This document shows positions 1 to 34,558 of a stretch of DNA of 34,558 nucleotides, one piece after another. The position numbers were made by a program, and so were the translations under genes. Position 1 is the first letter of the stretch. Every line of letters starts with the position of its first letter. Below the pieces are notes generated by a model, which was not told where the DNA came from, ran no database searches, and was given only the letters and a program-made list of their open reading frames with translations. Source of the DNA: an uncultured Flavobacteriaceae bacterium (GTDB taxonomy: Bacteria; Bacteroidota; Bacteroidia; Flavobacteriales; Weeksellaceae); the NCBI GenBank assembly GCA_963539275.1, contig CAUTLL010000001.1:1-34558 (forward strand), written 5' to 3'.

Positions 1-319
1 GTAGTAAAAAATTAGATACTGTAGGAATAATACCAATATTTATTCTCCCAGCTAAAATATTATTGAGTAGAGTAGCCTTATTTTTAAGCTCCATGATTGA
101 ATTCATCACGACTTTTGCTTGTTCTACGATTTGAATGCCTATATCAGTAGTTCGGATAGGGTGGCTGGTACGGTCAAAAATTTTTACATCTAATTCTTCT
201 TCTAATTTTTGGACCATAGCACTCAATGTAGGTTGTGTAATGAAACACGCCTGAGCAGCTTTCCCAAAGTGTCTGTATTTATCTACGGCAATTAAGTATT
301 CTAATTGTTGAATGTTCAT
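1..319 (-). CDS. LysR-family transcriptional regulator (OxyR-like), N-terminal part only; remainder lies off the left edge
   Basis: Absent from the ORF track because it is truncated by the window edge. The reverse complement from ATG 319..317 reads MNIQQLEYLIAVDKYRHFGKAAQACFITQPTLSAMVQKLEEELDVKIFDRTSHPIRTTDIG..., a canonical LysR wHTH signature. Confidence 0.8.
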   Translation of the reverse strand, partial: MNIQQLEYLIAVDKYRHFGKAAQACFITQPTLSAMVQKLEEELDVKIFDRTSHPIRTTDIGIQIVEQAKVVMNSIMELKNKATLLNNILAGRINIGIIPTVSNFLL

Positions 320-409
320 AATGAATAAAAACTTATCTTACAAAGGTAGGGAAAATAGTTGAAAAAGCTATCTTATTAAAACATTAAAAAGTTGCCAGAA
401 AGCAACTTT

Positions 410-760
410 TTAGTTAATTTTCCAAATGTGTTTTAACAATTTATAAAATTGATGTTCTCTATCGGTTACTTTATTATCCGCTTTGATTAAAGTTTTGGCA
501 AAGATTATAAATCTTTTTCTTTCATCTTCGGTGGAATCATCATAAAAGCAATGAGCATGAAATTCAAAATGATCTTTCCAAGCCTCAGGCTGAAGGGATG
601 CGATAGCTTCTAATTCGTTATCTAAATTAACTCTAAAAGGAAATTCTTCGGCTAAATATTCTTGAATTTTTATTCCCTCTTCTGGAGAAAACTTATGATC
701 TACAGCTGAAAGTATCATCAGCAAATGGTATCCTGCGATGGATTTGTTAGATTTTTTCAT
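410..760 (-). CDS. small cytoplasmic protein, possibly TerB-like; function uncertain
   Basis: 116-aa ORF packed tightly against the downstream gene. The pattern AGYHLLMILSAVDHKFSPEEGIKIQEYL resembles TerB-type helical domains. The family call comes from memory of the motif only. Confidence 0.6.
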   Translation of the reverse strand: MKKSNKSIAGYHLLMILSAVDHKFSPEEGIKIQEYLAEEFPFRVNLDNELEAIASLQPEAWKDHFEFHAHCFYDDSTEDERKRFIIFAKTLIKADNKVTDREHQFYKLLKHIWKIN

Positions 761-766
761 ATTGAT

Positions 767-1822
767 TTATTTACTAATAATTTTTCCTTTTTCTAATACT
801 AAGATAAATGGATTACTTCTTGCGATAGTTTTTATTGCGGTGGCATCCATAGTTGCGTTGGGGAGAATTTTGAATGTTTCAGGTTGAGGAGAAACACCGA
901 AAATTACAGCTTCACTATTTGATTGATTAACTATAGATTCCATTTTTGTTAATTCGTTTTTTTTGACTCTTTCAGGTTTATAAGAAAAAAGTAGCATAGC
1001 TTTTGGAGCATTAAGAATGCTATCCGTAATATCTTTTCCTTTAATATTTTCTATTCTGAAATGTTCAATAGCTGAAGTGTAACCTTGTTTATAAAGTTCA
1101 GATTTTGTTTTTTTAGGGAGAATTTCCCATTGGCTTATTTGCCAATAGTTTTTATTGATATAATCATCTTGATTAACTTCTAATTCTTTCCCTGTTTTTT
1201 TATTTTTTAAAGTATAAATTAGTTTGTATTGTGATGGATTTTGAGCAATTTTTTCTTTTTCGGTTTTAATATTCGTTCCGATTTTATAATCTCTAAAATC
1301 AATCAAAGGTTCATGATAAATTCCTGAAAATAAAATATATAGAAAAATTACAAAATATAAAATTGTACTCCAACCTTTTGCAATGTTAAATTTTGTATTT
1401 GGAACGGATTTTTTTTCATAAATCCAAAGGATTATTAATAAGAAAAGTAGGAGAATATCTTTACCAAAACTTTGCCAAGGAGTGAATTTAATGGCATCCC
1501 CGAAACAACCACAGTCTGTAACTACATTATAATAAGCAGAATAAAAAGTTAAAAATCCAAAGAAAATACATAAAGAAATTAAGGAAAGAAGAGTTACTTT
1601 AATTTGAATTTTAAGTAAAAGGAATAGACCTAAAATCAACTCTAATAGAACAATAAAAATTGCTATGAGAAGTGTAAAAGGGGCTAAAAATTCCAAATTA
1701 AACACCGTAGGAGAAAAATATTCTTCTAATTTGAAAGAAAATCCTATAGGGTCTATAGCTTTTACACCACCTGATAGGAGGAAAATTAAAGCGATTGCAA
1801 ACCTTAAGATTTCTTTAAACAT
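767..1822 (-). CDS. MauE/DoxX-type integral membrane protein with a C-terminal soluble (thioredoxin-like?) domain
   Basis: 351-aa ORF. The N-terminal half has about 4-5 hydrophobic helices and the TDCGCFGD motif typical of MauE/DoxX redox-associated membrane proteins. Confidence 0.7.
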   Translation of the reverse strand: MFKEILRFAIALIFLLSGGVKAIDPIGFSFKLEEYFSPTVFNLEFLAPFTLLIAIFIVLLELILGLFLLLKIQIKVTLLSLISLCIFFGFLTFYSAYYNVVTDCGCFGDAIKFTPWQSFGKDILLLFLLIILWIYEKKSVPNTKFNIAKGWSTILYFVIFLYILFSGIYHEPLIDFRDYKIGTNIKTEKEKIAQNPSQYKLIYTLKNKKTGKELEVNQDDYINKNYWQISQWEILPKKTKSELYKQGYTSAIEHFRIENIKGKDITDSILNAPKAMLLFSYKPERVKKNELTKMESIVNQSNSEAVIFGVSPQPETFKILPNATMDATAIKTIARSNPFILVLEKGKIISK

Positions 1823-1917
1823 AGATAGATTTTTTGCTAAAATACTAAAAAATGAGTAAAATTGTGCAATAAATTTTATATAGATAGTCGTTGAATTTTT
1901 GAAAAATAATTAAAATT

Positions 1918-2601
1918 GTGAAAATCAAATTTTTAGGGCATAATTGCTTTCTGATAAACTATAAAGGTAAAAATATTTTAACTGACCCTTTCTATAATTT
2001 TCAAAAAGAGCAATCGGGTTTTGAAATTTCAAAGCAAAATATTGATTTTGCGTTAATTACTCATGCTCATTATGATCATATAGCTGATGTGGCAGAGGTT
2101 TTGGAACATTATCCAAAAGCTACAATTATTGCTCAACCTGAAATTTGTACCTATTTTGGACATACTCACAATATCGATTTGAATATTGGGGGGACAACGA
2201 AGGTAGAAGATTTGGAGATTACTATGCTCCAAGCAACTCACACGAGTTCTTTCCCTGATGGTAGATATGGAGGAGTACCAAGTAGTTACATGCTGAGCTA
2301 TGAAGGAAAGAATATTTATCTTGCAGGAGATACAGGAATGATGACGGATATGCAGTGGTTTCCTAAAATTTTTGGAGAAATTTCTTTGGCGATTTTACCT
2401 ATAGGCGGATATTATACCATGGATGCAAAGTTAGCAAGTTTTGTAGCAGCAGAGTTTTTGAAAGCATCTAAAGTATTGGCTTGTCATTTTGATACTTTTC
2501 CGCCTATTGCTATTAACCATGAAGAAGTATTAAAATTTTTTGAAGAAAAAGGAGTTGAATTAATTTTACCTAAATTAGGTGTGGAAATAGAGTTAAAATA
2601 A
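1918..2601 (+). CDS. MBL-fold metal-dependent hydrolase (UPF0173 type)
   Basis: 227 aa with a GTG start. The HxHxDH motif is present as THAHYDH, and the length matches the UPF0173 family. Confidence 0.85.
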   Translation: MKIKFLGHNCFLINYKGKNILTDPFYNFQKEQSGFEISKQNIDFALITHAHYDHIADVAEVLEHYPKATIIAQPEICTYFGHTHNIDLNIGGTTKVEDLEITMLQATHTSSFPDGRYGGVPSSYMLSYEGKNIYLAGDTGMMTDMQWFPKIFGEISLAILPIGGYYTMDAKLASFVAAEFLKASKVLACHFDTFPPIAINHEEVLKFFEEKGVELILPKLGVEIELK

Positions 2602-2612
2602 AAGATAATAAA

Positions 2613-2951
2613 ATGAGAATTATACTTAATTTATTGATTAATGCGATCATCGCTTATGTGCTTCAACGATTATTAGATGGAGTACATTTTGTAGATTTTG
2701 GAACGGCGGTTATTTTTGCTATTATTCTGGGAGTTCTTAATATTTTTGTAAAACCTGTATTGCAAATACTGAGTTTGCCCTTGACGATTTTTACCTTTGG
2801 GTTATTCTCATTGATTATTAATGCTGTGATTGTTTTACTAGCTGGGGCTTTTATAGATGGAGTTGTTATTGAAGGTATTGGTTCTACATTGATATTTAGT
2901 ATATTGTTGTCCGTTTTGACATCAATATTTAGGATAAGTAGTGAAGATTAA
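2613..2951 (+). CDS. small 4-TM membrane protein (phage holin family 4 / DUF360-like)
   Basis: 112 aa, almost entirely hydrophobic helices, starting 12 nt after the upstream gene. Confidence 0.7.
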   Translation: MRIILNLLINAIIAYVLQRLLDGVHFVDFGTAVIFAIILGVLNIFVKPVLQILSLPLTIFTFGLFSLIINAVIVLLAGAFIDGVVIEGIGSTLIFSILLSVLTSIFRISSED

Positions 2952-2997
2952 GAAAATGAAAAATAAAAGGAATTAATAAATTTTATTATTAGTCATG

Positions 2998-3098
2998 AAA
3001 AAAGGCAAGCTATCTACATCACACCGCTACGACCGATTACCTTTGCTGTGTTCCCACCCTGGAGGATTTTCAGGAGCTGGTTGTGTAGGACTTGCCAC
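2998..3098 (-). ncRNA. ffs: signal recognition particle RNA (small bacterial 4.5S type)
   Basis: A GC-enriched island of about 100 nt in an AT-rich spacer. The minus strand forms a long hairpin, GGCAAG...CUUGCC plus a U6 tail. Its apex reads AGG-GUG-GGAA-CAC-AGCA (plus 3044..3060). That aligns position for position with E. coli 4.5S domain IV, AGG-UCC-GGAA-GGA-AGCA, with a compensatory stem change. A TATATTTG box lies just upstream. The ends are good to about 5 nt. Confidence 0.8.
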
Positions 3099-3100
3099 TG

Positions 3101-3108
3101 CAAATATA
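3101..3108 (-). promoter_or_regulatory. Bacteroidota -7 promoter box (TATATTTG) for the SRP RNA
   Basis: Exact TAnnTTTG match on the minus strand, a few nt upstream of the 5' arm of the SRP hairpin. Confidence 0.55.
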
Positions 3109-3220
3109 TGAATTGCAGGATAATAATATAGTTATTTTTGCTATAATATTAATAAATAATTTATAAATCATTGATAATCAATATTAAAATATTTTATATA
3201 GAAAAATGAATAGTTTTATG

Positions 3221-3228
3221 TAAATTTG
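3221..3228 (+). promoter_or_regulatory. Bacteroidota -7 promoter box (TAAATTTG) for the glycosyltransferase gene
   Basis: Exact TAnnTTTG match 26 nt upstream of ATG 3254. Confidence 0.5.
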
Positions 3229-3253
3229 GGCAAATTTTTTGAAGATTTTTATA

Positions 3254-4207
3254 ATGAATTTATCTATAGTAATTCCTTTATTGAATGAGGAAGAATCACT
3301 TAGCGAATTATTTTTTAGAATTAATAAAGTATGTTTGGAGAATGAAATTTCGTATGAAATCTGGTTCATAGACGATGGTAGTACGGATAATTCTTGGGAG
3401 ATAATAGAGTGGTTTTGTAAGGAAAATGATAATATTCATGCAATAAAATTTTCCCAAAATTATGGAAAATCACAGGCTCTTCATGCAGCTTTTGAGAAGG
3501 TACAGGGCGAGGTAGTTATTACCATGGATGCGGATTTGCAAGACTTCCCTGAAGAGATTCCAGAACTGTATAATATGGTGAAAAATGAGAATTATGATAT
3601 TGTTAGTGGCTGGAAAAAGAAAAGGTTTGATAATGTGGTGACTAAAAATCTTCCTTCAAAACTTTTTAATGCAGCTGCGAGAAAGGTATCTGGGGTTTAT
3701 CTTCATGATTTTAATTGTGGTCTCAAAGCTTATAAAAAGCAGGTGGTAAAATCTATAGATGTTTATGGTGATATGCATCGTTATATTCCTGTTTTAGCAG
3801 CGAATGCTGGATTTAATAGAATTATAGAAAAAGAGGTGAGGCATCAGGCTAGACCTTATGGAAGTTCTAAATTTGGAACGGAGAGATTTATACGAGGTTT
3901 TCTGGATTTGGTAACGCTTTGGTTTGTGAGTCGTTTTGGAGGGAGGCCTATGCATTTTTTCGGTTCTGTAGGAACATTGATGTTTTTAATTGGTTTTTGT
4001 TCTGCATTTTGGTTAGGAATTTCAAAGTTATATCATGTTTATGTGAAGAAAATTTATGGGCATTTAATTGTAGAAACACCATGGTTTTTTATCGCTCTTA
4101 CGATGATGATTTTAGGAACATTATTGTTTGTTTCTGGTTTTTTAGGAGAGCTGATTATCAGAACGAATAGAGGGCATAAAAATTATCATATAGAAAATGA
4201 AATTTAA
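3254..4207 (+). CDS. family 2 glycosyltransferase, polyprenyl-phosphate sugar transferase type (GtrB/ArnC/DPM1-like) with C-terminal TM helices
   Basis: The protein starts MNLSIVIPLLNEEESL and contains DDGSTDNS and the TMDADLQD (DxD) motif. Two C-terminal TM helices are present. The track start TTG 3239 is probably too early; ATG 3254 is preferred. Confidence 0.85.
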   Translation: MNLSIVIPLLNEEESLSELFFRINKVCLENEISYEIWFIDDGSTDNSWEIIEWFCKENDNIHAIKFSQNYGKSQALHAAFEKVQGEVVITMDADLQDFPEEIPELYNMVKNENYDIVSGWKKKRFDNVVTKNLPSKLFNAAARKVSGVYLHDFNCGLKAYKKQVVKSIDVYGDMHRYIPVLAANAGFNRIIEKEVRHQARPYGSSKFGTERFIRGFLDLVTLWFVSRFGGRPMHFFGSVGTLMFLIGFCSAFWLGISKLYHVYVKKIYGHLIVETPWFFIALTMMILGTLLFVSGFLGELIIRTNRGHKNYHIENEI

Positions 4208-4227
4208 GAAAAAAATAAAAAATTATA

Positions 4228-5940
4228 ATGACAACAATAGAAAAAGCAAAAAGTTGGCTTACAGAAACTTTTGATGAGGAAATAAGATTACAAGTTCAAG
4301 CTTTGATTGATGAAAATTCTTCTGAATTAGAGGATTCTTTTTATAAAAATTTGGAGTTTGGAACAGGAGGAATGCGTGGGATAATGGGAGTAGGAACTAA
4401 TCGATTGAATAAATATACTCTTGGACAAGCAACTCAGGGATTGACAGATTATCTGCATCAGCAATTTCCACAAGAAGATATTAAAGTAGCGATAGCTTAT
4501 GATGTAAGAAATAATTCTAAGAAATTTGGAAAAATAGTGGCTGATGTTTTAACAGCGAATGGGATTAGAGTTCTGTTATTTAAGGAACACAGACCTACCC
4601 CTGAGCTTTCTTTCACTGTGAGAAATAAAAAATGTCATGCAGGAATTGTCTTGACTGCATCTCACAATCCACCAGAATATAATGGCTATAAAGTGTATTG
4701 GAATGATGGAGCACAGATTGTGCCACCACATGATGCCGCAATTATAGAGCAGGTGCAAAATACTAAATTTGAGGATATTAAATTTAATGGAGATGATAAC
4801 CTTATAGAGTGGATAGATGAGAAGCAAGATGAGGTGTATATTGAAGCGTGTATGGAAGCATCTCTTTATCAGAATGTTGGAAGGGAGAATTTGAACATTG
4901 TTTTTACAGCTATCCATGGGACAACTTATACTACTATTCCAAAAGCACTAAAAAAAGCAGGATTTACTAAGGTAGATTTAGTAGAGGAACAGATGATACC
5001 AAGTGGAAATTTCCCTACGGTGGATAGCCCAAATCCTGAGGAACCATCGGCTTTAAGGATGGCTATGGATTTAGCAAAAATAAAAAATGCAGATATTGTA
5101 ATTGGTTGTGATCCTGATGGAGATAGATTGGGAATTGCGGTAAGGAATTTAGAAGGGGAAATACAGTTATTAAATGGAAATCAAACGAATATGATTTTGA
5201 CCGATTATATTCTAAACCAATGGCAAAAAGAGGGGAAAATCACAGGTGAAGAATTTATTGGTTCTACAATTGTAACTTCTGATGTGTTTTTTGATTTAGC
5301 AAAATACTATGGAGTAGGGTGTAAGGCTGGGCTTACGGGTTTTAAGTGGATTGGAAAGATGATTAGCGATGTGGAAGGTAAGGAAAAATTTATTTGTGGA
5401 GGAGAGGAGAGTTTTGGTTTTATGACTGGGGATTTTGTAAGGGATAAAGATTCGTGTGGCTCTATTTTATTAGCTTGTGAAATTGCAGCTTGGTGTAAGG
5501 CAAATGGTAAGACCATGTATCAGTATATGATAGAGATTTATCAAAGATTGGGACTTTATCAAGAAGGATTAGTGAATATTGTCAGAAAAGGCAAGGAAGG
5601 TGCGGAACAAATCAAGCAGATGATGACGGATTTTAGAAATAGTCCTGTATCATCATTGGCTGGGGCAAAAGTAGTTTTGGTAAAGGATTTTCAGGAGCAA
5701 ACAGCATGGGATTTGGTGACAAATGAAAAAGTAATGATGAATGATATTCCAATATCTAATGTGCTCATTTATTATACAGAAGATGGTTCCAAAGTGGCAA
5801 TTCGCCCGTCGGGAACAGAACCGAAAATTAAATTCTATTTTTCAGTAAAAGATAAGATATCTTCATTGAAGGAATATACTTCAAAAGTTGATATTTTAGA
5901 AAAAAAGATAGAAATGATTAAAAAAGATTTAGGATTATAA
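4228..5940 (+). CDS. phosphoglucomutase / phosphomannomutase family phospho-sugar mutase
   Basis: 570 aa. It carries the active-site loop TASHNPPEYNGYK, the Mg-binding motif GCDPDGDR and the sugar-binding motif GGEESFG. Confidence 0.9.
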   Translation: MTTIEKAKSWLTETFDEEIRLQVQALIDENSSELEDSFYKNLEFGTGGMRGIMGVGTNRLNKYTLGQATQGLTDYLHQQFPQEDIKVAIAYDVRNNSKKFGKIVADVLTANGIRVLLFKEHRPTPELSFTVRNKKCHAGIVLTASHNPPEYNGYKVYWNDGAQIVPPHDAAIIEQVQNTKFEDIKFNGDDNLIEWIDEKQDEVYIEACMEASLYQNVGRENLNIVFTAIHGTTYTTIPKALKKAGFTKVDLVEEQMIPSGNFPTVDSPNPEEPSALRMAMDLAKIKNADIVIGCDPDGDRLGIAVRNLEGEIQLLNGNQTNMILTDYILNQWQKEGKITGEEFIGSTIVTSDVFFDLAKYYGVGCKAGLTGFKWIGKMISDVEGKEKFICGGEESFGFMTGDFVRDKDSCGSILLACEIAAWCKANGKTMYQYMIEIYQRLGLYQEGLVNIVRKGKEGAEQIKQMMTDFRNSPVSSLAGAKVVLVKDFQEQTAWDLVTNEKVMMNDIPISNVLIYYTEDGSKVAIRPSGTEPKIKFYFSVKDKISSLKEYTSKVDILEKKIEMIKKDLGL

Positions 5941-5976
5941 AAAAAACCGAGTAATATTTTATTACTCGGTTTTTTA
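5941..5976. terminator. bidirectional intrinsic terminator between convergent genes
   Basis: The perfect 10-bp stem ACCGAGTAAT/ATTACTCGGT is flanked by an A-run on the left and a T-run on the right. Confidence 0.8.
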
Positions 5977-6003
5977 TAGAAAAATTTGAAGTAAAATGAA
6001 AAA

Positions 6004-6675
6004 TTATTTTTTCTTACGAGGGATAAATTTTACCTCTTTGACTAATTCTTTGAATTTAGCAAATTGTTCTGGAGTAAGAGTTTTTTCTATCACTGCTTTT
6101 CTTTGAGCATCGAATTTTTCCCAATATTCTTTTGCTAAATCGTTATTTCCATGATAGATATCATGAGCATCATGGAAGGACTTTTCAAAAGCATCATTTG
6201 CAGCATTTATTATTTTCATTTGTTCTTCAGAAAGTCCTACTTCTTGCTGTATTTTTGTTAGAAGTTGGTCATTGTATCTAGGTCTTTTTCTGGTATTTTC
6301 TTCTATGAATTTATTGAAAACTATCATCTGTTTGGCGGTAAGGACTTTTGCCATTTCCTCAGCTTGTTGAAGGGTAAGTTCTTCATTTTTAATTCCTAAT
6401 GCTACCCTATCCATTTTATCACTTTTCTTAGCAGCTTCTCGGCTTTCTTCAATTAATTTTTGATATTTAGTAACAATTTCATCAAAAGATTTTTCTTTTT
6501 CAGCCTCTAATTTTAATTCGGCTTTTACGGAAGAAAAATCTAAGGGTTGTCTTTTTTGATGTCCTGCTTTTTCTTCTTTTTGATGTGTTTGCTCTTGTTT
6601 TTTTTCTTCTTTTTGGCATGATACTATTACAGTTGATGCCAAGAGTCCCGTATAAAATAAATGTGTAAGTTTCAT
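6004..6675 (-). CDS. periplasmic lipoprotein with repeated LTXXQ motifs (Spy/CpxP-like)
   Basis: The signal peptide plus lipobox is (..TVIVSC). The protein is K/E-rich and helical, with LTLQQ, LTAKQ, LSEEQ and LTPEQ motifs. It lies directly downstream of the TonB-dependent receptor. Confidence 0.65.
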   Translation of the reverse strand: MKLTHLFYTGLLASTVIVSCQKEEKKQEQTHQKEEKAGHQKRQPLDFSSVKAELKLEAEKEKSFDEIVTKYQKLIEESREAAKKSDKMDRVALGIKNEELTLQQAEEMAKVLTAKQMIVFNKFIEENTRKRPRYNDQLLTKIQQEVGLSEEQMKIINAANDAFEKSFHDAHDIYHGNNDLAKEYWEKFDAQRKAVIEKTLTPEQFAKFKELVKEVKFIPRKKK

Positions 6676-6698
6676 ATTTGAAAAATTAAGTTTTTTAA

Positions 6699-8873
6699 TT
6701 AAAATTTATAATTTACTTGTACGGCAAAGTTTCTTGGGTCTGTCCTATTGATAAATCCACCTCTGTAATAAGCACTGTATCCGATAGAATTGCCGAGATT
6801 ATTTGCAAATATTTTAATTTCGATATTTTTATATATATAGCCTATCTGAGCATTGATAGTAGTATATGCATTAAAATCAAAATATTTAGTAGCGTCAGTA
6901 TTATGGATAATATTAGCTTTTAATACATGGTCATTAGATGGCCTTTTACCTACATAATAGATACCTCCTCCGAAGTTTAATCCTTTTAGAGTACCATTGC
7001 GGAAGGTGTAATTTACCCAGCCGTTTGCAGTGTGTTTGGCAGTCATAATAGGTGCAGAACCATCTACATAACTAGGGCTATCTTTGTATTGGGCATCTAA
7101 ATAAGAGTATCCTGCCATGATTTCTAATTCAGGAAGAATTTTCCCTACTAATTCAGCCTCTACTCCTTTTCTTTTTAAATTACCTGCTAATCCGTAGAAA
7201 GGCGTTTTATTTCCAGCTGTATCTGTAATTATATAAGAAAGATTATTAAGATTCATTTTGAAGAAATTAATATTAAATTTTAATTTTTCATCGAACCAAT
7301 CTGTCTTTATCCCTGTTTCCCATTGCTTAGTTTTAGAAGGACCAACAGTGCCTCCATGTTCCAGAGGTTTATTATTATCTCTTAAATCAGTAGAAGTAGT
7401 GTAGGAGAAATATAAATTAATATTTTTAATAGGGGACATTATTATCCCAACAGATGGGTCCCAAGCATATTTTCTCCCTTTTTGAGAGTTTCCGTTAAAT
7501 TTACTATATCTAATACCTCCTGATAGTTTTACATATTCTGTGAACTCCAAAACTTCTTGTGCCATGACACCTATGGTAGGAGTTGCAGGGTTAATGATGC
7601 TTCCTGTTTTTGTAATGGTATTTACTTGATTTAATTGTGTAGGAGTTAGGATGTTAGTAAAATCTTCTATAGTGTTTATTACATCTATATCTATATCTTT
7701 GGAGTAGGTATAAGTTTCTGTTTGAGATTGTCGCCAATCAAAACCTACTTGAAAAGTGTGTTTTAAGATTCCTGTTTTAATATCATGTCCTATAAAATCT
7801 ACTTGAAATACCTTGCTCAAATCTTTACCACCACTTTTTCCTACGGTTCTTTTTCTCATTGCATAATTGATATTATCTTTACCGATAGTGTTGAGCTTGC
7901 CAGTGGCGAGGGATTCATTTTCATTGTCCATTGCCATATAAGCTGCACGGATTTTCAATTTATCGGATAATTTTCTATCGGCAGAAATCATATAACTATA
8001 AGAAATTTCCTCAGTTCTATCAGACTTAAAACCGAAGAATTTTTCTTTGACATCATAAATAGCATAAATGCCGTTATTTGCTAGATTGATAGTCCCTCTA
8101 TTTGGAGTTCTTTCATTGTTAAGGTAATCCATTTGCAAGATGAATTCTGTTTTATCATCTGGGCGGAAGGCTACGGATGGATTTATATAAATACGCTCAC
8201 CTTTTACATGATTTGTGAAAGAATGATTTTTTTGGTAAGCTACATTGAGACGAACAGCGACTTTTCCATTTTTATCTAAAACTCTTTGAAAATCTAATGT
8301 AGGACGGAAAGTATCCCAATTTCCATAGCGAAAGCCAATATTAGTAGTATTGATGAATTTTGGAGTTTTTGTAATAATATTAATGACTCCTCCTGGTGAG
8401 CCTAATGAGTTTGTAACACCTTGAGTAATAGCTGCTACTCCACGGATAACCTGAATGCTCTCAACTCCTTGCATATCAGCAATCATAGAACTTCTTCTAA
8501 AATCAGAGTTCATCAAAACTCCATTTTTTAAGGTTGGAGTTCCTCTATATCCTCTAATGGACATACTTTCTGAACCTCCTCCATAATTACTGAATAGCAC
8601 TACGCCTGGAATGTTTCTTGCAGCTTCTGTGATGGTTAGAGCTCCCATTTCAGAGATAGCCTTATGAGAAATTATGGAAATATTTTGTACTTGTTCTTGT
8701 GGGCTTAAAGGTAGGCGGGTAATGATTTCTAAGCCTTTGGGCTGTTTTTTGCTTTCGCCGAAAAGCTCTATTTCTTCAATATCAGATACTTTATTTATAG
8801 AATCTTTTTTTACTTGAGCATTGATATGAACGATGCCTGAAAGGGCAAACGCTCCAATGATTAGTTTATTCAT
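6699..8873 (-). CDS. TonB-dependent outer-membrane receptor (siderophore/metal type)
   Basis: 724 aa with a signal peptide. The plug domain is (ITRLP..., IQVIRGVAAITQG), followed by a long beta-barrel and a C-terminal aromatic residue (..VNYKF). Confidence 0.9.
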   Translation of the reverse strand: MNKLIIGAFALSGIVHINAQVKKDSINKVSDIEEIELFGESKKQPKGLEIITRLPLSPQEQVQNISIISHKAISEMGALTITEAARNIPGVVLFSNYGGGSESMSIRGYRGTPTLKNGVLMNSDFRRSSMIADMQGVESIQVIRGVAAITQGVTNSLGSPGGVINIITKTPKFINTTNIGFRYGNWDTFRPTLDFQRVLDKNGKVAVRLNVAYQKNHSFTNHVKGERIYINPSVAFRPDDKTEFILQMDYLNNERTPNRGTINLANNGIYAIYDVKEKFFGFKSDRTEEISYSYMISADRKLSDKLKIRAAYMAMDNENESLATGKLNTIGKDNINYAMRKRTVGKSGGKDLSKVFQVDFIGHDIKTGILKHTFQVGFDWRQSQTETYTYSKDIDIDVINTIEDFTNILTPTQLNQVNTITKTGSIINPATPTIGVMAQEVLEFTEYVKLSGGIRYSKFNGNSQKGRKYAWDPSVGIIMSPIKNINLYFSYTTSTDLRDNNKPLEHGGTVGPSKTKQWETGIKTDWFDEKLKFNINFFKMNLNNLSYIITDTAGNKTPFYGLAGNLKRKGVEAELVGKILPELEIMAGYSYLDAQYKDSPSYVDGSAPIMTAKHTANGWVNYTFRNGTLKGLNFGGGIYYVGKRPSNDHVLKANIIHNTDATKYFDFNAYTTINAQIGYIYKNIEIKIFANNLGNSIGYSAYYRGGFINRTDPRNFAVQVNYKF

Positions 8874-8991
8874 AATGATTTTAATGTAAATTAAATTTTT
8901 GCAAATATATTATTTTTATTTATTCTAAATAACGCTTGGTTTAAATTTTTTATTGATAAAGATATTTTCATAAGGGATAAATTCAAAGTTT

Positions 8992-9936
8992 TTGTATATT
9001 GTGAACAAATTTTTAGCTTTGAGTGTAATACTTACAATTTTAGGATATAATTCAGCGATACCCACTATAAAATCAGCTCCTACTGCTCAATTTTTAGAAA
9101 TGAGCGAAAGAAATTTTTTGATAGATTGTGGAGAAGGGACTCAAGTACAACTCCGAAGAGCGAAAGCGAAATTTTCTAAAATTAATCATATTTTTATTTC
9201 GCATTTGCATGGCGACCATTGTTTTGGACTGCCGGGTTTGGTTTCTTCCTTTCAGTTGTTAGGAAGGGAGACCCCCTTGCATATTTATGGCCCAAAAGGA
9301 ATAAAGGAGTTAATGGAAGTTATATTAAAATTGACAGAAACGAATAAGGGGTTTGATTTGATTTTTCATGAATTAGAATCCAAAAAATCTGAACTTATTT
9401 TTGAAGATAATAGAGTGGAGGTTCATACAATTCCTTTGAAGCACAGAATTTATTGTAATGGATATTTATTTAAGGAAAAGCCTAAATCTCGGCATCTTAA
9501 TATGCAGGAAATAAAAAAATATCCAGAGATAGAAATTTGTGATTATCAAAATATCAAAAATGGAAAAGATTTTATCTTAAAAGACGGGTATATTATTAAT
9601 AATGAGATTCTTACATTGCCGCCAGAGGCATCGGTTTCTTATGCCTTTTGTAGCGATACACAATATTCAGAATCTATTGTTCCTATTATACAAGGAGTGG
9701 ATTTGCTCTATCATGAGGCAACTTTTTTAGATGAAATGAAGGATTTAGTGAAATATACGGGACATTCTACGGCATTAGAAGCTGCAAAAATTGCTCAAAA
9801 AGCAAAGGTTAAAAAACTAATTTTAGGTCATTTTTCTAACCGCTATTCTGATTATACCGAATTTGAGCAAGAAGCGAGGACTATTTTTGAGAATACTTTT
9901 GTTCCAGAAATTTTGAAACCGATAAAAATTGGTTAA
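8992..9936 (+). CDS. rnz: ribonuclease Z (tRNA 3' endonuclease, MBL fold)
   Basis: Motifs LIDCGEGTQ and HLHGDH, with the C-terminal LILGHFSNRY. The start is uncertain: the track gives TTG 8992, while TTG 9019 (LSVILTILGYNS) would give a more typical N-terminus. Confidence 0.85.
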   Translation: MYIVNKFLALSVILTILGYNSAIPTIKSAPTAQFLEMSERNFLIDCGEGTQVQLRRAKAKFSKINHIFISHLHGDHCFGLPGLVSSFQLLGRETPLHIYGPKGIKELMEVILKLTETNKGFDLIFHELESKKSELIFEDNRVEVHTIPLKHRIYCNGYLFKEKPKSRHLNMQEIKKYPEIEICDYQNIKNGKDFILKDGYIINNEILTLPPEASVSYAFCSDTQYSESIVPIIQGVDLLYHEATFLDEMKDLVKYTGHSTALEAAKIAQKAKVKKLILGHFSNRYSDYTEFEQEARTIFENTFVPEILKPIKIG

Positions 9937-9973
9937 TTGTAGAAGTGTATTTATAAAAATATAAACCAAATAG

Positions 9974-10741
9974 ATGATGATAGAGGCTGAAATTTTTGAC
10001 TTTTTAGATGAAAAAGCAGAGGAATTTAATACTCCAAATTATATAGAAACAGATCCAATACAGATTCCACATCGTTATTCTTTGAGACAAGATATAGAAA
10101 TTAGTGGATTTTTTGCATCAATTATTGCTTGGGGGAATAGGAAATCCATAATCAAAAACGCAAATAAAATGATGGATATAATGGGGAATTCTCCCTATGA
10201 TTTTGTGATGAATGTCCAAGAGAGTCATTTTTCCATAATAGAAGGAAAGGCCGTGCATAGAACTTTTAATGCAGAGGATTTTAAGGTTTTTGTTTTTAAT
10301 TTGAAAAGAGTTTATCAAGAAAATGAGAATTTAGAAAATCTCTTTTTGCTACGAGATGGAGAAATTAATTTTTATCATGCATTAGAAAGATTTAGAAATA
10401 TTTTTTTAGGTTCGGAATTGCATCGTAGTCATAAGCATATTGGTAGTTCGTATAGAAAATCAGCATGTAAGAGGCTTATGATGTATCTACGATGGATGGT
10501 GAGAAAGGATAATAAAGGGGTAGATTTTGGAATTTGGGATAAGTTAGACCCTGCTTATTTGTCTTGCCCTTTAGATGTTCATAGTGGTAATATTGCAAGG
10601 AAATTAGGAATTTTGGAACGAAAACAAAATGATTGGAAAGCCGTAGAAGAGTTGGATTTAAAATTGAGAAAGTATAATCCTCAAGACCCAGCTTTATATG
10701 ATTTTGCGTTGTTTGGTTTGGGAGCTTTAGAAGGTTTTTAG
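9974..10741 (+). CDS. TIGR02757-family protein (DUF2400), function unknown
   Basis: 255 aa. The N-terminal region ...TDPIQIPHRY...ISGFFASIIAWGNR matches my recollection of this conserved family. Confidence 0.7.
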   Translation: MMIEAEIFDFLDEKAEEFNTPNYIETDPIQIPHRYSLRQDIEISGFFASIIAWGNRKSIIKNANKMMDIMGNSPYDFVMNVQESHFSIIEGKAVHRTFNAEDFKVFVFNLKRVYQENENLENLFLLRDGEINFYHALERFRNIFLGSELHRSHKHIGSSYRKSACKRLMMYLRWMVRKDNKGVDFGIWDKLDPAYLSCPLDVHSGNIARKLGILERKQNDWKAVEELDLKLRKYNPQDPALYDFALFGLGALEGF

Positions 10742-10764
10742 TATTTTAATCATTAAAGAAAAAT

Positions 10765-11196
10765 ATGTTTAGTAGAGAAGAATCGGCAAAGATGAGACAA
10801 GAGTTTTGGACTTCTTTTGGAAAATATTTTCCAAGAAAATGGGTTTTATATCAAACCAAAATAAAAGGATTGAGTTTCAAATTTAATTTTGATACGAAGA
10901 AAGCTATGGTGTTAATGGAGATTGAAGGGAGTTTGGAGCATCGCATAAAATATTTTGAAAAAATACAATCATTACAAGATATTTTGGAGAGAGATTATTT
11001 GCCAAAAGTGGTTTATGCAGAGTCTTATGAGTTGGAAAATGGCAAGGAAGTTTCTTGCGTTTTTGTGGAGAAAATGGGAGTTTGTATTCATAACAGAGAA
11101 ACTTGGCAGGAAGCTATGCTATTTCTTAATGAAAATATGAGTAAAATGGAGGATTTTTGGAGAGAATACGAAGATTTTTTTAGAATGGAAAACTGA
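10765..11196 (+). CDS. DUF4268-like hypothetical protein
   Basis: 143 aa. The motif EFWTSFGKYF near the N-terminus supports the call. The gene is same-strand and tightly spaced with its neighbours. Confidence 0.6.
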   Translation: MFSREESAKMRQEFWTSFGKYFPRKWVLYQTKIKGLSFKFNFDTKKAMVLMEIEGSLEHRIKYFEKIQSLQDILERDYLPKVVYAESYELENGKEVSCVFVEKMGVCIHNRETWQEAMLFLNENMSKMEDFWREYEDFFRMEN

Positions 11197-11237
11197 TTGG
11201 TGTTTTTTTGATATGAAATTTTTAAAAATTAAATAAT

Positions 11238-11588
11238 ATGAAAAAAGTATATTTTTTGAAAACTTGCGGGACTTGCAAGAGGATTATGGCTGAATTAAAT
11301 TTAGACCATTGGGAAAAAAGAGAAATAAAAACAAAAGGCATTTCCGAAGAAGAATTACAAGAAATGTATAAACTCGCAGGGACTTATGAGGCTTTATTTA
11401 GTAAAAAATCTACTCAAATTAAAGCAAGGAATTTAGATGTAAGTTCATTGCATGAAGATGATTATAAGATATTGATATTGGATCATTATAGTTTTCTGAA
11501 AAGACCAGTTTTTATAGATGAAGATAGAATTTTTATTGGAAATGATAAGAAAACGGTAGAACATCTAAAGGAAGAATCTGGGAGATAG
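11238..11588 (+). CDS. ArsC/Spx/MgsR-family thioredoxin-fold protein
   Basis: 116 aa. It has the N-terminal VYFLKTCGTCKR motif and LKRPV further along. Confidence 0.8.
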   Translation: MKKVYFLKTCGTCKRIMAELNLDHWEKREIKTKGISEEELQEMYKLAGTYEALFSKKSTQIKARNLDVSSLHEDDYKILILDHYSFLKRPVFIDEDRIFIGNDKKTVEHLKEESGR

Positions 11589-11645
11589 ATTAGAATCTAA
11601 ATATTAAATTTTATATATTTACAAATTAAATTCAAAAATATAAAA

Positions 11646-12836
11646 ATGGAGAAACTTTCAGATAGATTAAACCGGTTGAGTTATTCTAAGACTTTCGTAA
11701 TGACGAATAAAGCGAGAGAGATGAAGGCTCAAGGGATAGATGTGATTAGTTTGACTTTAGGGGAGCCAGATTTTGATGTTCCTACGGATATTAAACAAGC
11801 AGCGATAGAGGCTATTCATGAAAATTATAGCCACTATTCTCCCGTGGCTGGTTTTTTAGAACTTCGAGAGGCAGTTTGTAAAAAACTGAAAAGAGATAAT
11901 AATTTAGATTATAAACCAAACCAAATTTGCGTTTCTAATGGAGCTAAACAGTCTATTATTAATGTTATAGCATCGGTAGTAAATGATGGTGATGAGGTGA
12001 TTTTACCGACGCCTTATTGGGTGAGTTATGATGAAATGGTGAAGATGATGGGAGGGAAGTCTGTTTTTGTACAGACTACGATAGATACGGATTTTAAAAT
12101 TACAGCAGAGCAATTAGAAAGTGCAATTACATCTAAAACAAAAGTGTTGTTATTCAGTTCTCCTTGTAACCCTTCGGGAAGTTATTATGGGAGAGAAGAA
12201 TTAGAAGCGATTGCAAATGTAGTAGCAAAATATCCGCAAATTACCATTATTTCTGATGAAATTTATGAGTTTATCAATTATGAAGGGAAACATACTTCCA
12301 TCGCAGAATTTCCACAAGTATATGAACAAACAGCAGTAATTAATGGAATGTCAAAAGCTTATGCTATGACAGGTTGGAGAATAGGTTATTCAGCATGTCC
12401 TACATGGTTAGCCGCAGCTTGTGATAAAGTTCAGGGGCAAATGACTTCTGGAGCGAATACAATTGCCCAAAGAGCATCTATCAAATCATTAGAAACAGAT
12501 CCTGCAGAATATCGCTATATGATTGATACTTTCGGAAAAAGAAGAGATTTGGTTTATGATATGATTAAAGAGATTAAAGGATTTAAGATAAATAAACCCA
12601 AAGGAGCATTTTATATGTTCCCAGATATTTCTTATTATATCGGAAAAACATTAGATGGTGTGGAGATCAATGATTCTGATGATTTTGCGATGTTTTTATT
12701 AGAAAAAGCTCATGTAGCTACGGTAGGTGGGGTTTCTTTTGGAGATAAAAACTGTATCCGTTTCTCTTATGCGACCTCAGAAGATGTTTTGATTGAAGCA
12801 ATGAGAAGAATTAAAGAGCTTTTGGATAAATTTTAA
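11646..12836 (+). CDS. PLP-dependent class I aminotransferase (aspartate aminotransferase type)
   Basis: 396 aa. It has the PLP-lysine motif NGMSKAYAMTGWRIGY and SSPCNPSG. Confidence 0.9.
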   Translation: MEKLSDRLNRLSYSKTFVMTNKAREMKAQGIDVISLTLGEPDFDVPTDIKQAAIEAIHENYSHYSPVAGFLELREAVCKKLKRDNNLDYKPNQICVSNGAKQSIINVIASVVNDGDEVILPTPYWVSYDEMVKMMGGKSVFVQTTIDTDFKITAEQLESAITSKTKVLLFSSPCNPSGSYYGREELEAIANVVAKYPQITIISDEIYEFINYEGKHTSIAEFPQVYEQTAVINGMSKAYAMTGWRIGYSACPTWLAAACDKVQGQMTSGANTIAQRASIKSLETDPAEYRYMIDTFGKRRDLVYDMIKEIKGFKINKPKGAFYMFPDISYYIGKTLDGVEINDSDDFAMFLLEKAHVATVGGVSFGDKNCIRFSYATSEDVLIEAMRRIKELLDKF

Positions 12837-12860
12837 TGTAAAAAAATTATTGGTATTAAA

Positions 12861-12896
12861 CTCGGCCTTATTATTTTTTATAAGACCGAGTTTTTT
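12861..12896 (+). terminator. intrinsic terminator after the aminotransferase gene
   Basis: Stem CTCGGCCTTA/TAAGACCGAG with one central mismatch, followed by T6. It overlaps the last codons of the convergent gene. Confidence 0.7.
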
Positions 12897-13993
12897 GATT
12901 TTAATTTTTTATTATAGACTTTTTCTTGTCTATGAATGGATTCTTGATGTATAGCTTTGAAGATTTTAGAGATAAATTCTTCGGATAATCCATGTAAGCT
13001 TCCTTTATGAATCATATTTTCTAAAATATCGTTCCATCTTTTGTTTTGTAGTACTGCAATATTTTTTTCTTTCTTGATATTTCCAATATTTTCAGCAATA
13101 TTCATTCTTTTTTTTAGTATTTCTAAGAGCTGAGAATCTAATAAATCAATTTGTGAACGAAAGCTGTCAAGTTGGCTCTGAAATTCATTTTCTGAAGTGT
13201 TTTGATGACGAATGATAAGGTTGGTTAGTATTTTAGAAAGAGTTTCAGGGGTGATTTGTTGAGTAGAATCACTCCATGCCACATCAGGATTACAATGGCT
13301 TTCTATCATTAATCCATCAAAGTTTAAGTTTAAGGCGGTTTGAGAAAGCTCGGCAATTAGTTCTCGATTTCCTGCGATATGGGAAGGGTCACAAATAATC
13401 GGTAAGTCTGGAAAACGATTTTGCAAATCAATGACAATTTGCCATTCTGGAATATTACGATATTTAGTTTTTTCATAAGTAGAGAAACCTCTGTGAATTA
13501 CACCTATATTTTTAATATTAGCTCTCTGCAAACGCTCTAATGCTCCAATCCAAAGGGTGAGATCTGGATTTACAGGATTTTTAACTAAAATAATTTTATC
13601 CGTTCCTGCTAGTTCATCGGCGATTTCTTGGATAATGAAAGGGCTAACAGTGGAGCGAGCACCAATCCAAAGTAAATCTACATCATTTTCTAATGCTAAA
13701 CGTACATGATTTCGGTTAGCCACTTCTGTTGCTGTTTTAAGTCCTGTTTCTTTTTTTACTTTATTGAGCCATTTCAGTCCCATTTCGCCAATCCCTTCAA
13801 AACCTCCTGGGCGAGTTCTTGGCTTCCAAATTCCTGCTCGGTAGAATTTAATTTTTGAATTTTTTTTTAGTTGGTGAGCGATGTTTAATACTTGCTCTTC
13901 TGTTTCTGCACTGCATGGACCAGCGATGACTAAAGGTTCGTTGGGACTGATTTCTTTTAGCCACTCTTTTGTATAAGTTGTCTTATTGTTCAT
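12878..13993 (-). CDS. bifunctional 3-deoxy-7-phosphoheptulonate (DAHP) synthase / chorismate mutase type II
   Basis: 371 aa. The N-terminal about 270 aa look like an I-beta DAHP/KDO8P synthase (AGPCSAE, RAGIWKPRT, CDPSH). The C-terminal about 90 aa are an AroQ-type CM helix bundle (LLEILKKRMNIAENIG...). Confidence 0.87.
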   Translation of the reverse strand: MNNKTTYTKEWLKEISPNEPLVIAGPCSAETEEQVLNIAHQLKKNSKIKFYRAGIWKPRTRPGGFEGIGEMGLKWLNKVKKETGLKTATEVANRNHVRLALENDVDLLWIGARSTVSPFIIQEIADELAGTDKIILVKNPVNPDLTLWIGALERLQRANIKNIGVIHRGFSTYEKTKYRNIPEWQIVIDLQNRFPDLPIICDPSHIAGNRELIAELSQTALNLNFDGLMIESHCNPDVAWSDSTQQITPETLSKILTNLIIRHQNTSENEFQSQLDSFRSQIDLLDSQLLEILKKRMNIAENIGNIKKEKNIAVLQNKRWNDILENMIHKGSLHGLSEEFISKIFKAIHQESIHRQEKVYNKKLKSKNSVL

Positions 13994-14083
13994 TTTTATT
14001 TTAAAAATAGTTTAATTTGAGTGTATTGTGAAACTCCATGCAATGTAGAGATTTTATATTCCGAGATAAGTTTGAAAAATATT

Positions 14084-14668
14084 TTAGTTATGTAAATTAG
14101 TTTGTAAAAACTCCAAAAATTGTTGTACGGCGATAAAGCGATGGCTGATTTTATTTTTTTCTTCAGGTTTCATCTCTGCAAAGGAGATTGTATAACCTTT
14201 TGGTATGAATATAGGGTCATATCCGAAGCCTTTTTCACCTTTTCTTTCATGGGTGATTTGCCCATAAACACGCCCTTCAAAATAATGAGGGATTTGTGTC
14301 TCATCTATCAAGCACATTACAGTAATGAAATAAGCTTCGCGGTTTTCTATGCCTTTCATTTCTTCCAAAACCTTGTTGATATTGGCATCAAAATCATGGG
14401 ATCCAGCATATCGAGCAGAGAAAATACCAGGGCGACCATCTAATGCAGGGATTACCAATCCGCTATCATCTCCTACACTTGCTTTTCCTGTTTTTTCAAA
14501 GCAATATTTTGCTTTGATGAGTGCATTTTCATGAAAGGTAGAGCCATTTTCTTCTATTTCTTCAAAGATATGATAATCTGTAAGGCTTGTGAGGTAATAG
14601 TTTTCTCCTAATATTTGTTGGATTTCTTCTTTTTTATGTTGGTTATGAGTTGCTAAAAGTATTTCCAT
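14084..14668 (-). CDS. rdgB: non-canonical purine NTP pyrophosphatase (RdgB/HAM1 family)
   Basis: 194 aa with the motifs LLATHNQHK, DDSGL, PGIFSARY and GFGYDPIF. Confidence 0.88.
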   Translation of the reverse strand: MEILLATHNQHKKEEIQQILGENYYLTSLTDYHIFEEIEENGSTFHENALIKAKYCFEKTGKASVGDDSGLVIPALDGRPGIFSARYAGSHDFDANINKVLEEMKGIENREAYFITVMCLIDETQIPHYFEGRVYGQITHERKGEKGFGYDPIFIPKGYTISFAEMKPEEKNKISHRFIAVQQFLEFLQTNLHN

Positions 14669-14680
14669 ATTTACTTTATT

Positions 14681-15442
14681 TTAAGCATTAAAAGCCTCTA
14701 TAATTTTAGAAAAATCTTCAATATTGAGAGCGGCTCCTCCTATTAATCCACCATCTACATCTGTCTGAGAAAAAATATCTTTGGCATTATTAGGTTTTAC
14801 AGAGCCTCCGTAGAGAATAGATATTTCATCGGTGATAGATTTTCCATATTTCTCAGCGATGAGATTTCTGATAAAAGAATGAACTTCTTGTGCCTGTTCT
14901 GCCGTAGCCGTTTCTCCTGTGCCAATAGCCCAAACGGGTTCATAAGCGATGATTACTTTCTGTATTTCTTCAGCAGATAGCCCAAAGAGAGCCGTTTCTG
15001 TTTGATGTTTAATGACTTCTAAATATTGTCCTGATTTTCTTTCTTCTAAATTTTCACCATTGCAATATATAGGAATCATGTTTTTACCTAAAATATTTTT
15101 GATTTTTATTGCAGCAGATTGGTCGGTTTCGCTATGATATTGTCTTCTTTCAGAATGAGCCACGATACTTCCGTTTAGCTCTAATGATTTGAGCATATTT
15201 GCAGAGATTTCTCCTGTATAAGCACCATTTTCATACTCTGAAATGTCCTGTGCATAGACGCCTACTTCTTTATTTTTGAAAGTTTCTTTTGCTGTAGCTA
15301 AATATAGAGCAGGAGGAGCTATCATAACTTCACAATTAGTTTTATGATTTTTCATATAATCTGAAAGCTGGTGCATTAGCTCTTGTGCTTCTTGAAAATT
15401 TTTATTCATTTTCCAGTTTCCTGCGACAATGTTTTTTCTCAT
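14681..15442 (-). CDS. tpiA: triose-phosphate isomerase
   Basis: 253 aa with the motifs AGNWKMN, HSERR, AYEPVWAIGTG and GGSV. Confidence 0.95.
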   Translation of the reverse strand: MRKNIVAGNWKMNKNFQEAQELMHQLSDYMKNHKTNCEVMIAPPALYLATAKETFKNKEVGVYAQDISEYENGAYTGEISANMLKSLELNGSIVAHSERRQYHSETDQSAAIKIKNILGKNMIPIYCNGENLEERKSGQYLEVIKHQTETALFGLSAEEIQKVIIAYEPVWAIGTGETATAEQAQEVHSFIRNLIAEKYGKSITDEISILYGGSVKPNNAKDIFSQTDVDGGLIGGAALNIEDFSKIIEAFNA

Positions 15443-15641
15443 CGTTATTTATTTTTTATAATTAGAATTATGATTTGAAATTTCTACTTAAAAATTAGAA
15501 TATCAAAGTAAAATTTTTCTTCAAAGATAAGGTTTATTATTAAGATTTACCATAGTTATAGGGAATAGAGTCTAATGATTAGGCTAAAATAACGAAGTGT
15601 TTAGGTCTGGAGGTGCAGTTTTATGCTCGGGAGATGATATT

Positions 15642-15756
15642 TTTAGGTTCTGAACCTAAAATTTTACCTTGACGACCTAAATGTTTTACCTTCATCACCT
15701 AAAAACTTCGCTTCATTACCTAAAAATATCATTTCAGAACCTAAAATATGATATAG
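15642..15756. repeat. five degenerate direct repeats with about 21-bp phasing, core ACCTAAA, preceded by an inverted copy
   Basis: ACCTAAA starts at 15654, 15675, 15697, 15718 and 15739, giving spacings of 21, 22, 21 and 21. The palindrome TTTAGGTTC-T-GAACCTAAA lies at 15642..15660. Confidence 0.75.
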
Positions 15757-15761
15757 AAAAG

Positions 15762-15800
15762 AAAAATAAAAAGCCTCCGAATATAAAATATTTGAAGGCT
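15762..15800 (-). terminator. intrinsic terminator of the glycine-tRNA ligase gene
   Basis: The minus strand reads AGCCTTC-loop-GGAGGCT followed by a T-run, 16 nt after the stop codon. Confidence 0.7.
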
Positions 15801-15815
15801 AAGCGTATCATTTAG

Positions 15816-17357
15816 TTATATCTTTGATAATAAGTTTCTGAAATTCACTTTATCATCAATGATTTGTCTAAGGTTAGATACTGGTACTCTTTCTTGTTCC
15901 ATGGTATCTCTGTGTCTTATCGTTACCGTGTGGTTAGTAAGCGTATCATGGTCTATGGTGATGCAGAAAGGCGTGCCTATGGCATCTTGTCTTCTGTATC
16001 GTTTTCCGATGCTGTCTTTATCTTCATAGATGAGGTTGAAATCAAGTTTCAAGTCATTGAAGATTTTTTCTGCATATTCTCCCAAGCCATCTTTTTTCAT
16101 CAGAGGTAAGATAGCAGCTTTTACAGGTGCTAGGGCAGGTGGGAGAGAGAGTACCGTTCTCTCGGAGCCGTCTTCTAGTACTTCATCTTTTAGGCAGTGA
16201 GAGAATAGAGCTAAGAATAATCGGTCTAAACCTACGGAAGTTTCTACCACATAAGGCACATAACTTTCATTTCTTTCAGGGTCAAAGTATTGTAATTTTT
16301 TACCTGAATATCTTTCATGAGCGGAGAGGTCAAAATCCGTTCTGGAATGGATACCTTCTAACTCTTTAAATCCGAATGGGAATTTGAACTCAATGTCCGC
16401 AGCGGCATTGGCATAGTGAGCCAATTTTTCATGGTTGTGGAATTTGTAATTCTCCGCTCCAAGACCAAGGGCAAGGTGCCAATTAAGTCGTTTTTGTTTC
16501 CATTCTTCATAGAATTGAAGTTCTGTGCCTGGCGGTACGAAGAATTGCATCTCCATTTGTTCAAACTCTCTCATTCTAAAAATAAATTGTCTCGCTACAA
16601 TCTCATTTCTAAAAGCTTTACCAATCTGAGCAATCCCAAAAGGCAATTTATGTCTAGATGTTTTCTGTACATTGAGATAGTTCACAAAAATACCTTGTGC
16701 AGTCTCTGGGCGAAGGTATAAATCCATTGCATTTTCTGCGGCAGCACCTAATTTAGTCCCAAACATAAGGTTGAATTGTCTTACTTCTGTCCAGTTTTTA
16801 GAGCCTGTATCAGGGTCAGAGATTTCTAGCTCTTCTATTAGGGCTTTTACATCGGCTAGGTCATTGTTGTCTAGAGATTTAGCCATTCTGGAAAGAATGG
16901 TTTTCTGTTTTTCTCTATATTCTAATACTTTTGGATTGGTAGAAACGAACTGAGCCTCATCAAAAGCCTCTCCAAATCTCTTTCTCGCTTTTTCTATTTC
17001 TTTGATTGCTTTATCTTCTAGCTTAGCACAATAGTCTTCAATCAAAACATCTGCACGGAAACGCTTTTTACTATCTTTATTATCAATCAAAGGGTCATTA
17101 AAAGCATCTACATGCCCACTAGCTTTCCAAATAGTAGGGTGCATAAAGATGGCAGAGTCTAGACCCACGATATTTTCGTTAAGCTGAATCATCGCCTTCC
17201 ACCAATATTGCTTAATATTGTTTTTTAGCTCGATACCATTTTGTCCGTAATCATATATTGCAGAAAGACCATCATAAATCTCACTCGATGGGAAGATGAA
17301 CCCATATTCTTTAGCATGAGAAACTACTTTCTTAAAGATATCTTCTTGTTTTGCCAT
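15816..17357 (-). CDS. glyQS: glycine--tRNA ligase (homodimeric class II type)
   Basis: 513 aa. The sequence FRNEI..R.FIFRMREFEQMEMQFF carries class II motifs 2 and 3, and the length is typical of alpha2 GlyRS. Confidence 0.95.
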   Translation of the reverse strand: MAKQEDIFKKVVSHAKEYGFIFPSSEIYDGLSAIYDYGQNGIELKNNIKQYWWKAMIQLNENIVGLDSAIFMHPTIWKASGHVDAFNDPLIDNKDSKKRFRADVLIEDYCAKLEDKAIKEIEKARKRFGEAFDEAQFVSTNPKVLEYREKQKTILSRMAKSLDNNDLADVKALIEELEISDPDTGSKNWTEVRQFNLMFGTKLGAAAENAMDLYLRPETAQGIFVNYLNVQKTSRHKLPFGIAQIGKAFRNEIVARQFIFRMREFEQMEMQFFVPPGTELQFYEEWKQKRLNWHLALGLGAENYKFHNHEKLAHYANAAADIEFKFPFGFKELEGIHSRTDFDLSAHERYSGKKLQYFDPERNESYVPYVVETSVGLDRLFLALFSHCLKDEVLEDGSERTVLSLPPALAPVKAAILPLMKKDGLGEYAEKIFNDLKLDFNLIYEDKDSIGKRYRRQDAIGTPFCITIDHDTLTNHTVTIRHRDTMEQERVPVSNLRQIIDDKVNFRNLLSKI

Positions 17358-17374
17358 TATTGAATAATTTTGTA

Positions 17375-17382
17375 CAAAAATA
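17375..17382 (-). promoter_or_regulatory. -7 promoter box (TATTTTTG) upstream of the glycine-tRNA ligase gene
   Basis: Exact TAnnTTTG match on the minus strand, about 18 nt upstream of the ATG at 17357. Confidence 0.45.
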
Positions 17383-17404
17383 AGTATTTTTGATTGAATA
17401 TTAA

Positions 17405-17431
17405 ATAAAAAAACACTCTCTACAGAGAGTG
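17405..17431 (-). terminator. intrinsic terminator of the 277-aa secreted-protein gene
   Basis: The minus strand reads CACTCTCT-GT-AGAGAGTG followed by T7-8. Confidence 0.75.
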
Positions 17432-17447
17432 CTTTGTATAACTTAGA

Positions 17448-18281
17448 TTAATTAAGTGTTTTTAATAGTTGTTCTAAGGCTTGTTTATATGTAGCGTTGC
17501 TATTTCCTGAACCGGAGCTCCTTCCTCCTTGATCAAAATTTAGCTCTACGAAGTTTACTAAATCTCTTTTACCTACTAGGAGTGTAAATACCCATGTACC
17601 ATTTACTGCTGTACCAATATCAGTAGGCACGCTAGGATCAGTTCTTGTTAAGGACATACTAGGATAGTCTGCTTCAACTGCCCAATTAGAACCGCTCTTT
17701 TTTAATTTAACATTAGGAGGTGCTACTCTAGCAGAATGTAGGGAAGTATTTTGGGTTCCATAAGAATAATTAGGGATAGCACCTCTGTTAGCTACGAGCG
17801 CTGTTTTATCATCTGGTGTTACCAGAGTATAATTCATCATCGCTACAGCATATTTATTATAATCTATACCTGTATCAAATGTACTAATCCAATCTTGGTC
17901 TACATTACTAACTTTAAGAGTGATAACGCTAAGAGTACTCGTAATAGGAGCACCTTGATAGACATCACCTACACTATTAATGACAAGAGGTCTATAGTCT
18001 GTATACTTAGTTTTAGCCTGAGTATTACCTCCTAAATCTGCATCCATGGCAGAATTTACATTCTGGTCATATTGTGGAGTGTTTACCAATCTTAATGGAG
18101 GTTTCCCATCATTATCCGCAGAGTTCTGAACCGTTAATGCTCTTGTAGGAACATCTGTATTTACCCCTACTTTCTTTCCTGTTTTTGTTTTGGCTTTTGC
18201 CTCATCAATAGTCTGAGCCTTCGTATGTGCTCCGAATAAAGAAAGAAAAGCAATGCTTAAAAGAATAAACTTTTTCTTCAT
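17448..18281 (-). CDS. secreted hypothetical protein
   Basis: 277 aa with a cleavable signal peptide (MKKKFILLSIAFLSLFGAHTKAQ). I recognise no family. Confidence 0.7.
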   Translation of the reverse strand: MKKKFILLSIAFLSLFGAHTKAQTIDEAKAKTKTGKKVGVNTDVPTRALTVQNSADNDGKPPLRLVNTPQYDQNVNSAMDADLGGNTQAKTKYTDYRPLVINSVGDVYQGAPITSTLSVITLKVSNVDQDWISTFDTGIDYNKYAVAMMNYTLVTPDDKTALVANRGAIPNYSYGTQNTSLHSARVAPPNVKLKKSGSNWAVEADYPSMSLTRTDPSVPTDIGTAVNGTWVFTLLVGKRDLVNFVELNFDQGGRSSGSGNSNATYKQALEQLLKTLN

Positions 18282-18446
18282 TGTATTATAATTGAGGCTG
18301 CAAAAGTATTTATATTTTTCTTATTCTGTAAATTTTCTATTTTGTTCTTAATCAGTAGTTTTTATATGTTTTTTTTATCATGAGAGATTTTTAGGATAAA
18401 AAATAAAATAGAGAAATTAAACAGTGAAATATATATGATTATTTCC

Positions 18447-18454
18447 TATATTTG
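18447..18454 (+). promoter_or_regulatory. -7 promoter box (TATATTTG) for the 169-aa gene
   Basis: Exact TAnnTTTG match 58 nt upstream of ATG 18512. Confidence 0.45.
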
Positions 18455-18511
18455 TAAGGAATAGAAATACAGTCATCATCATCTTTGAAACCAATTTAAT
18501 ATGATATCAAT

Positions 18512-19021
18512 ATGAGTATTTTAAATTTAAACAGTACGCATCTGACTGGTGAGCAAGTGAAGGCCATCAGTGATGCTTTGGGGGTGTTAGAAAAGGCATT
18601 AGCTCCATTGACTATCAATCTCACCGCAGAGGATAGGCATAAATACGGTAGGGTGAATGAGCAGAATAAGCTTTTCATCAATAAGATTCATGATTTCTTA
18701 AAGGCACAGCCTGAGCTGAAATCTCCAGATGTGGATTGGGTAGAGTTTGAGAAAGATTTTAAGAGTAGAGAGGAGCTGGAAAAGATACTGAATAGGCTCA
18801 GCTCAGCGATAACGAGAGTGAATAACTCAAAAATCTTGCATGATTTTGATAACTACCAAGACGCCTTAGAAGATTATGCTTATGCTTCCTTTCGGGCACG
18901 CTCCAAACAGGTGGGATTTGAGAATAAATACAATGAATGTAAGCAGTTCTTTGCTAAATCTCGTAAAAAAGTAGCGACCGAACCGTCAAAAGATACTCCG
19001 AATAAAGAACCTCAAGCCTAA
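18512..19021 (+). CDS. hypothetical protein
   Basis: 169-aa ORF, helical and charged, with its own promoter-like box and a strong terminator. Confidence 0.7.
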   Translation: MSILNLNSTHLTGEQVKAISDALGVLEKALAPLTINLTAEDRHKYGRVNEQNKLFINKIHDFLKAQPELKSPDVDWVEFEKDFKSREELEKILNRLSSAITRVNNSKILHDFDNYQDALEDYAYASFRARSKQVGFENKYNECKQFFAKSRKKVATEPSKDTPNKEPQA

Positions 19022-19033
19022 TATCTATAAAAA

Positions 19034-19055
19034 GCACCTCCAAAGGTGCTTTTTT
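19034..19055 (+). terminator. intrinsic terminator
   Basis: GCACCT-CCAA-AGGTGC followed by T6. Confidence 0.8.
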
Positions 19056-19062
19056 ATTATCC

Positions 19063-19167
19063 ATATTAGCATTTTGCTGGTCAATATGAGCAATTTGCTG
19101 GTCAATATGAGCGATTTACTGGTTCAAATGAGCGATTTGCTGATAAATATGAGCATTATTAAGCTGT
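19063..19167. repeat. tandem repeat, 5 x 21 bp (consensus about ATATGAGCGATTTGCTGGTCA)
   Basis: Units are at 19063-83, 19084-104, 19105-25, 19126-46 and 19147-67. The first four are close copies and the fifth is degenerate. Confidence 0.9.
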
Positions 19168-19213
19168 TTTATATCTAAAATACAGAATAGAGTAGGAGAC
19201 TAAACGAAAGAAC

Positions 19214-19245
19214 CCCTTTTCTTAATCAGGAAAGGGTGTTTTTAA
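19214..19245 (+). terminator. terminator-like hairpin downstream of the 21-bp repeat array
   Basis: CCCTTTTC-TTAATCA-GGAAAGGG (one G.U pair) followed by TGTTTTT. Confidence 0.5.
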
Positions 19246-19423
19246 TTGTTTCTTTCATTTGTTGTACCATTTTTTATATATCATAAAACCAAAATACCCT
19301 TATTCTCATGAATAAAACCTAAAATGGCATCATCATAAGATAAAAAACTCATTTGATTTTCAGTAAGATAACATGTCTAATAAAAAAAGAAGCGATAAGT
19401 TTTGGAGTTAATGAAAAAAAAAC

Positions 19424-19431
19424 TATCTTTG
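19424..19431 (+). promoter_or_regulatory. -7 promoter box (TATCTTTG) for tRNA-Gln
   Basis: Exact TAnnTTTG match 17 nt upstream of the mature tRNA 5' end. Confidence 0.5.
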
Positions 19432-19448
19432 CACCAGTTAAAACAAAC

Positions 19449-19520
19449 AGACCCATGGTGTAATTGGTAACACACCTGATTTTGGTTCAGTCATTCGGGG
19501 TTCGAGTCCCTGTGGGTCTA
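19449..19520 (+). tRNA. tRNA-Gln (anticodon UUG)
   Basis: Folded by hand. The acceptor stem AGACCCA/TGGGTCT is 7 bp and U8 and A14 are present. The D stem is GTGT/ACAC. The anticodon stem is CCTGA/TCAGT with loop TT-TTG-GT. The T arm is CGGGG-TTCGAGT-CCCTG and the discriminator is A. No CCA is encoded. Confidence 0.9.
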
Positions 19521-19750
19521 CAAAATGGCCAATTAAGGCACAAGAAATTAACAAACAGCTTATTTTAAACGGTTTATAGAAGTTTAATTAAGTTGTTTTT
19601 TGTTTTATATGACACCGAAAAAGACACAGAGCTATTTTTTTAGTGTCATATTTTGCAAAAGGCATCTTCAAAATATTGAATTGAAGCATGTTAGAGCAAT
19701 TTCATTCCGTAGAAAATTTACAGGCACTCTCTAAAAAGATATATGTGCCT

Positions 19751-20866
19751 ATGAATGTAAGATTTTATTTAAAAAATTATCTCAACAAAGAGGGAAAATC
19801 CCAAGTTTACCTTAGTATATCTTCTGAAGGTAAGAGAGATAGACTTCCATTGGATGTTTTTGTGCGACCAGAGAACTGGGATAAAACGAAACAAAGAGCA
19901 AAAGTAAAGACCGAGAATAGCGATACGATTAATCTTATTTTAGATCAAGCATTTGCTAAGATTTCTGATATCCGAGTGCATTATCGCTTATCTAAAATAC
20001 ATCTTTCAAGAGAAAAATTGATAGAGGAATTTCAGAATAAAACTCCCAATTATGATTTTATTTCTTTTATGAAATATCATACTGATAATTTAATATTAAA
20101 ACCTAATTCTTATAGAAAACATCAATGCGAGATAGGAAAATTATCGGAGTATAAGAAGTTTATTCCTTTTTCAGAAATAACATTGGAGTTTATTAATAAT
20201 TATAGAGGATATTTATCCAAAATTAAAAAGAATGCTCCGACAACCATAGCCTCATCAATAAAAATTATCTTGAAATTTTTGAAGATAGCAAAAAAGTATG
20301 GAGTATTTCTAAATGTAGATCTATCGGATATTAAACCTGGAAGTACCAAAGGCAATAGAATCAATCTCACGATAGAGGAAGTAGATCGGTTAAAATCTTA
20401 TTATGATAGCGGATTTATAAAGCCACATCATCGCTTAGCATTAGGATATTTTTTATTTTCTTGTTATACATCTTTGCGGATTTCAGATATTAAGAAATTG
20501 AAAAGAGAGGATTTGGGAGGCAATACCATCACTTATTTAAGTACTAAAACCAATCATAATCATACCCTTATCATCAATAAAACAGCGAAAAAAATTCTTA
20601 ATGAAAATGAAGATTTATTTATAAAATGGGTAAGTGATCAGAAAATAAATCAGGCATTGAAAGAAATAGCGAGTATTTGTAGCATAAAGAAAAAAGTACA
20701 TTTCCATGTTGCGAGGCATTCTTTTGCGACCAATTTTCTCCGCAAAGGAGGTAAAATAGAAGACTTGCAAACTATTATGGATCATAGCGATATTCAGACT
20801 ACCATGGTCTATGTTCACATCGTAAAAGCAGAGAGTATGCAGAGCATGTATCTAATGGATGATTAA
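19751..20866 (+). CDS. site-specific tyrosine recombinase / phage integrase (Bacteroidota type with an N-terminal arm-binding domain)
   Basis: The C-terminal catalytic signature is ..LRISD.., HVARHSFAT, ..DLQTIMDHSDIQTTMVYVH (R..H-x-x-R..H..Y). The N-terminus MNVRFYLK.. is typical. The track start 19688 is an upstream alternative. Confidence 0.9.
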   Translation: MNVRFYLKNYLNKEGKSQVYLSISSEGKRDRLPLDVFVRPENWDKTKQRAKVKTENSDTINLILDQAFAKISDIRVHYRLSKIHLSREKLIEEFQNKTPNYDFISFMKYHTDNLILKPNSYRKHQCEIGKLSEYKKFIPFSEITLEFINNYRGYLSKIKKNAPTTIASSIKIILKFLKIAKKYGVFLNVDLSDIKPGSTKGNRINLTIEEVDRLKSYYDSGFIKPHHRLALGYFLFSCYTSLRISDIKKLKREDLGGNTITYLSTKTNHNHTLIINKTAKKILNENEDLFIKWVSDQKINQALKEIASICSIKKKVHFHVARHSFATNFLRKGGKIEDLQTIMDHSDIQTTMVYVHIVKAESMQSMYLMDD

Positions 20867-20870
20867 AATA

Positions 20871-20907
20871 ATTGACACCAATTAAATAAAAATTGGTGTC
20901 AATTTTA
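20871..20907. terminator. bidirectional terminator between the integrase and the convergent small-gene pair
   Basis: Perfect 13-bp stem ATTGACACCAATT/AATTGGTGTCAAT with loop AAATAAA, in AT-rich flanks. Confidence 0.8.
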
Positions 20908-20909
20908 TA

Positions 20910-21149
20910 TTAGGATAAATTATTGATGAGTAGCCCAGTTTCTTCGGGGTAATATTCTAGGATAAATGAGAGCCTTAAAGAGAGTGAGACCACTTCTTTT
21001 AGGATAGTTTTTTCTCTTTCTGTGATATTCCCAAAGTTAGGCAAATGCTCTGTTTCTATTTCATAGAGAGTTTTTTGGACATCATTGTCTTTGAATAGCT
21101 CCATTTGGCAACTGAACCACCAGCTGAAATCGTCATTGAATTTTTCCAT
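20910..21149 (-). CDS. acidic 79-aa phage protein, proximal copy of a duplicated gene
   Basis: The ORF is translationally coupled to the upstream gene by a TAATG overlap. It is near-identical to residues 1-77 of ORF 32407..32700. Confidence 0.7.
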   Translation of the reverse strand: MEKFNDDFSWWFSCQMELFKDNDVQKTLYEIETEHLPNFGNITEREKTILKEVVSLSLRLSFILEYYPEETGLLINNLS

Positions 21150-21419
21150 TACGCATCATATTTTTGGTGAAACAATCTGAGCATATTCTTGTAAGCCTGA
21201 GGGAAAGAACTGCCCCATGCATGGGCTCTTTGTGTAGGAGAGATGAAAGCCACCTTGTAGATTCCTTTATCACAGCTCATCTGGAGATGCCCACCATACA
21301 GCCTTGCAAATGCCAGTGGCTCTATGAGTTTTTCTTCTCTTTTGAATAAACTTCTTAAACTCTCTAAAAGTGTAACTTTTCTGCTTTGCACCGCATTACT
21401 ATTCTTCGTGCGTGGTGCT
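20912..21419. repeat. long direct repeat, copy 1 (partner at 32463..32970, offset 11551 bp)
   Basis: Compared by eye, there are 5 mismatches, all within 20912-20988. Positions 20989-21419 (431 bp) appear identical to 32540-32970. Confidence 0.9.
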
Positions 21420-21439
21420 TTGGTTTGATTGTTAAGCAT
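21149..21439 (-). CDS. basic 96-aa phage protein, proximal copy of a duplicated gene
   Basis: The ORF starts MLNNQTKAPRTKNSNAVQSRKV... The track start TTG 21448 is probably spurious. ATG 21439 corresponds to the ATG of the distal copy. The two proteins are identical from residue 8 onward to ORF 32700..32990. Confidence 0.7.
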   Translation of the reverse strand: MLNNQTKAPRTKNSNAVQSRKVTLLESLRSLFKREEKLIEPLAFARLYGGHLQMSCDKGIYKVAFISPTQRAHAWGSSFPQAYKNMLRLFHQKYDA

Positions 21440-21607
21440 ATTAATCAATTAAAAATTTATTTCCCAAATACAAAAAACCCCGTTAGGAGGTGCTTAACAA
21501 TCATTTAGGGAAACGATTTGTGTAGCCTCTCGACTACACCCTCCTTCAGGGTTATAATATAAACAAATAAAAAAGTTTTCTAGGGATTTTCCCTAAACAT
21601 TGTTAAG
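21440..21607 (-). promoter_or_regulatory. structured 5' leader or cis-antisense RNA with a terminator-like end, proximal version
   Basis: Three segments on the minus strand define it: A at 21610..21588, anti-segment B at 21513..21490, and start region C at 21439..21422. B pairs with either A or C. The long-range helix CCC-UGAA-GGAGG / CCUCC-UAAC-GGGG is followed by U6 (P at 21551..21539, P' at 21490..21478). An inner hairpin capped by GAGA lies at 21539..21520. The TSS is not determinable from sequence. Confidence 0.55.
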
Positions 21608-21612
21608 CATTG

Positions 21613-21620
21613 CAAATATA
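21613..21620 (-). promoter_or_regulatory. -7 promoter box (TATATTTG) driving the proximal leader and gene pair
   Basis: Exact TAnnTTTG match directly after a terminator. The 23-nt context TGCAAATATA[A/G]GAATAAAAAAAT is shared with 33141..33163. Confidence 0.55.
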
Positions 21621-21623
21621 AGA

Positions 21624-21654
21624 ATAAAAAAATTCCCTGCAAGTTTTTGCAGGG
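21624..21654 (-). terminator. intrinsic terminator after the 58-aa ORF
   Basis: The minus strand reads CCCTGCAA-AAAC-TTGCAGGG followed by AATTTTTTT. The same hairpin recurs at 34532..34551. Confidence 0.8.
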
Positions 21655-21660
21655 GAAATT

Positions 21661-21837
21661 TTAGTTTTTTTTATGGTCTATATTATGGAGTAATAATCCC
21701 AGCAGACCAATAGTAAAGATGATTTTTCCTAGAACAAGGTAGTCTTCTTGCTGTGGCTTACGCCCTACAAAAACCAATAAAAGCCCTACAAAGAATAAAA
21801 AAATGTAGGTTATTCTTATAATAACATTTTGTATCAT
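21661..21837 (-). CDS. 58-aa two-TM membrane protein (below the ORF-track length cutoff)
   Basis: Hand translation gives MIQNVIIRITYIFLFFVGLLLVFVGRKPQQEDYLVLGKIIFTIGLLGLLLHNIDHKKN*. The ATG lies 1 nt after the TGA of the upstream ORF (TGATATG). A terminator follows the stop. Confidence 0.55.
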   Translation of the reverse strand: MIQNVIIRITYIFLFFVGLLLVFVGRKPQQEDYLVLGKIIFTIGLLGLLLHNIDHKKN

Positions 21838-21838
21838 A

Positions 21839-22195
21839 TCAATTTATTTTTAATAAGCGGTAAATAAACTCTATCACTTTCTCTGTATGGTATCCAATGA
21901 CAGAAGCCACCACTATACCTAAAAAAGCCAAAGCCCATTTTTTTAGTCGGTTCTGTGGCTTATCCATTCTCTCCGCTTCTTTTATATTTTTTACTTTCAG
22001 ACCTTTTTCTGTGAGCCTTATTTTATTGTCATCGCGGTTTTCTATTAACCCCAAGGCGAAGAGCTTCATTTTCACTTGCCTAAAATATCTCTCATCATTT
22101 TTTACCAACTGCTGATAATACACTGCGGATATTCTTCCTCCTTTTTCTTGGGTTTTCTGCAAGACTTCATTACAGAGATTTTCTAATTCTTCCAT
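21839..22195 (-). CDS. winged-helix-like protein with a C-terminal membrane anchor (118 aa from ATG 22195; track start 22234)
   Basis: The sequence MEELENLCNEVLQKTQEKGGRISAVYYQQLV...LGLIENRDDNKIRLTEKGLKV has a wHTH-like pattern. A C-terminal hydrophobic helix WALAFLGIVVASVIGY follows. A TATCTTTG box lies upstream at about 22283..22290 on the minus strand. Confidence 0.6.
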   Translation of the reverse strand: MEELENLCNEVLQKTQEKGGRISAVYYQQLVKNDERYFRQVKMKLFALGLIENRDDNKIRLTEKGLKVKNIKEAERMDKPQNRLKKWALAFLGIVVASVIGYHTEKVIEFIYRLLKIN

Positions 22196-22291
22196 CGCCA
22201 ATATATTCCTTTTCACAAAAATAATAAAAAGCACATTATTTTCATGAGAAAACGCCGTGCTTTTTTAGGAGTATATTAGCCTTACAAAGAT

Positions 22292-22319
22292 AAAAAAAAT
22301 CCCCACCGCTGGGGTGGGG
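22292..22319 (-). terminator. intrinsic terminator after the 81-aa gene
   Basis: The minus strand reads CCCCACC-CCAGC-GGTGGGG followed by T8. Confidence 0.8.
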
Positions 22320-22361
22320 ATTAGTGTTAAATTTAAGCAATAGTTATGAAAACTATTTTAT

Positions 22362-22607
22362 TTATAGCTGGTTGGCAGTCTTGCGGATACGCTCCGAGAG
22401 GTCATATAATGCCCCTTTGAACTGCTCCATTTCTTCGTGAGAAAATCCACCAGCATTTCCGTTTCCATCTATACCATCTATTTTATGGTATATCCAAGAT
22501 GGAGAGCGGTCAAAATATTTTTTAGACAATTTAGCCCAAGATATATCAAGAGCAATATCATTTAATGTTTCCTTTACAGATTGTTTTTTACTAGCAGTTA
22601 TTTCCAT
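22362..22607 (-). CDS. 81-aa hypothetical phage protein
   Basis: A clean ATG ORF bracketed by terminators on both sides. I recognise no family with confidence. Confidence 0.6.
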   Translation of the reverse strand: MEITASKKQSVKETLNDIALDISWAKLSKKYFDRSPSWIYHKIDGIDGNGNAGGFSHEEMEQFKGALYDLSERIRKTANQL

Positions 22608-22622
22608 ATTTTATATTTTATT

Positions 22623-22647
22623 AAAAGCACCACCGCATGGGCGGTGC
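22623..22647 (-). terminator. terminator-like hairpin after the 65-codon ORF
   Basis: The minus strand reads GCACCGCC-CATGC-GGTGGTGC followed by TTTT, a short U-run. Confidence 0.55.
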
Positions 22648-22653
22648 TTGAGT

Positions 22654-22851
22654 TTAGTCTTCGTAAAGAAGTTTTTCAAATAATCTAATTATCCATTCTT
22701 CTAATTGTACTGAATAATTGTGTTTGGATTTCTTGAAGTTTCTAATGGCTTCAATGAGCTCCTTTTCTTGTTCTGTTAGTTTCAGAACTTTATATATTAA
22801 ATTTAACACTACAAATATACTACGAATATTCGTATTTTGCAAATTTTCCAC
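22654..22851 (-). CDS. 65-codon ORF of doubtful coding status (GTG start)
   Basis: The ORF is in the track, but an exact TATATTTG box (minus strand, 22819..22812) sits inside its first 15 codons and no in-frame ATG follows it. The locus could instead produce a short non-coding transcript. Confidence 0.35.
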   Translation of the reverse strand: MENLQNTNIRSIFVVLNLIYKVLKLTEQEKELIEAIRNFKKSKHNYSVQLEEWIIRLFEKLLYED

Positions 22852-22872
22852 TGACTTTTTTTATAAAAAACT

Positions 22873-24678
22873 TCAATAAGTCTCGGTTTCAATTTCTATG
22901 GAATAAAGGTTTTCGGAGAGGGATTTTTTTGTCCAAGATTTGATTTGGTGGCGTTTTCCATAGCAGAAAATTTCGGAGCGAATGTTATACTTTCGGATTT
23001 TATTTTTCTCGGTGATGAAGGTCCATTTATAGACATAATTGGTCAGCCTGTTTTGAAACCAAGGGTTGAGATGTTTGGCGAGATTCTCATCAATAAGCCC
23101 TGGCGGATTACTAGCATGATTGTCTCCATAATCATTAAGTCCATCGTAATGAACCAGCATCAGAGCGGTATCATCACAAGCTTTAGCCGTCCAAGCCCCA
23201 CGAAATAGCACCATGGGAAGTGTGAAGATATTGATACTGATTTCGGTGGTTTTTTTGGGGGTATTTTTTTCATTGATATGATAGCCATTTTCATCAAAGA
23301 AGATGTTTTTAATCTCCACGGCATCATTTTCAGGGAAGGTAATGTTAAAATTCACTTTATCGTTAAATAACCGAGTTGGGTTTTCTACTTCAAATTGTCT
23401 AAAATCCTCTAATTGAGTTCCATCATTTTGAATCACTTTGATGGTATTCATGATAGCTTTATTTCCCTTAAATTCAAGGTCATAATTTCTTAAATTTTTA
23501 ATGGTCGTTACTAGTTCGCCAAAGGTCATCTCAGGGACGGCTTTTTTGAGATTAACCCTATTTTCATTGAAGATATAGGGAATGGGGGTTCCTGCTTTGG
23601 TGTGCTGTCTTATTGGTGTGATGTAGATTTGTGCCACGCCTATGCTCTTGCCTTGGCTATCGTTTTGATTTCTTTTGAAAATACCAGAGTAGTTGAAGGT
23701 AAGCACGGCACCTCTTTCGGCTTCATTTTCGGAGATGGAAAAAGTGCTGATGGCTTTATGGCTTTGCTCTATGGGAATATCGGTGATGTTTTTCGCTTTC
23801 ACGAGGAGTTGTGCGGAGTTATCAATTCCATTCACAAGGAGACGATACTTTCCAGGGGCAGTGATTTTGATAAATTTTTCCCACCGCCCTGTATTGCCAT
23901 CCATATCGGTGTATTCTTGATGATAAACGATGAGTTTATGCTCTTTTTGTTCGCCTGTATTATGGTATTCTTTACTGCTCCAAATGAGCCTTTGTTTGAG
24001 ATGTTTATCCTCTAAAATTTCTCCATCAAGGATAAACCCCGCATCTTTGAAGCCTACTTTTAGGACATAAAGAAGGTAGGGTAAAGGGTGGATGATATTC
24101 TTATTATAAACATCTAAATCATTCTCAATTCTATTTCTTGGGAAGGCTTTCCCTGTGGTGTTTTCTAGATCCGTTCTGTTATTGATCATAGAATCAAAAT
24201 ACTGATAGGCTTCATCTTCTAGGTTGTATTTATCGGTGTAGAGTTTGGGGAAATTATAGTTGGTTTCAGGATATTTTTTGGAGACGATTTCATTGGCATG
24301 GTCATAAATATCATTGACTTTAAGGTCTAATAGAGGCAAATCTTCCAGTTTGGTTTCAAAATTAGGGAGTGTTTCAAAACCACTGTCAATCTGTATTTTA
24401 ATAGAATTCTTGTTAAATTCCATAATCTCTAATTTGGCTTTCCTAGGAGAGCCTTCAAAGATATGAATGCCCTCATGGTATCGTTTTAAATTTTTATTAT
24501 TTAGGGAAGAATATTGCCCAAATTTACTCAAAAAATCACGAGTATAATGATAGTCAATGGGTAAGGTGTAGTTTGTCCAAAAACTATCCTTAAAACGAGG
24601 ATTTTCTTCTACATAAGTGAAGGCGGACTCGTGGAGAGGGATTTCTATGCCTTCATTGGTGATAAATTTATCTTTCAT
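22873..24678 (-). CDS. large phage tail, baseplate or receptor-binding module protein (601 aa)
   Basis: It is the second large ORF downstream of the tape measure gene and overlaps the upstream ORF by 11 nt. The function is assigned from gene order only. Confidence 0.6.
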   Translation of the reverse strand: MKDKFITNEGIEIPLHESAFTYVEENPRFKDSFWTNYTLPIDYHYTRDFLSKFGQYSSLNNKNLKRYHEGIHIFEGSPRKAKLEIMEFNKNSIKIQIDSGFETLPNFETKLEDLPLLDLKVNDIYDHANEIVSKKYPETNYNFPKLYTDKYNLEDEAYQYFDSMINNRTDLENTTGKAFPRNRIENDLDVYNKNIIHPLPYLLYVLKVGFKDAGFILDGEILEDKHLKQRLIWSSKEYHNTGEQKEHKLIVYHQEYTDMDGNTGRWEKFIKITAPGKYRLLVNGIDNSAQLLVKAKNITDIPIEQSHKAISTFSISENEAERGAVLTFNYSGIFKRNQNDSQGKSIGVAQIYITPIRQHTKAGTPIPYIFNENRVNLKKAVPEMTFGELVTTIKNLRNYDLEFKGNKAIMNTIKVIQNDGTQLEDFRQFEVENPTRLFNDKVNFNITFPENDAVEIKNIFFDENGYHINEKNTPKKTTEISINIFTLPMVLFRGAWTAKACDDTALMLVHYDGLNDYGDNHASNPPGLIDENLAKHLNPWFQNRLTNYVYKWTFITEKNKIRKYNIRSEIFCYGKRHQIKSWTKKSLSENLYSIEIETETY

Positions 24679-26734
24679 TTTGCTTGATGTTAAATTCTAA
24701 ATCTGTGGAGTAGAGCTGTTCGGCTGTATTAAAAATCTCATTTTTCTTGTTCATAGGTCGGGCTTTAATGATTTTATTTTCAATGATAATGAAGCAAAAA
24801 CTACTTTTTATAAGTGCGTTGATGAGCTCTATTTCTTCTCTTAAAATCCAGCCCGTGTTTAGTACCAGAGTTTCTGTTTCTAAAGCTCCAAATTTCTCCC
24901 CATTGGTTTCATTGGTGATATGCGTAAAATCAAATTTTCTGTGATAATCTCCTGTGCAGGTGAGCCAGTCTAAGACCAAATTTTGATTCTCAAAAAAGAG
25001 ATGAATGAGCCTTCCACCAGGTGGGTTAGGGAAAGGAATGAAGCTTATTTCCCCAGCAGAAATAGTTTCCTGATGATTGGCATTAAAAAGCTTTCGCTCA
25101 AAATCCAGAGAGCAGATTTCAAACTGATGAGAGAGCGTAGGCTTTGGTAAAGAATAAGCACTGAAAATCTCATCAAAGGCTCGTTTAGAAGTGAGAGCAT
25201 CGGTGTTAATTCTGATTTTACTCTCGGGGAAAGTTCTCCTTTTGGCAAAATCAGTGAAAAAGGGGAAGCATTTGGGTTTCTTCCCAGGCACGAAGAAAAG
25301 ATTATTCAGCCGAGCCTCGGAGAGCTCATGATCTTCGGCATCAAATTCTTTGATGATGATATTCACAGAAGCCATGGAGAATTGGTATTGCATGAGTTCT
25401 TGGAATTTTATTTCTTGGGCATGAATGAAAAAATCCTGAATTTCTTCCCCAGGGTAGAAAATGATTTCTTCTCCGAAATAATGCTGAGCGTATTCTTGTC
25501 TCTCGCGATATTCCTTGTCATATCCACGATAATACATCTCCAAAATCATGGTTACATAAGATGCTTTTGGATTGGTTTTGGTGATTTTTACTTGATTCGG
25601 ATCAAGGGCAAAATAATAGGCTTTATCTTTAAAATCACTTTCAATGTTTCGGATGACTTTTAGGTTGATTTTCACTCTTTTTTCTACCGAACCAGAATGC
25701 AGGACGATTTCCCCTGAATATTTCCCCAAGTCTAAAACTTCGGCAGATTTGGTCTGGAAAGTAAGTTCATTTCCTTTAATCTGAATATTTTCTAGGAAAG
25801 AGGGCGTAGCTCCCAAAGTAATCGGTAAAGAGAGAGGATTGAGAATGCTCACACTTCCCATTTTTTGCTCTCCTAAAGTTTTGGAAATGACAAAATCAAA
25901 TTCAGTAGAAGTAAGTGAAAAATCAGGCTTTTGAGTGCCATCAATAAGATTAAAAATGATAGGAATGCCTTTGTAATATTTGCCTTCTTTGAGGAGTTCA
26001 AGCTCCCAGTTATAAATTCCATCGGGCATATAAGGAACAAGCTCCGTAGTGTCAGGGGATGGTTTGAAATTGATGATGGATTTGCCAGAGCTTTGGTCAA
26101 GAGAGATGGCACACAGTCCCCAGCCTTTCACATCATTAAAAGAAATATCAGAAATCTCAATAGGGAGATCTCCTGAAAATTTCCAAGTAGATTTATTGAA
26201 AATAATATTACGAGGCACGAGGTCAATATCCACCGTGGTGGTGCTTTCTTTGACATTGAGATTAACTCTCACGGGCGGTGAGTTTTCTATGAATATTTTT
26301 TCTTTTCCTTTCTGTTCATAGGCTTTAATGATGATGGAGGCAGTGTGTATACCTTTTGGGAGTAGAGAAAGGTTTCTATAAGAAACCTCCATAGGATAAT
26401 TGATAGGATTGATCCCCGAGAAGCGGTTCATGATCAAATTTGGAGATTTGAAATCTAACCAATTGTTTGCCGTTCCTTGATATAAAACATCTACTTCATA
26501 GATGACATTATCGTAATCTCTAGCACTCCATTCAGAGAGTTCAGGGAAAGTGATACTCATTTTAATATGTGGGACATTGCCCCCAGGGGTATAGTTACTG
26601 CTGATGTTTTCAGGGGTGATTTGCCACTCTCTGATAGGCACCGTTACAGTATAATATTCATTATGTCCATCGGCAGATTCCTGTCCTGTAGGAACCCAAA
26701 CGCTCTCTTTTCTTTCTTTAAATCTTACTGCCAT
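24668..26734 (-). CDS. large phage tail protein (688 aa; sits where distal-tail or tail-tip genes usually lie)
   Basis: It is the first large ORF downstream of the tape measure gene. The function is assigned from synteny only. Confidence 0.6.
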   Translation of the reverse strand: MAVRFKERKESVWVPTGQESADGHNEYYTVTVPIREWQITPENISSNYTPGGNVPHIKMSITFPELSEWSARDYDNVIYEVDVLYQGTANNWLDFKSPNLIMNRFSGINPINYPMEVSYRNLSLLPKGIHTASIIIKAYEQKGKEKIFIENSPPVRVNLNVKESTTTVDIDLVPRNIIFNKSTWKFSGDLPIEISDISFNDVKGWGLCAISLDQSSGKSIINFKPSPDTTELVPYMPDGIYNWELELLKEGKYYKGIPIIFNLIDGTQKPDFSLTSTEFDFVISKTLGEQKMGSVSILNPLSLPITLGATPSFLENIQIKGNELTFQTKSAEVLDLGKYSGEIVLHSGSVEKRVKINLKVIRNIESDFKDKAYYFALDPNQVKITKTNPKASYVTMILEMYYRGYDKEYRERQEYAQHYFGEEIIFYPGEEIQDFFIHAQEIKFQELMQYQFSMASVNIIIKEFDAEDHELSEARLNNLFFVPGKKPKCFPFFTDFAKRRTFPESKIRINTDALTSKRAFDEIFSAYSLPKPTLSHQFEICSLDFERKLFNANHQETISAGEISFIPFPNPPGGRLIHLFFENQNLVLDWLTCTGDYHRKFDFTHITNETNGEKFGALETETLVLNTGWILREEIELINALIKSSFCFIIIENKIIKARPMNKKNEIFNTAEQLYSTDLEFNIKQNER

Positions 26735-27131
26735 ATAAATAAGGGATTAAATTTTTATAATACTTTTTTTGTTCTTTTTCAATATCAAGGGAGGGGATTC
26801 TCCAAATCTCAATGCAGATTTTTTCCTGTGAGTAGAGAATCATTCGGCGGGGGCGGTGTTCTATCATTTCGACATTTTTCATTTGAGTTAAATATCTTTC
26901 TAAATGAGAAAAAGCCCCACGAACGACTGCAAAATCTATATCTTTCGGCTGATAATCTTCCGAAAATTCTCCAGCGAAGATTTTTGCCACAGAACCGATA
27001 ATCATCAGCTCACAGCCTGTTTCTTCCTTGACCCACTGCGAGAGTTCATCACAAGTTTTGTTAATATTTTCATTTTCAAAAATTTTCAATCTTTGAAAAT
27101 AATTGATTTTTATATTTTTATTTTCTTGCAT
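26718..27131 (-). CDS. 137-aa protein with a minimal nucleotidyltransferase (pol-beta fold)-like motif
   Basis: The stretch LMIIGSVAKIFAGEFSEDYQPKDIDFAVV fits the hG[GS]...D-x-D NTase pattern. The ORF overlaps the tape measure stop by 14 nt and the next ATG by 17 nt. Confidence 0.5.
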   Translation of the reverse strand: MQENKNIKINYFQRLKIFENENINKTCDELSQWVKEETGCELMIIGSVAKIFAGEFSEDYQPKDIDFAVVRGAFSHLERYLTQMKNVEMIEHRPRRMILYSQEKICIEIWRIPSLDIEKEQKKYYKNLIPYLYGSKI

Positions 27132-30100
27132 TTTTCTGTTTTATTTTTTCATAAAGAGAAATCATCTCTTGCATTTTTTTGCCATTTTCGGCATTTTCTA
27201 CGATGAAAGCCTGTAGCCCCTTGTCTTGTAATTCATTGAGTGTTTCATTTAATTGATAAAGCGTGTGATTCAGCTCTGAAAGATTTTCATTTTGAGAAGA
27301 CAGAGGGATTTGTTTCTCTATTGGAGCAGTGTTTTTTGCTTCTGTAAAACCACCTTCGGCATAGGCTTGGGGTAGGGCAGTACGCCCCGTTCTGATGCTC
27401 TCCATCCAATCTACCACATCAGCGACCACGGGGTTTTCCAGCATCCATTTTGGGGTTACATATTCCTGCTCATGGACGATTCCAGCAGGTTTGAAGCCTG
27501 TCCTATCTGCTTTCCCAGAACCAATACCTGTAAAACCACCTTCTGCAAACTCTGGGATAGGAGTAGCGGCAATGGTGGCTATTTGTACCGCTCCCAATGC
27601 TCCGACAATTCCTGCAAGGGCAAAGTTAGCAGGTGGTGGAGCTGATTTTAAAGCATTAACCACTGCCGATGCTGTCCCAGCGATGGCACTCATGAGGTTG
27701 GCAGCCTTTTCAGCTTTTGCGGCTCTTTCTTGGAGTTTTCTTTTCTTCTCGGCGGTTTCTTCTTCTACATTTTGAATGTCTTTTTGGTATTGCTCTTGGG
27801 TGATAAGCCCTTGGTTGAGCTGTTTCAAAAGGGCTTGTTTTTTCTTATCTTGATTTTGGGTAAAACGGCGGAGTTCTCTCTCATTGAGGGCTTGTTGGAG
27901 TTTAGAAAACTGTCTAAACGCATTAGAGAGGGCTTGGGTAGCCATGATAATCCCTTGGATTTTCCCTTCTGTGGTTTTGAGATTATTAAACATCTCTTCC
28001 CACTGACTGGCAGAAAACCCTAAAATATCCACCGCATCTTTGCTCTTTTTTTCTTCATTGTATTGAGCGGCTTTATCGCTTTCTTCTTTCCCTTGAATCA
28101 CGGCTTTGATGCCTTGGAGTTGCTTTTTAAATTCCTCTAAATCCTTTCGGAGTTTTTCTCGTGCTTCTTCGGAGAATGATGGATCATTGATGAGCTTGTT
28201 AAGCTCTTTCATTTGTGCAGTAATTGCCTCTTTTTGTTCCTTCAAAATAGCTCTTTGGGCTTTTTCCCTTAGGGCTTTTTTAGCATCTTCCAGAGTGCGA
28301 ATGTTTTTCAATTCAGTTTCCGTAAGTTTAAGATGTTTTCTATTGGCAAGAACTTCTTTTGCCTCCTCCAAAGTGGTGATGGCTTGGATTTCTTCTTCTT
28401 TTTCGTGGATTTTATCTTCTATCTCTTTTTGTTTGGCTTTGATTTTTTCATCTTGCCTTTTCAGGAGGTATTTTTCTTCTATTTTGTAAATTTCTTTTTG
28501 GTGAGTTTCTTCTGTTTGAGAGATGATTTCATTATTTTTCTTGATAAGTTCAAGTTTTTGGGCATTGCTTTTTTCTATTTCAGCGATAGCATTTTGATAG
28601 GTGGCTTTGGCTTCTGGGGACTGGGTTTCTTTGGCATCTCTTTGGAGTTTCTCTATTTCGGTTTTATTTTTTTGTATTTCTAAAAGGATTTGCTGATTTT
28701 TGTGCTGAATATCTTCCACTTCTCGGTTGTGGCGAATGTTTTGCAATGCTTTTTCTTTCTCCTCAGATTCTTGAATGATTTTGTATTTTTCATCTTCCAG
28801 TTCTCTTTGGAGTTCTACCATTTTTCGCCCTGCTTCATGTTGAGCGGAGAGGGCTTTATCGTAGGTGCTTTTTGCTTTCTCTACATCATTTGCATTTTTT
28901 CTGTCTTGTTCTGCTTTTTTGTCTTTGGCAGGTCGGTTTTTACCCTCGCTGGGAGCGATGGTGTTGGTAGGAACGGGAGTTGCTGTTCCTCCTTGTTTTT
29001 GGAGAGCTTCTATTTCTCCTGCGATTTCGTTTTCTTGCTCGGTGAGAATGTCAATATTTTTTTGTTTGGCATTATATATGTGCTGGTATTCTTCCATTTT
29101 TTTATCGGCAGCAGATTTTCCTAAATTCTTTTTCCAAATCTCATATTGTTTATTTTTATCTTGATTAAGTTTAATCACATCTTTTCCTCCGAAAAACTTG
29201 GAATAAGCGTTAATACCTTTATCTACCCAGCCTAAATTATCATTCACATTGGCTTTTTCAGCATCTATTTTTTGTTCAGAAATCTTATCTAATTTTGCAG
29301 TAAGGGCTTTGATTTTAGATAGTCTTAATAGCTCTTTTCCATAGGCAGAAACTGCATCGGTTACTTTTTGAGTATTGATATTTTCTTGATTGATAAAACC
29401 TAGGTATTCAGGCGAGATTTCATTGAGTTTTTTTATCGCGGCTAATCTTTGTTCTTTAGATAAATTCTCATCACGAGCTGTTTTTAATAATCGTTCTAAT
29501 TCATTTTTTTGAGAAACAATACTTTTTTCAGCTTCGGTGTAGGCATCATTGATGTTTTTTTGTTTTTCTATGCTTTGTTCAGTTTCTTTATTAAAGGTTT
29601 TTAAGGCGACAACAGTAGCAATAATGGCACTTGCTAAAAGTGCAAAAGGATGAGCTTTTGTAACTAGATTAAATAAAGCCTGAGCATCTTTAGCAGAGCG
29701 AATGGAGACTGCTAACTGAAAGAATAATTTGATTTGATTAGCAATATTTTGTGCTTTCTGAACGGCAGTATAGAGTATGGTTTGCTTCATGGCTTCTTTG
29801 GTTACCGCTACGGTGAGCCACATTGCGGCACGGTAGGAGACAAGAGCTGTAGTTACCACCAAGATTACTTTTCCTATGTTGGTGAGAGTTTCTCCGTATT
29901 CTTTTATTTTATCTTTTACTACTACGATTATTTTTGCTAAATATCCTAATAGTAAAATAGCTCCCTCAAACCAGTTGATAAAGGTATTTTCGGTAAAGAT
30001 GTCTGAAATGGTATTTTTCAGTTTTTGCCAAATGGCAGCTGCATTTTCATTTTTGGTATTAAATTCGTTGGTAATAGAAGTCCCTTTTTTCATTTCTACT

Positions 30101-31218
30101 TCCGCTCTTATCATTGCTTCGGTAAAAACATCGGTATTGTTCGCAGCAGCTCCTATAGCTTTTTGCACTTCCAGGGATTTAAGGCTTAGGCTATCAAAAA
30201 TCTTGGCGGTTTCATCAGCGGGGATATTTTTCATTCCTTGGGCAAAACGCAAGAAAAATTCTTCAGGTTTAGAGTTAAAAAGTTCTTTTGCTTCCTCTAA
30301 ACTCATGTTCATAGAATAGGCGAACTTGTCCAAATTCTCCCCAGCTACTTTCATGAAATTAGAATATCCCGAAGCAGCAATTTGAGAATCTACACCACTC
30401 TCCTCAAAGGCAGCACCAAGCCCCATAACCTTATCAATACTCGGTTTTAGAGCATCAGGTAAAGCCCCTATTCTCAATGTAAAATCAGCAATATTGCTTT
30501 CACTGGCAGTTCCATTGGCAGCAAGTTCATTAAGAGCAGAACCTATACCGTTAATGGCGACTGCATAGTCTTGCTCTACGGTTTCTTTGAAAAGACCTTT
30601 CATCTTTCCGACACTGCTCACCACAGCCTCTAAACCACCCTGAAAAGAATCTCCAAGGGCTACATATACTTTGTCAATTTCTTTGGTAAACTCAGCAATT
30701 TGCTCTTTTGGAATTCCTAAACGCCCTGCTGTTTCAGAGATTTTTAACCTATCCAGTTTAGAAGTTCTGGTGTCCATTTCATCAAACTCATCCCAGAGTT
30801 TTTTGACTTCTTGAATGGTCATTCCAGTAGTCTTTTGGACATCAGCCATTGCATCAGAAATTTTCAAAAGTTCATCGGAAACAGAGACTACTTTCCCTGT
30901 AATAGAATTTACGAAATTAATCGCATTGAAGCTCTTGAATATTTCTCCGAAATTAAAAAATTTACTTGAAACTTTTTGGATAATTCCTTCCGATTGGTTT
31001 AAGGTTTCATTAACGGTGTTTATTTCATTTTTTATATGATTAAAGTGCTCTCGGGCTTCTCGGAGTTCGGTAGCTTTTTTCTTAAATTCTTCTGTGCCAG
31101 GAGAGAGTTTTTTGAGTTCTTTTTCCAGATCTCTGACTACTTTTCCCAGTCCGCTGAATGTATTTTCTACTTCTTTGCCACTGACTTTTAAGACGATGGT
31201 TTTGGTGATTTTTGACAT
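27118..31218 (-). CDS. phage tail tape measure protein
   Basis: 1366 aa. The N-terminal region is a TP901-type TMP core (..TRTSKLDRLKISETAGRLGI.. GIGSALNELAANG..). Central TM-like helices are followed by a very long K/E/Q-rich coiled coil. The C-terminal part reads ..PEFAEGGFTG..GIVHEQEYV... Confidence 0.9.
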   Translation of the reverse strand: MSKITKTIVLKVSGKEVENTFSGLGKVVRDLEKELKKLSPGTEEFKKKATELREAREHFNHIKNEINTVNETLNQSEGIIQKVSSKFFNFGEIFKSFNAINFVNSITGKVVSVSDELLKISDAMADVQKTTGMTIQEVKKLWDEFDEMDTRTSKLDRLKISETAGRLGIPKEQIAEFTKEIDKVYVALGDSFQGGLEAVVSSVGKMKGLFKETVEQDYAVAINGIGSALNELAANGTASESNIADFTLRIGALPDALKPSIDKVMGLGAAFEESGVDSQIAASGYSNFMKVAGENLDKFAYSMNMSLEEAKELFNSKPEEFFLRFAQGMKNIPADETAKIFDSLSLKSLEVQKAIGAAANNTDVFTEAMIRAEVEMKKGTSITNEFNTKNENAAAIWQKLKNTISDIFTENTFINWFEGAILLLGYLAKIIVVVKDKIKEYGETLTNIGKVILVVTTALVSYRAAMWLTVAVTKEAMKQTILYTAVQKAQNIANQIKLFFQLAVSIRSAKDAQALFNLVTKAHPFALLASAIIATVVALKTFNKETEQSIEKQKNINDAYTEAEKSIVSQKNELERLLKTARDENLSKEQRLAAIKKLNEISPEYLGFINQENINTQKVTDAVSAYGKELLRLSKIKALTAKLDKISEQKIDAEKANVNDNLGWVDKGINAYSKFFGGKDVIKLNQDKNKQYEIWKKNLGKSAADKKMEEYQHIYNAKQKNIDILTEQENEIAGEIEALQKQGGTATPVPTNTIAPSEGKNRPAKDKKAEQDRKNANDVEKAKSTYDKALSAQHEAGRKMVELQRELEDEKYKIIQESEEKEKALQNIRHNREVEDIQHKNQQILLEIQKNKTEIEKLQRDAKETQSPEAKATYQNAIAEIEKSNAQKLELIKKNNEIISQTEETHQKEIYKIEEKYLLKRQDEKIKAKQKEIEDKIHEKEEEIQAITTLEEAKEVLANRKHLKLTETELKNIRTLEDAKKALREKAQRAILKEQKEAITAQMKELNKLINDPSFSEEAREKLRKDLEEFKKQLQGIKAVIQGKEESDKAAQYNEEKKSKDAVDILGFSASQWEEMFNNLKTTEGKIQGIIMATQALSNAFRQFSKLQQALNERELRRFTQNQDKKKQALLKQLNQGLITQEQYQKDIQNVEEETAEKKRKLQERAAKAEKAANLMSAIAGTASAVVNALKSAPPPANFALAGIVGALGAVQIATIAATPIPEFAEGGFTGIGSGKADRTGFKPAGIVHEQEYVTPKWMLENPVVADVVDWMESIRTGRTALPQAYAEGGFTEAKNTAPIEKQIPLSSQNENLSELNHTLYQLNETLNELQDKGLQAFIVENAENGKKMQEMISLYEKIKQKNARK

Positions 31219-31267
31219 CTTTTTAATTTTATGCCAAAATCCAAAAAAAGGAATGAATAAAAAAGGA

Positions 31268-31299
31268 CAAAAAAAACAGACTGAAATTCATCAGCCTGT
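31268..31299 (-). terminator. intrinsic terminator immediately upstream of the tape measure gene
   Basis: The minus strand reads ACAGGCTG-ATGAATTT-CAGTCTGT (one G.U pair) followed by T7-8, directly after the stop of the 127-aa ORF. Confidence 0.7.
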
Positions 31300-31682
31300 T
31301 ATTTCTTTTTTAATAGAAGATAAATGAGCAATAAACCAAGAGCCATGCTCCAATACCCTAAAGAATCTCTGAATAATAAAACAAGAATAACGAAAAGTAG
31401 AATAATAAACGCTATGATAAAAGTGGTGATAATATTCTTCTTATCCTGAGCAATATCTTCTGTTTTCTCAGATTTCTTTTTTTCTAAATATTCTAAAATT
31501 GAGATATATCCTTTATAAATAAAATACACAAAATATAATGCTCCAATAATGCAGAATGCATCCCATAATGAATCCAATGCTAAAGGTAATAATGAAACTA
31601 CTATTTTTAATAGCTCAAGTGCAATGGGCAAAAGAATAATGAATAGGACAGCAATGACCAAAAATTTTAATAGATTCATCAT
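31299..31682 (-). CDS. 127-aa polytopic membrane protein
   Basis: Four hydrophobic helices are separated by a charged loop (EKKKSEKTEDIAQDKK). The start overlaps the upstream stop (ATGATGA). Confidence 0.7.
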   Translation of the reverse strand: MMNLLKFLVIAVLFIILLPIALELLKIVVSLLPLALDSLWDAFCIIGALYFVYFIYKGYISILEYLEKKKSEKTEDIAQDKKNIITTFIIAFIILLFVILVLLFRDSLGYWSMALGLLLIYLLLKKK

Positions 31683-32158
31683 TTTGTAAAATATGAAAGA
31701 TTAAAAAATAATTCTTCACCAAATCGCTCGGCTCTGACTTTCCCGATGTTCTCCGCCACAAACTCCACTACACCGCTGTCTTTTATGGCTTGGGATATGA
31801 AGGGTGTGGCTTTCATTTTGAAATAATGTCCTCCATAGTGATAGGTAATGCTTCTCGGTGAGTTTCTTGTCCTATCGCCACCTTTTCTGATGGTATCTAC
31901 ACCATAATGCTGTACGAAGCCATGCCTTGGCATTCTGATGGCTAAACTCCGCATGAAAACATGTTGGTTGCCTTCCTTTTTCTTGCCGTATTCTTTGAAA
32001 CTTGCCTTTGCTTCTGCTTCTTTCAGAGATTTGTCATTATCTTTTTTGTGATAATGCTCTTGAAAACTTTGGGTTCTGTTTCTCAGGGCAGAAGTGAGCA
32101 TCTGCTCGGCTTTCTTGGCGATGGATAGTTCTTCTCTATATTCCATTGTTTTTCTCAT
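31679..32158 (-). CDS. 159-aa phage protein, possibly a virion morphogenesis or head-tail joining component (weak HK97 gp10-like C-terminal pattern)
   Basis: The region HGFVQHYGV...MKATPFISQAI resembles the ..FVEFGT...A.PFLRPA.. pattern of gp10-type proteins. This is a low-confidence family guess. Confidence 0.6.
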   Translation of the reverse strand: MRKTMEYREELSIAKKAEQMLTSALRNRTQSFQEHYHKKDNDKSLKEAEAKASFKEYGKKKEGNQHVFMRSLAIRMPRHGFVQHYGVDTIRKGGDRTRNSPRSITYHYGGHYFKMKATPFISQAIKDSGVVEFVAENIGKVRAERFGEELFFNLSYFTK

Positions 32159-32456
32159 AGACCACCCACTTGAATACTCTACCTGTCTCTATTTTTTCGT
32201 ATTCAGGAGGGAGATTCTTTTCTTTATCTCCCTCAAAAATACAAATTTTATCGTAAAGTATTTCTAATTCTTGCCGAAAATTAAGCTCCTTCATCACTTC
32301 ATAAATATCATGCTCACCGATGGGCTCATTGGGGATAATCCCTTGCATCATCGTTAAGATAGACTGCGTGGTGAGTAGCCTTTTTTCTTCTTTGGAGCCT
32401 ACCTGGTTATAATACCTCAGGAATAGCTCCTTGATGATTTCCTTGTAATCTTCCAT
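32136..32456 (-). CDS. 106-aa hypothetical phage protein
   Basis: An ATG ORF in the operon, overlapping the downstream ORF by 23 nt. Confidence 0.65.
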   Translation of the reverse strand: MEDYKEIIKELFLRYYNQVGSKEEKRLLTTQSILTMMQGIIPNEPIGEHDIYEVMKELNFRQELEILYDKICIFEGDKEKNLPPEYEKIETGRVFKWVVYEKNNGI

Positions 32457-32700
32457 AGTATGAGGATATATTATTGATGAGTAGCCCAGCTTCTTCGGGG
32501 TAATATTTTAGGATAAATGAGAGCCTTAAAGAGAGCGAAACCACTTCTTTTAGGATAGTTTTTTCTCTTTCTGTGATATTCCCAAAGTTAGGCAAATGCT
32601 CTGTTTCTATTTCATAGAGAGTTTTTTGGACATCATTGTCTTTGAATAGCTCCATTTGGCAACTGAACCACCAGCTGAAATCGTCATTGAATTTTTCCAT
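32407..32700 (-). CDS. acidic 97-aa phage protein, distal copy of the duplicated gene with an 18-aa C-terminal extension
   Basis: Same as 20910..21149, except that the stop TAA is replaced by TCA. The frame therefore runs 50 nt into the next gene. Confidence 0.65.
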   Translation of the reverse strand: MEKFNDDFSWWFSCQMELFKDNDVQKTLYEIETEHLPNFGNITEREKTILKEVVSLSLRLSFILKYYPEEAGLLINNISSYYGRLQGNHQGAIPEVL

Positions 32701-32970
32701 TACGCATCATATTTTTGGTGAAACAATCTGAGCATATTCTTGTAAGCCTGAGGGAAAGAACTGCCCCATGCATGGGCTCTTTGTGTAGGAGAGATGAAAG
32801 CCACCTTGTAGATTCCTTTATCACAGCTCATCTGGAGATGCCCACCATACAGCCTTGCAAATGCCAGTGGCTCTATGAGTTTTTCTTCTCTTTTGAATAA
32901 ACTTCTTAAACTCTCTAAAAGTGTAACTTTTCTGCTTTGCACCGCATTACTATTCTTCGTGCGTGGTGCT
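32463..32970. repeat. long direct repeat, copy 2 (partner at 20912..21419)
   Basis: See copy 1. Confidence 0.9.
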
Positions 32971-32990
32971 GGTTTGATGATGTTTAGCAT
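32700..32990 (-). CDS. basic 96-aa phage protein, distal copy of the duplicated gene
   Basis: The ORF starts MLNIIKPAPRTKNSNAVQSRKV... It is coupled to the next gene by a TAATG overlap. Confidence 0.7.
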   Translation of the reverse strand: MLNIIKPAPRTKNSNAVQSRKVTLLESLRSLFKREEKLIEPLAFARLYGGHLQMSCDKGIYKVAFISPTQRAHAWGSSFPQAYKNMLRLFHQKYDA

Positions 32991-33137
32991 TTTATATTAA
33001 TTAAAAATAAAAAATCCCCGATAATGTGGATTGTCGCTAAACATCATCAATCAGAAAAAGATTAATAACCACACTTCACGGGGAAGACTTTTATTTCGTT
33101 AAAATTATATCAGATTATTTCTGATGATGATATTTAG
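32991..33137 (-). promoter_or_regulatory. structured 5' leader or cis-antisense RNA with a terminator-like end, distal version
   Basis: Three segments on the minus strand define it: A at 33140..33121, anti-segment B at 33054..33035, and start region C at 32990..32969. The long-range helix CCCCG-UGAAG-UGUGG / CCACA-UUAU-CGGGG (33084..33069 / 33029..33016) is followed by AUUUUUUAUUUUU. The architecture matches 21440..21607 but the sequence differs. Confidence 0.55.
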
Positions 33138-33142
33138 CACTG

Positions 33143-33150
33143 CAAATATA
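33143..33150 (-). promoter_or_regulatory. -7 promoter box (TATATTTG) driving the distal leader and tail-side operon
   Basis: Exact TAnnTTTG match directly after a strong terminator. Confidence 0.55.
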
Positions 33151-33154
33151 GGAA

Positions 33155-33190
33155 TAAAAAAATAACCACCAAATAAAAAGGTGGTTATTT
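33155..33190 (-). terminator. intrinsic terminator after the 75-aa membrane-protein gene
   Basis: Perfect 10-bp stem AATAACCACC/GGTGGTTATT with a 9-nt loop, followed by a T-run on the minus strand. It begins right after the stop codon. Confidence 0.85.
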
Positions 33191-33418
33191 TTAATATGGT
33201 CTATAAAAATCAAAATTACTCAATAATATGATGACAGCTATAGTTAGAAAGATAAAGTCTTTTATCTGTAATCCATACCATTCTCTATCGGTATGGAAAA
33301 ATTTTATTTTTCCTATCGTAGCATCCATGAGCATATATAAAATACCTACTCCGAAAATAAATGCACTAATGACTGATATGAGATTTAATAAAAACATTTT
33401 TTCATTTCTATAGTGCAA
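33191..33418 (-). CDS. 75-aa two-TM membrane protein
   Basis: Two hydrophobic helices are present (LLNLISVISAFIFGVGILYML and IFLTIAVIILLSNF). The ORF starts 10 nt after the 352-aa ORF. Confidence 0.65.
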   Translation of the reverse strand: MHYRNEKMFLLNLISVISAFIFGVGILYMLMDATIGKIKFFHTDREWYGLQIKDFIFLTIAVIILLSNFDFYRPY

Positions 33419-33427
33419 ATTTATAAA

Positions 33428-34486
33428 TTATTTTGGTATATCTTTATTTGTGTCGAATTGTTTCAGGATTTTTATCATATCATCAGGATTTTTGATATTC
33501 AAACTATCTTTAGAATGATTAAAAATTTCTCTTTTCATACTTCTATTTTCTTGTTTATCAAGAAAATCAGATATAGCCTCTATTAAAGGTTTTACTCCCT
33601 CTGTTTTTATAGAACTTCCATCGTGAGATGTATATCCTCCCCCAACAATAGTTAAGACTATTCCTGCGAATAAAGTAGTCTTTTTAATGGAAGATTTAAG
33701 ATCTATTTTACCAGGGCTATTAAGATTTATTTTTATTTCAAAATCATCAGAAGAAATTCCATTCAAATTTAAATGCCCTGCAATTTCATCTATTAGTTCT
33801 AAAAGATTATATCCTAGACTAAATAAATCTTTTGCTTTTATATCATGTCTTGATTGGACATTAATAATGAAATGAGCCTCCTCTCCTAAAATGAAGAAAT
33901 CTTGTAAACTTCTTTCTATGACATCTGCATATTTGCTGACATTAGTAATCGCTTGATGAGAAGTAAACATCTTAAATAAATTAGGATCTAATGATTTTTT
34001 AGGAAAATCTTGTATCCATTCTACTCGTTTATTTAAAAATTGGTTTTCATATTCAAAATTTCTTCTTTCTTCATCGGAAAACTCTGCAACAGAAGATTCT
34101 TGAACTATTCCAAAAGAAACAAATTCTGAATTAGAAGATGGTATAATTACAATATCTCCCTTTTTAACTTCTTCATAAAAACTTGAAATTTGTCCTGCAA
34201 TTAATCCTATTTGTTGTTTAGTTCTAGTACACTCTCCGTTTTCAGTATAAAATTCTGTTACTAAATCTTTTATATTAGACAATCTTCTATTAGTCTCTGT
34301 GAAGGTGTTTTTTATAGAAGCTAAATTCCTTAAAGAAACCTCTGTATGTCCGAGTCCTACAAAATTATTTTCTACAAAGACTTCATATAAAGTTCCTGAT
34401 TGAGTTCTTATCAGCCAATATTTCTTATCACTAGGAATTTTATCTATACTATTTACTAAATTATCTAAAATTTCATTATAATCCAT
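33428..34486 (-). CDS. 352-aa hypothetical protein; the N-terminal about 140 aa show a PUA/EVE-like sequence pattern (weak) and there is one hydrophobic segment near residue 275
   Basis: A long, clean ATG ORF in a visibly more AT-rich stretch. The N-terminal pattern is KKYWLIRTQSG..FVGLGH...VKKGDIVIIPS...FVSFGIVQE. It has its own promoter box and shares a terminator with the 75-aa ORF. Confidence 0.75.
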   Translation of the reverse strand: MDYNEILDNLVNSIDKIPSDKKYWLIRTQSGTLYEVFVENNFVGLGHTEVSLRNLASIKNTFTETNRRLSNIKDLVTEFYTENGECTRTKQQIGLIAGQISSFYEEVKKGDIVIIPSSNSEFVSFGIVQESSVAEFSDEERRNFEYENQFLNKRVEWIQDFPKKSLDPNLFKMFTSHQAITNVSKYADVIERSLQDFFILGEEAHFIINVQSRHDIKAKDLFSLGYNLLELIDEIAGHLNLNGISSDDFEIKINLNSPGKIDLKSSIKKTTLFAGIVLTIVGGGYTSHDGSSIKTEGVKPLIEAISDFLDKQENRSMKREIFNHSKDSLNIKNPDDMIKILKQFDTNKDIPK

Positions 34487-34513
34487 AGAGTATATAAAAG
34501 TTTAATTGGTGTA

Positions 34514-34521
34514 CAAATATA
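34514..34521 (-). promoter_or_regulatory. -7 promoter box (TATATTTG) for the 352-aa/75-aa cassette
   Basis: Exact TAnnTTTG match 28 nt upstream of ATG 34486, directly after a terminator. Confidence 0.55.
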
Positions 34522-34523
34522 TA

Positions 34524-34553
34524 AAAAAATTCCCTGCAAGTTTTTGCAGGGGG
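34524..34553 (-). terminator. intrinsic terminator of the unseen gene to the right of the window
   Basis: The minus strand reads CCCCTGCAA-AAAC-TTGCAGGG followed by AATTTTTTT. It repeats the 21624..21654 element. Confidence 0.75.
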
Positions 34554-34558
34554 AAATT

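Follow-up and report, generated by a model that had tools for sequence, protein, structure and literature searches.

In satellite phage P4 the seqC repeat lies on a translation start, and phiR73 is heteroimmune relative to P4. For phages P1 and P7, Citron and Schuster are said to have described in 1990 matched sequence changes as a detail of their specificity, and Gultyaev, Franch and Gerdes reportedly noted 'coupled covariations' in hok mRNA in 1997. To our knowledge, next to nothing is known of how temperate phages of Bacteroidota are regulated, and the cis-regulatory RNAs described for this phylum are very few. The P4 immunity region has the order seqA - CI RNA/seqB - seqC, i.e. an antisense segment together with two repeats (PMC4825925), while the immI region of P1 and P7 has the order c4 antisense RNA - icd - ant (PMC8198154). 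The folding pathway of hok mRNA, which belongs to a type I toxin-antitoxin system, involves the tac, ucb and fbi elements (PMC9841398).

We report here on a prophage of an uncultured Flavobacteriaceae bacterium where a small gene pair, g1-g2, is present in two copies (A and B), each preceded by a leader of ~150-170 nt behind its own promoter. The window, i.e. the whole stretch of DNA that was analysed, comprises 34,558 nt. Three leader segments are distinguished: F, the first ~15-25 nt of the predicted transcript; X', in the middle of the leader; and S, which consists of the U and G of the AUG (nt +2 and +3) followed by 4-5 further g1 codons. F and S each have their complement in X', with 12-15 contiguous base pairs for X':S and an F:X' duplex of 20-25 nt in 26/26 distinct leaders.

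The likeness to P4 lies in a structured leader whose antisense segment can pair with two direct repeats that lie on either side of it, in pairing that is tied to premature termination of the operon behind it (predicted here), and in matched sequences that differ between relatives. Unlike P4, with which there is no sequence or Rfam relationship, the system resides in Bacteroidota and would control a tail operon or a stand-alone two-gene cassette rather than replication genes; moreover, masking of X' by the F segment of the same leader is predicted, a small RNA acting in trans is hypothetical here, and the first gene codes for a protein predicted to be dsRBD-like. As in hok, the 5' end of the mRNA would swap pairing partners and so decide whether the translation start is sequestered, and the alternative helices share one strand, giving three-way covariation. 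There is, however, neither a small hydrophobic toxin nor a separate antisense gene, a 5' leader with a terminator-like stem takes the place of the 5'-3' fold-back of hok, and the AUG and first codons would be sequestered instead of the Shine-Dalgarno (SD) sequence. Mutually exclusive helices that choose between a stem with U-run and an alternative are also found in trp-type attenuators (1:2 / 2:3 / 3:4), but here the leader codes for no conserved peptide, the structural gene itself supplies the third partner with its start region, and the pairing segments are hypervariable, with codes that change from one relative to the next. With P1/P7 immI the locus shares a phage operon having a leader-encoded antisense element that blocks (here by prediction) the small genes behind it, as well as matched changes that distinguish relatives (P1 vs P7); it differs in that Rfam C4 is not matched, g1 and g2 are unrelated to Icd and Ant by any search, and the operon is late and structural.

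As judged from sequence, the host element is a temperate siphovirus-type prophage at a tRNA gene, with the following features:

19449-19521, tRNA-Gln, adjoining the integrase gene on the attachment side
19688-20866, plus strand, tyrosine integrase (Arm-DNA-bind_5, SAM_5, Phage_integrase)
20870-20904, unstranded, bidirectional terminator hairpin between g2A and the convergent integrase gene
20906-22856, minus strand, variable cargo slot with cassette A and the genes for 58-aa, 131-aa, DUF5053 and 65-aa proteins
22873-32456, minus strand, tail operon downstream of cassette B
27118-31218, minus strand, tape measure gene (1366 aa)

The order in the tail operon is 106-, 159- and 127-aa genes, tape measure, then 137-, 688- and 601-aa genes. 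In the related prophage L032 the cargo slot is missing as a block. The tail-operon position of the cassette is conserved down to 33-53% identity, including relatives from a viral collection (the IMG/VR contigs L019 and L020), and the position of copy B, heading the tape-measure operon, is ancestral, with copy A lying in the variable slot beside the integrase gene. Phages of the L015 group have a single cassette, and the integrase-side module is also present in islands that lack tail genes, L003 (~7 kb) and L010. Among the relatives, L038 is from the genome of an isolate (NCBI GCA_900101995.1).

The repeat and the genes it carries are:

20908-21419, minus strand, repeat copy A on the integrase side, from g1 codon 8 onward plus g2
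32459-32970, minus strand, repeat copy B, heading the tail operon
21149-21439, minus strand, g1A, 96 aa, basic (pI 10.2), predicted dsRBD-like fold
20910-21149, minus strand, g2A, 79 aa, acidic (pI 4.4), predicted to be all-helical
32700-32990, minus strand, g1B, 96 aa, same as g1A from residue 8
32407-32700, minus strand, g2B, 97 aa (pI 4.8), with an 18-aa low-confidence extension and overlapping the next gene by 50 nt

The first-pass annotation had described, by eye, a near-identical repeat with 431 identical bp, separated by 11.55 kb and flanking the tail block. Self-comparison of the window with exact counts bears out both extent and identity: the copies are identical at 506/512 bases, are spaced 11,551 nt from start to start and lie on either side of the tail block on the map. 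All six mismatches fall inside 20911-20988, leaving a perfect core of 431 nt (20989-21419, 100% identical) that is embedded in an older, more diverged repeat, and identity is lost within a few bases on either side of the repeat. The same annotation gave the gene sizes (96 aa and 79 or 97 aa) correctly, as well as the TAATG that joins g1 and g2 with one shared base in both copies, and a recount agrees with its assignment of a basic and an acidic partner (g1, K+R 16 and D+E 6; g2, D+E 15 with K+R 7 in copy A or 9 in copy B). For g1A the ATG at 21439 was preferred over the TTG at 21448 from the ORF tool because all homologues start there and because this ATG sits in the X':S helix.

It had also named an assembly artefact as a finding that would undercut its claim. 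A chimeric or collapsed repeat is effectively refuted already, since copy A with its own flanks recurs in the independent assemblies L001, L010 and L003 (integrase context) and copy B with its own flanks in L007, L008, L014, L035 and others (tail context), from different samples; furthermore, A and B differ at six positions and their flanks are wholly different. Recent gene conversion or module exchange, likewise suggested, is supported by the 431-bp core, and exchange of the module is directly visible in L014, a near-identical prophage (~97.6% in both flanks) where a 213-nt block, running exactly from the predicted transcription start to ~codon 23 of g1, has been replaced. The copies could in principle recombine through RecA and delete the DNA between them, but the A-by-B junction of such a deletion was found in 0 of the 39 related loci searched (the candidate L009 was rejected, being B-type throughout), and the single deletion variant found, L032/L033, has different junctions.

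Upstream of each g1 gene we identified the following:

21613-21642, minus strand, promoter A (TTG at 21642-21640, 19-nt spacer, TATATTTG at 21620-21613), predicted start at ~21608
21635-21654, minus strand, terminator hairpin of the gene upstream, its 3' side overlapping the -33 element of promoter A
21440-21608, minus strand, leader A, class I, from the predicted transcription start (F 21609-21595; stem 5' half 21552-21539, then an inner hairpin; X' 21505-21491; stem 3' half 21490-21478; U-run 21477-21472; S 21438-21424)
33143-33172, minus strand, promoter B (TTG at 33172-33170, 19-nt spacer, TATATTTG at 33150-33143), predicted start at ~33138
32991-33138, minus strand, leader B, class II, from the predicted transcription start (F 33139-33125; stem 5' half 33085-33068; X' 33049-33035; stem 3' half 33030-33015; U-run 33014-33009; S 32989-32975)

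The flavobacterial sigma-A -7 box, TAnnTTTG, spans -12 to -5 (PMC9723704). Promoters A and B share the pattern TTG-N19-TATATTTG, which as read from the sequence fits this box, and both promoter regions correspond to repeat family D2 in the self-comparison of the window. Given the promoter match, F starts at ~+1 in 27/28 leaders and no searching was needed to place it. With Rfam at gathering score only SRP RNA and tRNA were predicted in the whole window, and permissive scans of both leaders gave nothing above 25 bits, as compared to gathering scores of at least 39 bits. A search for orphan leaders using nhmmer returned 40 matches, all directly 5' of g1 genes and none of them an orphan, and scans of IMG/VR with motifs of the leader scaffold turned up no contig beyond those of the locus set. 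The idea of a conserved leader peptide was dropped, since an AUG or GUG opens F in some classes only and class III has no start codon there (AGC).

Both helices are kept in all 19 distinct codes (a code being the matched F, X' and S segments) from 41 related loci. In the code alignment, which is anchored partly by pairing in that the segment with the best complementarity to S was taken as X' (pairing played no part in anchoring F and S), so that covariation counts lean towards structure, X':S is 92.3% paired, against 35-47% when slid, and F:X' is 93.0% paired, with 12/15 and 13/15 compensatory pairs, respectively. For either helix, 0/500 shuffles reached the observed paired percentage and covariation score, and shuffled leaders matched the observed complementarity 0-1 times in 200. 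Pairing is stronger in cis than in trans (-19.0 vs -7.8 kcal/mol for X':S; -28.8 vs -12.5 kcal/mol for F:X'), and for X':S the cis partner was best or tied in 17/17 codes. Distant relatives with 33-44% protein identity retain the full leader architecture.

A two-part stem that abuts a U-run (gap 0-1 nt) and carries X' in its loop was found in 18/19 leader types by an automated scan; in L014, the one failure, stem and U-run are visible by eye. A simple terminator scanner called a short stem in leader A and none in leader B, and the stem sequences vary between leader classes. The predicted energies are -47.9 kcal/mol for the F:X' state, -45.0 for X':S and -40.6 for the stem, the first two being nearly isoenergetic by computation. 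F:X' encloses the 5' half of the stem and excludes the 3' half, i.e. it cannot nest with the stem, and it is the minimum-free-energy fold in most isolated leaders. The leader thus has the predicted layout of an attenuator, a stem with U-run and an alternative helix that excludes it, with termination itself also predicted. Between close relatives the differences concentrate in the code: 6/39 positions compared to 1/159 elsewhere for copy A of the window vs L001, and 5/39 compared to 1/179 for L016 vs L020. Column-wise within leader classes, the enrichment of variable sites in the codes is modest (Fisher p 0.02-0.18), while it is strong in these closest pairs.

Taken together, the repeat probably represents two paralogous copies of a self-contained cassette consisting of promoter, leader RNA switch, g1 and g2, and we favour the following switch model. 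In the ON state F:X' would form, so that the stem cannot, transcription would read through and the start codon would be free. In the OFF state the stem would form and terminate transcription, and in read-through RNA X' would pair with S and block initiation. In Flavobacteria structure near the start codon tunes translation, without SD; blocking the start codon by X':S would suit the phylum because SD sequences are absent there. Copy B would gate the ~10-kb tail operon, and copy A, in the cargo slot beside the integrase gene, g1-g2 alone, with gene conversion keeping the coding parts of the two alike. The dedicated RNA element that the first-pass annotation had mentioned in passing as a switch is real and forms our principal result, each pair having its own RNA element as seen from complementarity and covariation. 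Its observation that identity stops at codons 3-7 also holds, but it had missed the reason: identity ends at codon 7 because each copy's private RNA code takes in the first codons, which form part of one of three covarying RNA segments. The boundary at codon ~7 may be sharp because conversion beyond it would break the match of S to its own F and X'. The two codes in this genome are probably mutually orthogonal, so the switches may be insulated from each other.

Neither g1 nor g2, which were searched together with their neighbours against Pfam, NCBIfam, PHROGs and PADLOC, gave a match. For 31 members of the g1 family nothing consistent emerged from Pfam and PHROGs, with no Pfam match; the g1 profile gave a single non-significant match among PDB sequences; and 50,697 phage records gave no match by megablast or tblastn. 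The AF2 model of g1 is alpha-beta3-alpha (H14-48, E51-57, E60-66, E71-76 and H79-94) with pLDDT >90 across residues 40-96, whereas the N-terminus, encoded by the code segment, is disordered in the model. Using Foldseek, dsRBDs are the top PDB matches and dominate the lists, with weak E-values (0.008-0.7), and the top matches in BFVD are DRBM proteins and small phage proteins. Residues ~40-96 are therefore predicted to be dsRBD-like and RNA binding is putative. Besides the predicted alpha-beta-beta-beta-alpha order, with dsRBDs as nearest structural neighbours, the g1 family conserves A74-x-G76-x-S78-x3-A82 ahead of the last helix, which can be likened to the dsRBD consensus G-x-G-x-S-K-K-x-A-K. 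Unlike dsRBDs, g1 has no sequence match to PF00035 (dsrm) or to any solved structure, and it has an additional long N-terminal helix and a basic disordered arm. On the basis of the model, g1 would most likely bind the long perfect leader duplex and shift the switch, resulting in auto-regulation or in cross-activation of copy B by copy A. The g2 model has four helices at moderate confidence, with no meaningful neighbour in the structural search, and g2 might be an acidic helical partner or modulator of g1.

Only eight sequencing runs hold any words of the locus, and none is listed for the copy A leader. One metatranscriptome yielded a 159-nt contig that is 100% identical to 32964-33122, i.e. 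leader B, and that was the sole contig of this metatranscriptome on the 13 kb examined (21500-34558); the contig extends past the U-run into the CDS, is unstranded, has a depth of 3.7 and could include DNA.

Could the leader act in trans, as in P4? Terminated or processed leader RNA would then have X' exposed, and this X' would pair with F and S in transcripts of the same code from the resident prophage or a superinfecting relative, forcing termination and blocking g1 translation; code diversity would amount to heteroimmunity, and cassette A would exclude phages whose tail-operon leader has a matching code. We regard this as possible yet doubtful. The layout is P4-like, with an antisense segment flanked by two complementary repeats, but Rfam searches matched neither C4 nor any other family of antisense RNAs. 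Closest relatives differ mainly in the three code segments while the scaffold is fixed, which resembles selection for new specificities, although templated repair among the three repeats could also re-code them with no need for selection. Leader A falls in the class that another phage group (L015, L022, L023, L025 and L028-30) has at its tail operons, and in L001 the code on the integrase side would pair almost equally well with the start of the L015 tail operon (-17 kcal/mol) and with its own (-18 kcal/mol); against this, the codes of A and B in the window match no tail code exactly, nor each other. Trans action would also fit the persistence of cassette A-type modules beside integrases in the tail-less islands (L003 and L010) and a leader as the only prophage RNA in that metatranscriptome (13 kb examined). 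However, an isolated terminated leader favours the closed F:X' form in nearly all types, and trans action would need processing because X' is hidden in such a lone leader.

If instead g1 and g2 were virion-assembly or structural tail proteins (e.g. a connector or chaperone-like), the leader would be a mere late-operon attenuator and copy A a functionless by-product of illegitimate recombination, homogenised by conversion. That g1 heads the tape-measure operon in every phage context, that sequence searches detect no regulatory domain and that single-copy phages exist (L015) would agree with this, but we find it improbable, since cassette A is intact in its promoter and ORFs and has a private code that is fully matched, and the module is retained with an integrase in the tail-less islands, L003 (~7 kb) included. 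Moreover, leader and g1 are strictly coupled and move as one module, and the predicted g1 fold is of an RNA-binding type, not a known tail-protein fold. The first-pass annotation had likened the pair to a toxin-antitoxin module, in which case g1 would be a HicA-like toxin (dsRBD-like fold, toxin-first order) restrained by the leader. A translationally coupled basic/acidic pair is in keeping with this, these prophages abound in cassettes of HicA toxins, whose fold is likewise dsRBD-like, and HicAB occupies the cargo slot of copy A in relatives. Nevertheless, this identity appears very improbable and HicA was rejected for g1: hhalign of the g1 family against seven HicA proteins of the same prophage group gave a probability of 0.2%, PF07927 is not matched, and the G-S-H motif, invariant in those HicAs, is absent from the g1 alignment. 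In addition, Pfam, NCBIfam, PHROGs and PADLOC returned no match for the pair, the top 50 structural matches shown are canonical dsRBDs and not HicA, g2 is missing in L039, and the ancestral place at the head of a structural operon is atypical for such a pair.

Returning to the switch model, the leader is a compact, sequence-defined RNA element with an unusually clean three-way covariation that points to two strand-sharing alternative helices. Its target, the AUG and first codons rather than the SD sequence, fits translation initiation in the phylum, and the N-terminus of g1 would be hypervariable and disordered because the RNA dictates the first codons; a private code would also explain the knife-edge boundary of the gene-conversion tract. 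Tentatively, we suggest a re-programmable RNA 'address code', where three matched 13-15-nt segments, jointly re-coded on a conserved scaffold, provide each phage or cassette with a private channel controlling late-operon termination and translation, with P4-like heteroimmunity or exclusion in trans among related Flavobacteriaceae phages and with g1 reading the perfect duplexes. If true, it would be without precedent in Bacteroidota as an RNA-based system of phage immunity or late-gene control, and no earlier system of this kind would have been paired with a stand-alone prokaryotic viral dsRBD-like effector. Codes acting in trans would define immunity groups among these phages and would offer naturally orthogonal RNA parts for Bacteroidota engineering. 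A further gain would be a new family of small viral proteins, that of g1, whose fold is predicted to be dsRBD-like.

Finally, g2 constitutes a tiny family of five clusters. It is coupled to g1 in most loci, is undetectable in the distant locus L039 and has diverged beyond detection in the L015 group. The difference in length between the two copies (79 vs 97 aa) is due to base 20911: copy A has a TAA stop there, where copy B reads TCA. In other loci this base tracks context, with a stop in integrase-side copies and a sense codon in tail-operon copies.

The top direct repeat found by self-comparison of the window, 20908-21207 against 32459-32758, is lengthened by pairwise alignment to 512 nt (20908-21419 and 32459-32970), and an exact count gives 6 mismatches, all within 20911-20988. 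The copies are 98.8% identical overall and 100% identical across a 431-nt core (20989-21419), while identity is lost within a few bases beyond the repeat on both flanks. The first-pass annotation had described a repeated two-gene unit with 431 identical bp, and both its existence and this number are borne out. The cassettes are:

21439..20910, minus strand: cassette A (g1-g2), stands alone, convergent with the integrase
32990..32407, minus strand: cassette B (g1-g2), first gene pair of the tail operon

To judge from the sequence, the perfect core within the 512-nt repeat marks a recent gene-conversion tract, in keeping with the earlier proposal. An assembly artefact, which had been raised as a possible source of the repeat, is excluded by independent assemblies.

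As first described, g1 encodes a basic protein (96 aa; K+R 16, D+E 6; pI 10.2) and g2 an acidic one (D+E 15; pI 4.4 or 4.8; 79 aa in copy A, 97 aa in copy B), the genes having one base in common (TAATG). The length of g2 is set by a single base (TAA in copy A, TCA in copy B), which varies with genomic context in other loci too. An ORF tool listed a TTG at 21448 as the g1A start; we take the ATG at 21439 to be the true start, because all homologues begin there and it lies inside a conserved RNA helix. Neither gene has a match in Pfam, NCBIfam, PHROGs or PADLOC, and a search of phage records with the cassette gave nothing similar. The g1 family comprises just 28 clusters in 5.8 billion proteins and the g2 family 5 clusters; a g1 profile search of 1.84 billion representatives returned only 29 matches at E < 1e-3. 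In one g1 homologue, P0028 (154 aa), the sequence beyond residue ~57 is a fragment of a DDE transposase (PF01609), which points to an IS insertion in a metagenomic g1 gene.

The AlphaFold2 model of g1 (mean pLDDT 79.7; >90 across residues 40-96) consists of a long helix, three strands and a C-terminal helix; residues 1-13 are disordered, which leaves the RNA free to set their codons. Foldseek against the PDB ranks almost exclusively dsRBDs at the top (DCL4, NF90, Xlrbpa, RDE-4, ADAR2, RNase III, Staufen) and also lists YfiA and SRP9/14, other RNA-binding alpha-beta folds, with probabilities up to 1.0 but E-values of only 0.05-0.7; against BFVD the matches are small uncharacterised phage proteins and DRBM proteins. 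On the basis of this model g1 looks like an RNA-binding protein whose fold resembles a dsRBD. Since sequence-level searches give no support for a dsRBD assignment, we describe g1 as dsRBD-like in fold and not as a member of the dsRBD family. The g2 model has four helices at moderate confidence, and a structural search with it yielded no neighbour.

Upstream of each copy the terminator of the neighbouring gene is followed by a perfect Bacteroidota sigma-A promoter, TTG-N19-TATATTTG (the Flavobacterium -7 box spans -12 to -5; PMC9723704), and a leader of ~150-170 nt, such that each pair does have the dedicated RNA element predicted for it. Three leader segments, F, X' and S, are matched in all 26 distinct leaders as well as two distant relatives: F begins at ~+1 of the transcript, X' lies mid-leader, and S comprises two bases of the AUG (U and G, nt +2 and +3) together with the following 4-5 codons. 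X' and S form 12-15 contiguous base pairs, and F and X' a 20-25-nt duplex. For 17 codes, i.e. the matched sequences of these segments, mean cis pairing is -19.0 (X':S) and -28.8 kcal/mol (F:X') against -7.8 and -12.5 for non-cognate pairs; S is best, or tied, with its cognate X' in 17/17, and the observed value was equalled by 0-1 of 200 shuffled leaders. In a register-anchored alignment of 19 codes, with F anchored by the promoter and S by the ATG without use of pairing and X' picked as the best S complement, a choice that leans towards pairing, X':S is 92.3% paired (35-47% when slid) with compensatory changes in 12/15 pairs, and F:X' 93.0% with 13/15; for both helices, none of 500 shuffles matched the percentage paired or the covariation score. 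At column 8 of the code-segment alignment A6 (e.g. window 33132 vs 32982), F has U and S has C in 10/19 codes (AAAU vs AAAC), and the same X' G thus pairs as a G-U wobble with F and as G-C with S, so that the alternative helices differ systematically at this position.

A two-part stem holds X' in its loop, and a U-run borders the 3' side of the stem (gap 0-1 nt). An automated scan detected stem and U-run in 18/19 leader types; L014 failed the scan, and there both were seen by eye. The stems vary by leader class with compensation (CCCUGAAGGAGGG/CCUCCUAACGGGG; CCCCGUGAAGUGUGG/CCACAUUAUCGGGG; GCCUUGAUAAGUAGUGG/CCACGAAAGUCAAGG; others too). Mean energies of the enforced states are -47.9 (F:X'), -45.0 (X':S) and -40.6 kcal/mol (stem), the unconstrained mean being -49.9, and the window leaders fold far below shuffled controls (z = -3.9 and -3.5). 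The leader matches no Rfam family; all 40 leader matches lie directly 5' of g1, with no orphan leader among them.

That identity ends in the first codons of g1 was also noted correctly: the N-termini read MLNNQTK and MLNIIKP, being identical from codon 8 on, and codons 2-6 differ because they constitute S. The conversion tract would have stopped at S since its extension would uncouple S from the F and X' of its own copy. Leaders A and B belong to different classes, only leader A having an inner hairpin and an AGGAGG/CCUCCU stem, and their codes are orthogonal (cis -17.8 and -22.7 vs trans -9.4 and -10.0 kcal/mol). Independent support that leader and g1 N-terminus behave as one unit comes from L014, a related locus that matches the window at ~97.6% identity on either side of a wholly different block (window 33133-32921) that runs from the transcription start to ~codon 23. 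In the closest leader pairs change is confined almost wholly to the code segments: 6/39 differences vs 1/159 elsewhere for window A and L001, and 5/39 vs 1/179 for L016 and L020. The more distant L038 (protein ~33% identical, leader 82% identical to leader B) differs from leader B in code at three matching sites. A DNA contig from sequencing run X6 on window 33057-33163 carries leader B with the kind of terminator context upstream that typifies integrase-side cassettes (loose end TCCCTGCAAGGGGTTTTTAGAAAAAAAATA), which suggests that leaders recombine relative to their upstream flanks too.

We propose that in the ON state F:X' pairing would block the stem, letting RNA polymerase read through and leaving the AUG free. 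In the OFF state the stem would form and transcription terminate at the U-run; in whatever RNA escaped termination, X' would pair with S. A switch that acts on the AUG and initial codons suits a phylum without Shine-Dalgarno sequences, where initiation is tuned via structure around the start codon (PMC6847099). In the soil metatranscriptome X1, a 159-nt contig is 100% identical to 32964-33122, leader B into the first codons, and no further contigs fell on the 13 kb examined (21500-34558); this single unstranded low-depth contig, which runs beyond the U-run, would fit a prophage whose most abundant transcript is the leader. A perfect 20-25-bp duplex is a natural ligand for a dsRBD-like protein, so in the simplest model g1 would bind the duplex of its own leader and bias the switch. 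Such binding would feed back on the tail operon, and g1 from cassette A could possibly activate cassette B, since the proteins are identical from residue 8 and the RNAs insulated.

In the window, a tRNA-Gln (19449-19521) is followed by a tyrosine integrase, a bidirectional terminator dividing it from cassette A, and a minus-strand tail module including a 1366-aa tape-measure protein. The tail operon reads g1, g2, 106-, 159- and 127-aa genes, tape measure, then 137-, 688- and 601-aa genes. The nearest related genomes are MAGs that carry the label uncultured Flavobacteriaceae, and homologous contigs are present in IMG/VR. Among 41 fetched loci g1 occurs in two contexts, at the head of the tape-measure operon (window B, L007, L008, L014, L015-L031, L035, L037, L039) and convergent with the integrase (window A, L001, L003/4, L010/11). 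The tail-operon context holds down to 33-53% protein identity and is therefore the ancestral one; the integrase-side copy is optional. In L015 the tail genes directly adjoin the integrase with no cassette between, and L032 lacks block 20906-22856, one gap edge being the left edge of repeat A, which places cassette A in a variable cargo slot (this slot contains HicAB in L001). L007 is 98% identical to L001 across 8.5 kb and L035 overlaps the head of L001, so that the L001 lineage, pieced together across different samples, appears to have both copies. L003 is a ~7-kb integrase island without tail genes, and in L010, with the tRNA-Gln site and host neighbours of the window, type I restriction-modification replaces the tail genes; both retain the cassette.

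This persistence in tail-less islands makes a purely structural role of g1-g2 unlikely. The toxin-antitoxin reading suggested by the basic/acidic pair gains no support from the available tests: there is no PADLOC, Pfam or NCBIfam match, and comparison with HicA proteins rejects g1 as HicA. An alternative to the cis-acting switch is that the leader confers P4-like immunity as a trans-acting RNA: the layout is as in the P4 immunity region (summarised in PMC4825925), the re-coding looks selected, leader A is of a class found in another phage group's tail operons, and the integrase-side code of L001 nearly fits the L015 tail code (-17 vs -18 kcal/mol). However, an unprocessed leader is predicted to hide X' under its own F. 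Alternative pairing likens the window leader to P4 seqA/CI/seqC, hok tac/ucb/fbi (PMC9841398), classical attenuators and P1 c4-icd-ant (PMC8198154), yet by sequence or model it belongs to none of these systems. Four features appear to be undescribed in combination, namely a three-way code that takes in the first codons, code changes on a scaffold that stays fixed, a tail operon under leader control and a coupled orphan protein of modelled dsRBD-like fold; we found nothing comparable in the literature on Bacteroidota.

Several related loci and neighbouring genes deserve mention. L010 (1-11958) occupies the same chromosomal place as the window (tRNA-Gln, GlyRS, TIM, Ham1), with an integrase 98% and a DUF5053 gene 94% identical, and its restriction-modification system has two hsdS genes around a small recombinase (shufflon-like). 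L032 (junctions 7494/7495 and 9694/9698) and L033 represent a defective relative of the window prophage. Its deletion corresponds to window 25059-32389, with one end 22 codons inside the 106-aa gene and the other within the 688-aa gene; the tape measure is lost and a 103-aa fusion ORF remains. The cassette A cargo block is wholly absent as well. L038 (1-12059; isolate genome, NCBI GCA_900101995.1) has, upstream of leader-g1, an array of four HicA/HicB-like cassettes as well as two DUF5053 genes; downstream of g1 come 85-, 91-, 161- and 54-aa genes, a second integrase (433 aa) and an HTH_17 gene; this integrase lies where the tape measure is expected, and another element may have inserted in the tail operon. 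Directly upstream of cassette B, a 352-aa ORF (33428-34486, minus strand) has matches in PADLOC (candidate defence family PDC-S02, E 1.7e-16) and PHROGs (phrog_10226 of unknown function, E 1.3e-55); relatives have BRCT, NYN or HicAB there, so this looks like a second cargo (moron) site before the tail operon. A 137-aa ORF (26718-27131, minus strand) between the tape measure and the 688-aa tail gene keeps its size and position in relatives with listed tail modules (L001, L002, L007, L039), its sole family match being a weak one to PADLOC AAA-Csx3 (E 0.026). In the host part, an SRP RNA (2999-3104, minus strand) fits the Rfam 'Bacteroidales small SRP' model (94 bits) and the nearest genomes are labelled Flavobacteriaceae; evidently, either the model extends to Flavobacteriales or the MAG labels are loose. 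The host part (1-19400) occurs mostly in sequencing runs of people, and the host is therefore probably a human-associated member of the Flavobacteriaceae.

Follow-up and report, generated by a model that had tools for sequence, protein, structure and literature searches.

The window analysed here, a stretch of 34,558 nucleotides, carries a small prophage gene preceded by an untranslated leader of ~170 bases, in which three mutually complementary segments are arranged around a terminator-like stem. What might such a leader do for the gene behind it? This proximal leader, one of two copies in the window, is probably a member of an undescribed family of 150-205-nt leader switches in Bacteroidota prophages, whose likeliest purpose is address-specific RNA-RNA control. 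That it is an RNA switch working in cis is well supported, and a trans-acting, immunity-like role is a plausible proposal.

All parts of the leader lie on the minus strand, where the coordinates and sequences that the first-pass annotation had given for A, B, C, a GAGA hairpin and a long-range stem were all correct. Segment A (AUGCUUAACAAUGUUUAGGGAAA, 21610-21588) is placed at the 5′ end of the predicted RNA, and its first 12 nt duplicate the start-codon region C. Segment B (UUUCCCUAAAUGAUUGUUAAGCA(C), 21513-21491/90) is complementary to A and to C. Segment C (AUGCUUAACAAUCAAACC, 21439-21422) has its segment proper at 21439-21426, comprising the AUG (21439-21437) and the next four codons, and pairs with B over 13 bp (21438-21426). 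An 11-nt core, TGCTTAACAAT, occurs at exactly three sites in the 34.5-kb window, namely A, B (on the opposite strand) and C. In addition, UUUAGGGA, the 3′ half of A, and the adjoining downstream UCCCUAGA form a local 8-bp hairpin, H1 (21597-21579). H1 leaves 12-13 nt at the start of A unpaired and is a competitor of the 5′ half of B. Once H1 is counted, the interacting elements are four rather than three, and an equivalent small hairpin was present in nearly all of the 23 leader types described below. In a terminator scan, the proximal H1 and the U-run after it also resembled a small terminator.

The long-range stem is two-tiered. Its 5′ arm, P (21553-21540, minus strand), reads AACCCUG, a bulged A and GGAGGG, and its 3′ arm, P′ (21490-21472, minus strand), reads CCUCCU-AA-CGGGG and ends in U6 (21477-21472), so that CCCUG/CGGGG and GGAGG(G)/CCUCC(U) are followed directly by the U-run. 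Segment B sits in the loop adjoining P′, and its 3′ half becomes exposed once the stem forms. An inner hairpin with a GNRA loop (GUGUAGUC-GAGA-GGCUACAC, 21539-21520, minus strand) lies within the same loop; leaders of the alpha and gamma families have it, with compensatory changes, and those of the beta and delta families lack it. With its G+C-rich stem and immediate U-run, the structure around B looks like an intrinsic terminator with an atypical, structured loop of ~50 nt.

Promoters of Bacteroides and Flavobacterium have the -7 consensus TAnnTTTG. On this consensus we take TATATTTG (21620-21613, minus strand) to be a -7 box of the Bacteroidota type; it stands directly 5′ of A in 37/37 leaders, a position from which the RNA would begin on the first base of A or no more than 1-3 nt away from it. 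Further upstream, the terminator scan detected an intrinsic-terminator-like hairpin (CCCTGCAA-AACT-TGCAGGG with a T-run, 21654-21635, minus strand), which would insulate the module from the preceding 58-aa ORF. The same hairpin cassette recurs at 34521-34558 and 5′ of many related leaders. The regulated gene (21439-21149, minus strand) encodes a 96-aa protein and is followed by the second gene of the module (21149-20910, minus strand), whose 79-aa product is a shortened paralogue of a 97-aa ORF at 32407-32700. Next come a bidirectional terminator (20904-20870) and an integrase gene (19688-20866) convergent with the module.

The paralogous distal leader occupies 33140-32974 on the minus strand, with RNA nt 1 at 33140 and the ATG at 32990. 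Its parts, on the same strand, are A′ (33140-33118), H1′ (about 33125-33109), P (33084-33069), B′ (33057-33033), P′ with U6 (to 33009) and C′ (32988-32974). The claim that the two copies share an architecture and differ in sequence was borne out: the order of parts is the same, with other A, B and C and other stem sequences, and the distal core has no sites in the window besides its own A′, B′ and C′. The conserved-variable-conserved mosaic that the first-pass annotation had seen is also real. From codon 8 the two genes agree fully for ~430 nt and then at ~98% as far as 20908/32459, the promoter context TGCAAATATA[A/G]GAATAAAAAAAT was found exactly twice, and the first codons of the protein do vary in step with A and B. 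Compensatory change between the copies was recovered in A:B, in B:C and in the terminator stem. Cross-pairings of the proximal with the distal leader come to ~-10 kcal/mol vs -17.8 and -23.7 kcal/mol for the cognate pairings; the two addresses of the prophage, as we call the matching A/B/C sequences of a leader, barely cross-pair.

Relatives were gathered by exact-protein look-ups and by alignments of distant homologues. In this way, metagenomic prophages and the viral contigs of IMG/VR yielded 37 related leaders with 23 distinct A/B/C triplets. The closest genome match was an uncultured Flavobacteriaceae MAG, and a genome-contig search gave one locus. No close relatives were returned by a single-protein search of viral contigs, by blastn of a phage GenBank collection, by an alignment search of metagenome contigs or by an exact coding-region 27-mer in viral and metagenome contigs. 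Rfam contained no matching leader family, either for the whole window at gathering thresholds (cmscan) or for 20800-21900 at E up to 10. An S15-leader match on the opposite strand within the coding region (21054-21155; E = 0.0016, 25.5 bits against a gathering score of 39.5) was taken as chance.

If related phages had carried leaders whose A, B and C were not mutually complementary, the first-pass reading would have failed; complementarity was found in 23/23 types. In every type, pairing of C begins at +1 or +2 of the AUG and spans 12-15 nt. Five leaders could be aligned, and in these 96% of A:B positions and 100% of B:C positions are paired, with both sides changed in 7/15 and 6/12 pairs, respectively. 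Slid controls paired at 31-45%, and none of 500 shuffles reached the observed covariation score for either helix. A:B was recovered independently by RNAalifold. The terminator and inner hairpin together show 4 compensatory pairs, a number reached by 1/500 shuffles, and terminator stems covary between leader families.

Pairing is also largely private to each address. Across the 23 addresses, cognate B:C energies are -18.8 kcal/mol vs -7.7 kcal/mol for non-cognate combinations, and cognate A:B energies are -28.7 vs -10.0 kcal/mol. The strongest partner is the cognate one in 20/23 rows of both matrices and in 22/23 (B:C) and 21/23 (A:B) columns; for some pairs, such as L016/L028 and L022/L031, the non-cognate energy nearly equals the cognate one. 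Between leaders that are almost the same, the only differences are coordinated changes in all three segments. The proximal leader (W_prox) and L005 differ at 6/58 paired positions and 1/131 other positions, and L031 and L044 at 5/62 and 1/147. Conversely, L022 and L031 have retained an address (2/62 positions differ) on a diverged scaffold (42/157 differ). In distant leader pairs, A/B/C positions are no more variable than the remainder. The suggestion that the variable segments form a specificity determinant thus gains support from the large gap between cognate and non-cognate A:B and B:C energies, from the coordinated three-way changes and from the persistence of one address on diverged scaffolds.

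RNAduplex puts proximal A:B (22 bp) at -27.9 kcal/mol and B:C (13 bp) at -17.8 kcal/mol, energies matched by 0/500 shuffles of A or C. The earlier reading had also been made to depend on whether its helices could compete with alternative structures, and they do so energetically: the A:B, terminator and B:C states of the proximal leader differ by no more than about 5 kcal/mol. In the terminated RNA, the A:B form has -45.6 and the terminator form -43.2 kcal/mol; in the full-length RNA, the terminator form has -53.7, A:B -52.8 and B:C -48.5 kcal/mol. In the distal full-length RNA, B:C is part of the MFE structure itself. When successive prefixes were folded, A:B appeared in the MFE as soon as B was transcribed in 10/12 types. 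Removal of nt 1-40/44 led 23/23 types to form a stem of 11-20 pairs around B, with a U-rich tract directly after the stem. The last 8 nt of B are unpaired with a probability of 0.87 without nt 1-44 vs 0.02 in the intact proximal leader, and of 0.00-0.05 in the intact terminated leaders of most types.

Nested RNAcofold runs of the candidate sRNA with its targets gave only small, non-specific gains. They are uninformative, since nested dimer folding cannot represent pairing of a loop to a target, and net trans binding, calculated as duplex energy plus opening energies, took their place. By this measure, the mean for B-containing RNA lacking A is -11.8 kcal/mol with cognate C and -17.0 kcal/mol with nascent A, whereas that for the intact terminated leader with C is -3.2 kcal/mol. 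A:B and the terminator are formed by separate stretches of sequence, and only in nested folding do they exclude each other. Because A is at the free 5′ end and B adjoins P′, a pseudoknot holding both is sterically possible, and in such a pseudoknot A:B would not antiterminate.

We propose the following mechanism. Transcription would start from the TAnnTTTG promoter, making A the RNA 5′ end. In the ON state, A would pair with B over 22 bp, C would be free, and the 96-aa gene would be transcribed and translated; with the terminator's 5′ arm enclosed by a nested A:B helix, the terminator could not form. In the OFF state, with A unavailable, H1 and the terminator would form, transcription would end and the 3′ half of B would be exposed; in any read-through RNA, B could pair with C and cover the start codon. 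The sequence of A, B and C would be arbitrary as long as it matches within a leader, and this match would constitute the address, of which at least 23 exist. A B-containing leader RNA, terminated and possibly 5′-processed, would then act in trans by pairing with A and C in transcripts of the same address, forcing termination and blocking translation. This would bring about autogenous shut-off and cross-immunity, in the manner of P4 CI RNA and P1/P7 c4, and different addresses would insulate co-resident copies and competing phages from one another. Given that the intact terminated leader hides B behind A, action in trans would need processing or kinetic trapping.

The layout looks like that of the antisense-RNA immunity systems known from the coliphages P4 and P1 and would be new for phages of Bacteroidota. 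In the satellite phage P4, seqC extends over the site where translation of the first gene starts, and phiR73-like elements carry compensating changes that set specificity; CI RNA is processed by RNase P and PNPase, and termination is reported to be factor-dependent. According to PMC4825925, which summarises Ghisotti 1992, Sabbattini 1995 and Briani 2000, CI RNA pairs with seqA and seqC, up- and downstream of CI, and causes premature termination. The present leader shares the order A, B, C on one transcript, a central segment complementary to both flanks and a target overlapping the translation initiation region of the first gene; as in P4 (PMC4825925), the regulator would come from the transcript under its control and the outcome, here proposed, would be premature termination. 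However, the two have no sequence or structure homology, and C4/CI/IsrK-type Rfam models gave no match at E up to 10, only chance-level hits to unrelated families. Here the terminator encloses B and directly follows it, A is at the extreme 5′ end, and the cis A:B helix is the most stable fold and would antiterminate. The host phylum, too, is different, namely Bacteroidota, which lacks Shine-Dalgarno-driven initiation, and there are two orthogonal copies per phage.

For P1, the c4 target likewise overlaps the translation start of the first gene, with a second complementary copy upstream, and P1 and P7 are reportedly heteroimmune through a few compensating base changes (work of Citron and Schuster in 1990). 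W_prox and L005 differ by two bases per segment in A, B and C, which parallels this heteroimmunity. PMC8198154 describes c4 as an antisense RNA that controls icd/ant from the leader of its own operon (c4-icd-ant), and the P1/P7 c4 system (immI; a1b1 / a′b′ / a2b2) resembles ours in that the antisense RNA is encoded within the leader of the repressed operon. In contrast, the Rfam C4 model found no match here, c4 acts through two short loops rather than one 22-bp segment, its antisense region lacks an enclosing terminator, and the product of our module is not identifiable as an antirepressor.

IsrK of Salmonella Gifsy-1 offers another precedent. One promoter produces a short, Rho-independently terminated RNA and a read-through mRNA, and the short form pairs in trans with the long one, remodelling alternative helices and changing translatability (PMC4825925). 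The likeness is a short terminated RNA that acts on its own read-through isoform, a trans step which for our leader is only proposed; IsrK differs in that its trans effect is activating, in having no three-way address and no reported specificity diversity, and in belonging to an enterobacterial RNA family. The hok/sok systems (tac, fbi, ucb/dcb), as reportedly analysed by Gultyaev, Franch and Gerdes in 1997, combine a 5′ element that alternates between partners with a metastable 5′ hairpin; in hok mRNA a long-range pairing is said to hold one state until processing, and multi-way covariation to expose the alternative helices. Our leaders share the alternating 5′ element, the early metastable hairpin, the long-range pairing and the multi-way covariation, but the product is a soluble alpha/beta protein of 96 aa rather than a small hydrophobic toxin, no opposite-strand antisense gene or conserved opposite-strand TAnnTTTG box is present in the leaders, the long-range partner is internal rather than 3′-terminal, and a terminator is built in. 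With attenuators (trp, pyr, T-box, riboswitch platforms) the leader has in common helices predicted to exclude each other and an upstream segment that sequesters the terminator region. It differs from them in that Rfam recognised no ligand- or tRNA-binding domain, no leader peptide is conserved, antiterminator and terminator arm occupy separate stretches of sequence, and the paired segments are hypervariable.

The encoded protein has a conserved core behind ~13 N-terminal residues that are disordered and hypervariable. Neither the 96-aa nor the 97-aa protein matched Pfam, PHROG or NCBIfam, and a PDB sequence search gave no match. In the AlphaFold model of the 96-aa protein (mean pLDDT 80), the N-terminal 13 residues are disordered and the remainder is predicted to adopt an alpha-beta-beta-beta-alpha arrangement; the model of the 97-aa partner is of low confidence (pLDDT 69, four helices). 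The top Foldseek PDB matches are mostly dsRNA-binding domains (DCL4, RDE-4, Staufen, the RNase III dsRBD, TRBP and ADAR2), with probabilities mostly 0.8-1.0, target-normalised TM of about 0.4-0.55 and weak E-values of 0.07-1, and BFVD matches include DRBM-domain proteins at similarly weak E-values of 0.007 or higher. Pfam dsrm did not match the 96-aa protein even at E = 10, and hhalign gave no significant match between the protein family and the RNase III dsRBD of E. coli (probability 0.2%). dsRBDs typically have a basic KKxAK motif, which is absent from the 96-aa sequence. By its model, the product may weakly resemble dsRNA-binding domains.

All of the structural evidence would fit equally well a purely cis refolding, in which H1, A:B, the terminator and B:C are successive or alternative folds of one molecule that time or gate expression. 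In one variant, C stays open only while the 5′ end of the RNA is intact, and B clamps the start codon once A has decayed; in another, the speed of RNA polymerase sets a kinetic attenuation. On this view the three-way covariation would be a coupled covariation of the kind reportedly described for the hok family, and address diversity would reflect drift and recombination. Consistent with this, A blocks B in the same molecule, the metastable H1 is conserved, A/B/C evolve no faster than the scaffold in distant leader pairs, and the leaders contain no conserved internal or antisense TAnnTTTG promoter from which a separate antisense RNA could arise. Yet the closest pairs differ almost wholly by three-site changes, with spacers identical (10% vs 1% and 8% vs 1%), which is the reverse of the neutral expectation because triple-constrained sites should change slowest. 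Moreover, two copies that share ~430 nt of coding sequence have unrelated addresses, suggesting selection against a shared address, and a new address also means a new N-terminus of the protein, a cost for which drift by itself does not account. We consider refolding in cis as the full explanation somewhat unlikely. Compatible with either of these models is an autoregulation in which the 96-aa product, as a dsRNA-binding protein, clamps the A:B or B:C duplex of its own leader and gives feedback, the address providing specificity and the protein a generic duplex clamp, comparable to Rom on ColE1 RNA I/RNA II. The modelled fold, the dsRBD-rich Foldseek matches and the DRBM proteins in BFVD speak for it, as does the 22-25-bp near-perfect duplex that the leader supplies just 5′ of the gene; the weak E-values, the lack of dsrm, PDB-sequence and hhalign matches and of the KKxAK motif, and the fact that alpha-beta3-alpha is a common small fold make it improbable.

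Two further readings, DNA inversion and leader-peptide attenuation, were considered and rejected. At the DNA level, A, B and C might be operator-like sites, or invertase repeats that flip the segment A-B or B-C: A and C repeat each other directly and B is inverted relative to both, inverted-repeat-flanked switches such as the invertible promoters of Bacteroidales are common in Bacteroidota, and an integrase gene lies nearby at 19688-20866. But within the helices 42 G.U wobbles were counted vs 3 A.C mismatches, an asymmetry that points to RNA-level selection on this strand and makes sense only for its RNA. The placement is that expected of an RNA in 23/23 types (A at the 5′ end, B in the terminator loop, C on the start codon), inverted-orientation variants occur in 0/37 leaders, and the repeats are hypervariable among close relatives, whereas sites for a recombinase or repressor should follow the specificity of a protein. 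We regard a DNA-level function as highly unlikely. The same low standing applies to a leader peptide, by which translation of a leaderless mini-ORF opening at A (MLNNV* in the proximal leader) would select the A:B or the terminator fold. Most types do start A with AUG or GUG, duplicating the first codons of the real gene, and one gene caller began an ORF there (P0031), but delta-type leaders start with UUAGC, AAAGC, ACAGC or UCAGC and L007 with GUA, leaving them no start codon, the mini-ORF is conserved in neither length (5 to >50 codons) nor sequence, and the G of GUG is accounted for by an extra pair with B.

In its fullest form, address-specific control would be an address-coded system in which leader RNA represses only transcripts with the same 12-25-nt address, addresses diversify, and the product reads the duplex as a small dsRBD; this composite is a tentative proposal that may or may not survive, and on the whole we lean against it. 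If true, repression would consist of termination plus start-codon occlusion and be limited to matching addresses, and address diversification would be selected as a way for competing phages, and for paralogous copies within one genome, to avoid repressing each other. P4/P1-style RNA immunity would then have been invented independently in another phylum, there with a terminator of its own and a protein as partner. As the address extends into the coding sequence, an RNA-level constraint would also explain the otherwise puzzling hypervariability of the protein N-terminus. Should the leader act only in cis, it would still be a new RNA motif, strongly backed by covariation and absent from Rfam.

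This analysis flagged an annotation artefact, namely ORFs called from segment A, and provided at least 23 mutually orthogonal natural addresses on a common scaffold, which could become orthogonal terminator or translation switches for Bacteroidota. They offer a natural experiment on the evolution of RNA-RNA specificity by three-site compensatory switches, one of the three sites altering the encoded protein. A literature search found no description of a Bacteroidota counterpart. Leader-encoded antisense immunity or autoregulation is known from a few enterobacterial elements (P4, P1/P7, IsrK), and the same three-segment logic now appears in prophages of Bacteroidota, where sRNA regulation and lysogeny control are poorly understood.

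Each leader carries three mutually complementary segments, A, B and C, the last comprising the start codon and first codons of the regulated 96-aa gene. On the minus strand of the proximal leader, A was located at 21610-21588, B at 21513-21491, C at 21439-21422 and a GAGA-capped hairpin at 21539-21520; a long-range stem (CCCUG/CGGGG plus GGAGG/CCUCC) is followed by U6 at 21477-21472. Reading of this strand bore out all coordinates and sequences quoted in the first-pass annotation. A Bacteroidota-type -7 box, TATATTTG (21620-21613, minus strand), ends two bases before A, and judging from its position and the promoter consensus, A should be the RNA 5′ end. To these elements we added a 5′ hairpin, H1 (21597-21579, minus strand), in which the 3′ half of A pairs with the next few bases, so that 12-13 nt at the start of A remain single-stranded. 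A:B comprises 22 pairs (-27.9 kcal/mol) and B:C 13 pairs (-17.8 kcal/mol); shuffling A or C matched these energies in 0 of 500 trials, and a search of the whole window found the core 11-mer at A, B and C only.

The distal module (RNA nucleotide 1 at 33140, ATG at 32990, minus strand), 11.55 kb upstream of the proximal one, arranges its parts in the same order and has other A/B/C and stem sequences, in agreement with the earlier description of one architecture in two sequences. The genes, said to be identical downstream of codon 8, match from codon 8 over ~430 nt and are then 98% identical to the repeat end, and the promoter context, reported as conserved between the copies, occurs exactly twice in the window. 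A third terminator hairpin and TAnnTTTG promoter cassette (34508-34558, minus strand) precedes a 352-aa ORF (phrog_10226, unknown function) whose short leader lacks A/B/C segments. Thus, the cassette is reused, whereas the switch belongs to the 96-aa gene alone.

The modules sit in a prophage integrated beside tRNA-Gln (19449-19521), because a plus-strand tyrosine integrase gene (19688-20866) directly follows the tRNA, and among the long ORFs from 20.9 kb to the window end, which all lie on the minus strand, are tail-type genes and one for a tape-measure-like protein of 1366 aa. The tape-measure gene of a near-identical relative matched Pfam PhageMin_Tail, and the sole relative in the genome collection was an uncultured Flavobacteriaceae MAG. 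The window is AT-rich (33.8% G+C) and contains a Bacteroidales-type small SRP RNA (2999-3104); no repressor gene was found in the prophage portion that it covers. A ~520-bp near-identical direct repeat (20908-21424 and 32459-32975) flanks an 11.5-kb tail-gene block; it covers most of the 96-aa gene (21149-21439 and 32700-32990, minus strand) and most of the next ORF, and identity ends exactly at the end of segment C. A natural relative (locus L016) lacks most of this block, tape-measure gene included, consistent with recombination between such repeats. The slot just upstream of the proximal module (22362-22607) holds variable small 'moron'-like genes, here DUF5053 and a 65-aa ORF, and in loci L005, L016, L020 and L028 the equivalent slot holds a HicA toxin with a 125-137-aa partner, or NYN or BRCT-domain genes; accordingly, a hotspot of accessory cargo adjoins the module. 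In locus L027 (3315-6803), the region past the integrase that comes after the module holds a ParE toxin pair, another integrase-like gene and, divergent from early-looking genes, an HTH_3 plus Peptidase_S24 (LexA/CI-like) repressor gene; these probably belong to another element in tandem at this site. An Rfam match to a ribosomal S15 leader (21054-21155, plus strand), antisense to the end of the 96-aa gene, fell below threshold (25.5 bits versus a gathering score of 39.5; E = 0.0016) and was judged to be chance.

Constrained folding gave close energies for the competing states, so the proposed helices are competitive with alternative folds. For proximal RNA ending at the U-run, where B:C is not applicable, the A:B state had -45.6 and the terminator state -43.2 kcal/mol, and the minimum free energy (MFE) fold (-45.8 kcal/mol) also contained A:B. 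For RNA extended through codon 13, the values were -52.8 (A:B), -53.7 (terminator, the MFE) and -48.5 kcal/mol (B:C); in the distal leader, B:C was present in the MFE of the full-length RNA. Equilibrium folding of successive prefixes indicated that A:B forms once B is synthesised and that 10 of 12 leader types retain it beyond the U-run. Without the first 40-44 nt, all 23 types formed a two-tier stem of 11-20 pairs that enclosed B and abutted a U-rich tract, and the unpaired probability of the 3′ half of B was 0.6-0.9, versus ~0.0-0.05 in the intact leader of most types.

No family was found for the 96-aa protein in Pfam, PHROG or NCBIfam. Metagenomes yielded 28 close clusters and ~20 more distant representatives, all with a conserved core and hypervariable first 7-20 residues. 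Exact-protein look-ups and IMG/VR scans with distant-homologue alignments gave 56 loci, from which 37 leaders with 23 distinct A/B/C triplets were extracted. Every one of these leaders has a TAnnTTTG box, A at the RNA start, B at ~nt 80-135, a stem and U-run directly after B, and C starting at position +1 or +2 of the AUG. Mutual complementarity holds over the 23 types, two of them being weaker (L007 with reduced A:B, L047 with reduced B:C). Among five alignable leaders, the predicted covariation was evident both for A:B (96% paired, both sides changed in 7 of 15 pairs) and for B:C (100% paired, 6 of 12); 0 of 500 shuffles reached the covariation score of either helix, slid-partner controls were 31-45% paired, and RNAalifold recovered A:B independently. 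Compensatory pairs were also present in the terminator and inner hairpin. The change of the inner terminator stem between the two copies extends to full re-coding of terminator and inner hairpin across leader families (e.g., GGAGG/CCUCC, UGUGG/CCACA, GGUGU/ACACC and GUGG/CCAC). Within helices, 42 G·U pairs versus 3 A·C mismatches were counted, implying that the selected object is the RNA of this strand.

The wobbles are distributed as 36 in A:B versus 6 in B:C. In most leader types A carries U, sometimes G, where C has C or A (e.g., U in distal A at 33134 versus C in its segment C), so that A is a degenerate rather than exact DNA-level copy of C and A:B is slightly weaker; the benefit might lie in tuning of the switch or in the absence of a perfect direct repeat. 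In the distant homologues P0031 and P0032, the called ORF begins upstream of the true start and runs in frame through the leader, an error that gene callers make at times. P0031 was called from segment A and shows its first four residues twice (MLTQ...MLTQVK), an independent sign, in a 42%-identical relative, that A mimics C. Relative to L027 (leader upstream of 1315), L007 (leader upstream of 6001) is a natural A-mismatch variant: B and C both changed (CUAAAA to UUCAAA) while A is still L027-type, which reduces A:B to 13 pairs (-16.4 kcal/mol). L007 is a recombinant, or else it is midway through a switch of address, the address being the A/B/C sequence of one leader. Only L007 and L028 have the terminator form as predicted MFE. 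A GNRA tetraloop (GAGA or GUAA) caps the inner terminator-loop hairpin, with compensatory stem changes, in the alpha and gamma families (window 21520-21539; L007, L012, L023, L024, L027, L037 and L041); beta (distal-type) and delta leaders lack this hairpin, and a tertiary contact may occur where it is present. In read-through RNA of delta-type leaders L020 and L022, the 3′ terminator arm and U-run can also pair with GUUUUCGUGG/GUAG just beyond that run, a further alternative hairpin with no counterpart in the window's two leaders.

Over 23 types, B:C energy was -18.8 for cognate versus -7.7 kcal/mol for non-cognate pairs, and A:B energy -28.7 versus -10.0 kcal/mol. The strongest partner was the cognate in 20 of 23 rows of both matrices and in 22 (B:C) and 21 (A:B) of 23 columns; proximal and distal leaders cross-pair at only ~-10 kcal/mol. 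Where scaffolds are nearly identical, almost all differences are coordinated changes at three sites. Between the proximal leader and L005, A and C change from GCUUAAC to GUUCAAC and B from GUUAAGC to GUUGAAC, with differences at 6 of 58 paired and 1 of 131 other positions; the corresponding values for L031 and L044 are 5 of 62 and 1 of 147. A single three-way change separates L028 from L035 and replaces Thr with Arg at codon 4, in keeping with the claim that the first codons change in step with A and B. L022 and L031 share almost the same address on scaffolds 27% diverged. On this comparison and the closest-pair switches, the address behaves as a unit, kept or switched whole, independent of scaffold. 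In more distant pairs, A/B/C positions evolve no faster than the rest; the case for diversifying selection stands on the closest pairs only.

A cis RNA switch is well supported. A:B would be the most stable fold and, in nested folding, would enclose the terminator 5′ arm (P) and leave C open; if A were missing, H1 and the terminator would form, and exposed B could then cover the start codon. Translation initiation in Bacteroidota uses no strong Shine-Dalgarno sequence and relies on an unstructured start region, and translation should therefore be inhibited by a 13-15-bp duplex that covers the AUG and early codons. A pseudoknot may hold A:B and terminator together, since they share no sequence, A lies at the free 5′ end and B abuts the 3′ arm (P′). 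A putative trans action of B-containing RNA appears likely. After opening costs, A-less B RNA had a mean predicted net binding of -17.0 kcal/mol to cognate nascent A and -11.8 kcal/mol to cognate C; the intact terminated leader is predicted to bind C at only -3.2 kcal/mol because A locks B. If the A-less RNA paired with A of a transcript still being made, B and P there would be released, the terminator would be favoured and more of the same RNA would result. No conserved internal or antisense promoter was found in the leaders, and A-less RNA would thus need processing. The structural claim is strong, and the immunity-like functional claim moderate.

A purely cis refolding element, a 5′-integrity or kinetic gate with hok-mRNA-like coupled covariation, accounts for all structures, yet gives a poorer account of closest relatives that differ only at triple-constrained sites and of unrelated addresses on copies identical over ~430 nt of coding sequence; we regard it as possible but rather unlikely. 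Feedback assisted by the 96-aa product appears improbable. Its model (pLDDT 80) has a disordered N-terminus followed by alpha-beta-beta-beta-alpha, and the top Foldseek PDB matches were mostly dsRNA-binding domains (DCL4, RDE-4, Staufen, RNase III dsRBD), but E-values were weak and sequence-profile tests negative. Leader-peptide attenuation is hard to credit, as A lacks a start codon in L007 and in the delta-type leaders. Hardly more plausible is DNA inversion or an operator function, given that the G·U versus A·C asymmetry fits RNA selection and counts against DNA-level inverted repeats or operators, A/B/C are hypervariable and flipped variants are absent among the 37 leaders.

In P4 immunity, the CI RNA derives from the leader it controls and pairs with seqA and seqC, causing premature termination (PMC4825925). 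The proposed trans logic would be analogous to this seqA/CI/seqC arrangement and to P1/P7 c4 (PMC8198154); as with IsrK, a short terminated RNA would target the longer read-through isoform. However, Rfam models of P4 CI, c4 and IsrK-type RNAs gave no match even in a permissive scan, so the leader falls outside that RNA family. Unlike these systems, it has a putative intrinsic terminator built around the antisense segment, an upstream target at the extreme 5′ end that would serve as cis anti-antisense and antiterminator, a downstream target inside the coding sequence, so that address changes alter the protein, and two orthogonal copies per phage. Since no Bacteroidota counterpart is described in the literature searched, the leader is classed as a new RNA motif whose proposed regulation varies an already known type. 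Should the 96-aa product bind dsRNA, the position of its gene right after a leader duplex of 22 bp would couple the two in a noteworthy way.

Follow-up and report, generated by a model that had tools for sequence, protein, structure and literature searches.

A putative leader-encoded riboregulator cassette with co-varying decoy, anti-segment and start codon in temperate phages of the Bacteroidota

The leader upstream of gene 1 in the window (the whole 34,558-nt stretch of DNA that was analysed, from an uncultured Flavobacteriaceae bacterium) probably represents a leader-encoded riboregulator cassette of temperate Bacteroidota phages, and the probability assigned to this reading, which includes action of the terminated RNA in trans, is about 0.6. 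Three segments of the leader, the 5'-terminal segment A, the anti-segment B and the segment C at the start codon (table 1), are mutually complementary. B and C form a perfect inverted repeat of 15 nt (32974–32988 with 33036–33050), and A and B are complementary at 13 out of 14 positions (33125–33138 with 33036–33049), a core that extends to an 18-bp helix with one bulge and one G·U pair. The duplex energies in the window are −29.2 kcal/mol for A:B and −24.3 kcal/mol for B:C. None of 1,000 dinucleotide shuffles of positions 32800–33300 contained a perfect inverted repeat of more than 13 nt, versus the 15 nt observed, and the 181-nt leader stretch folds with a z-score of −3.6. Within the 34.5 kb of the window the motif GCTAAAYATCATCA has exactly three occurrences, one each in A, B and C, and when the window and 20 kb of L022 were searched for further sequences that B could target, none beyond A and C came up. 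The initial annotation had described the two duplexes together with a long-range helix (CCCCG-UGAAG-UGUGG with CCACA-UUAU-CGGGG, 33083–33069 with 33029–33016) that is followed by a U-tract (33015–33003) ending 12 nt before the AUG at 32990; all of these coordinates and pairings were re-derived from the sequence.

Table 1. Positions of the two cassettes and of the adjoining features in the window
Feature	Position	Strand	Basis
Segment A, proposed 5'-terminal decoy and antiterminator arm (GUGCUAAAUAUCAUCAUCAG)	33121..33140	-	sequence, A:B energy, covariation
Segment B, anti-segment (CUGAUUGAUGAUGUUUAGCG), located in the terminator-hairpin loop of 39 nt	33035..33054	-	sequence, pairing, covariation
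Segment C, start codon and codons 2-7 of gene 1; B-paired part 32989-32974	32969..32990	-	sequence, pairing, covariation
Terminator stem, 5' arm: P1 CCCCG, internal loop, P2 UGUGG	33069..33083	-	sequence, fold, subfamily I covariation
Terminator stem, 3' arm	33016..33029	-	sequence, covariation
U-tract AUUUUUUAUUUUU, predicted 3' end of a ~125-135-nt leader RNA	33003..33015	-	sequence; termination predicted
Promoter -7 box TATATTTG (Bacteroidota TAnnTTTG)	33143..33150	-	consensus motif; transcription start predicted
Hairpin and T-run ending the upstream cargo unit	33158..33192	-	13-nt perfect arms
Weak short hairpin P0: AUCAGA of distal A with UCUGAU, which mimics the B 5' end	33109..33125	-	tentative
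Gene 1, 96 aa	32700..32990	-	open reading frame
Gene 2, 97 aa, translationally abutted to gene 1, conserved as a pair	32407..32700	-	open reading frame, homologues
Second complete cassette, other structural subfamily	21426..21620	-	covariance model R1
Box of the second cassette TATATTTG	21620-21613	-	sequence
A2 AUGCUUAACAAUGUUUAGGGAAA	21610-21588	-	sequence
B2 within the P1/P2/P3 core, then U-tract	21513-21490	-	sequence
C2 AUGCUUAACAAUCA	21439-21426	-	sequence
Gene 1, second copy	21439-21149	-	sequence comparison
Gene 2, second copy, 79-aa form, its end adjoining a convergent integrase	21149-20910	-	sequence comparison

The putative promoter of the leader matches the Bacteroidota consensus TTTG/TAnnTTTG (PMC7366714), with a TTTG at 33173–33170 located exactly 19 nt 5' of the TATATTTG box. 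This −33 element is contained in the 3' half of the hairpin that ends the upstream cargo unit, and the hairpin–promoter junction is also kept in leaders L001 and L004. A G+C-containing stem followed by a U-tract lies 5' of the regulated ORF without a promoter in between, which is the arrangement expected of an intrinsic-terminator attenuator; a simple terminator scanner missed it only because its loop limit is 8 nt. Where the RNA starts and ends, and whether it is processed, are predictions from consensus motifs. The P0 hairpin is present in most leaders, and its stability does not exceed that of shuffled sequences, so that its assignment is tentative.

The leader set initially consisted of 13 and then of 18 distinct leaders upstream of gene-1 homologues, among which approximately 16 different A/B/C sequences were found. 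An independent metagenomic set was recovered via the P3 hairpin only (see below), so that A:B played no part in its selection. A, B and C follow each other in this order on one strand behind a single promoter in the 18 leaders and approximately 50 metagenomic ones, the promoter box lies 2–5 nt upstream of A in all 18 leaders and in 46 metagenomic ones, and a U-rich tract follows P1 in every leader. Decisive for the reading is that A, B and C change together across dozens of related phages. In the in-register alignment of the leaders 92.6% of the cells are paired (36–45% in slid controls) and 24 out of 28 pairs have changed on both sides. As the sequences are phylogenetically related, such cell counts make the independent events look more numerous than they are; furthermore, alignment A2 was registered by maximising pairing and alignment A6 was selected on B:C. 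The mean energies of cognate and non-cognate combinations are −29.1 versus −14.1 kcal/mol for A:B and −19.2 versus −9.6 kcal/mol for C:B. Within the metagenomic set A:B is paired in 96.6% of the cells with 9 out of 14 pairs changed on both sides, and 46 sequences contain 28 distinct B cores. Overall, the 18 leaders and approximately 50 metagenomic members represent more than 40 specificity types with an A:B length of 17–27 bp. The terminator stem covaries as well, both in subfamily I (8 out of 13 pairs changed on both sides, 90% of the cells paired versus 38–50% when slid) and in the metagenomic set. The covariation of the three segments and of the stem supports the three-way switch of decoy, anti-start element and start codon nested in a terminator that had been proposed from the window alone. 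Loss of the A/B/C complementarity in homologues, named there as the result that would count against the structure, is the opposite of what was seen, and none of the homologous leaders recovered lacks the covariation.

A and B are inverted repeats 75–95 bp apart and could in principle act as DNA, either with A, B and C as operators or with A and B bounding an invertible terminator segment; invertible promoters with flanking inverted repeats are common in Bacteroidales. Such DNA-level functions are very improbable. The mismatches are mostly G·U on the sense strand (17 versus 6 in the leaders, 30 versus 7 for A:B and 37 versus 2 for P1–P3 in the metagenomic set), a strand asymmetry that indicates that the pairing acts as RNA rather than DNA, and B lies inside a covarying RNA hairpin with a U-tract. 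Furthermore, the repeats are hypervariable among close relatives, whereas the sites of a recombinase or repressor should be conserved together with their protein, and the first genes downstream elsewhere in the family belong to unrelated families, leaving no linked protein partner that co-varies. The A–B segment was found in a single orientation in approximately 76 metagenomic members. The inversion and operator readings were rejected on the sense-strand G·U bias, the single orientation and the hypervariability of the repeats. Five natural cassettes (L004, L011, L035, L102, and L144) are mismatched, which shows that imperfect complementarity can be tolerated, if only transiently.

Formation of the A:B helix is incompatible with that of the terminator stem on both thermodynamic and topological grounds. 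In the leader alone the probability of A:B is at least 0.74 and that of the outer stem approximately 0 in 14 out of 18 leaders, and with A masked the outer-stem probability increases to approximately 0.9. The A:B and P1/P2 helices cross, and the gap between B and the 3' arm measures only 4 nt, too short to span an 18-bp helix, which forbids a pseudoknot that combines A:B with the terminator stem. This exclusivity makes the leader a predicted attenuator, with A:B as the antiterminator, combined with a translational lock formed by B:C, in keeping with one of the two mechanisms suggested in the initial annotation, an attenuator joined to a translational switch. The space between the U-tract and the AUG consists of 12–45 nt of A/U without a promoter box, so that gene 1 expression requires read-through.

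The proposed mechanism is as follows. Transcription would begin at, or a few nucleotides from, segment A at a consensus sigma-A-type promoter. In the OFF fold the P1/P2 hairpin (with P3 in the second subfamily) would display B in its loop and transcription would terminate at the U-tract, releasing a small RNA of approximately 130 nt. In the ON fold the A:B helix would displace the terminator stem, RNA polymerase would read into gene 1 and the start codon would remain free with B occupied by A. If A is unavailable, B would pair with C from the U of the AUG to codon 5–6 and block initiation, since an mRNA without a Shine–Dalgarno sequence, such as that of gene 1, relies on an unstructured start region. 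In trans, nascent transcripts of cassettes with the same specificity would be terminated through capture of their A by the B loop of the released RNA, which would also bind C and so block translation. The biological role would be the silencing of the gene 1–gene 2–tail operon, and the A/B/C sequence, diversifying under selection, would determine specificity or immunity, where immunity is used for the regulated genes as an analogy.

Two further readings of the promoter–terminator arrangement were considered. The leader could be a late promoter–terminator of the lambda PR'–tR' type with constitutive promoter activity that is terminated in the lysogen and, once the prophage is induced, opened by a phage antiterminator protein, with the RNA as a by-product comparable to 6S or StxS: the consensus promoter stands directly before the terminator and heads an operon that continues from genes 1 and 2 into tape-measure and tail genes, and in Stx phages the short StxS RNA comes from a promoter whose transcription stops right before the late genes (PMC7547250). 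This is improbable because it accounts neither for the hypervariability nor for A and C copying each other and covarying with B, a Q-like protein was not identified, and RNA-level antitermination by A:B is sufficient alone; in the lambda and Stx systems the Q protein antiterminates and the RNA has no self-complementary decoy/target design. Alternatively, A might start a short (leaderless) ORF whose translation selects between terminator and antiterminator, as A opens with GUG and an 11-codon frame in the window (MLNIIIRNNLI, then a stop) and AUG or GUG stands at the start of A in 14 out of 18 leaders. Leader-peptide attenuation of this kind is extremely unlikely, given that neither codon is found there in L009, L020, L033, and L034 (4/18), that the frame varies in length from five codons to a read-through of the whole leader, and that the start codon at A is accounted for by A copying C. 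It was rejected since the ORF in A is not conserved.

A single transcript could also form the same three pairings for its own control only, as a purely cis-acting attenuator and translational switch with a functionless released RNA, and all of the structural evidence fits such a switch equally well. Candidate signals are polymerase speed, temperature, a phage or host RNA-binding protein, or the gene 1 protein, whose weak dsRBD-like fold (see below) would be in keeping with this. A terminated RNA that keeps A thermodynamically favours a fold that hides B, so that repression in trans would depend on a kinetically trapped fold, on 5' processing or on an internal start; this equilibrium fold argues for control in cis and against free activity in trans. 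C overlaps the translation start in 51 out of 81 promoter-bearing metagenomic matches and in all leaders of gene-1 homologues, and 22 family members carry A:B and the terminator without a C within 4 kb, which makes the translational lock optional and shows that the attenuator core can stand alone.

Control in cis only nevertheless seems rather unlikely, as it offers no reason for more than 40 specificities or for the concentration of differences in A, B and C between near-identical relatives. L002 and L025 differ at 8 out of 212 positions, seven of which are matched positions in A, B and C. Between L032 and L033 there are 22 differences, each of which either falls in the A region, in or beside B or in C, or belongs to a compensatory change in P2. 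Furthermore, no ligand- or protein-binding domain is apparent, and co-resident cassettes that are always different and orthogonal would remain unexplained. The window contains such a second cassette (covariance model R1 match at 21463–21554, 33.9 bits, E = 3.6e-6), the leader of which is identical to the L025 leader. The two cassettes are orthogonal (cross duplexes −10 to −13.5 versus cognate −17.8 to −31 kcal/mol), and the two gene copies show no difference between nt +20 and nt +450 after the ATG, so that identity begins right after C. Two metagenome contigs each contain two leaders, and the co-resident specificities differ in both, as they do in the window. By analogy with the P4 CI RNA and P1 c4, the clustering of the differences in A, B and C and the differing co-resident copies point to a trans-acting small RNA that determines specificity, as the riboregulator reading with trans action proposes.

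The leaders fall into two structural subfamilies, the second of which has the extra hairpin P3. The subfamily II covariance model gives no match to the subfamily I core in the leader at 32969–33150, and the two hairpin architectures are therefore not demonstrably homologous, though interchangeable in position. Beyond the view of the initial annotation lay the large hypervariable family, its two structural subfamilies, the two-part version with A:B only and the second orthogonal cassette.

Among known systems, the initial annotation had aptly likened the leader to the P1/P7 c4 RNA; the seqA/CI/seqC system of P4 is still closer. Accounts of the P4 immunity system include Sabbattini 1995 and Briani 2000, and the c4–icd–ant system is reportedly described by Citron and Schuster 1990. 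In P4, pairing of the CI RNA with seqA upstream and seqC downstream leads to transcription termination (PMC4825925, PMC3632133). As in P4 (Rfam IsrK RF01394, C4 RF01695), an antisense RNA is encoded on the same strand in the leader of the operon it would control, seqB (here B) is complementary to an upstream seqA (A) and a downstream seqC (C), premature termination is the predicted output, and relatives carry different co-varying specificities. In contrast to P4, the host phylum is Bacteroidota rather than Proteobacteria, the window leader resembles the C4 and IsrK models neither in sequence nor in structure, the start codon falls within C, and the regulated genes are not replication genes; the leader has its own predicted intrinsic terminator with A:B as the cis antiterminator, whereas RNase P and PNPase excise the CI RNA, whose sites of action are separate terminators. 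In P1, icd–ant is controlled by c4 (PMC8201110). The c4 RNA is likewise co-transcribed upstream of its target and has complementary sites on either side of it; the one located downstream spans the region where translation of the first gene begins and has a polar effect on the genes that follow. Between P1 and P7 the RNA and target sequences differ in a covarying manner. However, c4 uses two short loop sequences (a' and b') on a tRNA-like RNA processed by RNase P and masks a Shine–Dalgarno sequence, whereas here a single terminator-loop segment of 12–27 nt would mask the AUG and codons 2–6 of an mRNA that lacks one, no Icd- or Ant-like protein follows, and there is no Rfam C4 match. Riboswitches, T-boxes and trp-type attenuators share the principle of exclusive folds, a 5' segment and the terminator's 5' arm being rivals for the same 3' partner region, but the window leader has no aptamer, tRNA-binding or conserved leader-peptide element, its competing helix is hypervariable rather than conserved, and its anti-segment also targets the start codon.

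Searches of Rfam at the gathering threshold gave no match in the window or in 12 loci, and a search of 32900–33250 up to E = 10 returned nothing real and neither C4 nor IsrK. Judging from these searches the leader is an RNA family missing from Rfam, in line with the earlier remark that no named family with this layout is known in Bacteroidota phages. A blastn search of the INPHARED phage collection gave no match. Scans of IMG/VR and JGI metagenomes seeded with gene 1 or a close alignment found nothing, and single distant gene-1 homologues used as seeds found four IMG/VR loci and otherwise nothing.

Residues 1–13 of the gene 1 protein are variable and predicted to be disordered and are followed by a conserved helix, three strands and a helix. 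An AF2 model (pLDDT 80) has the alpha-beta-beta-beta-alpha topology of a dsRBD, and Foldseek returned weak dsRBD-like matches (best E = 0.07 in the PDB and 0.008 in BFVD, TM about 0.4–0.5), a hint at a dsRBD likeness of the modelled fold. A sequence comparison with PDB chains gave no match for this protein. Searches of Pfam, PHROG, NCBIfam, and PDB sequences with genes 1–4 were empty, with no Icd- or Ant-like product (Icd, Ant/KilA/Bro) among these genes.

The more than 40 mutually orthogonal leader RNAs could tentatively be viewed as trans-acting RNA "immunity addresses", each of which would silence only cassettes of the same code, an extension by analogy that we put at slightly below even odds. 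If true, silencing would disable the 5' antiterminator first and mask the start codon of an mRNA without a Shine–Dalgarno sequence second, and a single prophage would hold two addresses before identical genes. RNA-based phage immunity (P4 CI, P1/P7 c4) is to our knowledge known only from enterobacterial elements, and we are aware of very little on riboregulation in Bacteroidota; the cassettes would in that case be the first RNA-based immunity or incompatibility system outside the Proteobacteria. How small RNAs could control mRNAs without a Shine–Dalgarno sequence is an open question (PMC7366714). The cassettes would provide a concrete design, a terminator-loop anti-segment that masks the AUG and first codons and is coupled to a 5' antiterminator, and, if true, a general answer to translational repression by small RNAs in a phylum that lacks Shine–Dalgarno pairing. 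Their natural variation amounts to a ready-made series of compensatory mutations, and synthetic biology in gut and oral Bacteroidota could draw on the cassettes as a library of orthogonal regulators. On the annotation side, the cassette would account for the hypervariable N-termini of the first gene and for miscalled ORFs that start in A. One cassette type, found in gut Bacteroidales, carries the label TACCTTTG.

The leader cassette lies in a prophage on a Bacteroidota chromosome. The chromosome has a small SRP RNA of the Bacteroidales type, and a Flavobacteriaceae MAG is the sole related genome record. A tRNA-Gln(UUG) gene adjoins the prophage integrase and is probably the attachment site, at the left end of the prophage. 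The phage genes are located on the minus strand and run, 3' of the leader, through gene 1 (96 aa), gene 2 (97 aa) and two more small genes to a membrane protein, a 1366-aa tape-measure protein and tail genes. For genes 1-4, Pfam, PHROG and NCBIfam gave no family match. A near-identical prophage (L022) has head genes, a lysin of family GH108 and a cargo block (HicA, NYN, BRCT) ahead of its leader, and the same series from gene 1 to the tape-measure gene behind it.

Features of the two leader cassettes and their surroundings in the window
Feature	Position	Strand	Sequence or remark
Small SRP RNA	2999-3104	-	Bacteroidales type
tRNA-Gln(UUG)	19449-19521	+	
Prophage integrase	19688-20866		
Second gene 1 copy and 79-aa gene 2 form	20910-21439	-	ends beside integrase
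Direct repeat copies	32540-32970 / 20989-21419		431 nt perfect; about 510 nt with few mismatches
Cassette 2, complete	21426-21620	-	other structural subfamily (II)
Cassette 2, box	21620-21613	-	
Cassette 2, segment A2		-	AUGCUUAACAAUGUUUAGGGAAA
Cassette 2, segment B2		-	UUUCCCUAAAUGAUUGUUAAGCAC
Cassette 2, segment C2	from AUG at 21439	-	AUGCUUAACAAUCA
Gene 3	32136-32456	-	
Gene 2	32407-32700	-	overlaps gene 3 by 50 nt
Cassette 1, segment C	32990-32969	-	AUGCUAAACAUCAUCAAACCAG; start of 96-codon ORF
Cassette 1, tract after stem	33015-33003	-	AUUUUUUAUUUUU; then 12 nt A/U before C
Cassette 1, stem 3' arm	33029-33016	-	CCACA-UUAU-CGGGG
Cassette 1, segment B	33054-33035	-	CUGAUUGAUGAUGUUUAGCG; inside loop
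Cassette 1, stem 5' arm	33083-33069	-	CCCCG-UGAAG-UGUGG
Cassette 1, spacer between A and 5' arm		-	37 nt, A/U-rich
Cassette 1, segment A	33140-33121	-	GUGCUAAAUAUCAUCAUCAG
Cassette 1, promoter	TTTG 33173-33170; box 33150-33143	-	TTTG, 19 nt, then TATATTTG
Hairpin and T-run closing upstream cargo unit	33192-33158	-	
Variable cargo	33191-34486		352-aa phrog_10226 protein and 75-aa membrane ORF

Three segments of the leader are complementary to one another: A at the 5' end, B in the loop of the predicted terminator hairpin (stem segments P1 and P2) and C over the start codon of gene 1. B and C form a 15-nt perfect inverted repeat, a length that dinucleotide shuffling of the 501-nt region never reached in 1000 rounds (maximum 13), and A and B match at 13 of 14 positions, extending to 18 bp in the duplex computation once a one-nucleotide bulge is allowed. 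A search of the whole window found the 14-nt core at A, B and C only. The initial annotation had described the three segments, the perfect 15-bp B:C duplex, the bulged 18-bp A:B duplex and the long-range helix followed by a tract that ends 12 nt before the AUG; the coordinates and pairings were confirmed exactly and the helix is present in the sequence as described.

Gene 1 belongs to a small protein family (28 clusters) with a strikingly variable N-terminus on a conserved body. Upstream regions from 29 contigs of close gene 1 homologs, one contig of a distant homolog and four IMG/VR phage contigs yielded 18 distinct leaders. All 18 share a common layout (a TAnnTTTG box, A 2-5 nt later, a B-bearing hairpin with a U-tract, and C at the start codon), and the A/B/C complementarity first seen in the window is kept and covaries among them: the sequences of the segments vary, changing together (L001, A GUGCAAACACAAGAGCU, B AGCUCUUGUGUUUGCAC, C AUGCAAACACAAG; L021, A GUGCUUAAUCAAGUGCU, B AGCACUUGAUUAAGCA, C AUGCUUAAUCAAGUG; L032, A GUGCAACAUUAAACAAUCAGA, B UCUGAUUGUUUGGUGUUGCA, C AUGCAACAUCAAACAA). 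Mean duplex energies were -19.2 kcal/mol for cognate C:B segments versus -9.6 kcal/mol for non-cognate ones, and -29.1 versus -14.1 kcal/mol for A:B. In an alignment of the extracted segments, with the register set by maximizing pairing, 92.6% of the cells were paired and both sides had changed in 24 of 28 pairs, the cell counts exceeding the number of independent events as the sequences are kin by descent. Sliding the partners by 1-3 columns reduced pairing to 36-45%. The enclosing stem of the window's subfamily (subfamily I) had changed on both sides in 8 of 13 pairs, with 90% of the cells paired versus 38-50% when slid.

Some pairs of leaders amount to natural compensatory mutants. Between L002 and L025, 8 of 212 aligned positions are changed, and seven of these sit at corresponding places in the three segments: UUCAAC becomes CUUAAC in both A and C, and GUUGAA becomes GUUAAG in B. 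All 22 differences between L032 and L033 are confined to C, the A region, B or its immediate surroundings, and a compensatory change in P2. Five cassettes are apparent recombinants: L004 joins the A of one type to the B and C of another, L011 has an altered B and C with an unaltered A, and in L035, L102 and L144 either A or B is mismatched to the remaining elements. At predicted equilibrium, L004 and L011 are locked in the terminator fold. Most transition mismatches within the helices are G.U in the sense-strand reading: 17 versus 6 in the first leader set and, in the metagenomic set, 30 versus 7 in A:B and 37 versus 2 in the P1-P3 stems. This favors RNA over DNA as the level of the pairing, since repeats kept at the DNA level would give no strand bias.

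The A:B helix crosses the P1/P2 stem, and the 4 nt between B and the 3' arm are too few to bridge an 18-bp helix, which makes the two folds mutually exclusive. In the equilibrium ensemble of the leader alone, 14 of 18 leaders had an A:B probability of at least 0.74 and an outer stem of about 0, and masking A brought the outer stem back to about 0.9. Only 12-45 A/U-rich nucleotides separate the U-tract from the AUG and no promoter box is present in this gap in the leaders compared, so gene 1 could be transcribed only by read-through. Given this need and the exclusive folds, A:B would be an antiterminator, and the first device a transcription attenuator that sets the A:B helix against the terminator. 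The second would be a translational lock: Bacteroidota mRNAs are without a Shine-Dalgarno sequence and depend on an A-rich unstructured start region (PMC7366714), and a 12-16-bp B:C duplex over the AUG and codons 2-6 would block initiation. With the terminator formed, B:C in cis would be a loop-to-downstream pseudoknot, which RNAfold cannot score, so the ensemble calculation underestimates B:C in cis. The element is therefore read here, from sequence and predicted folds, as a putative attenuator combined with a translational lock; this combination was one mechanism offered in the initial annotation, and the exclusive folds, the need for read-through and B:C over the AUG argue for both devices.

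A metagenome collection was queried with P3 alone, the extra inner hairpin of the second structural subfamily (II), and returned at least 120 loci; among the matches listed, about 76 are true members (TACCTTTG-type box and P1/P2 context). The promoter box is present in 81 of the matches listed. Of these, 39 pair at 11/12 or better in A:B as well as in B:C, another 12 combine B:C with an A that is bulged or mismatched, 24 show A:B but lack a matching C, and 6 have neither pairing. In 20 of the 24 A:B-only loci, scanning as far as 4 kb downstream confirmed that C is absent. In a MAFFT alignment (A6) of 46 of the metagenomic sequences listed, A:B, which had no part in sequence selection, was paired in 96.6% of the cells with both sides changed in 9 of 14 pairs; B:C, used in the selection and so biased, reached 99.6% (9 of 12), P1 99.6% (3 of 6), P2 99.1% (1 of 5) and P3 100% (1 of 7). 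These 46 sequences contain 28 distinct B cores. The first downstream genes in this clade are unrelated to the window's gene 1 or gene 2, so what is conserved is the RNA cassette. C simply occupies the opening codons of whichever gene comes next, which fits the N-terminus of the gene 1 protein, whose first 13 residues are disordered in an AlphaFold model; the predicted structure also bears a weak dsRBD-like fold resemblance.

A two-part version (A:B and terminator, no C within 4 kb) was found in L042, L046, L068, L076, L077, L083, L091-L093, L096, L108, L114, L117, L119, L126, L129, L132, L146 and L149. Two-part cassettes before genes starting MKTENTNP... have a variable B, and those before gene-3-like MNDYKEILK... 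genes have one B common to all eight copies. Where A opens with an in-frame ATG, ORF calls begin in A or at an upstream TTG and give spurious long products (139 aa in L030, 223-642, protein P0031; 99 aa in the window, 21149-21448).

A covariance model built from subfamily-II cores matches the window at 21463-21554 on the minus strand (33.9 bits, E 3.6e-6, E-values being rough); the model does not link subfamily I, that of cassette 1, to subfamily II. This second cassette has the same leader sequence as L025. From nucleotide +20 to +450 after the AUG the two gene copies do not differ, and identity therefore starts right after C. Cassettes 1 and 2 are orthogonal, with cross duplexes of -10 to -13.5 kcal/mol versus -17.8 to -31 kcal/mol for cognate ones. 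Specificities also differ between the two same-strand leaders on ODJT01000053.1 (L086 and L041, at 10,703 and 47,512, 37 kb apart) and on ODVX01000444.1 (L129 and L083, at 7,427 and 29,673, 22 kb apart). In both copies of gene 1 the window's direct repeat begins just past C, and the entire tail module lies between the two repeat copies; recombination between these would delete the tail genes and leave leader-gene 1-79-aa gene 2-integrase, as in L011 and L029.

An additional role of the leader RNA in trans is favored, because a device acting only in cis gains nothing by changing its code, near-identical elements differ mainly in A/B/C, more than 40 codes exist and co-resident copies differ in all three available cases. 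Such a pattern is what a specificity determinant acting between molecules would be expected to give. According to the folding model, a terminated RNA that retains A should fold back on B; to repress actively in trans, the RNA would have to be trapped kinetically, be processed at its 5' end or start internally. Among the 18 leaders, a TAnnTTTG-like box right before P1 was found in L034 only.

In proposed function and in layout, the element is closest to the systems of P4, where pairing of the CI RNA (seqB) with an upstream seqA and a downstream seqC terminates transcription (PMC4825925, PMC3632133), and of P1/P7, with the c4 RNA (PMC8201110); the specificity logic of the window cassettes matches both. 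The present RNA differs from them in its predicted built-in intrinsic terminator, in the predicted use of A as a cis antiterminator, in the position of C, which covers the start codon of an mRNA with no Shine-Dalgarno sequence, and in the host phylum. No Rfam model, C4 and IsrK included, matches the window or 12 representative loci, which places the element outside the P4 and P1/P7 RNA families and agrees with the initial view that no named RNA family is known to have this layout in Bacteroidota phages. Literature searches turned up no such element in Bacteroidota, and the cassette would represent a variant of P4-/P1-like leader riboregulation undescribed there for this phylum, with unusually strong comparative support.

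The cargo just upstream of the leader promoter differs between the window and L022 (7386-9815; HicA, HicB-like protein, NYN, BRCT), prophages that are otherwise identical, and the site looks like a moron insertion hot spot. The second gene 2 copy stops at residue 79, just before the position of the gene 2/gene 3 overlap, where a programmed frameshift or an alternative C-terminus is possible. In L027, an 11-mer (UGUUUGACGAC, 1008-1030) where the HicB-like ORF upstream ends equals the 3' part of that locus's own B on the same strand, and may be due to chance or a relic of another cassette.
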